In this document: one piece after another, positions 1 to 64,000 of the stretch
How positions within the stretch are numbered: the stretch's first letter is position 1
How the letters are laid out: the number at the start of each line of letters is the position of its first letter
Assembly (NCBI RefSeq): GCF_006345805.1
Contig: NC_043001.1
Location: 128,154,001 to 128,218,000, forward strand
DNA: 64,000 nucleotides
Direction of reading: 5' to 3'
From: Octopus sinensis
Taxonomy: Eukaryota
Program-made: the position numbers and the translations under genes
Notes under the pieces: model-generated
What the model was told of the DNA's origin: nothing
The model's database searches: none
The model's input: the letters and a program-made list of their open reading frames with translations, nothing else

Positions 1-199
1 AAAATAGCAATTAAATTGCTCACAACACTTCATACAGTGTTTCTCAACCTTTTCTCCTGCACTTCTCTTTAGTTTTCAAAGAAGACTCAGCTCTGACATC
101 CTTAGTTGGACAGACCCTTGCTCTGAAGTCCAGATCCCTGTTGAAGATTTTGCCACCACCTTCCAGAGCTTGTCTAAGTTGAAGCATGTCAGTTGATTC

Positions 200-2560
200 C
201 CTAAGGGTGCTCGGACTTGTTTCACCTGAATTCTCTCAAAACTACTGAAGAATATCTGCCTATCCAACAACACCTTGGACTGGCAGAAACTGTTCCTGTT
301 CCCTTTGGTCTCCCTCCATGTGACAAATGGGAACAGTGGATCCCTCACTTCTCTGAAATGGCAGTTTGAGCTGTTTGAATCTACCCCATCCACTGTTCAT
401 TTCATGTCAATCATCTGTTCAACCCTGAACAATGGTCAACCACATAACTTAAAGAAGGTTGTTAATACCAAATTCAGCAAATATGACATTAAAGGGGCTG
501 TTCACCTTCTTTCCTCTCTGATCCCATGTACTATAGACTCCCTCAACCAACTGAAGGAGAAACATCCTCCAGCCCCTCCAGATAATCACCTACACTGGCC
601 CAACCAAGTTTTCTACAACCCATCTTCACAATTGCCATCCTGACATCTGACAATGTCAGGATGGCGATTGCCTCTTTTCCAGCAGGTTTTGGCACTGGGA
701 TCTATGGCTTATGACCTCAGCATCTTAAGGATAGAATCTCCCTGTCTGCTGGTGATGCTGGGCTCGAACTCTTGGAGAACCTAACACAGTTTATAAACTT
801 GCTCTCATCCAAGAGTGTCCTTGTCTACATTCATCCTCTGTTCTTTGGGGCCAAACTATTTGGTCTCACCAAGCCCAACAGTAATCTCTGCCCCATAACA
901 GTTGGCTGTACTCCGCAATGGCTCGTCCTCAATTTCTGACTGATTGTCCATGGAATTTTCTCCTATTCAGCTAGAAATGGGTACTAAGCTAGGTTGTGAG
1001 GCTGCTGCTCATGCCACCAGGGTTTTCACCCACTTGCCTTCTGTGTCCCCAAAAGTCTTCCTCAAACTAGACTTTAAGAATGCTTTTAATTCCCTCAGTC
1101 AAGACGTGATCTTCCGCGCAGTAAGGGAGAATTTCCCACCACTTTATCACTTTGCTTGACAAGCCTCTTTGGTGACCACCTCATCCCATCTGCCTCTGAA
1201 GTCCAACGGGCTGACCCACTTGGTCCTGCCCTATTTGCATTGTGTATTGATGATGTTATCAAGATGGGAACTAACCTAGACCTAAATGCCTGGTACCTTG
1301 ACAACGCTTGTTTGGGAAGCCCTTCTGACAAAGTACTTGCAGCTGTGAGGATGATAATTGAGAAATTTGGTCATCAAGGTCTTGACATTAACAGCTCCAA
1401 ATGCAAGCTCTGGCTCCTCAGCCATCCAGCTTCACATGAGCAGATTACTAAACTATTTGTTGACTCCTTCCCTCAATTGCAATTCCTCCTTCATCAGCAT
1501 GGTGCTCCCTTGGAGCCCTAATTACAGGCCTAGCTTTTGAGCCTATCTTTAGATCCAAAATAGCTAACCTTGAACAACTTTTAAAAACACCTTGAGGTAG
1601 TTGAGCCCCACTGAGGTTTATTCATAGTTAGGAATTACTTGTCAATTCCTAAGCTATTGTATTTTCTGAGAGTTAGTTCCTCCAATACTTTGACAACCTA
1701 ATCTTCATGAAACTGAAATGCTTGGTCAATGTCAAACTCTCCCCAAACTCCTGCAACCAAGCTGCTTTGCCCAAACGGTTTGGGGGTCTAGTTGTGCACA
1801 AGTTCTTGTCTTTATCTCTTCCCTGTTTTCTTTCCTCCATCTACACTTGCTTCCCTTTGATAAGCAACATCCTCTCCTCTCCAACATGGACTAATTCCAA
1901 CAGGGAGATGGATGAAGCTCTATTCCAGTGTAAAAAACCTGGGTTTGTCAGTTCTGGTTACAGTGGAGGATAGACAGAAAGAGAGTATGGGACAATCTTT
2001 GTTCAGGTTCCACTTTCAACTATGATCAATTTTCAAGGTGTTACTTTCTTTCAACTAGTGCAAAATTCTCAGGGGACTGAATTGATTCCCTGCCTGTAAC
2101 CAACATTGGAGCTCTACTCAGTTGAGATGAACTCCACATCTCCGTTGCACTCAGAGTGGGAGTTGACATCTGTAGGAGACTGAGATGCTGCTATGGTAAG
2201 CTCCTCGACCCCACAGGGCTTCACAGTCTGTCTTGCTGCCTAAATGCTGGTTGCTACACTTGTCACCCCGAGCTAAACCTAATTATTAAGAGGGCCTTGA
2301 CTCAGATTAATATCCCCTCAGTTCTGGAGCCGTCCAGGTTATCCAGAAGTGATGGAAAGAGACTAGATGGTCTTACCTTCTGTCCCTGGGCTAGAGGTAG
2401 GTGCCTCATTTGGGATATCACAGTCTGTAACTCCTTTGCTCCCTCCCATGTTCAGGATGCTGCAGTTAATAGAAGGGTCACTGCTTCCATAGCCAAACAA
2501 GAAAACCTTGATGCATTGCGACCTGATTTAGCAGTCATCATGGTAACTGGTTGGAAAAAA
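200..2560 (+). mobile_element. Degenerate RLE-type non-LTR retrotransposon, CRE-clade-like (RT plus restriction-like endonuclease), many stops and frameshifts
   Basis: ORF fragments carry RT motifs LKLDFKNAFNSL (944-1159), EVQRADPLGPALF and WYLDN (1156-1521). C-terminal fragment 2156-2569 reads HSLSC..H..LN.IIKRAL..EP..L.RSDGKRLDGLT..PW..G..L.WD.TV, the CCHC/PD-(D/E)xK region typical of CRE-like elements. Clade assigned from motif memory, not a search. Confidence 0.75.
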
Positions 2561-2564
2561 ATGC

Positions 2565-2985
2565 TTTGACTGGAGAGGTGGAAAGAAGGGGAGATAATAA
2601 AGTATTGATGATCCCAAAACAAAGGTGTGTGTGTATGTGAGAATGTGTAAGTGTGTATGTGTGGATAGGGGCTAGTGACTTTGATGTGTGTGGGTGTGTT
2701 GATGATGGTGTGTGGGTGTGGGTACTGGGAAGTGGTCAGTGATAGTGTGTGTGGAGTGATGTGGGTGTGTGGGGGTGATGTGGTGTAGGTGTGGATAGGT
2801 GTTGGGGATTGGGTGGGGTGTGGGAGATGGAGTGCATGGGGAGTGGGTGGTATCAATGAAGAGAGAAGATGGGTAGGAGTGAAGAGAGGAGAGGAGAGGC
2901 AGGTAGGAGTGAAGGGAGGAAGTAGGTGTCACATGAAGAAAGGAGAGGAGGGGAGTTGAGCCCATGTGACACAAAGGAGCAAAGA
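2565..2985. repeat. Low-complexity (GT)/(GGT)/(GA)-rich tract
   Basis: Directly visible; accounts for spurious ORFs 2452-2856 and 2672-2974. Confidence 0.85.
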
Positions 2986-2999
2986 GAGAAGATTAATCC

Positions 3000-3460
3000 C
3001 TGTTCACAATGAAGGCAGGAGTCCAGATGGCCCCTGTGCAAAGACAATCTGAACACAAAAGATGTTCAATGGTGACAAGAGTAGCAACACCTACAACAGC
3101 AACAGGTACAGCACACGCCCACAGAAATACGTGGGATGTACTGAGAATTCTCTCAAGCAATGTCTTTCCAACCATTTGTCCTCCTTCAGAGTTCTGCAAA
3201 GGAGATACAGAATATCGCTGGCCAGTCACAGCTGGCAACTAAGACATGATAGTATACCATACTTGATCTTATGGAAAATATGCAAAAACCCAGGCCCCTA
3301 CATCAACGGGGTGAAGCATTGCAAGTTATGCATTGCTGAATGCGTGAGACTCCTCAAAGACTTGCTCGAACCAGGAAGCATCCTTAACTCCAGAACGAAG
3401 ATTTTCGGGCCATGTTTATGTTTTAGGAGATACCTCACCTGTTTCCATACAAATAAATTA
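3000..3460 (+). mobile_element. Penelope-like element GIY-YIG endonuclease remnant
   Basis: ORF 3062-3502: KYVGCTENSLKQCLSNHLSSF...LASHSWQL...Y.ILWKI...Y......CKLCIAE......LNSR matches the GIY-YIG C-terminus of Penelope-like elements. Confidence 0.75.
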
Positions 3461-3828
3461 TTCATCTTTCTCCACTTTCTCCCTTTCAATATATATACAT
3501 AATATGATGGGGATTAGTTCACTGGGGATTAAAATATATTGGTGTGCTGAGTAAATGCTATAATTAGTCAGCTATTAGGTTTCAGTTTCACAGCTGAGGC
3601 TTCCATGTTTGTAGGTATATATTAAAGGAAAAGACTACAAAAACCAAGGCAAGACAAGTATCTCAAGTCATTTATAATAATCTAATTAGGGTAAGGTGAA
3701 TTTGAAATCTTACAGCTATTTCTAGGATATCTCAAGTGATAGGTTAGCATGTCCGTACACTGGGTATTCAGCCATCAAAGATAAGGTGAGTATGTATAAA
3801 AGTTCTTCACAGAGAAATTCACAGTTTA

Positions 3829-5298
3829 TCTCCATATATATATATATATATATATATAAAATTTTTTGTCTGTCTGTCTATCTGTTTGTTCCCTATGCAA
3901 TCTCAAATGGCTCCACCAAATCAAATCAAATTTTACAAGGTAATAGTATTACACCTCGCAAGTATCAACATGTAATATTTTTTTACATTTCGATTGATAC
4001 AATGTAACATTTTCTCGAAAATAATCTTTCTATAGTCAACTATAGTAAATGACATTTTATACCACAGTGATGATGAGGACGATGATGTCACATTTTGTGT
4101 ATGAGTGTGCATCTGTCTGTCAGTTTGTGTGTTTGCACGTTCATTACATACAACATAGTAAAGGACATTTAATATCATGACAATGATGATACATTTTGGA
4201 TATGAGTATGTATGTGTCTGTGAGTGTGTGTGTTTGCATGTTCGATATGTATGAGATAGTAGAAGACATTTTATACCACCACCATCACCACCACAACCAC
4301 CATGACACATTTTGTATATGAGTGTATATGTGTCCGTAAGTGTGTGTGTGTGTTTGTGTGTTCGTTACAGTAAAGGATATTTTATATCATCACCACCACA
4401 ACACATTTTGTATATGAGTGTGTATGTATCTGTGAGTGTATGTTTGTGTGTTTGTTACGTAAATGTATGTCTGTGCATGTCTGTCTTACTATATGTACGT
4501 GTGTGTGAGTGTATGTGTGATTGTCAATTACACTGCTGTAAACTGGCTTTGTGAAAGAGTTATACTGGCTCCGACTAATGAAATGGTTGATAGACTCAAT
4601 CATGAACTTCTTCAAAACTTAACAGATACATCAGAAATGACTTTTCCATCAATTCACACAACAGTTGATCAAGATTAGGTTGTTCAATACCCTGTTGAAT
4701 TTCTGAACACACTTAAACCCACTGGGATGCCACAGCATAACTTGACACTAAAACTGAATGCTCCCATTCTGTTGCTTAAGAATCTTGACCCACCTCACCC
4801 ATGTAATGGAACTCGCTTAATTTTTAATTCCATGAAGCCTCATATCCTACAGGCAACAATTATAACAGTCACAAAGAAAACGTCTTTATTTCAAAATTTC
4901 CTCTCTTACCTACAAATGTTCCATTTCAATTTAAGATGCTTCAATTTCCAGCCAAACTAAGTTTTGGCATTTCAATTAACAAATCTCAGGGTCAGCCCCT
5001 CAAGGTAGTTTTATTTCATCTCTCTACTACATTCTTCTCCCATGGTGAACTTTATGTTGGTTGATCATGAGTTGGACTCCAACAAAAAATTACACAATAA
5101 ATATTGTTTATCCTAAGATGCTTCAAGATTGACAGATTTTCAGGTCTAAATTCTATTATCATTACAATTTGGTTATTTTGCAATAAAATATAGATATTTT
5201 GAAATAATTATGAGAAAAAAAATATATCTTCATATTTATTGTTTACTAATCTCAATAAGAACAGCAATAACCCTGGCAGCACCAGGTAATTCAAATAG
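3829..5298 (+). mobile_element. Internally deleted Helitron with PIF1-type helicase C-terminal remnant
   Basis: 4535-5110 encodes ERVILAPTNEMVDRLN, YPVEFLNTL.PTGMPQHNLTLKLNAPILLLKNLDPP..CNGTRL, SINKSQGQ and FSHGELYV across frameshifts. 3' hairpin CCTGG-cagca-CCAGG (5272-5286) precedes a decayed CTAG-like end. A putative A|TC 5' end lies at 3829 (less certain). Confidence 0.8.
4045..4500 (+). repeat. Degenerate ~110-bp minisatellite (about 4 units) inside the Helitron
   Basis: Units start GACATTTTATACC-like at about 4050, 4163, 4265 and 4376. Confidence 0.6.
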
Positions 5299-5874
5299 TT
5301 AGGAATAAAATAGAAGAATAAAGAGTAAAAGTAGATAAAAGAATACAAAGAGGAGAATAAAGTTCACAGTTCATCTTTTCCAGAGGCTATGGAGGTTGGT
5401 CCCGTACTTCCATGAATGATATGTTCATGTTGAAGTAATGGATTAAGTGGTTAGGGAGTATGTAAATGGTTCACCTAGGTATATAGAGTGAGAAAGACAG
5501 ACATCAAGATAGAGAGAAGAGTGTTGTGAGTGAGTGGATAGAAGAGAGAGGAGAAAGAGAGAAAAGAAGGAAAAAAGAGAGAAAAGAGGAATGGGATATA
5601 TGTAGGGAAAGAATGAATGAGAGCAAAAGTAAAGTAAAATAAAAAATAAAAATAAGAAATAAAAATCAAAAGGATAAAGATAAAGATAAGATGCCAGTAT
5701 AATTCTTCCTATGTGTTGGTTTGGGGTGAGAGGTCAGGCATTAAGGTTTTGGTAAAGTGTAGGAGGAAGGGATTTATGTCTATTAACTTAAATAGATGAA
5801 ATCTAGGTTAAGTGTGGTCAGTGGTCAGTAGAGGATAGCTAAAAATACATGCCTAGCTTAAGGGGTATATATAT

Positions 5875-6100
5875 ATTTCTTTACTACCCACAAGGGGCTA
5901 AACATAGAGGGGACAAACAAGGACAGACAAAGGGATTAAGTCGATTACATCGACCCAGTGGGAAACTGGTACTTTATTTTTCGACCTCGAGAGGATGAAA
6001 GGCAAAGTCGACCTCGGCGGAATTTGAACTCGGAACGTAACGACAGACAAAATACCGCTAAGCATTTCGCCCGGCATGCTAACGTTTCTGCCAGCTCGCC
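5875..6100 (-). mobile_element. tRNA-derived SINE, family B
   Basis: Reverse complement of the element at 52878-53108; B-box GTTCAAATTCC and core CTTTCATCCTyTCGrGGTCG. Confidence 0.85.
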
Positions 6101-6687
6101 ATAGGATAAAACTACAATTAAATGGATAAAGTATGCAAATTAAAGAATTAAAATTTAAAAGTTAAAATTTTAAATTAAAAATTAAAAAATTTAAAAACTG
6201 TGTGTGTATGTGTGTGTGTGTATAATTAATTAGTTACATGTTAAATGAAATGATGCTGAAAATTGCTAAAAAAAAAATGAAATAGTGTTATACATGATTG
6301 CCTACAGCTAGAAGTTGTAAGAATTGTATAATAGATGAACAAAAAAAAAAAGAATTAAATATGCATTTTCTTCCTAAATTTTAAATTCAAATGTCTCATT
6401 CTGTCTCGTTGCAGTAGGATAGTTATCTCCCTTGTAGTAACAGTCATAGCTAGAAGGTATCACAAGCACACATATACAGGAGGAAAAGACAAAGTTTATC
6501 TTGATAGCATTTAAACTGAGGGGGAGGTGGAAAATATACTGTGAGGCAGTCTATCCAACACTCTGATAACTACTGATTTGTTGTCATTAAAAATCTACAC
6601 ATTCAAGGACTGTGTAGATAGATAAACAGACAGATAGGTAGATAGAAAGATCAATAGATGGAGAGAGAGAGATACATAGGGAAAAAC

Positions 6688-6730
<43 letters not shown>

Positions 6731-6734
<4 letters not shown>

Positions 6735-7056
6735 AATTGAGATAGGGGTTGCAAATTCAACCCTCCATGGGATAACATATATCCAATATACTGCTAGTGA
6801 AGTACCAACAAAGTTAATACATAAATGTTAAGAATTGCGATGCAATTAATTCATTTACTGTATTACATGGGCAAAGGTAAAATTATTTTTACCATAAATT
6901 AATAATACAAAATAAGAAAATGGAGAAATACATCTAAATCATTTATCAACTACCAGATAATACCCAATCACATACTTTATTAAACCAAGTATGTGATTGG
7001 GTATTATCTGGTAGTTGATAAATGATTTCGATGTATTTCTCCATTTTCTTATTTTG

Positions 7057-7114
<58 letters not shown>

Positions 7115-7442
7115 CAAATTGAGATAGGGATTGCAAATTCAACCCTCCATGGGATAACATATATCCAATATACTGCTAGTGAAGTACCCAACAAAGTTAA
7201 TACATAAATGTTAAGAATTGCGATGCAATTAATTCATTTACTGTATTACATGGGCAAAGGTAAAATTATTTTTACCATAAATTAATAATACAAAATAAGA
7301 AAATGGAGAAATACATCTAAATCATTTATCAACTACCAGATAATACCCAATCACATACTTTATTAAACCAAGTATGTGATTGGGTATTATCTGGTAGTTG
7401 ATAAATGATTTCGATGTATTTCTCCATTTTCTTATTTTGTAT
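6731..7442. repeat. Near-identical tandem duplication (~330-bp unit, two copies separated by (TA)n), each with a ~73-bp hairpin
   Basis: Copies start TACAAATTGAGATAGGG at 6731 and 7113. Hairpins at 6905-7059 and about 7287-7442 have a 9-nt loop. Confidence 0.9.
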
Positions 7443-7444
7443 AT

Positions 7445-7493
<49 letters not shown>

Positions 7494-7619
7494 TATATAA
7501 AGGCAGTCAAAGACCATTAATTTCTATTTTCTACAAATAAGACTCCACATACGACATATCCCTGTAATTCACATATGCAAAACAGAAGGAAGAAATAACG
7601 GAAACAAAGTCTAACAGTT

Positions 7620-7688
7620 ATTTACAAACGCGTTTCTGGATTAGGAATATAATAAAATATCAATTCCATGTCCTTCGTCAGCGTAAAC
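7620..7688 (-). ncRNA. Hammerhead-ribozyme-like motif (type I, Penelope-type), imperfect
   Basis: Minus strand: GTTTACG-CTGACGA-A-GGA..30 nt..TCC-A-GAAA-CGCG-TT-TGTAAAT. Stem I closes with G-U pairs and there is an A.A mismatch at the base of stem II. Confidence 0.45.
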
Positions 7689-7770
7689 TTCCACTAAAAT
7701 AGATTTATCAAATGCTACGTACCTCCACTTCTCGATCAGGCGACATCGAAATAGTATTTATATACAAAAT

Positions 7771-8063
7771 ATTGCAGCGTGGAAGGTGTTTGTAAGCCAT
7801 TTAAGAAACACACAAAAGCCGTTTGATTCACTTCAACATTCAAGTTTAATTTGTCAAAATATTTTCGTCACTATAAGACCGTGACCTGTTCACTGACAAA
7901 AATCCGTGCTGGATCACAGAGATGCAGTACGGATTTTTGTCAGTGAACAGGTCACGGTCGTAAAACAATGAAAATATTTTGACAAATTAAACTTAAACGT
8001 TGAAGTGAATCAAACGGCTTTTGTGTTTCTTAAATGGCTTACAAACACCTTCCACGCTGCAAT
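7771..8063. repeat. Foldback element with ~140-bp inverted arms
   Basis: ATTGCAGCGTGGAAGGTGTTTGTAAGCC... mirrors ...GGCTTACAAACACCTTCCACGCTGCAAT; short central loop near 7912-7925. Confidence 0.9.
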
Positions 8064-8271
8064 TGTTTTCGTTCCAGCACACGATCTCAGATCAAATCAC
8101 TTGCTATGCAAGTACATCTCCGAAATACAAAATATTATTTATATACAAAATATATATTGAACTTTTATAGAAGTTCCTACCGTTAATGGTTATATTTACA
8201 TGCCAAAATCTACCAGTAAATAATTGTTGGTTTTTTAAAAACCCATTAAAGCTAATATTTTACTCTTATTA

Positions 8272-8669
8272 GGTGCAGGAGTGGCTGTGTGGTAAGTAGC
8301 TTGTCTACCAACCACATGGTTCCGGGTTCAGTCCCACTGCGTGGCATCTTGGGCAAGTGTCTTCTACTATAGCCTCGGGCTGACCAAAGCCTTGTGAGTG
8401 GATTTGGTAGACGGAAACTGAAAGAAGCCTGTCGTATATATGTATATATATATGTATGCCTGTGTGTGTTTGTGTGTGTGTTTGTCCCCCTAGCATTGCT
8501 TGACAACCGATGCTGGTGTGTTTATGTACCCGTTACTTAACGTTTCGGCAAAAGAGACCGATAGAATAAGTACTGGGCTTACAAAAGAATAAGTCCCGGG
8601 GTCGATTTGCTCGACTAAAGGTGGTGCTCCAGCATGGCCGCAGTCAAATGACTGAAACAAGTAAAAGAG

Positions 8670-8671
<2 letters not shown>
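8272..8671 (+). mobile_element. tRNA-derived SINE, family A (head + central (TA)/(TG) run + tail ending AAAAGAGT)
   Basis: A-box-like TGGCTGTGTGG, B-box-like GGTTCAGTCCC, CORE-like CTTGGGCAAG; many copies in the window. Confidence 0.85.
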
Positions 8672-8708
<37 letters not shown>

Positions 8709-8970
8709 CTCACTACCATGCAGGAACTCACATTTTATACATAGAAAAGTATCATCATTGTTATCAACAGTTGTTTTTTTCCTATTTATATGAAAAGTAG
8801 ACAATATATAAATGAAAGAATAAAAAATACGTGGTCCTGCATAATAGTGATGCATAGGGTTTTAATGCAGAAAATCTGTGACGGTTGGAAAGAAATGTAT
8901 TAATTTTCACTAGTAGAATGTGTAACATCAATATAAATGTAAGCCAGAGCACCAGTAATCCGAGGATTAA

Positions 8971-9190
8971 CCCTTTAGCATTCAGATTATTCTGTAAAAT
9001 GTAAAGCTTATGTATTCACATCATGTAAAATTCATCTTGCATCATTTCATGGCTTTGAGATTTCAATGATGTGATTGTTTATTTTTAAAATGACACAATA
9101 AGATAGCTATGAATGATTATATCTGACTAGTTTGAACATAAAATAGGTAGAATATTTTAGCCGGATATGGCTGGTTTAAACACTAAAGGG
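8971..9190. mobile_element. piggyBac-like MITE (TTAA TSD), family P1
   Basis: TTAA|CCCTTTAG...CTAAAGGG|TTAA; reverse-complement relative of 9917-10137. Confidence 0.8.
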
Positions 9191-9916
9191 TTAAAGATAC
9201 TTCTTTATATATTCAGAGAATATTAACTCTTTTACTGTGGAAATCAGATGTAACTGCTCAAAATTTTATTACTCTTAACTACAAAAAGCAGTTTTATATA
9301 CCAATCTATCTTTTGTTGAGAAATGTTTTGTTTGAAGCTATTTTATGAGATATGTCAAGTTAATCGAGGCCATGTGATATGCAGAAAATACCAAATCTAT
9401 TTATCTTTATAGATATTTAATATCATTTACTGTAGTAACTATGAAATTTAAATTTCACAGTGAAAGGATCAATATGCTGCTATGTACATGCAGTGTGAAG
9501 GGACGATGAGGATGAGTGCTAGGTGAAATAGTGTTATGTGCTGACAATAGAAGAGAAAAAGGCAGAAGACATATGCATTCATAAAGACATATAAAAAGAA
9601 GAGCAACATCAAATCACAAGATGTGTTATTATACTAGTATGAGAGGATTGGCAACAAGCTGTGCTGTAGACATGTTGGACCTATGTCAGCATGGAAACAT
9701 TGATGTTAAAGCAAGGTTTATGAAAATGATAGTATTTATAACAGGAATATGTTATCTGATGAATTGATGTGATAAATCAAGTGATTTACAGTGTCAAGCA
9801 TCAATGAATAATCAGCTTTGTTGACAGTAGGAAGGAAGGAATGGAAGTTGTAGCTTTCATATTTTTTCTTTTGAGTATTAATGAAATAAGCTAATTAGTC
9901 ATGATCAAGAATTTAA

Positions 9917-10137
9917 CCCTTTAGCATTTAAACCGGCCATATCTGGCCAAAAATACTCTACCTGTTTTATGTTCAAACTAACCCTATCTGGTCTCTTACA
10001 CCAACCCTACAATATCGTTTTAAAAATTAACAGCTACCTCATCAAAATCTCATAGCTACAAGATAATGCATGATTAGTTCAAAACAATGTGGATGAAGAA
10101 GCATTAATTTTGGCTGAATAATGCGGACACTAAAGGG
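9917..10137. mobile_element. piggyBac-like MITE (TTAA TSD), family P1
   Basis: TTAA|CCCTTTAG...CTAAAGGG|TTAA, 221 bp. Confidence 0.8.
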
Positions 10138-10321
10138 TTAACCTAAATTCCTTGATTAACTAAAAGCTTACCTGAAGCACAGCAATCATTCTCTCACCCC
10201 ATATAAATATGTACATGGATGGGGGGGGGGGTGTATGTATGTATGTATGCATGTATATTGCATATGCACACATGCATACATGTGTATATATTATGCATAC
10301 ACACACACATAAATATATATG

Positions 10322-10595
10322 TGTATAGAAATTAAATATAAAATATAAATTACAAAGTGGGACAAGAACGCAAAAACACACAAAGAGACGATACAAAAAA
10401 AACAGACGGGTCACTCGAAGCCTCTAATCTTCAGTCGGAACCGGATCATCTTAGCAATTTCGGCTGAGATCATCCGGTTCCGACTGAAGATTAGAGGCTT
10501 CGAGTGACCCGTCTGTTTTTTTTGTATCGTCTCTTTGTGTGTTTTTGCGTTCTTGTCCCACTTTGTAATTTATATTTTATATTTAATTTTATACA
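10322..10595. repeat. Near-perfect ~134-bp-stem palindrome (7-nt loop at 10456-10462)
   Basis: Arms are directly complementary; produces the twin ORFs 10160-10414(-) and 10504-10728(+). Confidence 0.92.
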
Positions 10596-10798
10596 TATAT
10601 TATTGCGGCGTAACGTACCCCTATCTCCTATGTATGTGTATATATGTATCTGTAATAAAAGAAGGGATAGACTAGATCAAGGCAAGAAATATAAATTCTT
10701 CCACATTAGGCATGATTTTTCATGTTGAAATGTCTATTTAGTTGAAAGTCCTTGATCTGTAGCAAACATTCGGTAAATGTAAACATGGAAGTTAAATA

Positions 10799-11056
10799 TC
10801 AGTCTGGCACTTGACACTTGTCTTTACATTCTGCATTATTTTCGGCATCTACAATATTATACTGCCCTTCTTCAGGAATATAAATACTATTTGTATTCTC
10901 TGATGCCAAATTATTGCCAGTGTTAAGGCCATTTTTCTTCCCTGGGTCATCTTTCTGGAAAACTGAGAGAATTCTTTGGTATCTTACTTCCGTAGAATCC
11001 CTTTCTTTTGGAAAGTCAGGTAGGGGCCGCCTTAGCATATCAATGGAACATTTTCT
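10799..11056 (-). CDS. Host membrane-protein gene, terminal coding exon (cytoplasmic tail RKCSIDMLRRPLPDFP...CQVPD*)
   Basis: Long polypyrimidine acceptor ttttcttctttctttcccttttatttacag|; phase 0 matches the upstream donor; open to TGA at 10801-10799; non-repetitive sequence. Confidence 0.8.
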   Translation of the reverse strand, partial: RKCSIDMLRRPLPDFPKERDSTEVRYQRILSVFQKDDPGKKNGLNTGNNLASENTNSIYIPEEGQYNIVDAENNAECKDKCQVPD

Positions 11057-11266
11057 CTGTAAATAAAAGGGAAAGAAAGAAGAAAACATCAAAATTTAAT
11101 CATGGTAGAGTCAGTGTTGGTATTAAAAACATACATAGACAGTTGTATTCACTTCATTTGTTTAGTGTTTTACATGTTTCAGTTATTGGACTGCAGCCAT
11201 GCTGGAGCTATTGTCTTGAAGAAGTTTTTAATCTATCAAATCAACCCCAGAACTTATTCTTGTATT

Positions 11267-11560
11267 CAGTGGCGGACTGGGTCTAAAAACATTGGTTGCC
11301 AGGAGACTAAGGGGACCCACCTGCAACAACAATGCTATCATTTAATTTAATTTTTTTTGTTAAAAGTATTCTTTTCAACTGTCTACAAACACAGCCAGGC
11401 TGAAATAATTAATGCATTCTTCCAGGAGTGAATAAAAAAATTCTCAAACTTGAGGGAATGGGCCCCTTAGATACTAACATGGCCCCCTATATATGGATTC
11501 TAATGGTGCAGGGGCCCACTTGCCATTGGGCCAGCTGGCAACCTGGCTAGTCTGCCACTG
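11267..11560. mobile_element. hAT-type MITE with 8-bp TSD CTTGTATT
   Basis: TIRs CAGTGGCGGACTGG / CTAGTCTGCCACTG; identical 8-mers at 11259-11266 and 11561-11568. Confidence 0.88.
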
Positions 11561-11791
11561 CTTGTATTCATTCTGTGGGTGTCTCATTTGCTGAACTACT
11601 AAGTTAAGAGGATATAAACAAACCTAAATCAGTTGTCAACTGGAGAGAGAGACAAACGTATATATCTGTACATATGCAAACACACACGCACACATGCACA
11701 CACACATATACACATACAGATATATATATATAGATATATATAAGTTCAGCAAAACAATTTAGATTCAAATGAATATGGTACAAATGAATAT

Positions 11792-11860
<69 letters not shown>

Positions 11861-11974
11861 CCAAAGAATCCATTACTAATCACAGCTAAAATCACAGCTA
11901 TAATCCATAACATGCCAACTTCAAATCATACAACACCTCACTACTTTAACCCATTCATATTCTCCCTTCTCTGT

Positions 11975-12192
11975 TTTTTTCTTCTTCTTCCTCTTCTTCT
12001 TCATCATCATCATCATCATCATCGTCATCATAATCATCACCACCATCACCATCATCGTCATCTTCTCCTTCTCCTTCTTCTTCTTCTTCTTCTTCATCAT
12101 CATCATCATCAACATCGTCATCTTCTTCTTCTTCTTCTTCTTCTTCTTCTTCTTCTTCTTCTTCTTCTTCTTCTTCTTCTTCTTCTTCTTCT
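11975..12192. repeat. Compound (CTT)n/(CAT)n microsatellite
   Basis: Directly visible; explains poly-H/L/K ORFs. Confidence 0.95.
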
Positions 12193-12963
12193 ACTTCCCT
12201 ACCTTCTACCCCTTAACTTTGTCACTAATGTTTTTTAGTATAACACCTATGCAAATTCTATAAACAAGCCTTTCAATAGAAATATTCTCCTGAATTGAAC
12301 TGCAACTGCCAGCCGCCACTGACCATTCAAAATACGACCATCAGGGCACTCCCAGATTCTCCCACCCCCTTTCCTCATCAGCCTCCTTCCTCTACTACCC
12401 TACCAAGAACTCACAACGACCTCCAACACACAAGTGCAAACAAGGGAGTCAGAGAAAGGCAGAATGCCACCTATATCTGAACACTACTATAGAAATATTC
12501 CTTTAAAAAAACTTTTCTTCTAATTTTTCTAAATTTAATTATTTAATCGTTACAGTTGAAAAGGTCTCAAAATGACCGAAACCGGTACTGAAATGTTCAC
12601 TATAAAATTATTTTAGCATTTTCTATTTTTGACTTGTTTTTTCACATATATATATATATATATATATATGGTTATCCGTAATAATGAAGGGTGAAATTAA
12701 TTAATTTGGAATAATTATCAATTACACCAAGTAGTCTTCGGCATGTAAAAGCCTCATTCGAGGAAAATTTAAGTAATACTAAGCAATAAAGGGTTTAGCA
12801 ACGAATTGCCTTACCACATACCGAATTTAGAAATAGCAGTCAAAGAGTTATAGCTATTTCTTCTACTAAAAGGGAGATCTCAGTAAAAACAGCAATTGGA
12901 AGGCAGACACAAACAGGTAAGAGAGAATGAATTGACGGCAATCTATCATACAATTTTAAGTTA

Positions 12964-13061
12964 TCTATGGACGTACGTTTCGAATCAAGTTTTTAGGAAA
13001 GCATAAGAATTAAATATTAATAATTCTATCTCACCAAAACTTCTTTTCTCTTCAGCGTAGA
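12964..13061 (-). ncRNA. Mirror hammerhead copy with stem I mismatch
   Basis: Same core on the minus strand but CATAGA instead of CGTAGA (C.A at the second stem I pair) and one fewer pair at the base of stem II. Confidence 0.55.
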
Positions 13062-13476
13062 ATACTATAATCATAAATGATTATATATTGAATTTTGAGA
13101 TACTAGAAGGCACCAACTCAACTCAGTATCAGAGCGAGCTAGAATCCGCAACTAGTATCACCAAATTCAATGTGTGAATGAAAATTGTGTCACCAGCCCC
13201 TTCCCACCCGCGTGTAGCCAAAACAAGATGCTGTGGTCATCTACTGAGATAAAATATGGTTATCCGTAATAATGAAGGGTGAAATTAATTAATTTGGAAT
13301 AATTATCAATTACACCAAGTAGTCTTCGGCATGTAAAAGCCTCATTCGAGGAAAATTTAAGTAATACTAAGCAATAAAGGATTTAGCAACGAATTCTAGC
13401 TCGCTCTGATACTGAGTTGAGTTGGTGCCTTCTAGTATCTCAAAATTCAATATATAATCATTTATGATTATAGTAT

Positions 13477-13576
13477 TCTACGCTGAAGAGAAAAGAAGTT
13501 TTGGTGAGATAGAATTATTTAATATTTAATTCTTATGCTTTCCTAAAAACTTGATTTCGAAACGTACGTCCGTAGA
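13477..13576 (+). ncRNA. Predicted type I hammerhead ribozyme with extended stem II
   Basis: TCTACG-CTGAAGA-[GAAA...TTTC long stem II]-GAAA-C-GTAC-GTC^-CGTAGA; 6-bp stem I, palindromic loop 3, predicted cleavage after 13570. Confidence 0.7.
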
Positions 13577-13792
13577 TAACTTAAAATTGTATGATAGATT
13601 GCCGTCAATTCATTCTCTCTTACCTGTTTGTGTCTGCCTTCCAATTGCTGTTTTTACTGAGACCCCCCCCCCCCTTTTTAGTAGAAGAAATAGCTATAAC
13701 TCTTTGACTGCTATTTCTAAATTCGGTATGTGGTAAGGCAATTCGTTGCTAAACCCTTTATTGCTTAGTATATATATATATATACATATATA

Positions 13793-13953
13793 CGACAGGC
13801 TTCTTTCAACTTCCATCTATCAAATCCACTCACAAGGCTTTGGTCAGCCCAAGGCTATAGTAGAAGACACTTGCCCAAGGTGCCACACAGTGGAACTGAA
13901 CCCAGAACCATGTTGTTGGTAAGCAAGCTACTTACCACACAGCCACTCCTGCA
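13793..13953 (-). mobile_element. SINE family A head
   Basis: Reverse complement of the 8272-8435 head. Confidence 0.8.
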
Positions 13954-14319
13954 CGTATGTGCATATGACTATGCATGTGTGTGCACGTGCAAATGCAAAA
14001 TGCACATGTGCACACACATTCATTGTTTTTGAAAATATTAACTAAAATTGCTGGTCATGTGCTAAAATTTAAAAGTGGTATTTGTTCTAGTACTTTAAGT
14101 TTTGAGTTCAAATCCCAGCAAGGTTCAATTTTAATTTTCTTCCTTTCAGGGTCAATAAAGAATCAATCAAATTTTTGAGTTGATGTCATCGACTAACCCT
14201 TCCCATTTAAGCAGCAGGCCTTTTGCCTAAATCAGAAGCCATTATTAATATTATTATTCATCTGTCTAGTTGTGCTATACTAAACCAAATATTGTGAAAG
14301 GCAAAAGTAAATGACATAC

Positions 14320-14416
14320 CGGAAAATCAATTTTAATTTCTTCATATTGAACTGGTTCAGCTAATGCAATATTTTTGTCAGGATTTTCAGGTCTAGGAAC
14401 ACCACTAGAATTTGAC
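14320..14416 (-). CDS. Host membrane-protein gene, internal exon (SNSSGVPRPENPDKNIALAEPVQYEEIKIDFP)
   Basis: Acceptor tttatctgttccag|, donor CCG|gtatgt; 97 nt, phase 2 to 0, exactly bridging the TM exon and the terminal exon. Confidence 0.82.
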
Positions 14417-14599
14417 CTGGAACAGATAAAATATATAAATAGAAGCACACTATACTCATGTATATATATGAATGTATATATGAGACAAATCACAAATCCC
14501 TTAGGGTAGATGGCCCTGCTCGATCTGTAGAAAAGGCGTAGGTAGAAACTCCGTAAGATGTACCTGGTGTAAGCTATGGACATATAAGAGGTGTAGCAA

Positions 14600-15640
14600 T
14601 ATCAAAAGAAGGTTAACTGGGAAGGTATTTTTTTGTGTGTGGCAGATGTACAGAAAACAGATTCCATCACATGCCAGGGGAAAAAACTAGAAATAGTTGA
14701 TAGCTCCCATTACCTAAGTGGCCAAGTCAGTAGCAGTGAATGGATGCTCTAAGAGCGTAGCTGCTAGAATAAGAATAGCCGGGGCAAAGTTCAGAGAGTT
14801 CCTTTCTCTGCTGGTAACAAAGGGCCTCCCACTCAGAGTGAAAAGTAGTCTGTATGATGCTTGTGTGCAAACAGCCATGCTACGAGGCACTGAAACATGG
14901 GCTGTGACTGCTGAGGACATGTGTAGGCTTGAAAGAAATGAAGCTAGTATGCTCCACTGGATGTGTAATGTCAGTGTGCATACATGAGGGAGTGTAAGCA
15001 CCCTGAGAGAAAAGTCGGACATAAGCAGCATTAGACGTGGTGTGCAAGAGAGACAATTGCGCTGGTATGGTCATGTATTGCGTATGGATGTGGACACCTG
15101 TGTGAAGAAGTGTCACACCCTAACAGTGGAGGTAACCTGTGGAAGAAGTAGACTCAGGAAGACATGGGATGAGGTGGTGAAGTACTACCTTTGAACGTTG
15201 GGCCTCACAGGGGTAATAACAAGCAACTGAGACCTTTGGAGATATGCTGTGCTTGAGAAGACCTGGTAAGCCAAGTGAAACCATAGCTGTGGCCAATGTC
15301 AGTGTTGCATAACTGGCCCGTTTAAAAATACACATTCAATTGTCAGGCAATATGCTGTGGGAGACCTGTTGAGCCAAGTGAAATTGTTGTTGTGGCTGAT
15401 ACCAGTGCCGCCTGACTGGCACCACTTTTTGTGGCATGTAAAAAGTACAACTTGAGCGTGGCTGATGCCAGTGTTGCCTGACTGGCTCCCATGCCCGTGA
15501 CACATAAAAATACCTTTCGAGCATGGTCAACACCAGTGCCATCTGACTGGCTCCTGTGCTGGAGGCATATAAAAAGCACCATTTAAGCATGACTGATGCT
15601 AGTGCTGCCTGACTGGCATATAAAAAGCACCATTTGAGTG
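14600..15640 (+). mobile_element. 5'-truncated, decayed RTE LINE (same family as 19148-23145) with 3'-UTR modules
   Basis: ORF 14718-14987 (SVAARIRIAGAKFREFLSLLVTKGLPLRVK..LYDACV.TAML.GTETWAVTAEDM) is homologous to ORF 19962-20855. Confidence 0.85.
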
Positions 15641-15786
15641 TGCTCGATGTGACAGTCCCGTAAGGGAATTACACCACCGCTGTTTAGCCCTAGGAAGCAT
15701 CGACGCCTACTGTTGGCTTTGACATATTTTCTGTGTCCTTATATTTGCGAAGGGCTGGCAAGCACCCCCACTAGCTAGGATTAGCA

Positions 15787-15833
15787 CCTGAAGACATGCA
15801 TGTTTCTGGGTCTTGACCCGTCATCAGCCCCGG
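15787..15833 (-). ncRNA. Mirror hammerhead copy with mismatches
   Basis: Minus strand: CCGGGG-CTGATGA-CGGGT-CAAG-ACCCA-GAAACATGCATGTC-TTCAGG; C.A at the base of stem II and G.A in stem I. Confidence 0.6.
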
Positions 15834-16100
15834 ATAGTGAGACCTGCTGGTTGAGATGCCTGTCTAGCCTTCGCAAATATATATATTTACAGTGAAATCT
15901 ATTCACTGGTCACCGTAATTATGGGACTGCCACGTTATGTTGACAGTATACAACCACTCTATCGCTCCACCACCGCTCATGTCTCCTTGAGACATTTAGA
16001 AATTTAATATTCTAATTACGGTGATCAGTGAATAGATTTCACTGTAAATATATATATTTGCGAAGGCTAGACAGGCATCTCAACCAGCAGGTCCCACTAT

Positions 16101-16147
16101 CCTGGGCTGATGATGGGTTAAGACCCAGAAACATGCATGTCTTCAGG
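16101..16147 (+). ncRNA. Predicted intact type I hammerhead ribozyme
   Basis: CCTGGG-CTGATGA-TGGGT-TAAG-ACCCA-GAAA-C-ATGCAT-GTC^-TTCAGG; all core nucleotides present, predicted cleavage after 16141. Confidence 0.78.
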
Positions 16148-16361
16148 TGCTAATCCTAGCTGGTGGGGGTGCTTGCCTCCCCTTCGCAAATATAAGGACA
16201 CAGGAAATGTGTCAAAGCCGACAGGAAGCGTCGATGCTTCCTAGGGCTAAACAGCGGTGGTGTAATTCCCTTACGGGACTGTCACGTTAAGTTGACAGTA
16301 TACAACCACTCGATAGCTCCACCACCGCTCATGTCTCTTTGAGACATTTAAAAATTGAATA

Positions 16362-16398
<37 letters not shown>

Positions 16399-17704
16399 TA
16401 TAAATATTTGATTGATCTGTCTAGTTGTGCCATGGATTGTGTTCTTGATCTTGATCATGTTCTGGGTTAAAACATTTCATTTTACGTTGCTCCAGTCCGC
16501 TCAGATGAAGATGAGACGAACAACAGCAGAAGGTCAACTATGTGACAGACTAGCAACCTGACTGGGGAAGAGTATTGTATTTTTTTAGTCACTTATGTTA
16601 TATAAACTGGAATAAGTTCTGGGGTTCTGATCCAATGGACCTGAAGATTCAGGACACACTTATTTACCCTTTTTTTTTTAAAGTAGTAACACCTTTGATT
16701 TCATCAGGACTGGGATCTTGATTCTAAGATTTCTGGAACTTTGTGGAAAAGAAAATTATGCATTTATATTTGATCCAGGCCTTTGGGTTTTAATCAAACA
16801 GATTGACCCCAGGACTTAAGTTCTTTTTTTAAAAGTTTGGTACTTATTCTATCAGCCTCTTTTACTAAATCATTAAGTTAACAGGATGTAAACAAACCAA
16901 CACTAGTTGCCAAGTGAGAGACACATGGATACATGCATGCATGCACACACACACACACACACACACACAAACGCACACATTTATTCACTGGGCTTCAACA
17001 CAGTTTTTGTCTACCAAATTCATTGGTTGGTTGATTGGGGGATACAATCAAAAACATATGCTCAAGGTGCTGCATAGTGGGATTGAACTCAAAAGTACAT
17101 GGTTGCAAAGTAAACTTCTCATCTGCACAGCCATGCCTTTACTTTAAATCCATCTTTGAGATTGATACAATGACACACAAATCAAATATTGGTGGTTGCT
17201 TGAATTGACTGTTACTCTTTCCTCTCCACCAATTTCTGACCTTATGGCTATGTGAGAGATAGTTACTATTATTTTTTTCAGCAATAAGGAAGAATTGTTA
17301 ACATGATGGACAAAATGCTGCGAAGCATTTCCTTTGGCTCATTATGTTCTGAGTTCAAATTCCACTGTTGCCGACTTCACCTTTCATCCTTTCAAGATCG
17401 ATAAAATAAGCATCAACTGAGAACTCGAGTCAAATGTACTTGACTAACCTCCTCATCCTAAAAATTGTTGGACTTGTGATAAAATCTGAAAGCAAAAACA
17501 AAAAAGAAGAAAAGAAAAGAAAAGAAAAGAAATACGGGAGCAACTGTGTGTTAAAAGGTTTGTTTCCCATCCACATGGTTCTATGTTCAGTCCTACTGCA
17601 TGGCTTCTTGGGAAAGTGCCTTCTACTATAGCTTCAGGCTGACCAAAGCCTTGTGAGTGGATTTGGTAGACAGAAACTAAAAAAAACCCATCAAATATGT
17701 GTAT

Positions 17705-18072
17705 AGGCGCAGGAGTGGCTGTGTGGTAAGTAGCTTGCTAACCAACCACACGGTTGCGGGTTCAGTCCCACTGCGTGGCATCTTGGGCAAATGTCTTCTG
17801 CTATAGCCCCGGGCCGACCAATGCCTTGTGAGTGGACTTGGTAGACGGAAACTGAAAGAAGCCTGTCGTATATATGTATATATATGTATATGTGTGTGTG
17901 TTTGTGTGTCTGTGTTTGTCCCCCTAGCATTGCTTGACAACCGATGCTGGTGTGTTTACGTCCCCGTCACTTAGTGGTTCGGCAAAAAGAGACCGATAGA
18001 ATAAGTACTAAAAGGTGGTACTCCAGCATGGCCGCAGTCAGATGACTGAAACAAGTAAAAGAGTAAAAGAGA
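17705..18072 (+). mobile_element. SINE family A
   Basis: Full head-microsatellite-tail copy. Confidence 0.85.
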
Positions 18073-18637
18073 ATATATATCTACAGGGTTGGCCAAAAGT
18101 CACCCGACAGTAAATCAAAATTCCATAAATACTATCTGTAATTCTGTATTGACTTGAATGGAAAAAAGTGTTGCTCAGGAAGGATTTCAGTTTGAAGAAT
18201 TTTCATAATGCTTCATGTTTAGATTCTTTTATTGAATTCTTTCAGCTGTTAAACATAAATAAATCTTGGAATTAAATGGTTTGGAATTAAATGACTTTTG
18301 GCCAATCCTGTATATATGTGCATGTCTTTGTGTCTGTGTTGGTCCCCCACAACCGCTTGATAACTGGTGTTGCTTTGTTTCTGTCCTTGTAACTTATTGG
18401 TTCAACAAACAAGAGACTAATAGAATAAGTACCAGGTTCAAAAAAAGAAAAGTTAAATACTGGATTTGATTCTTCAACTAAAATTCTTCAAAGTGATAAC
18501 TCCAGCATGGCCACCATCTAATGACTTAAACAAGTGAAAGATAAAAGATTAGGTTCATGAGATATATGTTCAATATACAAACTAAAAAAGCAAATATAAC
18601 CGAAGGGTGTAAAATTATAAAGAAAAGAATGACTAAC

Positions 18638-18872
18638 CAATTTTTTTTGCATTTTTTTATGAATAACACCAGAGTGATACAGAGCATAAGAAGCAGTAAA
18701 ACCAAAATACTAATAAGAATAGGCATGAATAAAGTAGGAGATAGATTTCCAGCTCCACTTCCTATGTTTTCATCATTTTTCTCCACTGTTTTATTCAGAA
18801 ATCTGTCAATTTTATTTGAGTTCCATTCTGACTTGTTTTCTGGCCATATTTTCCTGCATTTTTTTTTCTTAA
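18638..18872 (-). CDS. Host membrane-protein gene, juxtamembrane + transmembrane exon
   Basis: Acceptor (T)n-gcatcag|, donor AATTG|gttagt; phase 1 to 2. Encodes KKKKCRKIWPENKSEWNSNKIDRFLNKTVEKNDENIGSGAGNLSPTLFMPILISILVLLLLMLCITLVLFIKKCKKN, a hydrophobic helix followed by a basic stop-transfer. The split codon TG|G (Trp) joins the next exon. Confidence 0.82.
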
Positions 18873-19082
18873 CTGATGCAAAAAAAAAAAAAAAAAAAAA
18901 GAATAAGAATAAAATAGTAAAATCAGAAAATATAAATGAATGAAACATACATTTGTATGTATGTATGTATGTATGTATGTATGTATGTATAAACCTAGAT
19001 ATATGTATTTGTGTGTGTATACACACACACACATACATATACATATACACACATATATATAGTGTGTGTGTATGTATGTGAG

Positions 19083-19147
<65 letters not shown>

Positions 19148-19151
<4 letters not shown>

Positions 19152-22100
19152 TCATCATCATCATCGTCGTTTAACGTCCGTTCTCCATGCTAGCATGGGT
19201 TGGACGGTTCGACCGGGGTTCTGGGAAGCCAGAAGGCTGCACCAGGCTCCAGTCTAATTTGCAATTTTCTACAGCTGGATGCCCTTCCTAACGCCAACCA
19301 CTCCGTGAGTGTAGTGGGTGCTTTTTACGTGCCACCTGCACAGGTGCCAGGCGGGGCTGGCAACGGCCACGGTCAGATTGGTGTATTTTATGTGCCACCG
19401 GCACGGAAGCCAGTCGAGGCGGTGCTGGCATCGGCACACGAGTCGGATAGTGCTTTTTACGTACCACCAGACCAGGGATCCTGGCTGGTTCAATTCGATT
19501 TCGATTTCGCTTGCCCCAACATGTCTTCACAAGCAAAGGGGGTTGGCAAGGGTGCCTGTCGTACGGTCGCATTGGAGTATTTTATGTGCCACGGCCACGA
19601 GTCGGATAGTGCTTTTTACGTACCACCAGACCAGGGATCCTGGCTGGTTCAATTCGATTTCGATTTCGCTTGCCCCAACATGTCTTCACAAGCAAAGGGG
19701 GTTGGCATGGGTGCCTGTCGTACGGTCGCATTGGAGTATTTTACGTGCCACGGCCCCGAGTCGGATAGTGCTTTTTACGTACCACCAGGCCAGGGATCCT
19801 GGCTGGTTCAATTCGGTTTCGATTTCGCTTGCCCCAACATGTCTTCGCAAGCATGGGGGGTTGGGATGGGTGTCTGTCGTCGGATGAGGTTCTATATCGA
19901 CTTCGCTTGCCTCAACCGGTCTTTGTGTCAAGGGAGGAAAGGCATTCATAATGGGCTGGGCTCACTTGTCCTGCCTGGTCTTCTCACGTACAGAATATTT
20001 CCAAAGGTCTCGGTCTCTGGTCATTTCCTCAGTGAGGCCTAAAGTTCGAAGGTCGTGCTTCACCACCTCGTCCCAGGTTTTCCTGGGTCTACCTCTTCCA
20101 CGGGTTCCCTCAACTGCTAGGGATTGGCACTTTCTCACACACCTATCTTCATCCATTCTCGCCACATGACCATACCAGCGCAATCGTCTCTCTTGCACAC
20201 CACAACTGATGCTTCTTAGGTACAACATTTCTCTCAAGGTGCTAACGCTCTGTCGAGTATGTACACTGACATTACACATCCATCGGAGCATACTGGCTTC
20301 ATTCCTCACGAGCTTACGCATGTCCTCAGCAGTCACAGCCCATGTTTTGCTGCCATGTAGCATGGCTGTTCGTACACACGCATCATACAGTCTGCCTTTT
20401 ACTCTGAGCGAGAGGCCTTTAGTCACCAGCAGAGGTAAGAGCTCCCTAAACTTTGCCCAGGCTATTCTTATTCTAGCAGTTACACTTTCAGCGCACCCAC
20501 CCCCACTACTGACTTGGTCACCTAGATAACGGAAGCTATCAACTACTTCTAGTTTTTCCCCCTGGAAAGTGACGGAAGTTGTTTTCTGCAGATTTTCGGA
20601 GGTTAATGCTCCCGAGCATCTGCCACATACAAAAACTATCTTCCCAGTTAGCCTACCTTTGACATTGCTGCACCTCTTATGTGTCCATAGCTTACACCGG
20701 GTACATCTTATAGAGTTTCTACCTACACCTTTTCTACAGATCGAGCAGGGCCATCTTCCTGAAGATATTTGTGGATTGTCTACCTTTCTACTTATTAGTA
20801 CTTTGGTTTTAGCTAGGTTGACTCTAAGGCCCCTTGATTCTAAAACTCCTTCCACACCTGGAACTTCTCCTCCAGTTCTGATAGTGACTCAGCAATAAGA
20901 GTAAGGTCGTCAGCGTAGAGGAGCTCCCAGGGACAGCCTGTCTTGAATTCCTCCGTAATTGCCTGGAGTACTATGATAAATAGGAGGGGGCTGAGTACTG
21001 AACCCTGGTGGACCCCAACCTCTACTTTGAATTCTTCTGTGTACATGTTGCCAACCCTAACCTTACTTACGGCATCTCTGTACATGGCTTGCACAGTCCT
21101 CACCAGCCATTCATCTATCCCTAGTTTCCTCATTGACCACCAGATAAGGGATCGGGGGACCCTATCAAAAGCTTTCTCCATGTCAACGAAAGCCAGGTAC
21201 AGGGGCTTATCTTTGGCTAGGTATTTCTCCTGCAGCTGCCTTACCAGGAATATAGCATCAGTGGTACTTTTTCCTGGCACGAACCCAAACTGCATCTCAT
21301 CTAAACTAACTCTCTCTCTGATTAGTTGGGCTATGACCCTCTCCGTAACCTTCATTACTTGATCCAACAGCTTGATACCTCTGTAATTATTTGTATCTAG
21401 GGCATCACCTTTACCTTTGTAGCAGTTGACTAGTATGCTGCTGCACCAGTCATTGGGTATGACTCCTTCGTGTATCACCTGGTTGACTATACGGGTGACT
21501 AGGTTATAGCCGACACTGCCAGATATTTTGAGCATCTCTGCAGTAATTCCTGATGGGCCTGGGGCTTTCCTGCTCTTCATGCTTCTAATTGCCTTAGCTA
21601 CCACGGAACTATCAACTCGGATAGCTGGTCCCTCTGTAGGGTCAACATTCGGCAGACTCTCTTTATCCCATTCATTTTCCTCATTCAGTAACCTTTCATA
21701 GTGGCGTCTCCAAGCTTCTCTCTTTGCATCCTCATTTAGCGCAAGTGAACCATCCTCCATGCGAACACATTTCTCTCCTACCACATCACGATTCTCTCTC
21801 ACACACTGTCTTGCAACACGAAATACCTCAAGTCTTTCATCCTCACGGCGCAGGACATTGGCAAATTTTCTCTTATCTGCTTCCCCTCTGGCTAGATAGA
21901 CCTGTCCCTAGCTTCCCTTCTGGCAGTCTGATACCCTTCCCTGCTACCACCGTTCTTCCAGGCCTTCCAAGCCTGTTTCTTTTGTCTAATAGCCCTGTCA
22001 ACAATATTGTTCCACCACCACGTTATTTTGGGTCTTAAGGGGACTTTGCACCAGCCACAGATCTGGTCAGCGGCTTTCAGCAGGTTGTCCCTCAGAAACG

Positions 22101-23145
22101 TCCAGTTGTCTTCTACCCCATGTGTAGCTATACCCCCTTCCACTTCGTCAAAGGCTTCAAGTAACATATCTCTAAATCTCTGTCCATTCGCAGGGGCTTT
22201 AAGCTTCCAGACCCTTCTTCTCCATGTTGGTCGTCTTCTAGTCGCCCTCTTAGTCCTGATCCTAAAGTCACTAACTACCAGTCTATGTTGTGGGGTGCAT
22301 TCTTCGCCTGGAAGGTTTTGGCATTTTTAAGCAGCCATCTTTCCCTTTTTCTGGCAAGGATGTAGTCGATTTGGCTAGTATGCCGGCCCGATCGGTAGGT
22401 GACCAGGTGGCTTGTTGGTTTCCTGAAGTTAGTGTTGCAGACCATAAGACTATTCGCATCGCAGAACTCCAGCAGCCTGGTTCCCTCCTCGTTGCGGGAA
22501 CCATAACCGTAGCCTCCATGTACGCCATGGAAGCCCCCAGCATGTCGTCCAACATGCCCATTGAAATCACCAGCCACAAAGAGAAGGTCCCTGTCGTTCG
22601 TCGATGAGGTGGTCTGCAGTAGGGTGTCATAGAAACTGTCTTTCTGTCCATCGGGTAGCCCTGGCTGAGGGGCATAGGCCGATATAATGGTTGCTAATCT
22701 ATTATGAAGCACTATTCTAATCTTAAGTATTCTGTCACTTACTCTGATTACCTCAATTACTCTATCTATCCATTTCTCAGCGATAATTATACCCACGCCA
22801 CCAACCCCGTCAGTGTTCCCTGCCCAGAAAATCTTGTACCTGTGTCCCTTGCCTGTGAGGACCCTAGCAGATCCTCCTCTCCACCTTATTTCTTGCATAC
22901 AACATACATCAACACGTCTCCGTTCAAGCATCTCGACTATCTCGCCAGACCTACTTTCAATGTGCCAACGTTGAGGGTGCCTACCCTGAGGGTGTGGGAG
23001 GTGTGGGCCTCTGAGACCCTGGGATGAGGGGCCGCAGTGTCTGTACCTGAAAAGAAAGCTTGCATTTGCCAGATATCATACTGAGACTCTAGACTACAAC
23101 CTGCATAAATTTCAAAGTTTTTGCGCTATATGATCACAATATATG
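19148..23145 (-). mobile_element. Near full-length RTE-clade LINE (APE endonuclease + RT) with about four frameshifts, modular 3' UTR and (GAT)n tail
   Basis: In-frame ATG at 23065 leads into LRVGTLNVGTL. Endonuclease motifs CCMQE, GDFNGHVG and SQIDYIL (22275-22931); RT motifs FVDMEKAFD, GVHQGSVLSP and YADD (20840-21802); C-terminus 19962-20855. Flanked by (TA)n, so no TSD is resolvable. Confidence 0.92.
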
Positions 23146-23147
23146 AT

Positions 23148-23203
<56 letters not shown>

Positions 23204-23204
23204 G

Positions 23205-24725
23205 TGCATGTGGGTGGCACGTTGTGCAGGTGGCACGTAAAAAGCACCCACTACACTCACGGAGTGGTTGGCGTTAGGAAGGGCATCCAGCTGTAGAAAC
23301 ATTGCCAAATTAGACTGGAGCCTGGTGCAGCCTTCTGGCTTCCAGAACCCCGGTCGAACCGTCCAACCCATGCTAGCATGGAGAACGGACGTTAAACGAC
23401 GATGATGATGATGATGATATGGAATTTGGAATTTGTATCTTTGTGGTACCAGTGCCGGTGGCACACAAGAGAAAACCATCCGAAAGTGGCCGTAGCCAGT
23501 ACCGCATCGACTGGCCTCCGTGCTGTGGGCACATGACAAACACCATCCGATCGTGGCCGTTCGCCAGCCTCATCTAGCACCTGTGTCGGTGGCACATAAA
23601 AAAACCATCGAAGACCCGGCAAGACTAGTCAGGCCATAACCCATGGCCCCTACCTGGGACGTAGTCAGTCCACCTGTGCATACCTTCCTTCTTGTGACAC
23701 TTGTGAAGACCTGTTGAGGCAAGTGAAAATCAAATCAAAACAAATCAAAATAGATGAACATCAATGGAATCTGTATCTTTGTGGTACCAGTGCCGGTGGC
23801 ACACACTTTGTGGTACCAGTGCCGGTGGCACACAAGAGAACCATCCGAACGTGGCCGTAGCCAGTTCCGCATCGACCGGCCTCCGTGCTGTGGGCACGTA
23901 ACAAACACCATCCGATCATGGCTGTTCGCCAGCCTCATCTGGCACTGTGTCGGTGGCACATAAAAACACCTTCCGAAGACCCGGCAAGACTAGTCAGTCC
24001 ACCTGTGCATACCTTCCTTCTTGTGACACTTGTGAAGACCGGTTGAGGCAAGTGAAAATCAAATCAAATCAAAATAGACAAAATAGATGAACATCAATGG
24101 AATTTGTATCCTGTGGTACCAGTGCCTGTGGCACACAAGAAATCCATCAGTGCCGTAGTCAGTGCGGTGGGCACATGACAAACACCATCCGATCGTGGCC
24201 GTTCGCCAGCCTCATCTAGCACCTGTGTCGGTGGCACATAAAAACACCATCCGAGCGTGGCCATCTGCCAGCCTCGTCTGGCACCTGTGTCGGTGGCACA
24301 TAAAAAACACCATCCGAGCGTGGCCGTCTGCCAGCCTCGTCTGGCACCTGTGTCGGTGGCACATAAAAACACCATCCGAGCATGCCATCTGCCAGCCTCG
24401 TCTGGCACCTGTGTCGGTGGCACATAAAAACACCATCCGAGCGTGACCGTCTGCCAGCCTCGTCTGGCACTGTGTCGGTGGCACATAAAAAACACCATCC
24501 GAGCGTGGCCGTTTGCCAGCCTCATCTGGCACCTGTGTCGGTGGCACATAAAATCACCCACTACAATCTCGGAGTGGTTGGCGTTAGGAAGGGCATCCAG
24601 CTGTAGAAACACTGCCAGATCTGACTGGACTGGTGCAGCTTTCGGGCTCCCCAGACCCCAGTTGAACCGTCCAACCCATGCTAGCATGGAAAGCGGACGT
24701 TAAATGATGATGATGATGATGATGA
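23205..24725 (+). mobile_element. Head-to-tail cluster of non-autonomous RTE-3'-end-derived elements with internal ~60-bp tandem module
   Basis: Shares GTTGGCGTTAGGAAGGGCATCCAGCTGTAG and the (GAT)n tail with the RTE 3' UTR. About 6-7 copies of AAAAACACCATCCGAGCGTGGCC..GCCAGCCTCGTCTGGCACCTGTGTCGGTGGCACAT lie at about 24175-24550. Confidence 0.8.
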
Positions 24726-24727
24726 TG

Positions 24728-24762
<35 letters not shown>

Positions 24763-25351
24763 CACTGGCGAAAATAAATTTAAGACCGATGATAAAAGTT
24801 CTATTTCTTACAAAATATTTTGTTACTAACACCATACAAATTATTTTTATCTTTTACACCTATACAGAATTTATTTCTCTTTCGAATGATGCACACACCC
24901 ACACCCACACACACACACACACACAGACACACACACACACACACAATTATGTACATGTGCATTATTTTAATTCTTGGCCTGAAGAATTACTAATTGGAGA
25001 TGTCTTACATGTTTTTCTACATTTATACCTATGGAACTCCTATTAATAATGAAACATAGGTAATGCAGAAAAATAATACCAATAAAAATTTTCCAGTTTT
25101 CTGTTTTAATATGTAATTACTCTGCAATGAGTATTTTCCAGTATTTTCAATTCTCATATCTACAAGTATACTTTGGAATATTAAAATATGTACTCCTTGA
25201 GCACAGCGTTTAGATTATAACCCTGTCTATTTATTTCTCTCACTCTCTTTTTTCTTTTATCTTTTACCTGTTTCAGACATTCGGCCGTGGCCATGCTGGG
25301 GCACTGCCTTGGAGAATTTTGGTCAGATGAATGAACCCCAATACCTGTATA

Positions 25352-25390
<39 letters not shown>

Positions 25391-25692
25391 AAGTACTGGT
25401 ACTTAGTCTATCAGTCTCTTTAGCCAAACTTCTAAGTTATGGGAACATAAGGACACCATAATCGATTGTCAAACGATGTGAGGGACAAACACAAACAAAC
25501 ACACACACACACATGATAGGCTTCTTCAGTTTCTTTGTACCAAATCCACTCGCAAGGCTTTGGTTGGCCTGAGGCTATCGTAGAAGACACTTGCCCAAGG
25601 TGCCATGCAGTGGTACTGAACCTGGGACAATGTCATTGGGAAAACAGGCTTCTTACCACATAGTCATGCCTATACATATATATAAATATATA

Positions 25693-25860
25693 GGCATAGG
25701 AGTGGCTGTGTGGTAAGTAGCTTGCTTACCAACCACATGGTTCCGGGTTCAGTCCCACTGTGTGGCACCTTGGGCAAGTCTCTTTATAGCCTCAGGCCGA
25801 CCAAAGCCTTGTGAGTGGATTTGGTAGACGGAAACTGAAAGAAGCCTGTTGTATATATGT

Positions 25861-25936
<76 letters not shown>

Positions 25937-26165
25937 GTATACATATATATATGTATGTGTGTGTGTGTGTATATGTTTGTGTGTCTGTGTTTGTCCCCCA
26001 ACATCGCTTGACAACCGATGCTGGTGTGTTTATGTCCCTGGCAAAAGAGACCGATAGAATATGTACTAGACTTGCAAAGAATAAGTCCTGGGGTCGATTT
26101 GGTCGACTAAAGGCAGTGCTCCAGCATGGCCACAGTCAAATGACTGAAACAAGTAAAAGATTAAG
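25693..26165 (+). mobile_element. SINE family A with expanded central (TA)n; a decayed opposite-strand copy lies at about 25250-25680
   Basis: Head and tail homologous to 8272-8671. Confidence 0.82.
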
Positions 26166-26376
26166 AGAATACGTATATATCCATACATATACAAATAAAC
26201 ACCTCTCATTGTACTGTTTTATCTGTGCAGACTATCTGGTTTTTCAAATTTGTTCATGAATTATTTTCCTATCAGTTTCGAAGTTGATGGAGATACTTCA
26301 CAGAAGCACTTTAACTAATTTGTAGTTGCTCTGCAACATCAGGTGGCTTACAATGGAGATTATTTTCAACAATCTA

Positions 26377-26889
26377 CCATAAATCCTTGAGTATAATCTG
26401 CCCTTGAGTATAATACGCAGGGGATTTTTAGAAGGCTGTACCTCTGAAAAACCTAAACCTTGTGTATGATACACACCACTTCTCTAACTTGAGTCAAGGA
26501 GGTCTATATAACGTCCTTGGTTTGTAAAAATGTATACGGTAATGTCCTTTATTATTATTGTATAATATAACATAATGCAAACATGTAGCTGTTTTGCACA
26601 TTTTGTTTGCAGAAAATAAAGAAATAACAGTAATAACGTTTAATAAATGTTGCTTACTGCAAGTTATGGTTGATTCTTTTATAACTTCATTGCTTTCAGG
26701 CTTAGCTTAAGGTATTTTTGTGCCTGACATCACAAAATGCGTCTGAATAAATATTGCCAGACAGCAAATAGAGACTTGGACATTGCTTAGGAAATATTTT
26801 TCATTTTTAATCTCGTATATAGTACACACTAGGGATTTTGACCTTTAAATTTTGGGGAAAAAATGCGGATTACACTCGAGGATTTATGG
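26377..26889. mobile_element. Tc1/mariner-superfamily (pogo/Tigger-like) MITE with TA TSD
   Basis: TA|CCATAAATCCTTGAGTATAATCTGC ... GCGGATTACACTCGAGGATTTATGG|TA; 25-bp TIR with 22 matches. Confidence 0.85.
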
Positions 26890-27869
26890 TACTTGACAGC
26901 TTGAAGACACCTGTCAGAGAGCCCAGGTCAATTTGAGTGGGACACTGTTGGTTCCTTTTCTTTTGCTGGTGAATTGTGCTATCACTCTTTTGACTCTAGC
27001 AAGAGGAAAGCCAAGGTTTTGTCCAATCTTACACTAGTAACATCAAAGTTCAAAGCGATCCATAACATGTCCTCTTTGAAAATTAGACAACTTTTGTTTC
27101 TGGTGTTCGCAACAAGACTAGCTGCCATAAACAATTAATATACTGTAATCTCAAGTGAAAATTAATACAAGCTTGAAGCACCAGATAGTGTCCACACACA
27201 GAAAACAATATAATGAGCAGTGTTTATTTACTTATGAGATGTCTGTTTGCCTGCCTGCCTGCCTGACTGTCTGTCTGTCTGTATGTATGTCTGTCTGTAT
27301 GTATGTATGTATGTATGTATGTATGTATGTAGAACAATCTTACTTAGAAAGGGATGCGTGCGTTCCGTCATATAATATATTAATAAATAAAACATATGCA
27401 TATACATATACATATATGTACGTACCTACCTCTACATGTATATATACACGCATATATGAGTACAGGACACAAAAAAAAAAACGTCGAACACAATGAGAAA
27501 CGAAAACATAAACACAAACCCAAGGAACTGGACATTTTTCTTAAACAACAAAAAAATAGAGTACAGGACAAATAACACAAGGAAAAAAAAAAACCCTTCT
27601 TCAGTCTGTGTGTATGTATGTATGCTGCAGCAGCAGCAGCAGACAAAGAACATCTAACAGTGATGGTGGAATTACTAAATCATGATCTTTGTGTCTTTGC
27701 ACATCTTCAGTAGCAAGTATCCACTATTAAATGCATGCTTAGAAAAATTTCACTTCCTCTGATATATAGCAAAACAGTGATTAACAAAACACTGGTGTTG
27801 CAAATTTTTGGTGGGCTGAGTAAAAAGCAGTATTAGTTCAGAATATCATTCTGTATATCTTATTTAACA

Positions 27870-27904
<35 letters not shown>

Positions 27905-27906
27905 AA

Positions 27907-28293
27907 TCTCTCTCTATATAAAGCTGAAGTTGTCTGTGTGTGGCAAGTTTGGTAGCCTTCAACTAACACTATCTCCTCCGAGACCTTGCGTCGCAAGTTG
28001 ACCAAAATTGAGAGTATGATAGAAGAAGGCTTGCTCTTCCTTCTATAGAAGAAAAAATTCAAATCAGACCATGTTAACACCAAAAATTATTTACATAAAA
28101 AAGGTGCTTGTTTTCTATGAAAATCCCTATTTTTTACGATTTTTTTGACTGCTGTGTTGCCATTTTCCGGGTGAAAATGTTCACTTAAAGAGAATAACAA
28201 GCTACATTATGCAAAATTTTTACTTTGCAAAAATTCCAATTCTAAAGGGTTGAAAAGAAAACAAACCCAAGCAACGCTGGGCTACACTGCTAG
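27907..28293 (+). mobile_element. Non-autonomous Helitron
   Basis: A|TC 5' end (TCTCTCTCTATATAAAG), 3' hairpin CCCAAGC-AAC-GCTGGG at 28266-28281, then CTAG|T. Confidence 0.8.
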
Positions 28294-28440
28294 TATATGT
28301 ATATATTTATTTATATTATTATTTAAAACAATTTGATTCAGCCCCATGCATCTTTTGAAGGTTTGTCACAGGAACCCAGCTCACCAGGCTCAGGTTTTAA
28401 ATAATAATAATATATGAAACTCCTACTTTGGGAAGATGTA

Positions 28441-28520
28441 TGGGAAGATAAATGGAGGCATAACTTCTCCATCACTAGTGATCACTCCAAAGACTCTGAT
28501 GTTGACTGGATGCTTGATTT
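28441..28520 (-). mobile_element. Tc1/mariner-type transposase remnant
   Basis: Minus strand reads IKHPVNIRVFGVITSDGEVMPPFIFP, resembling the KHP..VMVFG....G.VMPP motif of IS630-Tc1-mariner transposases. Confidence 0.5.
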
Positions 28521-29070
28521 TTATCACTCTCAGCACATGTCCTTAGGTCGCACTGTCCTCAGAGTGACACCCAAACACTCTGAAATGTTTGTATTGGAAC
28601 TTCTGACATGAATGTCAAGCAGTACAGCATGTTGTTTCCAAATTTCTGGCTAAGTGAATTATGTCATGGTGCTTTTTTTCTTACAGACAGTGCCCAACTG
28701 ACCCTACTATACTGTGTAGTTGACAAAATCAAAAACAAACAATGAAATTAAAAATATAAAATGGTGCCAGTTTACTCATTGCACCCTGTATATACATGTG
28801 TGTGTGTGTTTGTGTGTGTGTGCGTGTGTGTGTGTATTTATGTATGTATTTATAGATATTTATTTTATGTGTGTATATACCCCACCACCACATAACAGCT
28901 TCTTTGAAATTCAAATTCCTTTGATTGCTCATCCTTGTGCTGTTGATATTCTTTAATGAGCCTAGTTCTGTGTCTTGCACAATTGTTATCTATCTGAAAT
29001 CACAAACATTATTCAACGACTGATTACATCATAAGAAATAGTTAGATGAGACAGGTATTTATATACTCAC

Positions 29071-29322
29071 ATTTTTTACTGACATTGCACAATGACCAAG
29101 GGCTCTCCTTTTCACATACCTTGAGGTTCCCGACGTTCATTTCCGCAACGTAGACACATTTGACATATTTTATCATGTCGCCTTCTTTCAAAAATCCCGT
29201 TGTAACATTACATGTTCTCCTATCGGTTGTGTTATTTGAATGGCAGTGGTAATAAGCATTGCAATCACATGGATCAAAGAATGACATGTTTTCACTCTTA
29301 CAATTGTGCACACGGCAAAAAT
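29071..29322 (-). CDS. Host membrane-protein gene, extracellular Cys-rich exon; peritrophin-A / chitin-binding type 2 (CBM14)-like
   Basis: Acceptor tttttttcaaattttcag|, donor AAT|gtgagt; 252 nt, symmetric phase 1-1 and compatible with the TM exon. Contains FFDPCDCNAYYHC-x10-C-x17-C-x13-C and N-glycosylation sequons NNT/NTT, NVT, NVS. An alternative donor AAG|gtatgt lies at 29120. Confidence 0.68.
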
Positions 29323-29340
29323 CTGAAAATTTGAAAAAAA

Positions 29341-32300
29341 CTGCATATTAATTTTGAGTCAAGACATATTAATTTTGAGTCAGCTGCATATTAATTTTGA
29401 GTCAAGACATATTAATTTTGAGTCAGCTGCATATTAATTTTGAGTCAGTTGCATATTAATTTTGAGTCAGTTGCATATTAATTTTGAGTCAGTTGCATAT
29501 TAATTTTGAGTCAAGACATATTAATTTTGAGTCACGACATATTAATTTTGAGTCAGCTGCATATTAATTTTGAGTCAAGACATATTAATTTTGAGTCAGT
29601 TGCATATTAATTTTGAGTCAGTTGCATATTAATTTTGAGTCAGTTGCATATTAATTTTGAGTCAAGACATATTAATTTTGAGTCAAGACATATTAATTTT
29701 GAGTCAGCTGCATATTAATTTTGAGTCAGCTGCATATTAATTTTGAGTCAGCTGCATATTAATTTTGAGTCAGTTGCATATTAATTTTGAGTCAGTTGCA
29801 TATTAATTTTGAGTCAAGACATATTAATTTTGAGTCAAAACATTAATTTTGAGTCAGCTGCATATTAATTTTGAGTCAGCTGCATATTAATTTTGAGTCA
29901 GTTGCATATTAATTTTGAGTCAGTTGCATATTAATTTTGAGTCAAGACATATTAATTTTGAGTCAAGACATTAATTTTGAGTCAGCTGCATATTAATTTT
30001 GAGTCAGTTGCATATTAATTTTGAGTCAGTTGCATATTAATTTTGAGTCAAGACATATTAATTTTGAGTCAAGACATTAATTTTGAGTCAGCTGCATATT
30101 AATTTTGAGTCAGCTGCATATTAATTTTGAGTCAGTTGCATATTAATTTTGAGTCAGTTGCATATTAATTTTGAGTCAGTTGCATATTAATTTTGAGTCA
30201 AGACATTAATTTTGAGTCAGCTGCATATTAATTTTGAGTCAGCTGCATATTAATTTTGAGTCAGTTGCATATTAATTTTGAGTCAGTTGCATATTAATTT
30301 TGAGTCAAGACATATTAATTTTGAGTCAAGACATATTAATTTTGAGTCAGCTGCATATTAATTTTGAGTCAGCTGCATATTAATTTTGAGTCAGTTGCAT
30401 ATTAATTTTGAGTCAAGACATATTAATTTTGAGTCAAGACATATTAATTTTGAGTCAGCTGCATATTAATTTTGAGTCAGTTGCATATTAATTTTGAGTC
30501 AGTTGCATATTAATTTTGAGTCAGTTGCATATTAATTTTGAGTCAGTTGCATATTAATTTTGAGTCAAGACATATTAATTTTGAGTCAAGACATATTAAT
30601 TTTGAGTCAGCTGCATATTAATTTTGAGTCAGCTGCATATTAATTTTGAGTCAGTTGCATATTAATTTTGAGTCAGTTGCATATTAATTATGAGTCAAGA
30701 CATATTAATTTTGAGTCAAGACATATTAATTTTGAGTCAGCTGCATATTAATTTTGAGTCAGTTGCATATTAATTTTGAGTCAGTTGCATATTAATTTTG
30801 AGTCAAGACATATTAATTTTGAGTCAAGACATATTAATTTTGAGTCAGCTGCATATTAATTTTGAGTCAGCTGCATATTAATTTTGAGTCAGTTGCATAT
30901 TAATTTTGAGTCAGTTGCATATTAATTTTGAGTCAAGACATTAATTTTGAGTCAGCTACATATTAATTTTGAGTCAGCTGCATATTATTTTGAGTCAGTT
31001 GCATATTAATTTGAGTCAGTTGCATATTAATTTTGAGTCAAGACATATTAATTTTGAGTCAAGACATATTATTTTGAGTCAGCTGCATATTAATTTTGAG
31101 TCAGCTGCATATTAATTTTGAGTCAGTTGCATATTAATTTTGAGTCAAGACATATTAATTTTGAGTCAAGACATATTAATTTTGAGTCAGCTGCATATTA
31201 ATTTTGAGTCAGTTGCATATTAATTTTGAGTCAGCTGCATATTAATTTTGAGTCAGTTGCATATTAATTTTGAGTCAGTTGCATATTAATTTTGAGTCAA
31301 GACATATTAATTTTGAGTCAAGACATATTAATTTTGAGTCAGCTGCATATTAATTTTGAGTCAGCTGCATATTAATTTTGAGTCAGTTGCACATTAATTT
31401 TGAGTCAGTTGCATATTAATTTTGAGTCAGTTGCATATTAATTTTGAGTCAAGACATATTAATTTTGAGTCAGCTGCATATTAATTTTGAGTCAGCTGCA
31501 TATTAATTTTGAGTCAGTTGCATATTAATTTTAAGTCAGTTGCATATTAATTTTGAGTCAAGGCATATTAATTTTGAGTCAAGACATATTAATTTTGAGT
31601 CAGCTGCATATTAATTTTGAGTCAGCTGCATATTAATTTTGAGTCAGTTGCATATTAATTTTGAGTCAGCTGCATATTAATTTTGAGTCAAGACATATTA
31701 ATTTTGAGTCAGCTGCATATTAATTTTGAGTCAGTGGCATATGAATTTTGAGTCAGCTGCATATTAATTTTGAGTCAGCTGCATATTAATTTTGAGTCAG
31801 TTGCATATTAATTTTGAGTCAAGACATATTAATTTTGAGTCAGCTGCATATTAATTTTGAGTCAGCTGCATATTAATTTTGAGTCAGTTGCATATTAATT
31901 TTGAGTCAGCTGCATATTAATTTTGAGTCAAGACATATTAATTTTGAGTCAGCTGCATATTAATTTTGAGTCAGCTGCATATTAATTTTGAGTCAGCTGC
32001 ATATTAATTTTGAGTCAGCTGCATATTAATTTTGAGTCAGTTGCATATTAATTTTGAGTCAGTTGCATATTAATTTTGAGTCAGTTGCATATTAATTTTG
32101 AGTCAGCTGCATATTAATTTTGAGTCAAGACATATTAATTTTGAGTCAGCTGCATATTAATTTTGAGTCAGCTGCATATTAATTTTGAGTCAGTTGCATA
32201 TTAATTTTGAGTCAGTTGCATATTAATTTTGAGTCAGTTGCATATTAATTTTGAGTCAAGGCATATTAATTTTGAGTCAGCTGCATATTAATTTTGAGTC

Positions 32301-35300
32301 AAGACATATTAATTTTGAGTCAGCTGCATATTAATTTTGAGTCAGCTGCATACTAATTTTGAGTCAAGACATATTAATTTTGAGTCAGCTGCATATTAAT
32401 TTTGAGTCAGTTGCATATTAATTTTGAGTGACGACATATTAATTTTGAGTCAGCTGCATATTAATTTTGAGTCAGTTGCATATTAATTTTGAGTCAGTTG
32501 CATATTAATTTTGAGTCAAGACATATTAATTTTGAGTCAGCTGCATATTAATTTTGAGTCAAGACATATTAATTTTGAGTCAGCTGCATATTAGTTTTGA
32601 GTCAGCTGCATATTAATTTTGAGTCAGTTGCATATTAATTTTGAGTCAGTTGCATATTAATTTTGAGTCAGTTGCATATTAATTTTGAGTCAATACATAT
32701 TAATTTTGAGTCAGTTGCATATTAATTTTGAGTCAAGACATTAATTTTGAGTCAGCTGCATATTAATTTTGAGTCAGCTGCATATTAATTTTGAGTCAGT
32801 TGCATATTAATTTTGAGTCAAGACATATTAATTTTGAGTCAGCTGCATATTAATTTTGAGTCAGCTGCATATTAATTTTGAGTCAGCTGCATATTAATTT
32901 TGAGTCAGCTGCATATTAATTTTGAGTCAGTTGCATATTAATTTTGAGTCAGCTGCATATTAATTTTGAGTCAGCTGCATATTAATTTTGAGTCAGTTGC
33001 ATATTAATTTTGAGTCAAGACATATTAATTTTGAGTCAGCTGCATATTAATTTTGAGTCAGTTGCATATTAATTTTGAGTCAGCTGCATATTAATTTTGA
33101 GTCAGCTGCATATTAATTTTGAGTCAGTTGCATATTAATTTTGAGTCAAGACATATTAATTTTGAGTCAGCTGCATATTAATTTTGAGTCAGTTGCATAT
33201 TAATTTTGAGTCAGTTGCATATTAATTTTGAGTCAGTTGCATATTAATTTTGAGTCAGCTGCATATTAATTTTGAGTCAAGACATATTAATTTTGAGTCA
33301 GCTGCATATTAATTTTGAGTCAGCTGCATATTAATTTTGAGTCAAGACATATTAATTTTGAGTCAAGACATATTAATTTTGAGTCAGCTGCATATTAATT
33401 TTGAGTCAAGACATATTAATTTTGAGTCAGCTGCATATTAATTTTGAGTCAGTTGCATATTAATTTTGAGTCAGCTGCATATTAATTTTGTGTCAAGACA
33501 TTAATTTTGAGTCAGTTGCATATTAATTTTGAGTCAGTTGCATATTAATTTTGAGTCAGCTGCATATTAATTTTGAGTCAGTTGCATATTAATTTTGAGT
33601 CAGCTGCATATTAATTTTGAGTCAGCTGCATATTAATTTTGAGTCAGCTGCATATTAATTTTGAGTCAGCTGCATATTAATTTTGAGTCAGTTGCATATT
33701 AATTTTGAGTCAGCTGCATATTAATTTTGAGTCAGTTGCATATTAATTTTGAGTCAAGACATATTAATTTTGAGTCAGCTGCATATTAATTTTGAGTCAG
33801 TTGCATATTAATTTTGAGTCAGTTGCATATTAATTTTGAGTCAAGACATATCAATTTTGAGTCAAGACATATTAATTTTGAGTCAGCTGCATATTTATTT
33901 TGAGTCAGCTGCATATTAATTTTGAGTCAGCTGCACATTAATTTTGAGTCAGCTGCATATTAATTTTGAGTCAGCTGCATATTAATTTTGAGTCAAGACA
34001 TATTAATTTTGAGTCAACTGCATATTAATTTTGAGTCAGCTGCATATTAATTTTGAGTCAGCTGCATATTAATTTTGAGTCAGCTGCATATTAATTTTGA
34101 GTCAAGACATATTAATTTTGAGTCAGCTGCATATTAATTTTGTGTCAGTTGCATATTAATTTTGAGTCAGCTGCATATTAATTTTGAGTCAGCTGCATAT
34201 TAATTTTGAGTCAGTTGCATATTAATTTTGAGTCAAGACATATTAATTTTGAGTCAGCTGCATATTAATTTTGAGTCAGTTGCATATTAATTTTGAGTCA
34301 GCTGCATATTAATTTTGAGTCAAGAAATTAATTTTGAGTCAGTTGCATATTAATTTTGAGTCAAGACATTAATTTTGAGTCAGCTGCATATTAATTTGGA
34401 GTCAGTTGCATATTAATTTTGAGTCAGCTGCATATTAATTTTGAGTCAGCTGCATATTAATTTTGTGTCAGTTGCATATTAATTTTGAGTCAGCTGCATA
34501 TTAATTTTGAGTCAGTTGCATATTAATTTTGAGTCAGCTGCATATTAATTTTGAGTCAGCTGCATATTAATTTTGAGTCAAGACATATTAATTTTGAGTC
34601 AGCTGCATATTAATTTTGAGTCAGTTGCATATTAATTTTGAGTCAAGACATATTAATTTTGAGTCAGCTGCATATTAATTTTGAGTCAGTTGCATATTAA
34701 TTTTGAGTCAGTTGCATATTAATTTTGAGTCAAGTCATATTAATTTTGAGTCAAGACATATTAATTTTGAGTCAGCTGCATATTAATTTTGAGTCTGCTG
34801 CATATTAATTTTGAGTCAGCTGCATATTAATTTTGAGTCAGCTGCATATTAATTTTGAGTCAAGACATATTAATTTTGAGTCAGCTGCATATTAATTTTG
34901 AGTCAGTTGCATATTAATTTTGAGTCAGTTGCATATTAATTTTGAGTCAAGACATATTAAATTTGAGTCAGCTGCATATTAATTTTGAGTCAGCTGCATA
35001 TTAATTTTGAGTCAGCTGCATATTAATTTTGAGTCAAGACATATTAATTTTGAGTCAGCTGCATATTAATTTTGAGTCAGTTGCATATTAATTTTGAGTC
35101 AAGACATATTAATTTTGAGTCAGTTGCATATTAATTTTGAGTCAAGACATATTAATTTTGAGTCAGCTGCATATTAATTTTGAGTCAGCTGCATATTAAT
35201 TTTGAGTCAGCTGCATATTAATTTTGAGTCAAGACATATTAATTTTGAGTCAGCTGCATATTAATTTTGAGTCAGCTGCATATTAATTTTGAGTCAGCTG

Positions 35301-36904
35301 CATATTAATTTTGAGTCAAGACATATTAATTTTGAGTCAAGACATATTATTTTGAGTCATTGCATATTAATTTTGAGTCAAACCTATTATTTGGAGTCAG
35401 CTGCATATTAATTTTGAGTCAGCTGCATATTAATTTGAGTCAGCTGCATATTAATTTTGAGTCAGACATATTAATTTTGAGTCAAGACATATTAATTTTG
35501 AGTCAGTTGCATATTAATTTTGAGTCAAGACATATTAATTTTGAGTCAGCTGCATATTAATTTTGAGTCAAGACATATTAATTTTGAGTCAAGACATATT
35601 AATTTTGAGTCAAGACATATTAATTTTGAGTAAGTTGCATATTAATTTTGAGTCAAGACATATTAATTTTGAGTCAGCTGCTTATTAATTTTGAGTCAAG
35701 ACATATTAATTTTGAGTCAAGACATATTAATTTTGAGTCAGCTGCATATTAATTTTGAGTCAAGACATATTAATTTTGAGTCAGTTGCATATTAATTTTG
35801 AGTCAAGACATATTAATTTTGTGTCAGCTGCATATTAATTTTGAGTCAGCTGCATATTAATTTTGAGTCAGCTGCATATCAATTTTGAGTCAGCTGCATA
35901 TTAATTTTGAGTCAAGACATATTAATTTTGAGTCAGTTGCATATTAATTTTGAGTCAGCTGCATATTAATTTTGAGTCAGCTGCATATTAATTTTGAGTC
36001 AGGACATATTAATTTTGAGTCAAGACATATTAATTTTGAGTCAGCTGCATATTAATTTTGAGTCAAGACATATTAATTTTGAGTCAGTTGCATATTAATT
36101 TTGAGTCAAGACATATTAATTTTGAGTCAGCTGCATATTAATTTTGAGTCAAGACATATTAATTTTGAGTCAGCTGCATATTAATTTTGAGTCAAGACAT
36201 ATTAATTTTGAGTCAGTTGCATATTAATTTTGAGTCAAGACATATCAATTTTGAGTCAGTTGCATATTAATTTTGAGTCAGCTGCATATTAATTTTGAGT
36301 CAAGACATATTAATTTTGAGTCAGTTGCATATTAATTTTGAGTCAAGACATATTAATTTTGAGTCAGCTGCATATTAATTTGAGTCAAGACATATTAATT
36401 TGAGTCAGTGCATATTAATTTTGAGTCAAGACATATTAATTTTGAGTCAGTTACATATTAATTTTGAGTCAAGACATCAATTTTGAGTCAGTTGCATATT
36501 AATTTTGAGTCAGTTGCATATTAATTTTGAGTCAAGACATATTAATTTTGAGTCAGTTGCATATTAATTTTGAGTCAAGACATATTAATTTTGAGTCAGC
36601 TGCATATTAATTTTGAGTCAGTTGCATATCAATTTTGAGTCAAGACATATTAATTTTGAGTCAGTTGCATATTAATTTTGAGTCAGTTGCATATTAATTT
36701 TGTGTCAGCTGCATATTAATTTTGAGTCAGTTGCATATTAATTTTGAGTCAGTTGCATATTAATTTTGAGTCAGTTGCATATTAATTTTGAGTCAGTTGC
36801 ATATTAATTTTGAGTCAAGACATATTAATTTTGAGTCAGTTGCATATTAATTTTGAGTCAAGACATATTAATATTGTGTCAGTTGCATATTAATTTTGAG
36901 TCAA
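29341..36904. repeat. 7.56-kb tandem satellite, 21-22-bp unit CATATTAATTTTGAGTCA+(GCTG|GTTG|AGA), about 345-350 units (estimated from length)
   Basis: Directly visible; invariant 18-bp core with a three-state variable segment; rare 19-bp deletion units. Confidence 0.98.
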
Positions 36905-38237
36905 CAAAAGAATGGAGTTGTTAGCGCTTTGTATGAATTGGGCTAAGTCCCATTTGTGTAAATACCAGCCTCCTTGAATTTCATATTGGCACAAAAAAAC
37001 ATTGGTTTCAAAATGTTTATCTCTCTCTCTCTCTCTCCTCTCTCTCTCTTTTACTCTTTTACTTGTTTCAGTCATTTGACTGCGACCATGCTGGAGCACC
37101 ACCTTTAGTTGAACAAGTCAACCCCCGGGACTTATTCTTTGTAAGCCTAGTACTTATTTCTATCAGTCTCTTTTGCTGAACTGCTGAGTTACGGGGATGT
37201 AAACACACCAACATTGGTTGTCAAGCGATGGTGGGGGGGACAAACATAGACATACAAGTAAACACACACACACACACACAATGGGTTTCTTTTAGTTTCT
37301 GTCTACAAAATCTACTCACAAGGCTTTGGTCAGCCCAAGGCTATAGTAGAAGACCCTGCCAAAGGTGCCATGTAGCGGGACAGAACCTGGAACCATGTGG
37401 TTGGGAAGCAAGCTTCTTACTAACACACCCACTCCTGTTTCATTAGAATATTTTAATACGTGTGGATATGTTAAAATGGCAAGCAGGCAGAATAGTTAGC
37501 ATGCTGGGCAAAATACTTAGTAGCATTTTGTCTATCTTCATCCTAAGTTCAAACTCTGTTAAAGTTAACTTTGCATTTCATCCATTCGGGGTCAATAAAA
37601 TAAATACCAGTTTAACACTAAGGTCAATGTAAATGACTTACCCTCCCCACTAAAAATCCTGGCCTTGTGCTAAAATTTAAAATCAGTACGTGTGAATGTA
37701 CTGGCAGAGGCAGAGGCAGTGGTGATGGTGGTGATGATGATGGTAGCCAAGGCAGTGAGGGATGAAGTGAGAGTAAGCGATGTGAAAGACAGTGGTAATG
37801 GTGATGAAGGGGAGGGCGGCGAAATCAAAGGTATTGACGGTGGTAGCATCAGAAGTCTGAATGGTGGGTGTATGGCAGATGTGGCAGTGATGGTGGTGGT
37901 GGTAGTGTTGTTTATCATGCAGCTTTGCAATAAGTTCCAAGTTGACAAATTATACCATTGCTATGACGAAAATTGTTCATTGCTTGAAAATTATTGTTGA
38001 AGTTTAATAAAATTTAATATGTACTCAATGCATGAAGTGTCATAGTTGGGCTCAAGGCCTAATGAAAAGCCCTTCACATAAGTATGTATGTATGTATGTA
38101 TGTATGTATATATATATGTGAAGTATATTTGCCATTTAAATGTGGCTAACCACTAAGGGTGGGTGCTACTGTAGCTTGTAGCCCCATGAGAACATCTTTT
38201 CCAGTTGGCTATTGACACACTTTCTGTGCCCTTGCTC

Positions 38238-38290
<53 letters not shown>

Positions 38291-38337
38291 GTATGTATGC
38301 ATGTATGTATGTATGTATGTATGTATGTGTATATATA

Positions 38338-38408
<71 letters not shown>

Positions 38409-39234
38409 ATAATATATATTCCTGAGCGTCCAATAATACTATATTTGTTCCACGTCCTCGCGTTGTTGTGTTGTTTTGTGCTTGCTTGTTTGGATTAACT
38501 ATATATATAATATGGTCCTTTTCCATACCAAAATACTACTTGGTCAAATTTGTTGATTTTATTAAATTAATTATATATCACCCTTTATCTGTATATATAT
38601 ATATATATGAGACAGGCTTCTTTCAGTTTCCATCTACCAAATCCACTCACAAGGTTTTAGTTGGTCCAAGGCTATGGCAGAAGACTCTTGCCCAAGGTGC
38701 CATGCAGTGGGACTGAACCTAGAACTATGTGGTTGGGAAGCAAGCTTCTTACCACACATCCACTCCTACATCTTTACAGACACTCCCGTGCCTATCACAG
38801 TGGGACTGCAGAAATTTTTTTCAGCAAATAATTGGAACATAAAGCAAAAAATCTTGAATAAATTAATTTTCTTATCATTCTATATTGTAAATTACCTCAT
38901 TATTTTTCTGACACATATTATACGCTTACGCTATTGCTTCAATTTAGCTGCAGTTATATGCATAGTAATTATAACATTATAGAAAACTAAAATATCTAAT
39001 TAGTGCACTGCGAAATTCCAGGGTTTGTGCAGAGCATGGTGCTTAGTTTCATGATTTGAATTACTTACGTAAATACCTACTAATATAACTGGGAGTGTGT
39101 TTACGTCATTTTTCTCTCTCTTTCTCTCTCTCTCCACCTCTTCCTCACTGTCAGTAACCCTAATATGCCATGGTGCTGTCACTTTGTTTGAATTTCATGG
39201 AAATACTGATGTCATTAGCTAAACATCCCTATAC

Positions 39235-39635
39235 TCTTTTACTCTTTTACTTGTTTCAGTCATTTGACTGCGGCCATGCTGGAGCACCGCCTTTAGTCGA
39301 TCAAATCGACCCCCGGGACTTATTCTTTGTAAGCCTAGTACTTATTCTATTGGTCTCTTTTTGCCGAACCGCTAAGTGACGGGGACATAAACACACCAGC
39401 ATCGGTTGTCAAGCAATGCTAGGGGGACAAACACAGACACACAAACACGCACATATATATATATAGACATATATACGACAGGCTTCTTTCAGTTTCCGTC
39501 TACCAAATCCACTCACAAGGCATTGGTCGGCCCGGGGCTATAGCAGAAGACACTTGCCCAAGATGCCACGCAGAGGGACTGAACCCGGAACCATGTGGTT
39601 GGTTAGTAAGCTACTTACCACACGGCCACTCCTGC
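39235..39635 (-). mobile_element. SINE family A
   Basis: Complete reverse-complement copy; more decayed copies at about 37030-37440 and 38610-38760. Confidence 0.85.
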
Positions 39636-39879
39636 GTCTTTATTTGGTGAAAATATTATCGGATTATTCAGTTTACTGTTTATGTAACAGAAACATAAAA
39701 TTAGCTACCCATGTATAAATTGTTTTTTTAATTTGATCTATACATATACAAACATGCACAAACATGCGCATGCACACACACACCACACACACACACCCTC
39801 ATACACACACATACATATAAATTTTATGCATATTTTATAGGTGCAGGCTTGGTCGTGTGGATATGATGTTGATTTTGTA

Positions 39880-40026
39880 AGGAGTGGCTGTGCGCTAAGT
39901 AGCTTGCTTACCAACCACATGGTTCTGGGTTCTGGTACCTTGGGCAAGTGTCTTCTACTATAGCCTTGGGCTGACCAAAACCTTGTGAATGGATTTGTTA
40001 GATGAGAACTGAAAGAAGCCCATCGT

Positions 40027-40093
<67 letters not shown>

Positions 40094-40302
40094 AATGTGA
40101 CCTCATGTGTACCGTTGGCGATTTTTTTTCCTCTGTCTTCCCTTCTCTGGATCTTTCCTTCTCCTATGTTTCCGATGAAGAGCTCCGCTCGAAACGTTAA
40201 ACCCTCCTTCTTCCCTTCTTTCCTGAGTGCCCAATAATACTCTATTTGTTCCACGTCCTCGCGTTGTTGTGTTTTTTTGTGTTTTCTTGTTTGGATTAAC
40301 TT

Positions 40303-40349
<47 letters not shown>

Positions 40350-40562
40350 ATATGTTTGTGCGTCTGTGTTTGTACCCCTACCATTGCTTGACAACTGATA
40401 CTGGTTTGCTTACCCCCCCGTAACTTAGGAGTTAAAACAAAAAGACCAATCGAATAAATACTAGGCTTACAAACAATAACTTTTGGAGTTGATTTGTTTA
40501 ATTAATGCAGTGCTCTAGCATGGCTGTAATCAAATGACTGAAACAAATAAAAGAGTAAAAGA
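39880..40562 (+). mobile_element. SINE family A interrupted in its central (TA)n by a ~210-bp hammerhead-bearing insert (40091-40302)
   Basis: Head 39880-40027 and tail about 40350-40562. The 3' part of the insert also occurs at about 38420-38500. Confidence 0.75.
40168..40202 (+). ncRNA. Minimal hammerhead-like motif (CCGAUGA variant)
   Basis: GTTT-CCGATGA-A-GAGC-TCC-GCTC-GAAA-CG-TT-AAAC; palindromic AACGTT stem III, 4-bp stem I. Confidence 0.5.
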
Positions 40563-41779
40563 GACTATGGTTTTGAGTTCTATTTCATAGCATGGCACCT
40601 TTGGCAAGTGTCTTGATATAGCTGGATGCTCTGTTATGCCTTCTGCTGTATTCTGTTCTGTGTTATCTGAATTCACATTCAGCAACACATAATACTTTTT
40701 TGCAGGGAATCCCATGGCAGTTAATTACTCTTGATGTGCTTATTAGGGGCACAGTGAGAAAGAGATGGAGAGAGAGAGAGAGAGAGAGTGAGAGAGAGTT
40801 AAAGAGAGCAGAGATTCTTATCTGGTGGTTCTTATACACAATTAAGAAAAAACTTAATGTTGAAGTACAAGAATTGTATAATTAGATCTATTTGTATTCC
40901 AGCATGGCCATATTTTTCAGCACTTGTATTCTTTGGGTTTCTTCAGAAAAGGAAAGAAGAAAAGTAGAAAGGAAGGATGAATAGATAAATAGATAGACAG
41001 ACAGACAGTCAGACAGACAGACAATCAGACAGACAGACAGATAGATATATGATAGACTTGTTGATTTTAAAAGTTCCTGCCATTTGGTTAGTAGAACTAT
41101 TCTGTTTATATTTGAATGCTCTACCATCATGCTTTCTTCTCAGCCAGTCACCATCCGCTATTCTCTGGTATACGAAGTGGTATAAAAAAGTTTCCAGACT
41201 AGCGTGCCAACAGATTGTAGCACACAGTTATATGTGCAGTGAAAGCCAGCAGTGACCTTACTAATGTAACTGGGAGTGACCTTACATCATCTCTTTCTCT
41301 ATCTCTGCCTCTTTCTCACTGTCAGTACCCCTAATAAGCACTTCAAGAGTAATTAACTGCCATGGTATTGTCACTTTGGATGCCCTTCCTAATGCCAACA
41401 TGCAAAAAAGAATAATGAGTTGCTGAAAGTAAATTCATATAACACAGAACAGAATATGATAGAAGACACAACAGAGCATCCAACCATAACGCTTGCCAAA
41501 GGTGCCATGCTATGAGATAGAACTCAAAACCATATTCTCTTTTACTCTTTTATTTGTTTCCGTCATTTGACTGCAGCCATGCTGGAGCACCACCTTTAGT
41601 TGGACAAATCAACCCCAGGACTTATTCTTTGTAAGCCTTGTACTTACTCTATTGGTCTCTTTTGCCAAACCGCTAAGTTACGGGAATGTAAACACACCAG
41701 CATCGGTTGTCAAGCGATGGTGGGGGGGGGACAAACACACACAAACACAAACACACACACATACACACAAACACACACA

Positions 41780-41811
<32 letters not shown>

Positions 41812-42189
41812 ACACACACACACACACACACACACACACATCTTCACACACACACATGCACAATGTTCATCAGGCACTGACTGAACGTACTTACGTATGT
41901 GATACTATTAGTAGCGTATATAATGCATGTAGTATGAAGCATCTGTAGTAATATTAGACTCTCATTATATGGAATACTCTTTTTATTGATTTTTACACAA
42001 ATTAATTTCGTGTGGCTGTGTGGTAAGAAGCTTTCTTCCCAACACATGGTTCCAGATTCAGTCCCACTGTATGACACCTTGGGCAGGTGTCTTCTACCAT
42101 AGCCTTAGGCCAACCAAAGCCTTGTGAGTGGATTTGGTAGATGGAAACTGAAAGCCCATTGTATATATATATGTGTGTGTGTGTGTATG

Positions 42190-42720
42190 ATTTTCTAACT
42201 AGAAAGGGTATGGCCTGGTCAGCCTGTAATGACATGCATAAGATCTGGTCATCAAATCTATGTAGAGACTTCAAACTTGAAATCTTCAAATCCACAGTCG
42301 AACCAATTCTTCTATATGGCTCAGAAACCTATACATTATCAAAGAAGCTTGAGAGGCGGTTGGATGGAACCTACACTCGCCTCCTTATGAGAGCTCAAAA
42401 TCTCTTGTGGAAGCGTCATTCAATCAAAATGCAAATATATGGGAAACTACCATCTGTGTCATCTCTTGTGAATGGTAGGAGAGTCCAGTTTGCTGGACAT
42501 TGTTGTAGAGCTGAAAACGTGGCAATTTCTACTCTTCTCCTCTGGAAGCCATCTACTCGCAATACCAGAGGGTGCACACTCTCCTACCCTGATGTAATCT
42601 CCAGGGATACAGGCATCCAGCAACAGGACCTCCGTAATGCTATGATAGACCGTGAAGTCTGGCGTAGCATGGTAAATTCCATTGTCTCAACCACGGTCAA
42701 ACAATGATGATGATGATGAT
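42190..42720 (+). mobile_element. 5'-truncated RTE-type LINE 3' end (third family) with (GAT)n tail
   Basis: ORF 42141-42707: KGMAWSAC..M.KIWSS..F..TVEPILLYGSETYTL...LE.RLDGTYTRLL..RR..FAGHC.R, the RTE thumb/C-terminus. Confidence 0.85.
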
Positions 42721-43478
42721 GTGTGTGTATGTATATGTAGTGGCTTGATGCAGGCATAGCATGGATTCAATCTTCAATTGCCAAATTTCACTTAACAGTA
42801 CAATGGACTTTTCCCATAGAGAAACATTGACAGTAGTTACATTTGCCAGATGCCTTGACCCCTGCTAACCTTTTGTATTCGGTGGAGAGTTAAATTGACA
42901 GAACAATAGACCTCTTGAATAACGGTATGTCTCTCTTTCTCACGATCTGGTGATAATTATTTATACAGAAGATTTCCAAGCAAAAGTGAGTTGGTGAGAA
43001 CTGAGTCTGGCTGACAGGCTGAACAAAAGGCTGTTACTAAAGAAAAAGGCACAAAGGGACAACTATGGTAGCTCACCAATGAAGCAATTGTTTCGTCCCA
43101 CCACTCTTACTTTCACTAACTCACTTTCTTTTCTCTGTAACATTACCATATCTTTCTCCATATACTACTATGAGAATGTGTACACACATACCGGCCAAAA
43201 TTAACTCTTTTTATCTTTCATACTTTTCCATTTACTAGTTATACATACCAACCCATTGTAGTTTTCGATATACACAAAGTAATGGTAAATATTTCTTTAC
43301 AACTTTGATCACTGTTCTTTTTCCATTTGGCACACTGGCAACCAACACCTTAACAACAACAACCATTACAATTGATGACCCTCGATTGCTACTAAAAACA
43401 TTGCCATTACAAATTGGTGATCCTGATGTTGCACCATAACAGGCATTGATTACATATATATATATGTATATATATATA

Positions 43479-43785
43479 TCATCATCATCATCATTGTTTA
43501 ACGTCCGTTTTCCATGCTAGCATGAGTTGGACGGTTCAACTGGGGTCTGGAAAGCCAGAAGGCTGCGCCAGGCCCAGTCTGATCTGGCAGTGTTTCTACG
43601 GCTGGATGCCCTTCCTAACGCCAACCACTCCATGAGTGTAGTGGGTGCTTTTTACGTGCCACCTGCACAGGTGCCAGACGAGGCTGGCAAACGGCCACAA
43701 TCGGATGGTGCTTTTTACGTGCCATTGGCACTGGTATCACAGCTACAATTTCCATTGATGTTGATCGATTTCGATTTTGATTTTC
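43479..43785 (-). mobile_element. Non-autonomous RTE-3'-derived element
   Basis: (CAT)n followed by GTTTAACGTCCG..GGATGCCCTTCCTAACGCCAAC, as at 19148-19450. Confidence 0.82.
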
Positions 43786-43791
43786 ATTTTC

Positions 43792-43838
<47 letters not shown>

Positions 43839-46551
43839 ATATACTTTGACTGTGTTCCTCCAAAAACTGTTCACTACCTTGGTTGACTGGGATTGAAACC
43901 CTGACTAGTCAGATTGACCACCTTGAAATTGAGTTCTACCAAGCCGCAAACCATTTAACCTCTGATAAGACTAATCCAATTGTTTATCAAATTTGTCCAA
44001 ATTTACCACCTGATATATACCCTAAATTATATACTTTGATGTTCTTGAACCATGACTCAGCACCAAATGAGTCTAAGCAATGATGGACACATCTGAAAAT
44101 TTGTTGAGTTTGGTAAGGTTTGGAAAAGAGATGAAAGTTTGTCTGAAGATATCAAACCAACAATGGGTATCATTGAAGAAGCCTCTGGAAACTAAACAAG
44201 AACAATATACCGTCTCTGATTGTTTATGCAAAAGCATAATTCCCAAAGTTTATGCAAAATGATCTTTTCTTTCCACGCTTATGTTTAAAGTGTTGTCCTT
44301 GATTTTATGACAGCCGTGGAAACATGTGTACATACTTTACTTTGTGATGTGTTTTTCAGCTTGCCTGGCTACATCTTGTTTCACAAATACTGCTCTAATT
44401 GCCGTGGGAGCAGTGCAATAGTCTATGTTCACTCAAGCTTTTCAGCAATTCCTTGCAATGAGTTGAACCAGTTGCAGCAAGAGTATTTTTCTGCAATCCT
44501 TCATAATGTACAACCCATGAGTGCCCATGAGTGGAAATTGAAAATGGTTCCATCTAGGGACTAAAACTAGGTCACATCATTTGACTACCTTCAAAAATAT
44601 TCAAATACAATGTAACAAGGAAAGTATTTAAGAAAAGTATTTCTTTAGATCATTTTTTTTTTGCCCCCTTTTCACTGAAATAGCTTACTAAATGTACAAT
44701 TTACTATATGTCTTTATTAACTGACGAAATCAGTTCCTAACATCTATTCTTATATAAGAATATGATTTCAAGTGTAGACTAGTTAAAGGAAATGGCTTTT
44801 ACTGGAGCAATTTTCTATACGTTGATTATATATTGTTAAGGGGTGCATAACTAAATTACAGTTCTAGTACATTTGGGATAAATTTAAACATTGCATGTTT
44901 ACATATTTATGTACGTACATATGTATGTATGTGTGTATGTACATATGTATGTTATGGATGTCGACACATAGTGTGTCTCGTTTATATACCCATTAGTTGT
45001 GCTAAACATCCTTTCATGACACTGAGTGTTAAAAAAACACAGTATATCTCAGACCAGATGAGACAACTTGCTCCAAAGATGAACAAGAATGGTGGATATG
45101 AATAATAAATTTGATTCACCTTGGATTGAACTGAATTGCTAGAGCTGCTTTTATTTCAAAATATATGTATGTATGTATGTGTGTGTGTGTGTGTCTGTAT
45201 ACAATATATATATATACATACAAATTCATATATATTTAAACACACACACATATATATAATATGTATACATACATACATACATACATACATACATACATAC
45301 ATACATACATACATACATACATACATACATACATACATACATACATACATACATGCATACATACATACATATATACATACATATACATACACACAAATAG
45401 ATAAAGAGCAAGAGAGAGAGAAAGAGAGAGAGAGAGAGACATGTATCCCTGCAGTTCCTTGAAAGCAACAAAAGAAAAAATGCCAATAACATTTCTGTCT
45501 GTCATTGTTTGAGTGTGATTCAAGGGTGATTTGGTTGTTATTTTTCTGTAGCAGGTCCAGTAGTTTTAAATGCACACTTAGAAAAACAATGCAAGCCATT
45601 CAAATCTGCATTCCCTTTAATTGTCAATCTCTTTGATAAGGACTTGAGTTGAAGTGAAACAAGTTGTAATAATATTTTTAAGTGTTTGAAAACAGTAAAA
45701 TATCTGACTATTTATAGTTGTTGGCAGAAATCCTGTCTGTCTATCTAACTAGCTTTGTCATCATCATTATCATTTCCACACTTACTTTTCCATGCTTGCA
45801 TGGATCAGTTTGATAGAAATTCATCATCTTTTCTACAGTGTTCACAACCTATCAGTGATGCAGAAGAAATATGTCTATGAAAACAGAATGGATTAACGAA
45901 GCATTAGCGTGAAGCAGTGTTTAGGTATGAGCAGAATTTGGGCTAGTTGAAATATGTTTGTGACATATCTCAACTGCTAAAAGGTAAATACACTGCAGTT
46001 ACCATGGACAAAAATCTCTTATGGTAAAAAAAGGGTGAAAACATACTGTTCATTCAGTGTCGCCATCTGTTAGGAATCTCAGACATCAATGTTTCGAGTT
46101 TTTTGGCTCTTGTCAATGAGCTGTACCTAAGAGAGGCAACTCTGAATGAACTTAATAAAGCTGTAGTTTTATATTGGGTCATCCCATAAATAATGCGGTT
46201 TTTTTCAATTGTATGAACTAAAAGTTGGACAGGGACGGGATTAAACTACTTGCATCAACTTGCTATAAAAGCAGGTAGTAATTTTATGCTTTTATGGAGA
46301 CCTTCCAAAAGTTAACAAGAAGATCAGGCTGTGACTATCTGGTCACTGCATGTAGCACCCTGAACTTGAATCATCTAAATTAGTCTTGTGGAATACACTT
46401 CAAGGTGACATAAGAAGAGGAAAGTATTGACAACTTGATAACAGAAACTGGTCTGGAATGTATCCAAAGCCCTTGCGGCAGTGATGGACCAAGACGTGTG
46501 GTAGGTGGACTTTGTTGCTGTGGCCTGGGTTGGAACCCAGCCATAATAATC

Positions 46552-46902
46552 ATCATCATCATCATCATCGTTTAACATCCGCTTTCCATGCTAGCATGGG
46601 TTGGACGGTTCAACTGGGGCCTGGGAAACCTGAAGGCTGCACCAGGCCAGTCAGATCTGGCAGCGTTTCTACAGCTGGATGCCCTTCCTAACGCCAACCA
46701 CTCCGTGAGTGTAGTGGGTGCTTTTTATGTGCCACTGACACAGGTGCCAGACGAGGCTGGCGAACGGCCACGCTCGGATGGTGTTTTTATGTGCCACCGG
46801 CATGGAGGCCAGGCAAGGCTGGCACGGCCACGATCGGATGGTGTTTGTTACGTGCCACTAGCATGGAGGCCAGTCAATGCGGTAGTGGCTACGGCCACGT
46901 TC

Positions 46903-46905
<3 letters not shown>
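46552..46905 (-). mobile_element. Non-autonomous RTE-3'-derived element
   Basis: Same tail and modules as 19148-19450. Confidence 0.82.
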
Positions 46906-46945
<40 letters not shown>

Positions 46946-47498
46946 TCAGTTTGCCAGCAGATCAGCTCTACACTCACCATATCAGGAATTACTTTCCAGA
47001 CCCAGAATAAAATGATTCACTCCAGATTCGACATGTCAGGAGCTTATCTCAAGAGTATGTTTCTCCTTGCACTGCCTACGCATTTTACAGACATTTGTCA
47101 ACTTCATGCTTTTTTCCTAAAACTCACTTCATAAAAATTTTAACATGCGTTGTCAATACATCATAAATCCATGATGTAAATAGTTATTTCTGAGGAAATA
47201 CAAGTCACTCCTCACATCCTTTGTAGATAAATATCATACTAACTACAAAAATGTGTCATATTTAATCATAGATATATAAAGCATTTTCACTTTATGGGAT
47301 TGAACTTAGATGGTTTTCAAAAAATACTATTCATTCTTCTATTCTTTCTTTTATTGGTTTCAATCACTGGAGTTTGGTCATGTCAGGGTATAGATTTTGA
47401 TGGCTTTAGTGAATTATATCGATACCAGTATTTTGTCTGATACTCATTTGTAGCTGTTACTGATTATCAAATAGATTAAGATCACTTATTGAATTTAA

Positions 47499-47718
47499 CC
47501 CTTTCATTACTAACCCAGCTGAAACCGGCTCTGGCTCTGTAGTTCAAATGTCTTGTTTTCATAAGTTTTGAATTAAAATCTTCCACCAAACCTTAGTCAC
47601 AATTTATGTTCCTAACACTAGCTTAATGATAACAAAGTTTTTTACTAAATTCTTTGGCATATATAAAATAACAGAAAGAAACACAGAGCATCGTAAAATA
47701 AATACGGTAACGAAAGGG
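47499..47718. mobile_element. piggyBac-like MITE (TTAA TSD), family P2
   Basis: TTAA|CCCTTTC...GAAAGGG|TTAA; reverse-complement relative at 55596-55816. Confidence 0.8.
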
Positions 47719-47861
47719 TTAAGGAATTTTCTCAAATAATAGGGAGAAAATACTAAAGCGAACTTATTCCAAATAATGCTAGCACACAAACACACACCAC
47801 ACTTTTGCACACAACCATATATATGTATGAGTGTGTATGTATATATATATATATATATACG

Positions 47862-48109
47862 CTCTCTTTACTCTTTACTCTTTTTCTTGTTTCAGTCATT
47901 TGACTGCGGCCATGCTGAAGCACCACCTTTAGTCGAGCAAATCGACCCCGGGACTTATTCTTTGTAAGCCCAGTACTTATTCTATCGGTCTCTTTTGCCG
48001 AACCGCTAAGTGACGGGGACGTAAACACACCAGCATCGGCTGTCAAGCGATATTGGGGGGGAAAAACACAGACACACAAACATATACACCCATACATACA
48101 TATATATAT

Positions 48110-48146
<37 letters not shown>

Positions 48147-48295
48147 GACAGGCTTCTTTCAGTTTCTGTCTACCAAATCCACTCACAAGGCATTGGTCAG
48201 CCCGAGGCTATAGCAGAAGACACTTGCCCAAGATGCCACGCAGTGGGACTGAACCCGGAACCATATGGTTGGTAAGCAAGCTACTTACCACACAC
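47862..48295 (-). mobile_element. SINE family A
   Basis: Complete reverse-complement copy. Confidence 0.85.
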
Positions 48296-48384
48296 ATATA
48301 TATTTATAGAGTTATCTGAATACTAAAGGGTTAAACAAGTTCAGTACTGTCACTCTGACATTGTCAAGAAGAAAGCTTTTGACT

Positions 48385-48545
48385 AAAATTACGTGTTGCC
48401 TCCTGACATTGATGATAACATTGAGAAAATGGTGAGTAACTGTTAATCTTGTCATTGGAACCAAGTGCTCACAAACAAAGACATTTCTACAACTGTGAGA
48501 ATGGCCAATATTACAACATCAGGTCATGTGAACCAAGCAGACTAT
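48385..48545 (+). mobile_element. Possible LTR-retrotransposon (Gypsy-like) integrase zinc-binding remnant
   Basis: YVLPPDIDDNIEKMVSNC*SC resembles the YVWWP.ID.DIE..V..C..C motif; short and degraded. Confidence 0.4.
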
Positions 48546-48689
48546 AAGGCTGTGCTGAAAAGGAACTTTTCAGCACAACCTCATATCCCCACTTCATGAA
48601 ATCTGTATTTCCAATGTATAGAAGAATAAAAAAGTGGTGACTAGAATATCCACTTATTGAAATTGAACCAATCCTATGACTAGCACCTA

Positions 48690-49065
48690 GCAGATGCCGT
48701 AAAAAGCACTATCCGAGTTGTGGTCGATGCCAGCGCCGCCTCGACTGGCTTCCATGTCGGTGGCACGTAAAAAGCACCATCCGAATCGTAGCCGAAGCCA
48801 GTGCTGCCTCAACTGGCTTCCATAAAATGCACCAATCCGACCGTGGCCGATGCCAGCCTCGCCTGGCACCAGTGCAGGTGGCACGTAAAAAGCACCCACT
48901 ACACTCACGGAGTGGTTGGCGTTAGGAAGGGCATCCAGCTGTAGAAACTTTGCCAGATAAGACCTGAGCCAGGTGCAGCCTTCTGGCTTCCCAGATCCCC
49001 GGTTGAACCATCCAACCCATGCTAGCATGGAGAACGGACGTTAAACGACGATGATGATGATGATG
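48690..49065 (+). mobile_element. Non-autonomous RTE-3'-derived element
   Basis: Modules plus GTTGGCGTTAGGAAGGGCATCC plus (GAT)n tail. Confidence 0.82.
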
Positions 49066-49700
49066 AAGAGTGGTGACGAGTTTATTCAAAACTTACATCA
49101 GACGTTGACAGTTTCTTGTGATACAAAATCAAAGAAAAATTAGCTAACATAGAAGACTTATTAGCCTCTGTGGTGGAGTTGCAGCAGCAACAGCAGTTAC
49201 AGCAGCAATTACAACAACCACAACACTTTTGGAGAAAGATAAAATGCTGAGAGCAGTGAAAAAAGAAAGAACGATAAATACTAAAAAAAGAGAAGGAAGA
49301 TAACTTAAAAAGCAGTAAATTGGAAATGGAACGGAAAAAATATGTGGAATTTTCTTAAAAGACATCATATTTAGAAACAGTCAGACTTGGGATAGGTTAA
49401 GGAAAATGGATCTGTCAAAGACTACAGACAGTATTGTTATGATGACTTAAGAATAGGTCATAAAGGTACATTCAATCAGAAGACTTATAAATAAGGAGGA
49501 GATACTATCACTATGTCAATCATATGGTGAAATAGAAGATAGTAGACCATTTAAAATCAGAATGTTAGAAAATGGCATAGAAACAGAACAAAGGCTAAAG
49601 ATATGACAAAACTGGCACAAAAAATGGTAACATAACTGAGTAAAATACATAACATTGTGTAACAAAAATTTAATTTTGTCTTCGGTTACTAAGAATCATT

Positions 49701-50117
49701 GGATCTTTTCAGTTTGAACGGCAGTTTTTTCTAGCGGTGTCATATGAAATTGTCACCCATAATTATGACCCTAGTATTGATCTATTGCATTTCAATTTAT
49801 TTTAGGGTTAGGGTTAGGGGTGGGGAGAAGGGTATCTTTTTTTCTAAACACAAATATAAATAAACCCAATCTGTTTCTTAAACGAGGGACATATTCATAC
49901 GGCACAGAATGTTGTTTACCTCAATGAACGGTAGTGATTAGTTGAAATTGCAGAAATTGAAGAAAAAACAACAAATATCTTACAAACTATAGAATTTTAT
50001 CAATAAAGCCAAGAGAAAAAGATGTTTTATAAACACATTCTACCAGTATTCGAAGTTTAAAATTTTTTAGTTACCTAGAAATTATGTTAAAAACTGCCAT
50101 TCAAACCGAAAAGATCC
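49701..50117. mobile_element. MITE with ~28-bp TIRs and internal (TTAGGG)3
   Basis: GGATCTTTTCAGTTTGAACGGCAGTTTT ... AAAACTGCCATTCAAACCGAAAAGATCC; TTAGGG x3 at 49802-49819; no clear TSD. Confidence 0.7.
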
Positions 50118-50797
50118 GAATTATTTCCTATTTGCTTCTACCTAGAAATCACTCTCTAGGGAAATTACTACTATTCCCTTCAAACTTTGCTTTTATGATC
50201 TGGACATCAATGTTTTGAAACTTACCTATTTTCCAGTCCATTTCAGACTGATTAAGTGCTGAGTCGTTGAAGTATAAATATCGTTATAGCAATTATTCTG
50301 CTCAATACCACAAATTTGCTTGTCAGTTACTTGATCTTAACCACTTGAGCATGTCCCTTAGTGGCTAACAATATGTGCATCTCTGATCATGAGGAGTAGT
50401 TGGGGAGCATCATAGCCATGTGCTGAGAGGGATTCTTTCAGATTTGAATAAATGTAACAAAAGCAAAGTTTGAAGGAAATATTATTTGAAGGAATAATAA
50501 ATATTAGAAGGAAATAATAATATTAATTATTTGAAGGAAATAATGAAATTAATTATTTGAAGGAAATAATAATTATCATTTCTGATTTAGGCACAAGGCC
50601 AGTGATTTTGAGTGAATAAAAGTTAGTTGATACCATTAACTCAAGTACTTGAATGATATTTATTGATTCTGAAGGGATGAAAGGTAAAGTTGGTCTTGGT
50701 ACACTTTCAGCTCAGGGTTAGACAAAATACTGCAAAACAGTATGATTCTACAAATCCACCATCCTTGGCCAAATATTTTTTAAAGTTGATGATGATG

Positions 50798-50829
<32 letters not shown>

Positions 50830-51189
50830 TTGAATATAATAATAATAATAATAATCCTTCTACTACAGGCACAAGGCCTGAAATTTTGGGGTGGGAACTA
50901 GTCGATTACATTGACCCCAGCACATTGTGCCCAGAGTGGGAATTTATCATTTTTGGAAGTTTCCCCCCAAATGTTTAAAATGTGTATTTTCTGGTTCTCT
51001 AACCTCAAGAGATTACAAAGCAAGAAACCCAAGTAGGACCTTTGTAACCGAGAAAGACTTGAAGATACATCAGGGAAAGGCTTGTAAAAAGAGGACAGAG
51101 TAGTGTGGATTATTTGATCATAAAACACGTGGAAAATCATCCCCAGACTCAAACCACAGTGGATCAATAAATGCTACAGCAAAGGCCCC

Positions 51190-53520
51190 TTCCTGACAGG
51201 AAACTGTAGGTTATGAAACTATTGCATCAGATAGTACTCAAAGGAAACTGAGGGCTCTGTGACCTGCTGCTAATGAGGAAGGAAAATATAAAGAGTTTGA
51301 AAACAAGGTATTTCGAGCTCTTTATAAAATGACAAGATCTAGAGTGGAGAAATTGAGAGAGTTAATAAGCTCAATATACGATACAAGGAAAGAATTATTT
51401 GGAGTGAAAGATAGTATCAGATTAGCGAAAGGAAAGTGTGGACCAAGCAGGAGGATCAGGAAAATGAAACAGTTGAGGAAGAAAAAGACTAGCCTAAGAA
51501 ACGATGGAAATATGCTGTGGAAGACGAAAAACCTGGCCTCTTGCTGCTGTACGACGATTTAAAAAGGAAATGCTGTTATGTACAATGACATATCTACTGA
51601 TGTGAAAGACATAAGGAAAGTAAAAGGACTCGGGGACAGTTTCTGAAGGACCTGTATGGAGTTACTAAGATGTTCACTGAACTGAAGAGTGGCACGTTAT
51701 CATGCACAAAAGAAGAATGGGATGCTCATATCAAAGAAACCTACAGTGATCCTCACCGTAACCAGCCACTGCCACCTCTAAGGGTTAAAGAATCTTTTAG
51801 AACCTAATATCAAATTTCAAATTGGAGACAATAGGGGAAAGAGGAGAATGATTTCATGAGAAAAGCTAGAGCAAAGAGTGCCCCAGGACATGATGGCATC
51901 TCATATAAAGTATACAATTATTGCAATCATCTGCAAAAGAAGCTCTTTGTCATACTCCGACAGCTGTGGCATGAAGAGACTCTAGTAGAAGATTGGTGCA
52001 AGGCAGAAAGCATATACCTGCCGAAGGAGGCCAATGCAGAGACTATAAAACAGTTTAGGTGATATCCTTATTGAATGTGGAAAGCACGATCTTTATGGGA
52101 ATTCTTTCAAGGAGAACAGTGACATATTAATAGAATAATGGATATTTTGATGAATCTGTTCAAAAGGCCAGAATCCCTGGGATCCTTGGATGTATTGAAT
52201 ACTGTTTTTTGATTTGGAAAGCATTCCAGGATGGCAAGTAGAACAAGACAAGTCTGAATGTGGTATGGCTTGACCTAGCTAATGCAGAAGGCTCAGTGCC
52301 ACACGAATTACAGATGAGAGCCATGGACCACTTCCACATTCCAGACAAAGTAACCAAATTAAGGAGGATATATTATGACAGTTTTGAGATGAGGTTTACA
52401 GCTGGAGATTTTACAACAGATTGGCACCAATTGGAGATTGGCATTGCTGCTGGCTGCACAATATCTGTCATGTGGTTTATCTTAGTCATGGAGATGATTT
52501 TAAAAGCCGTGGATTTTTTGGAACAAATCGCCCGTGTACAATCGCCTAAGAAGGCTTTCGTGGATGATGTGACACTTCTATTAACAGACAAGCAAATCAT
52601 GCAGAGTGCCCACTTGAGTGTAGTCGAGCTTGTGAAGTGGTCAAGGATGCGATTTAGAGCAAAAAAGTCGTGTAGTCTGACATTTATTAAGGGGGTGCAA
52701 AAAGAAGTTAAGTTTCAAATAGCTGAAGAAAGCATTCCAACAGTCAAGGAAGAACCTGTCAAGAGCTTGGGGTGAGTATACATTGGAACATTGTCAGATA
52801 GGAGTCACAGGATGGAAATTATGAAGCAAATCAAGGTTGGATTATCAATGATTGATAACTCAAAGGTATTAGGTAAAAGGCGGCGAGCTGGCAGAAACGT
52901 TAGCGTGCCAGGCGAAATGCGTAGCCGTATTTCGTTTGCCGCTACGTTCTGAGTTCAAATTCCGCCGAGGTTGACTTTGCCTTTCATCCTTTCGGGGTCG
53001 ATAAATTAAGTACCAGTTACGCACTGGAGTCGACGTAATCGACTTAATCCGTTTGTCTCTCCTTGTTTGTCCTCTCTGTATTTAGCCCCTTGTGGGCAGT
53101 AAAGAAATAGGTATTAGGTAAATATAAAACTTGGTGCTTACAGTTTAGCTCGTATCTGTGACTTTTGTGGCCACTTTTAATATACAAGATAGCATTGTCA
53201 CAAGTTCAAATTATTGAACAAAAATGTAATGTGTTTCTTAGAAAGTGACTAGGGCTACCTCAGATATTGATGGTTCAAACAGTGATGATGCTGAGAGAGT
53301 CGAAGGATGTAGAAATCAGGCATAATCCACCAGATGTGAAAACAGCCAGGAAATGGAAAACAGAAGCAGAGACTGATGACATTCTGTCTTCTCTTACACA
53401 ACAAATGTTTTGGAGCAATTGCTGGAAATGACATAATGGACATTTTTGTTATCCTTGATTGAAAGGTGGCAAGATCTTGCAGATATTCATTTTTAACCAC
53501 AATACACCAAAAAGGCAATT
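51190..53520 (+). mobile_element. Degenerate RLE-type non-LTR retrotransposon RT, HERO-like
   Basis: KARAKSAPGHDGISYKVY..C (51856), VWLDLANA.GSVPH, W..LEIGIAAGCTISV, AFVDDVTLL (52260-52775), KYKTWCLQF...LWPLLIY after the SINE insertion. Clade call is from motif recognition. Confidence 0.72.
52878..53108 (+). mobile_element. SINE family B inserted into the HERO-like element, 14-bp TSD AGGTATTAGGTAAA
   Basis: Identical TSD at 52864-52877 and 53109-53122. Confidence 0.92.
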
Positions 53521-53858
53521 TTGGTCGATAAGCCTTATTTTGATTATTTGAACCCAGACTGCCATAAATAAAGGAAAACCAAATTATTTTGGTTCTAGTT
53601 GATAACCCTTAAAATTGTGGTTCAAACGAGCCCTCAACCCCTATCAGGTGATTATTTTAACTTGAGATATGATTTTTCTCTTGAATTAGCCAATCTGGGC
53701 ACAATGTGCCCTATACTCAACTGGTACTTAATTTATTGACCCCAAAAGGATGAAAAGCAAAGTTGACTTCAGTGGAATTTGAACTCAGATCGTAAAAGCG
53801 GATGCAATGCTACAAAGCATTTTGCCCGGCATGATAACGGTTCTGCCAGCTCACTGCT

Positions 53859-53922
<64 letters not shown>

Positions 53923-54179
53923 TAATAATAATAATAACAACAATAATAATTGCAAATTTTTGCCACAAGGGCCGCTTGGGGGAGGTGGGGGAATGAGTTA
54001 ATTACATCGACTCCAGTGTTCAACTGGTACTTATTTTATCGACCCCGAAAGGATGAAAGGCAAAGTTGACCTTAGCAAAATTTGAACTCAGAATGTGTCG
54101 ACAGGCGATATACCGCTAAGCAATTTGTCCAACATGCTGTCAGCTCACCACCTTCATAACAACAACAACAACATCAACA

Positions 54180-54556
54180 ACACGAGCAATCAGAGAGCGC
54201 AAACCTCTGCCAAGGTAACACCAACGTACTCTCAATGATTAGCCAGAGATGATTTTTAAAATGAGAATATGTGAAATACACTTGACTGCTCTCACAAATG
54301 AGAATACTAAAAATGAACCTGACCGCTCTCAAAAATTAAGTAAAAAAGACAGGAAAAAAAAATCTAGAATCCTTGTCTAATACTGGATTGATCCCAAAAT
54401 CTAATCTGTTCGTGTAGTCACAGGGTCAAACATCCCTGGAAGTTTCATCCAAATCCATCCAGTAGTTCTTGGGATATCTTGTCCACAGACAGACAGACAA
54501 ACAAACAAATACAACTGAAAACAATACCTCCACCGTTGCTAAGGCAGAGGTAATAA
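54180..54556 (+). mobile_element. Helentron-associated (HINE/DINE-1-like) non-autonomous element
   Basis: Subterminal inverted repeat ACCTCTGCC(54203) / GGCAGAGGT(54543), internal (ACAG)n/(CAAA)n microsatellite, 3' end in a TAATAA context. Confidence 0.55.
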
Positions 54557-55103
54557 CCTTATAAATAATAATTCTTTCTACTATAGGCACAAGGCTTGAA
54601 ATTTTTGGCTAGTTGCGGGTTAGTTGATTACATTGACCTCAGTGTTTGACTGGTACTTATTTTATTGACCCTGAAAGGATGAAAGGCAAAGTAGACCTTG
54701 GTGGAATTCGAACTCAGAACATAAAGCCAAAAGAAATGCTGCTAAGCATTCTGTCCAGTATGTTAACGATTTTGTCAGCTCAATAATAATAATCTTTTCT
54801 ACTATAAGGCACAAGGACTGGAATTTTTGGGGAAGGGACTAGTCAATTGCATCAACCCCAGTGTTTCACTGGTACTTAATTATCAAACCTGAAAGGATGA
54901 AAGGCAAAGTTGACCTCAGTAGAATTTGGATGCAGAACATGAAGACAAAAGAAATGCTTCTAAGCATTTCGCCCAGCATGCTAACGATTTTGCCAGCTCA
55001 CTGCCTTAATAATAATAATACTAATAATAATGATGATTTCATATTTTGGCATGAGGTCAGTGATTTGAGAGAGGGAGTAAATTGACTGCAGTGACTCCAG
55101 AAC

Positions 55104-55445
55104 TCATCATCATCATCATCATCATCATCATCGTTTAGCGTCCGCTTTCCATGCTGGCATGGGTTGGACGGTGCAACTGGGGTCTGGGAAGCCAGAAGGC
55201 TGCACCAGGCCCAGTCTGATCTGACAATGTTTCTACGGCTGGATGCCCTTTCTAATGTGAACCACTCTATGAGTGTAGTGGGTGCTTTTTACGTGCCACC
55301 GGCACAGGTGCTAGGCGAGGCTGGCAAACAGTCACAATTGGATGGTGCTTTTTACGTGCCACCGGCATGGAAGCCAGTCGGGGCGGCGCTGGCAATGGCC
55401 ACGTTCGGATGAGGTTGGGGCAGCGCTGGCAACGGCCACGTTCGG
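55104..55445 (-). mobile_element. Non-autonomous RTE-3'-derived element
   Basis: (CAT)n tail plus shared modules. Confidence 0.8.
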
Positions 55446-55595
55446 ATCTGGTACTTATTTTATCCATCCCAAAAGCACGAAAAGCAAAGTTGACCACAGA
55501 GGAATTTGAACTCAGAACATAAAGACAGACGAAATGCTACTAAGCATTTGGCATGACATGCTAACAATTCTGTCTGTTCCCTGCCTTAATATTAA

Positions 55596-55816
55596 CCCTT
55601 TCGTTACTGTATTTATTTTCAGATGCTCTGTGTTTCTTCCAAATATTTTAAATATAACAAAGAATTTAGTAAAATAACATCGTTATAATTAAGCTAGTTT
55701 TAGGAACATAAATTGTGACTAAGGTTTGGAGGAAGATTTTAATTCAGAACTTTTGAAAACCAGACATTTGTACTAAAGAGACAGTGTTGGTTTCAGCCAG
55801 GTTGGTGATGAAAGAG
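55596..55816. mobile_element. piggyBac-like MITE, family P2
   Basis: TTAA|CCCTTTCG...GAAAGAG|TTAA (one TIR mismatch). Confidence 0.75.
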
Positions 55817-56324
55817 TTAATGATAATAATTATAATATTAATGAAAATAATAGTAGCAAGCAGATTTAAATTAAAAGTTAACTCACCAGGATGTATCTTA
55901 GTGATGGGGAAATTCAAAGAATTCATTCCGTTATATTTGTTCAGTATATTTATGAAAACTGCCTGTTGATCAGCAAATAAATGTATATATAAAATATATG
56001 TAAGTATCTCTCTCTAAAATAATAGTTATCTATTTATGTGCATGTATATATGTATCTGTGCTTGTGTCTGGACATTTGGAAAATATTTCCTTTACTGTTT
56101 TTGTTGTTCTTTAAATAAATGAACACAAATGAAATAGTATTGAATGAGGATTATCAGTCAGAGCTCAGAATATAAGGTGGGGCAAGGAAGTTCCGTAAGT
56201 ATGAATGAGATGACAAGAGGGGAGGTGTGAGGTTAGACTAAGAGACAATAAATATGAATTAGTGTATAATGAGTTTACAGCTTATTGTTATTATTATTAT
56301 TTGCCCTTCTGGCAAATAAATTAA

Positions 56325-56965
56325 ATCATCATCATCATCATCATCAGTATCAGCAGCAGCGGTAGTAGCAGTTGTAGTGGTTATTGTTGTTATGGTGGTG
56401 GTGGTGGTAATAATTGTATTGGCAGTGGTGGTGGAGATGATGGTAGTGGTGGTGGTGGTGGGGATAGGTGGTGGTGGTGGAGGAGGAAGAGTTAATACTA
56501 GTGGTAGTGACAGTGGTGATAGTGGTGATAGTGTAAATAATAAGTTTCTAGGATGTTAGAATTCGGCCTTTATTCTATGCTTTCTGGTTCATGGTTTTTC
56601 ATACAACTATAAAGACTAATGGGAAATGCATGCTACAACACAACCGGCCATGCCACAAGCCACTGTTACTGTGGTCACTAGCTACACTGACCCCTCATCT
56701 GTTCACAAGAAAGTAACATCTACCACTACCACTGCCGCTGCCACCACCACCACCACCACCACCACCACCACCACCCTCACCAATACCACCATCACTACCA
56801 CTTTCACCACCATCTTCGTAATGATGATGACAGCAACAACAGCTGCCTGATAGTCATCATCATCATCAGCAGCAGCAGCACCACCACCACCACCGCCACC
56901 ACCATCATCATCATCATCAATAACAGCAGCAGCAGCACCACCACCACTACCATCACCGATGGTCA
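56325..56965. repeat. Compound trinucleotide low-complexity region ((CAT)n, (GGT)n, (ACC)n, (CAG)n)
   Basis: Directly visible; ORFs here are homopolymeric artefacts. Confidence 0.85.
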
Positions 56966-56999
56966 TGCAGTCATGACAATGAATAATTGAAAGCAATTG

Positions 57000-57860
57000 T
57001 CGAATGAAACCCATGTCAAAGTGTCAGAGAAATATATCAGGTACTTGATGTCGGTATTGCGATGGTCTCATGCAATCTGCAGAAGATTGGTAAGACAGAA
57101 AAGCTCGATAAATAGGTACCGCATGAGCTCAATGAAAATCAAGAAGTTCAGCATTTTGATTGATGCTCTTTCTGAGAAACACCAATGATCCTTTTCTTGA
57201 CTGAATAGTCACTTGTGACAAAAAGTGGATCCTTTATGATAACCATAAACAATCAGGTAAATGGCTTGATAGTGATGAGTCCCCCAAACATTTCCCAAAG
57301 CCAAAGTTGCATCAGCAAAAGATTATGGTGACTGTCTGGTGGTCTGCAATTGGTGTTGCCCATTACAGCTTTCTGGAAGCCAATCAGAGCATTACAGCAG
57401 AGGTTTACTGCAATCGACTCGTTGAAATGCATGCTCACTTGCAGAAAATGAGACCTGTATTGGAGAATCGGCATGGCCCAATTCTGCTACGCTATAATGC
57501 AAAGCCACATGTTGCAAGAATGACGCTGCAGAAACTCACAGACTTGGGATACAAGACTTTACCACATCTTCCATATTCTCCTGATCTTTCATCTACTGAC
57601 TACCATTTTTTAAAAGCATTTAAACATGTTTTTAAGTGATAAAACTTCCAGGTCCAAACCAGAGGCGGAATCAGCTTTCAAAGATTTCTTAGCATCAAAG
57701 CCAATAAGTTTTTATCAAAGAGGTATAAATATTCTTGTTGATCGGTGGCAGAGATGCATAGATGCATACTTTGACTAATCAAAACATTTCTATTGTTAAT
57801 TTTTCCAGAATAAAATTATGTTTCTGAAATCAGCCATTATTTTTGGAACAAGCTAATGAT
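57000..57860 (+). mobile_element. Decayed mariner (DD34D, Mos1/Hsmar-like) transposase with 3' end
   Basis: IVTCDKKWILYDN, KIMVTVWW, ITAEVYC..L, NAKPH, LPHLPYSPDLSSTDYHFL; mariner-like terminal sequence near 57830-57858. Confidence 0.88.
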
Positions 57861-57958
57861 ACGAAACAGAATAGAAAACATTTATGACTTAGGTCATTTG
57901 CATAATTTAAAGAAAAATTAACTAAGAGAAATAACTCAAAGTGGTTAGTAGAATGAAT

Positions 57959-58192
57959 AAAGGCGGTGAGCTGGCACAAACGTTAGCGCGCCGGACGAAA
58001 TGCTGAGCGGTATTTCGTCTGCCGCTACGTTCTGAGTTCAAATTCCGCCGAGGTCGACTTTGCCTTTCATCCTTTCGGGGTCGATAAATTAAGTACCAGT
58101 TACGCACTGGGGTCGATGTAATCGACTTAATGCCTATGTCTGTCCTTGTTTGTCCCCTCTATGTTTAGCCCCTTGTGGGTAATAAAGAAATA
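57959..58192 (+). mobile_element. SINE family B with 16-bp TSD (one mismatch)
   Basis: GGTTAGTAGAATGAAT (57943-57958) and GGTTAGTAGCATGAAT (58193-58208). Confidence 0.9.
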
Positions 58193-58894
58193 GGTTAGTA
58201 GCATGAATGGGTTTGTGAAATACCATGTAAAATAAATTCTTGAATTATTAAAATTAGAGTCATCAAGAGATCAGACTAGAAACATAGCTGCTTGGCCACA
58301 TTTTTTTTTTCTGTGGGGAGTAATGTAGTTGATTTAATCGAATACAAGGCTTTACTTGACTGGCACTTATTTCATTCTTTCTTCTCTGGAAGAGCAAAAG
58401 GACAAAATCAGCCTTAGTGAGATCTTAAGTCAGAACATAAAGCAAAATAAAGTATTACTTAAGTACATAGTTTAATGTAATACTTATATAAAAAACTAAA
58501 ACAAAAAATTCTTAGATGTGGATAGAGTAATAATAATAAGAAAATAGACGGGAAGAGGGGGAGGGGAAATGAGAGGTATGGAGGAGGCAGGCAGAGGAAG
58601 AGGGAGGCAGAAGAAGAGAATCTCACAGAATCTCTGAAAGAGGCTATGGACACTGCTCTTCTTCCTGACTAGACAGTAAGTAAAAATAAAAAAGACAGAA
58701 TAAAATAAAAGCCCTAAGAAATCATTACTATCGTTCCAAGCATGATGGAATGGTAAAAAGCTTAGAACATTGGGTCAGAATGTCGTGTGGAATTTTGTTA
58801 TGTGTTTTTATATTCTGAGTTCAAATTCAGCCATTGATGAATTTGCTTTCCACCCTTCAAGAGATTAATAGAATAAGTAGTTAATTAAACACCA

Positions 58895-59195
58895 GGTGTT
58901 GTTACATGCCACCGCACGGGTGCCATTTGTGCGATACCATGACTGAAATTTTGCTTGGCTCGATGGGTCTTCTTCTCAAGTATGACATAATGTCAAAGGT
59001 CTTGGTCATTGCCTCTGTGAGGCCCAACACTCGAAAGGAGCTCGGCCACTTTGCCTCCATGAGACCCAACTCTCAGAAGGAACTCAGCCACTTGCCTCCA
59101 CATGGCCCAATGCTCGAAAGGAATTCAGCCACCTCGCTTCCATGAAGCCTGCTCAAAAGGAACTCAGCCACCTTGCCTCCGTGAGGTCCAACATA
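58895..59195 (-). repeat. RTE 3'-end fragment with ~41-bp tandem amplification (about 5 units)
   Basis: Similar to 19985-20050; unit about CCTCCGTGAGGCCCAACACTCGAAAGGAACTCAGCCACTTG. Confidence 0.6.
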
Positions 59196-59496
59196 TAGTA
59201 ATAACAATAATAATAATCCTTGCATAGAATTTATAAATCTTTTAATGCATCGCTACATGTTTCCACATGTTTCTTAAGATCGTAGTCTGCATTCCTCGGA
59301 TGATTACACTACAGTCCGTAGTATCCATGGACATTGGATAGATCATGTAAAGTTGATATTAGCGTGTGTGTGTAGACCCTGTTTTACAATTTCATCTATG
59401 TAAAACCCTTTCATTATACAACAGTATGTGGCAATTTGTACATTTGAACCACACTTATATTTGTCTCGTGATCAGCACAGTCCTGTAAGATAAGTA

Positions 59497-62400
59497 TTGT
59501 ATTGTATTGGCATCCTTTCTGTCTTGGGAGACAATGGAGTTGCGCATGAAGTAGTCTAGTCCGGCTTTTATATTTCATGTCCTGATACATTTCCTGCTGT
59601 GGCTGTGTAGTCCTATCCTGGACAAACACTCCCTCTGGCAGGTACCGCAAATGTAGCGAAGACTGTTCCTGGCTGGTTGTAGTGCCATAGTCTCTTGTTT
59701 ACGTCTCTTTCTTTCTTTCCATTTTTCCTCTCTCTCTCTGTCACTCTTTTGTATTCCCTCTTTTACTGTACGTCGCCATTCTCCACGGTTGCTGGCAACT
59801 GCCTCCCAACCGCTAATATTGATGTTGCAGGCCTTCATATCCCTTTTGCAAACATCCTTGTAATGTAAGATCGGTCTACCCACAGACCTAGTACCCCTAG
59901 CAAGCTCTCCGTAGAGTATGTCCTTGGGGATTCTGCCATCTTTCATACGGCTAACATGCCCAAGCCATCTCATACGTCTTTGTGTGAGGAGTGCAAACAT
60001 GCTTCGTATTCCTGCTTGCCAGAGGACATCTTTGTTGGGGATATGATTCTGCCATTTGATGCGGAGGATTTTTCGAAGGCAGCGCAGGTGAAAGATGTTT
60101 AGGCGACGCTCTTGGCGTGTGTATAGCGTCCAGGTCTCACTTCCATACAGTAGAGTGCTGAGTACACATGCCTGGTAGATCTTCATTTTCGTGGTCTTGG
60201 TCAGCTTATTGTTGTCCCAAGCCCATTTGGAGAGTTGGGCCATCACAGCAGCTGCCTTGCCAATGCGTATATTGAGCTCAGCATCAAGGGATAGGTTGTA
60301 GGTGACGGTAGAGCCCAGATAGGTAAACTTCTCCACCTCTTGTAATCTGTGGTCTCCAATATGTATGTTTGGGATGTCCGATGTAGCCTGGCCCATGATG
60401 TTGGTCTTCTTAAGGCTGATAGCTAAGCCAAAGTCATTACATGCTTGCTCAAAACAGTTAATGAGCCTTTGGAGGGCTTCTTCTGTGTGTGTTACCAGAG
60501 CGGCATCATCAGCAAATAACATCTCCTTGATCAGGACGTTTCTGATTTTGGTCTTGGCACGCAGGCGCGAGAGATTGAACAGTTTCCCGTCACTTCTACT
60601 GTGCAGAAACACTCCATCATCTGATGTCTGAAAGGCATGTGAAAGTAAGAGCGAAAAGAAGATGCCAAACATTGTAGGAGCGGGGACACAGCCTTGCTTT
60701 ACCCCATTTTTTATTTGGAAGGCGGCTGATGTTGAACCGTTGTGCTGTATGGTGCCTTGCATGTCATCATGGAAAGACTTGATGATCCTCAGCAGCTTTG
60801 GTGGACATCCGATTTTTTGGAGCAGGATGAAGAGGCCTGTTCTGCTTACCGAGTCAAAAGCCTTTGTTAGATCAATGAAGGCCATATATAATGGCATTTT
60901 CTGCTCTCTGGACTTCTGAAGTTGGCATATGGATAATATCATATCGATAGTTGATCTGCTTCTTCTAAAGCCACACTGCGATTCCGGATAGATTCGAGAA
61001 GCAAGTAGTTGTAGCCTGGCCAGGATAACGCGGGCAAAGGTCTTTCCAACAGTGCTTAGAAGGGATATACCATGGTAATTGTTACAATCACCACGGTCAC
61101 CTTTGTTTTTGTAAAGCGTAATGATGTTGGCATCCCGCATATCCTGAGGGACTGTACCCTCTTCCCAGCACTGACACAGAAGCTCATCAAGGTGCCGAAG
61201 CAGGATGGTGTTTTTGCCGGCTTTGATGATCTCTGAGGGGATGCCGTCTTTTCCCGGAGCCTTATTTCTTGCTAGGGAGTCAACAGCCTTGGTGAGCTCT
61301 GCTATAGATGGCGGACTGTCAAGTTCGCACATGACTGGCAAGATCTTGACACTCTCGACTGCAGCCTCAGCCACTGTGGTCTCCCATGAGTAGAAATCCT
61401 GGTAGTGCTCCACCCATCTATCCATTTGCTTGCCTTGATCCCTGATGAGATCTCCAGTAGTTGATTTCAGAGGGGCTGACTTGGTTGCGGATGGACCGAG
61501 GGCCTTCTTCAAACTGGCATACATCCCACGGGTGTCGCCCCTGTCAGCAGCTGACTGGATACTCTGACAGATTTCCTGCCAATACCTATTTGCACAGCGT
61601 CTGGCTGTCAGTTGGGTTTTATTTCGTGCCTTTCTGAGTTCTTCGAGTGACTTTGTAGAAGAGTCACTCTTGTATTGCACCAGAGCTGCACGCTTTGCTT
61701 CGATAACTGGCTCCAGCTCTGAGAGCCCAGCATTGAACCAATCTGGGTTTTGCCTTTCTCTCATGCCGAAAGTATCCAATGATGTCGTATACAAGGCTTC
61801 CCTGATATAGTCCCACCTACTTTCAGCAGAGGAGGTTGGGCAGCTACTGAGGGCAACCTTGATAGAAGCAGCAAAACATTTTCGCAGTGTAGGGTCCGAG
61901 GTTCTGGCGGTGTTGATGCGTGGTCGGCCCACTTTCTTGGAGCGATGGACTTTTTTAGGCAGAATCCTCACCCTGCTTCTAATTAGTGAGTGGTCTGTGT
62001 CACAATCCACGCTGTGGTAACTGCGGATCAATAGAGTAGAATTCAGAAAGGATCTCCGTGTAATGATGAGATCCAGCTGATGCCAGTGGTGAGATCTTGG
62101 ATGTCTCCAGGATGCCTTGTGGGATGGCTTGTTGGTAAAGAATGTGTTTGTGATGCACAGGTTGTGGTATGTGTAGAATTCGAGTAGTCTCTGACCATTG
62201 TCATTCATGTTGCCAATACCAAAGTGTCCAACACAAATGGGCCACGAATCATGGTCAGATCCCACGCGAGCGTTAAAATCCCCTAGAAAGTAGATATTTT
62301 CTATGACACAGTTGAGATCTTTGTAGAACTGGTCCTTGGTCTCCTCTGAGCTGTAGAGAGTGGGAGCATAGATGCTGAGTAGATGTACTGAGCGCCAGAA

Positions 62401-63347
62401 GAAGTCAAGAGGCGCAGTGAGAGGATACGCTCAGTGCCTCCCGATGGTGGTTCTATTGAGGAGAGTAGTGAGTTTCTCACTGCAAAGCCAACGCCATGTT
62501 GACGAGGTTCTTCTGGATCTCTTCCCTGCCAAAAGAAGGTGAAATCCTGCTCTTTGAGTTTGCCGTTTGAGGGAAGTCTTGTCTCCTGCAGCCCAGCAAT
62601 ATCTATGTTGAGCCTCTTTAGTTCACGGTCAATGATGGCCGTTTTCCTTGTGTCTTCAATCCTGAGAAGATCATCAGATATTCCAGGACACATGGTCCTG
62701 ACATTCCAGCTTGCCAACCGCAGAACTGGTGTTTTCTTGACTTTTAGTTGCTTGCCTGGTGCAGAGGTTGCAGGCTGCTTTTCGAGTTGTACTCTTAGCT
62801 CCAAGCACCCAATGAAGCAGGTGGCTTGTGGCAGGCCAGCACCTTATTAACTGGGGGCTGCCCAGCTTGAGGTGGGCAGTAGCTAACCAATAGGACACGG
62901 AAGTCCCTCCCACCGTCAGAGGTAACCCGTAGCGCCCATATTTTACGCCAATCTGAATGGACTTATCACTCGTGACTGTTACCTCCCGTGTTGTTTCTGC
63001 AGCTTTTTACAGCAGCACTGAAGTGTCCTCTCCAGTTTTGCGCAGGCCTGGGTTATAGGTAAGAAAGTCCTGGGTAGCCCAATCGTCAGGTTTCCTCTCT
63101 CGACCTTGCTGATGTAGTCCAGTGGAGTGCAGTGCATTACGTTTGGCAGCAGTTTGGTTACAGGAGCTGCCGGAAGAGTGTTGAGTCGAACACTAGACCG
63201 CCTTCAGGGCTCCACTCCGGATTTCTTTGAAGGTTGTCTCCTTTCCGTAACCCTGGATAGGGGCCCATACCGGGTACTGTCAGCCGGAGCTAGCTGAGCC
63301 CGGAACTCGTGTCAGGCAGGGTCGTCACTCCCTGAAGTAGTGAAAAA
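59497..63347 (-). mobile_element. Full-length RTE-clade (BovB-like) LINE with 12-bp TSD GTAAGATAAGTA and (CAATA)n tail
   Basis: Identical TSD at 59485-59496 and 63348-63359. It holds an 896-aa open ORF plus an upstream endonuclease N-terminus in another frame. Confidence 0.95.
59575..62804 (-). CDS. RTE ORF: APE endonuclease + reverse transcriptase; N-terminus (62301-62804) is out of frame with the 896-aa ORF 59575-62265
   Basis: LRLASWNVRTM, IAGLQETR, HQLDLII, DTDH, FIDLTKAFD, GVKQGCV, LFADD, C-terminal CGTCQRECLSRIGLHSHSRKC. Confidence 0.9.
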
Positions 63348-63387
63348 GTAAGATAAGTAACAAATCTTTATTGACCTTATTTTACAG

Positions 63388-63441
63388 AATGGTTCTTGAA
63401 CCTTTTGTAGAAGGGAGAAAATACTGGCAAGTAAATTCAAG
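63388..63441 (+). CDS. Candidate 54-nt exon of an unrelated plus-strand gene (MVLEPFVEGRKYWQVNS)
   Basis: Acceptor ccttattttacag| and strong donor AAG|gtaagc; only one frame is open; no partner exons identified. Confidence 0.4.
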
Positions 63442-64000
63442 GTAAGCGAGAATCTTGACCTTTACTGTCTTTGTAGGCAAAGATTAGTACAGGCTGGATA
63501 ATTGAAAAGATCATCTAGTGAGAATGGACTAAACAGAACAGGAGAAGACATGGGATGGAAGTGTTGCTGAAGAGGTCACAGGTGTGTGATATTTAATAAG
63601 AACTTTACAACTGAACTGTGAACAAAATGTTGGTATTTTAATTTTTCTTGAAAATGCCTTTTCTAAGAATTTATTCCGGAAGAAATTTGAAGGAGATGCT
63701 TTTCTCCAATTTCTAAATGAGAATAATTTGTTAGCACACTATATGTTGCTGCAACCATTCAAGTGTGCAACTGATGAAACTAAGTACTGGGGTTTCTATG
63801 GCAGGACCTGAGATTTTCCCCACAATGCTTTAAAAAAGCTATGTAAAGCATATGTTTTAATGTCATATTCTTGTGTAGTTTTCTTTCTCCAACTGTAAAT
63901 ATGTTTTCTTAAATCTTGCAAGCTGTGTCTCTCTAGTCATCATTCTTTCACAAACACACACTCTAGACATGTTCAGCATAGCTCAAAATGTGGTTCAGTT

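Follow-up and report, generated by a model that had tools for sequence, protein, structure and literature searches.

The window analysed here, 64,000 nucleotides of the Octopus sinensis genome, contains on its minus strand the five-exon gene LOC115212034, whose coding sequence in the public record spans 45,128 bp (Table 1). The initial annotation had recognised no gene name, which holds insofar as RefSeq labels the 293-aa product an "uncharacterized protein", but the locus itself was already annotated. The chain of four exons that it had proposed, with their splice sites and phases (1-1, 1-2, 2-0, stop), was verified: the spliced product of exons 2-5 (279 aa) matches residues 15-293 of LOC115212034 with 100% identity over 100% of its length. 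The N-terminal exons, previously left unlocated, correspond to a single coding exon; it lies 26.5 kb 5' to the Cys-rich exon, contributes 13 residues and one base and has no hydrophobic signal-peptide core by hydropathy. In the contiguous genomic sequence, the exon 1 ATG is the first in-frame ATG after the closest preceding stop codon, which lies 28 codons away. A nearer alternative donor for exon 2 (GTATGT at 29119) was rejected, as it breaks the frame and the public model uses GTGAGT at 29070. The exon boundaries recur in the orthologues of O. bimaculoides and Argonauta hians (75% and 42% identity, respectively), the five-exon structure being common to all; because these orthologues share the boundaries and keep the motifs described below, the exon chain and the motifs go beyond chance. 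The identity of the gene and the architecture of its product are near certain.

Table 1 Features of the LOC115212034 locus (positions in the window).
Feature	Position	Strand	Description
LOC115212034, coding span	10799-55926	-	five exons
Coding exon 1	55885-55926	-	ATG, MNSLNFPITKIHP and first base of D14; donor GTGAGT; found by tblastn
Intron 1 satellite	29341-36903		22-bp unit x 350 (TRF, composition)
Coding exon 2	29071-29322	-	252 nt; acceptor ttttcag, donor GTGAGT; residues 14-98, Cys-rich module
Predicted divergent CBM14 core	29114-29302		C21-C83
Broken non-LTR retrotransposon	19962-22931	-	endonuclease and RT ORFs, within intron 2
Coding exon 3	18638-18872	-	235 nt; donor GTTAGT; basic stretch, juxtamembrane helix, TM, KKCKK
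TM helix	18658-18732		LFMPILISILVLLLLMLCITLVLFI, residues 145-169
Stop-transfer KKCKK	18643-18657		directly after TM
Coding exon 4	14320-14416	-	97 nt; donor GTATGT; membrane-proximal tail with VQYEEI
YEEI	14335-14346	-	residues 200-203, in VQYEEI
Coding exon 5	10799-11056	-	258 nt including stop TGA (10799-10801); RKCSIDMLRRPLPDFP, VRYQRILSV, SIYIPEEGQYNIV
RPLPDFP	11009-11029	-	residues 218-224; exactly 14 residues past I203
YQRI	10970-10981	-	in VRYQRILSV
YIPE	10871-10882	-	in SIYIPEEGQYNIV (10850-10882)
YNIV	10850-10861	-	in SIYIPEEGQYNIV (10850-10882)

The satellite of intron 1 stops 19 nt upstream of the exon 2 acceptor and is missing at the orthologous loci; it is intronic context and lies outside the protein. 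The size of intron 2 is partly due to the broken retrotransposon.

The product is a single-pass membrane protein with a short N-terminus, a module of ten cysteines, all invariant, one transmembrane (TM) helix and a tail of 123-124 aa. The TM helix is the sole hydrophobic segment by hydropathy and overlaps a helix of residues 146-177 in the AF2 model; it is preceded by an acidic or neutral flank (NDENIGSGAGNLSPT) and followed by a stop-transfer sequence with four Lys. Further upstream in exon 3, the basic stretch KKKKCRKIWPE holds the last conserved Cys, C103, and leads into a helical juxtamembrane segment. The ten invariant Cys and seven of the nine N-x-S/T sequons precede the TM helix in the sequence, which, with the charges on its flanks, favours an outward Cys-rich part. 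The receptor with an ectodomain that had been proposed from the sequence is borne out in its parts (Cys-rich part, one TM helix, tail of ~120 aa), but its orientation is a prediction: because hydropathy shows all family members to lack a signal peptide, an outward ectodomain depends on type III (N-out) insertion, which is predicted. Translocation of a 143-residue disulphide-rich N-terminal domain by a reverse signal-anchor is unusual and counts against this topology. Most likely, the predicted arrangement places the Cys-rich module outside and the tail in the cytosol.

The earlier assignment of this module to the peritrophin-A/CBM14 domains is supported through its relatives, but not by its direct Pfam score. 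The O. sinensis exon reaches 17.5 bits (E 0.005) with CBM_14, below the cut-off of 22.1 bits; the octopod scores are 17.5 and 13.7 bits, with no match for Argonauta, whereas the bivalve homologues exceed the cut-off (57.3, 23.0 and 29.9 bits). An hhalign comparison with canonical CBM14 repeats gave 96.9% probability (E 1.7e-10), with C21/C34/C40/C51/C69 in register with C1-C5 of CBM14, and canonical multi-CBM14 mucins match the family profile (E 6.5e-11). Foldseek on the ectodomain (AF2 model, pLDDT 79) placed Der p 23 as the top match, with CHIT1 and Aplysia EHEP also among the top, all non-significant. Since the bivalve relatives pass the Pfam threshold and the hhalign probability is high, the Cys-rich exon is, on these sequence comparisons, a divergent module of the CBM14 type, whose core is followed by a conserved PW..C extension. 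Within the core, DPC.C..Y..C is invariant, the C4-C5 loop is long (17 residues), the aromatics are partly conserved (Y37 is invariant; Y38 and F57 are not) and a conserved N-glycan sequon, CN[VI]TT, lies at the hairpin that contacts chitin in canonical CBM14 domains. Chitin as the ligand may be wrong, because the core is sub-threshold, its C4-C5 loop is long and its aromatics are only partly kept.

An exhaustive HMM search of 1.84 billion proteins yielded only 10 matches to the family profile at E<=0.001, among them orthologues and a paralogue from octopods and three proteins of the same layout from bivalves (Solemya, Pinctada, Potamilus); no member was detected by this search in squids, gastropods or other phyla. 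The family members combine one to three Cys-rich modules (three in tandem in Solemya) with a TM segment and a tail bearing tyrosine motifs, and together they are a small, previously undescribed mollusc family in octopods and bivalves. Between O. sinensis and O. bimaculoides, whole-gene dN/dS is ~1.0, with no significant departure from neutrality; the nominal values are 1.55 for the ectodomain and 0.52 for the tail, an ectodomain excess that does not reach significance (p=0.30 vs neutrality; p=0.058 vs the tail).

The tail is predicted to be disordered (pLDDT < 35 in the AF2 model) and contains four conserved islands, YEE[IV], RKCSIDML[RK]RPLPDxP, YQRIL and SIYIP.EGQYN, with 73-100% identity to Argonauta compared to 11-25% in the spacers; the block ending in RPLPDxP reaches 88-100%. 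Translation confirmed all tail motifs listed initially, together with the 14-residue gap between YEEI and RPLPDFP. Loss of the motifs in orthologues had been named beforehand as evidence against the proposal; no such loss was seen, YEE[IV] and RPLPDxP being kept in 3/3 octopod orthologues, with YEEI also present in the octopod paralogue and the YxxI tyrosine in the bivalves. Y200 and Y267 are invariant in 8/8 family sequences. RPLPD[FCR]P is found in the octopod orthologues and in Pinctada, which carries RPLPDRP at the same place; Potamilus has PSLPARP, and RPLP is missing from the octopod paralogue and Solemya. No member from outside the cephalopods has acidic +1/+2 residues (YSSI, YQQI, YNTI). 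The bivalve homologues have a membrane-proximal NPQY/NPEY, while the octopod orthologues have lost NPxY (ENPDKN).

We tentatively read the product as a kinase-less lectin-type receptor whose tail may be tyrosine-phosphorylated and recruit SH3/SH2 proteins such as Src-family kinases; this caution concerns the signalling mechanism and not the gene identity or architecture. It is established that SH2 domains of the Src family bind phosphorylated YEEI optimally and that the class I SH3 consensus is RxxPxxP. With the TM helix acting as a reverse signal-anchor, the N-glycosylated, Cys-rich lectin-type module would lie outside and the tail in the cytosol; having no enzymatic domain, the protein would act as a non-catalytic receptor subject to tyrosine phosphorylation. 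Its ectodomains would be clustered by a multivalent ligand (chitin, another GlcNAc-rich polymer or a glycoprotein), and the SH3 domain of a Src-family kinase would dock on MLRRPLPDFP, C-terminal to Y200. The docked kinase could then phosphorylate Y200 and probably also Y234, Y267 and Y274, and pYEEI would hold the kinase SH2 domain or attract other SH2 proteins, so that ligand binding would be relayed as a tyrosine-kinase signal. For C-Src, Km fell from 28.7 to 4.3 µM when a class I ligand (..RRPLPPLP) was positioned C-terminal to the substrate tyrosine (PMC4509517). The conserved tail islands and the lower nominal dN/dS of the tail speak for this reading; weighing against it are the non-acidic +1/+2 positions outside cephalopods, the lack of RPLP in the octopod paralogue and Solemya, the whole-gene dN/dS close to neutrality and the failure of the HMM search to detect the family in squids, gastropods or other phyla.

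The Src reading offered initially retains its conserved motifs, but it is one of several that such short motifs allow: the tyrosine motifs are equally good as AP-2 YxxΦ sorting signals and also match ITIM-like sites. An endocytic or scavenger cargo receptor is on the whole unlikely and still a rival to be taken seriously, since YxxΦ is matched by YQRI, YEEI and YNIV alike: unphosphorylated and sorted by AP-2, in bivalves together with NPxY, the protein would internalise chitin fragments or another ligand, or cycle between surface and endosome, rather than signal through a kinase. YQRI closely resembles YQRL of TGN38, a textbook AP-2 mu2 ligand, NPQY/NPEY of the bivalves is a clathrin-adaptor (Dab2/ARH/Numb) signal, and FIBCD1, an animal membrane chitin receptor, is reportedly endocytic. 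What stays invariant across the family, moreover, is a tyrosine and its hydrophobic +3 residue rather than acidic +1/+2 residues. Sorting leaves the strictly conserved RPLPDxP block unexplained, however, does not need the acidic EE after Y200 that both octopod paralogue groups keep, and has to accommodate the loss of NPxY in octopod orthologues. The endocytic and kinase-signalling readings are compatible, not mutually exclusive. We consider it highly improbable that the protein is an inhibitory, ITIM-type receptor, which once phosphorylated would dampen signalling through an SHP/Corkscrew-type phosphatase: VQYEEI and VRYQRI fit [SIVL]xYxx[IVL] in both Octopus species, Argonauta retains V.YQRI (VYYQRI) and Solemya has SIYNTI, but the -2 residue of the first motif varies (PPYEEI in Argonauta, ETYSSI in Pinctada, DDYQQI in Potamilus) and so loose a consensus is common by chance. 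An ITAM was ruled out, as YIPE has no hydrophobic +3 residue and 30 residues separate Y200 from Y234.

Other alternatives concern the ectodomain. That it keeps the CBM14 disulphide scaffold alone, as a fast-evolving module that recognises a protein or a different glycan (e.g., pathogen, gamete, self/non-self), would agree with the sub-threshold octopod scores, the unconserved Y38 and F57, the sequon in the chitin-binding hairpin and the higher nominal dN/dS of the ectodomain; we regard it as improbable, as that excess lacks significance, the bivalve relatives score as bona fide CBM_14, and Y37 and the DPC.C..Y..C core are invariant. Slimmer still is the chance of a matrix anchor, in which the module would tie epithelium to a chitinous layer (sucker lining, beak, radula, gut cuticle; shell matrix in bivalves) and the tail would bind cortical adaptors, with phosphorylation secondary. 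CBM14 proteins are typically structural parts of chitin matrices, bivalves and octopods, the hosts of the family, both build chitinous structures, and the tandem modules of Solemya would be expected from an anchor because they provide avidity for a polymer. However, Pfam recognises no cytoskeletal-linker motif or domain in the tail, and nominally fast ectodomain evolution (dN/dS 1.55) is unexpected for binding an invariant polymer.

The putative Src-coupled receptor shares the core Cys register and the DP.DC..YY.C signature with peritrophin-A/CBM14 domains (insect peritrophins, the C-terminal domain of human chitotriosidase, Der p 23, Aplysia EHEP), but its module adds four conserved Cys and a PW..C/helical extension without known counterpart. 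While CBM14 proteins are usually secreted, the octopus/bivalve family is membrane-anchored, with a motif-rich, predicted cytoplasmic tail and no signal peptide. The known membrane-bound chitin receptors of animals, FIBCD1 and LYSMD3, are likewise small single-pass proteins with a GlcNAc-polymer-binding domain at the surface (PMC13078761). FIBCD1 uses a fibrinogen-related domain and LYSMD3 a LysM domain, in contrast to the CBM14-type octopus protein, and their topology and tails are unrelated, so that they are at best analogues and not relatives. CED-1/Draper/MEGF10 carry a membrane-proximal NPxY and a downstream YxxI/L, a layout matched in the bivalve relatives, and all are single-pass proteins without a kinase domain; their ectodomains (EMI, EGF repeats) are unrelated, the NPxY tyrosine is gone from the octopod orthologues and ITAM spacing is absent. 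Cas and Sin (Efs), like the octopus tail, have a class I RxxPxxP near a Src-SH2-type tyrosine in a disordered region and no kinase domain, the last being common to non-catalytic tyrosine-phosphorylated receptors generally; the likeness is at the motif level alone, with no sequence homology, and Cas and Sin are cytosolic scaffolds, not receptors. Their proline motif lies N-terminal to the tyrosine. The octopus tail carries its SH3 ligand C-terminal to the tyrosine, the order that enhances Src phosphorylation in vitro (PMC4509517).

The four exons of the initial annotation, with consensus splice sites and phases of 1-1, 1-2, 2-0 and stop, formed a single open frame once joined, and their spliced 279-aa product was 100% identical, full length, to the NCBI entry "uncharacterized protein LOC115212034 [Octopus sinensis]" (293 aa), confirming the gene model. 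The gene is already catalogued in the databases, but as an uncharacterised protein. Its coding span on chromosome CM016863.1 covers 45,128 bp and corresponds exactly to positions 10799-55926 of the window. Joining the exons in one frame requires the GTGAGT donor at 29070; a nearer GTATGT donor at 29119 was rejected, as it puts exon 3 out of frame. Orthologues were found in O. bimaculoides (LOC106871247, 75% identity) and Argonauta hians (42% identity), both with exon boundaries at identical residues. The gene measures 45 kb in O. sinensis, 50.6 kb in O. bimaculoides and 9.1 kb in Argonauta, a difference that is intronic and that in O. sinensis includes a 7.5-kb satellite and a LINE. A tblastn search with all family proteins detected no paralogous exons and no second family gene in the window beyond the five exons.

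Exons of LOC115212034 and repeat features of the locus (window coordinates)
Feature	Position	Strand	Details
Exon 1 (coding)	55885-55926	minus	MNSLNFPITKIHP + one base; donor GTGAGT
Exon 2	29071-29322	minus	252 nt; acceptor ttttcag, donor GTGAGT
Exon 3	18638-18872	minus	235 nt; donor GTTAGT
Exon 4	14320-14416	minus	97 nt; donor GTATGT
Exon 5	10799-11056	minus	258 nt; terminates in TGA
Intron-1 tandem satellite	29341-36903		22-bp unit, ~350 copies, 89% matches; unit on gene strand CTGACTCAAAATTAATATGCAG
Inverted repeat	10329-10589		127 nt, 98% complementary, 7-nt spacer
Non-LTR retrotransposon, intron 2	19962-22931	minus	three ORFs: Exo_endo_phos; RVT_1; C-terminal ORF with weak PHD-like zinc finger
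Second LINE, upstream of exon 1	59575-62804	minus	ORF of 896 aa with RVT_1 (108.9 bits), preceded by 167 aa with endonuclease fragment
RT fragment	52260-52775	plus	
RT fragment (probable)	42141-42707	plus	
Related minisatellites	15393-15617; 19432-19880; 24165-24558; 46717-46877	both	units of 62-66 bp and 159 bp, containing ...GGCACATAAAAA.ACCATCCGAGCG.GGCC...
Direct repeat	6690-7499		383-bp unit x 2.1, 98% identity; starts with (TA)n tract

The window is AT-rich cephalopod DNA, rich in (TA)n and (CA)n microsatellites and in LINE fragments. The 7.5-kb satellite of intron 1, which accounts for a low-GC, skewed stretch at 30-36 kb, ends 19 nt upstream of the exon-2 acceptor, and every copy of its unit carries a branch-point-like CTGAC and a CAG at its end; no exact copy of the unit was found at the orthologous O. 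bimaculoides and Argonauta loci. Because the inverted repeat starts ~210 nt past the stop codon, it probably lies in the 3' UTR; any transcript of it would fold into a long dsRNA hairpin, a typical ADAR substrate in cephalopods. It was not present downstream of the O. bimaculoides and Argonauta orthologues. The intron-2 retrotransposon runs in host-gene orientation, and the LINE upstream of exon 1 is better preserved. The dispersed minisatellites flank the intronic LINE and look like a SINE-like or satellite repeat family, and the 383-bp repeat, located 3-4 kb past the stop codon, has the appearance of a recent local duplication. In O. bimaculoides (locus L002, CM046605.1) the orthologue lies antisense within a cyclophilin-type (Pro_isomerase) gene spanning the whole locus; cyclophilin exons were found neither in the window nor in L002. 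Downstream of the orthologue, both O. bimaculoides and Argonauta have an ankyrin-repeat gene, and upstream of it Argonauta has a PICK1-like one (PDZ + Arfaptin/BAR); the window contains no exons of either neighbour, the first exon of the ankyrin-repeat gene included.

The initial annotation had proposed a chitin-binding, CBM14-type ectodomain for this protein. Direct reading located DPCDCNAYYHC, with the C-x5-C core and, between C2 and C3, the aromatic pair of PF01607, and the cysteines C21, C34, C40, C51, C69 and C83 follow the CBM14 register (12, 5, 10, 17 and 13 intervening residues), with a C4-C5 loop longer than usual for CBM14. Relative to the Pfam gathering threshold for CBM_14 (PF01607; 22.1 bits), the scores were too low in O. 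sinensis (17.5 bits, E 0.0047) and O. bimaculoides (13.7 bits) and the Argonauta orthologue gave no match, whereas the bivalve homologues passed with 57.3, 23.0 and 29.9 bits. We therefore describe the Cys-rich exon as a divergent CBM14-related module below certified Pfam membership. An hhalign comparison of the family ectodomain alignment (A3) with nine canonical CBM14 repeats (A4) gave a probability of 96.9% (E 1.7e-10, 45 columns) and paired C21/C34/C40/C51/C69 with CBM14 C1-C5, and a multi-CBM14 mucin matched the orthologue profile at E 6.5e-11. The AlphaFold (AF2) model of the ectodomain (residues 12-131; pLDDT 79.2, pTM 0.70) displayed the small beta-hairpin core to be expected. In the PDB it matched best the CBM14 allergen Der p 23 (4zce; TM 0.56, target-normalised; E 0.27, non-significant), and with the lower-confidence full-length model the CBM14 of chitotriosidase (CHIT1, 5hbf) and Aplysia EHEP (8in6) came near the top; E-values of the structural matches to CBM14 folds were 0.27-1.6, none significant. 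When the orthologue profile was run against PDB sequences, only spurious low-complexity matches came back (designed "Pizza" propeller proteins, E at least 0.05). Overall, the relation to CBM14 was supported by the bivalve scores and hhalign, with the predicted fold as a further, non-significant pointer; the octopod sequences themselves stayed below the Pfam threshold.

The module is larger than CBM14, and all ten of its cysteines are invariant. After the core follow a PW..C segment, C103 (CR.IWPE in octopods) and two helices, an extension with no detectable relative. Among the aromatic residues Y37, Y38 and F57, only the first is invariant, and there is a conserved sequon, CN[VI]TT, within the hairpin through which canonical CBM14 domains touch chitin.

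Out of 1.84 billion representative proteins, a profile built from the three orthologues matched only 10 at E ≤ 0.001. Among these were an octopod paralogue (O. vulgaris CAI9722888, O. bimaculoides LOC106874494), one protein each from Solemya velum, Pinctada imbricata and Potamilus streckersoni, two canonical multi-CBM14 mucin-like proteins matching over the Cys-rich part only, and one insect LRR protein matching over the TM and YEEI stretch only. No squid, gastropod or non-mollusc family members were detected by this search, and no new members were added by two word-index protein searches, one with the family alignment and one with the Pinctada protein (P0008) alone. The bivalve proteins share the entire layout of the octopus protein (module(s), TM segment and tyrosine-motif tail), with one module in Pinctada and Potamilus, both labelled "Chitin-binding type-2 domain-containing protein" in UniProt, and three in Solemya. 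Literature searches found nothing relevant on the LOC identifiers or on CBM14 or peritrophin transmembrane receptors, and nothing combining YEEI and RPLP. The architecture, a CBM14 module, a TM segment and an SH2/SH3-motif tail without a signal peptide, matches no described family; the family is small, fast-evolving and lineage-restricted, with LOC115212034 as an in-silico candidate. The insect protein P0011 (Sitodiplosis mosellana XP_055301670) consists of repeated units of LRR ectodomain, TM and tail, with N.YEEI ~30-40 residues past each TM, and its TM + YEEI stretch matches the octopus profile at E 2.7e-4; this may be a separate case of invertebrate receptors with a membrane-proximal YEEI signalling motif.

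A single hydrophobic segment spans residues 145-169. All ten conserved cysteines and 7/9 N-glycosylation sequons precede it, the 15 residues before it are acidic or neutral, and KKCKK follows directly. An N-terminal signal-peptide core was found in none of the eight family proteins (maximum 8-residue hydropathy 0.1-1.3, and 2.0 in Solemya), so that the TM would have to serve as a reverse signal-anchor for the Cys-rich part to be exposed on the outside. The simplest reading would be a type III protein (N-out, C-in). Type II topology, with the Cys-rich part in the cytosol, was rejected given the ten invariant cysteines and most sequons before the TM and KKCKK after it. A reverse signal-anchor is unusual for a 143-residue disulphide-rich domain, and the apparent lack of a signal peptide before a disulphide-rich domain of ~140 residues is a cell-biological oddity of interest in its own right. 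An unannotated 5' exon may exist; the contiguous genomic sequence holds no in-frame ATG upstream of the exon-1 ATG, back to the nearest upstream stop.

The pLDDT below 35 across residues 178-293 indicates a disordered tail. All motifs lay where the initial annotation had placed them: YEEI (200-203) and RPLPDFP (218-224), which by translation begins 14 residues later, share one predicted-disordered, putatively cytosolic segment. Identity to Argonauta was 100% for YEEIK, 88% for RKCSIDMLRRPLPDFP, 79% for RDS..V.YQRILSV and 73% for TNSIYIPEEGQYNIV, with 11-25% in the spacers between the motif segments. Y200 (the YxxI tyrosine) and Y267 (in the C-terminal S.Y motif) are invariant across all eight family sequences. 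The YEEI/RPLPDFP pair is represented by YEEV/RPLPDFP in the O. bimaculoides orthologue, YEEI/RPLPDCP in Argonauta, YSSI/RPLPDRP in Pinctada and YQQI/PSLPARP in Potamilus; the octopod paralogue has YEEI with RPLP absent, and Solemya has YNTI with the proline motif absent. Docking-motif conservation is accordingly full among octopod orthologues and partial beyond. Conserved islands among diverged spacers are the hallmark of functional short linear motifs. Loss of the motifs from orthologues, which the initial annotation had named as speaking against its reading, is not what we observed. Only the bivalve tails carry a membrane-proximal NPxY (NPQY/NPEY) and a DPTYN block; the octopods lack both, with ENPDKN in place of NPxY. 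Weak Pfam matches over the TM and tail (TRAP_alpha, ODV-E18, TMEM51, Cadherin_C_2 and others) were discarded as sub-threshold and compositional.

Between O. sinensis and O. bimaculoides (Nei-Gojobori, dS ~0.13), dN/dS was 1.55 in the ectodomain, 0.52 in the tail and 1.03 over the whole gene; no value differed significantly from 1, and the difference between ectodomain and tail had a p value of 0.058. Compared with Argonauta, dN/dS was ~0.26 with dS saturated. The gene is fast-evolving, with a tail nominally more constrained than the putative ligand-binding side; positive selection was not accepted as established from these values, which are not significant and rest on numbers that are too small.

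With conserved tyrosines in its disordered tail and no catalytic domain, the protein would be a non-catalytic tyrosine-phosphorylated receptor. YEEI is the optimal Src-family SH2 motif, and MLRRPLPDFP, which sits C-terminal to Y200, matches the class I Src-SH3 consensus. In the most economical model, which we put forward tentatively and at somewhat less than an even chance, the lectin module would be clustered by a multivalent ligand, an SH3-docked Src-family kinase would phosphorylate Y200 and probably also Y234, Y267 and Y274, and pYEEI would then retain the kinase or recruit further SH2 proteins. A class I ligand placed C-terminal to a substrate tyrosine lowered the Km of C-Src about seven-fold (PMC4509517). 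The same tyrosine motifs could serve an endocytic cargo receptor, the main rival, as YQRI, YEEI and YNIV double as YxxΦ signals, the first of them being almost the classic YQRL, and NPxY, found in the bivalves, is a signal for clathrin adaptors; we consider this reading fairly unlikely, and it can coexist with kinase signalling.

Lesser rivals are a chitin-matrix anchor, a module that no longer binds chitin and recognises something else, and an ITIM-type inhibitory receptor. For the last, VQYEEI and VRYQRI both fit [SIVL]-x-Y-x-x-[IVL] and all three octopods retain the second, but the first has lost its -2 residue in Argonauta and two bivalves. An ITAM (YxxL/I - x6-12 - YxxL/I) was rejected, as YIPE has E at +3 and YEEI and YQRI are 30 residues apart. 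The SH3-docked kinase model also has a bolder form, which we regard as improbable: the protein would be the first CBM14-based animal transmembrane chitin or glycan sensor, mollusc-specific, kinase-less and signal-peptide-free, with a Src-family kinase pre-docked via RPLPxxP, clustering that leads to pYEEI-dependent signalling, and an ectodomain under diversifying selection, as in an immune or prey-recognition arms race. Of the interpretation originally given, the structure and the motif conservation held, and chitin sensing and Src signalling remain candidate roles.

Chitin has to be sensed by the animals that produce it or feed on it, and CBM14 is the commonest animal chitin-binding fold. To our knowledge, very few animal membrane chitin receptors are known, with FIBCD1 and LYSMD3 as the main dedicated ones and TLR2 also implicated, and none uses CBM14. 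If the proposed model is true, the direct coupling of a CBM14 module to docking motifs for tyrosine kinases would represent a new type of receptor, and it would offer a handle on innate recognition or on the sensing of cuticle or prey in molluscs, whose signalling receptors are poorly known. FIBCD1 and LYSMD3 use folds other than CBM14 (PMC13078761), and Pfam matched no fibrinogen-related or LysM domain in LOC115212034; they are functional analogues only of the octopus protein, for which a chitin role is a candidate one. The EMI/EGF ectodomain of CED-1/Draper/MEGF10 is absent from the octopus protein according to Pfam, and the octopod tail has ENPDKN in contrast to their NPxY. The octopus tail resembles the CED-1/Draper tails, and likewise Cas/Sin-type Src docking sites, at the level of motifs only.
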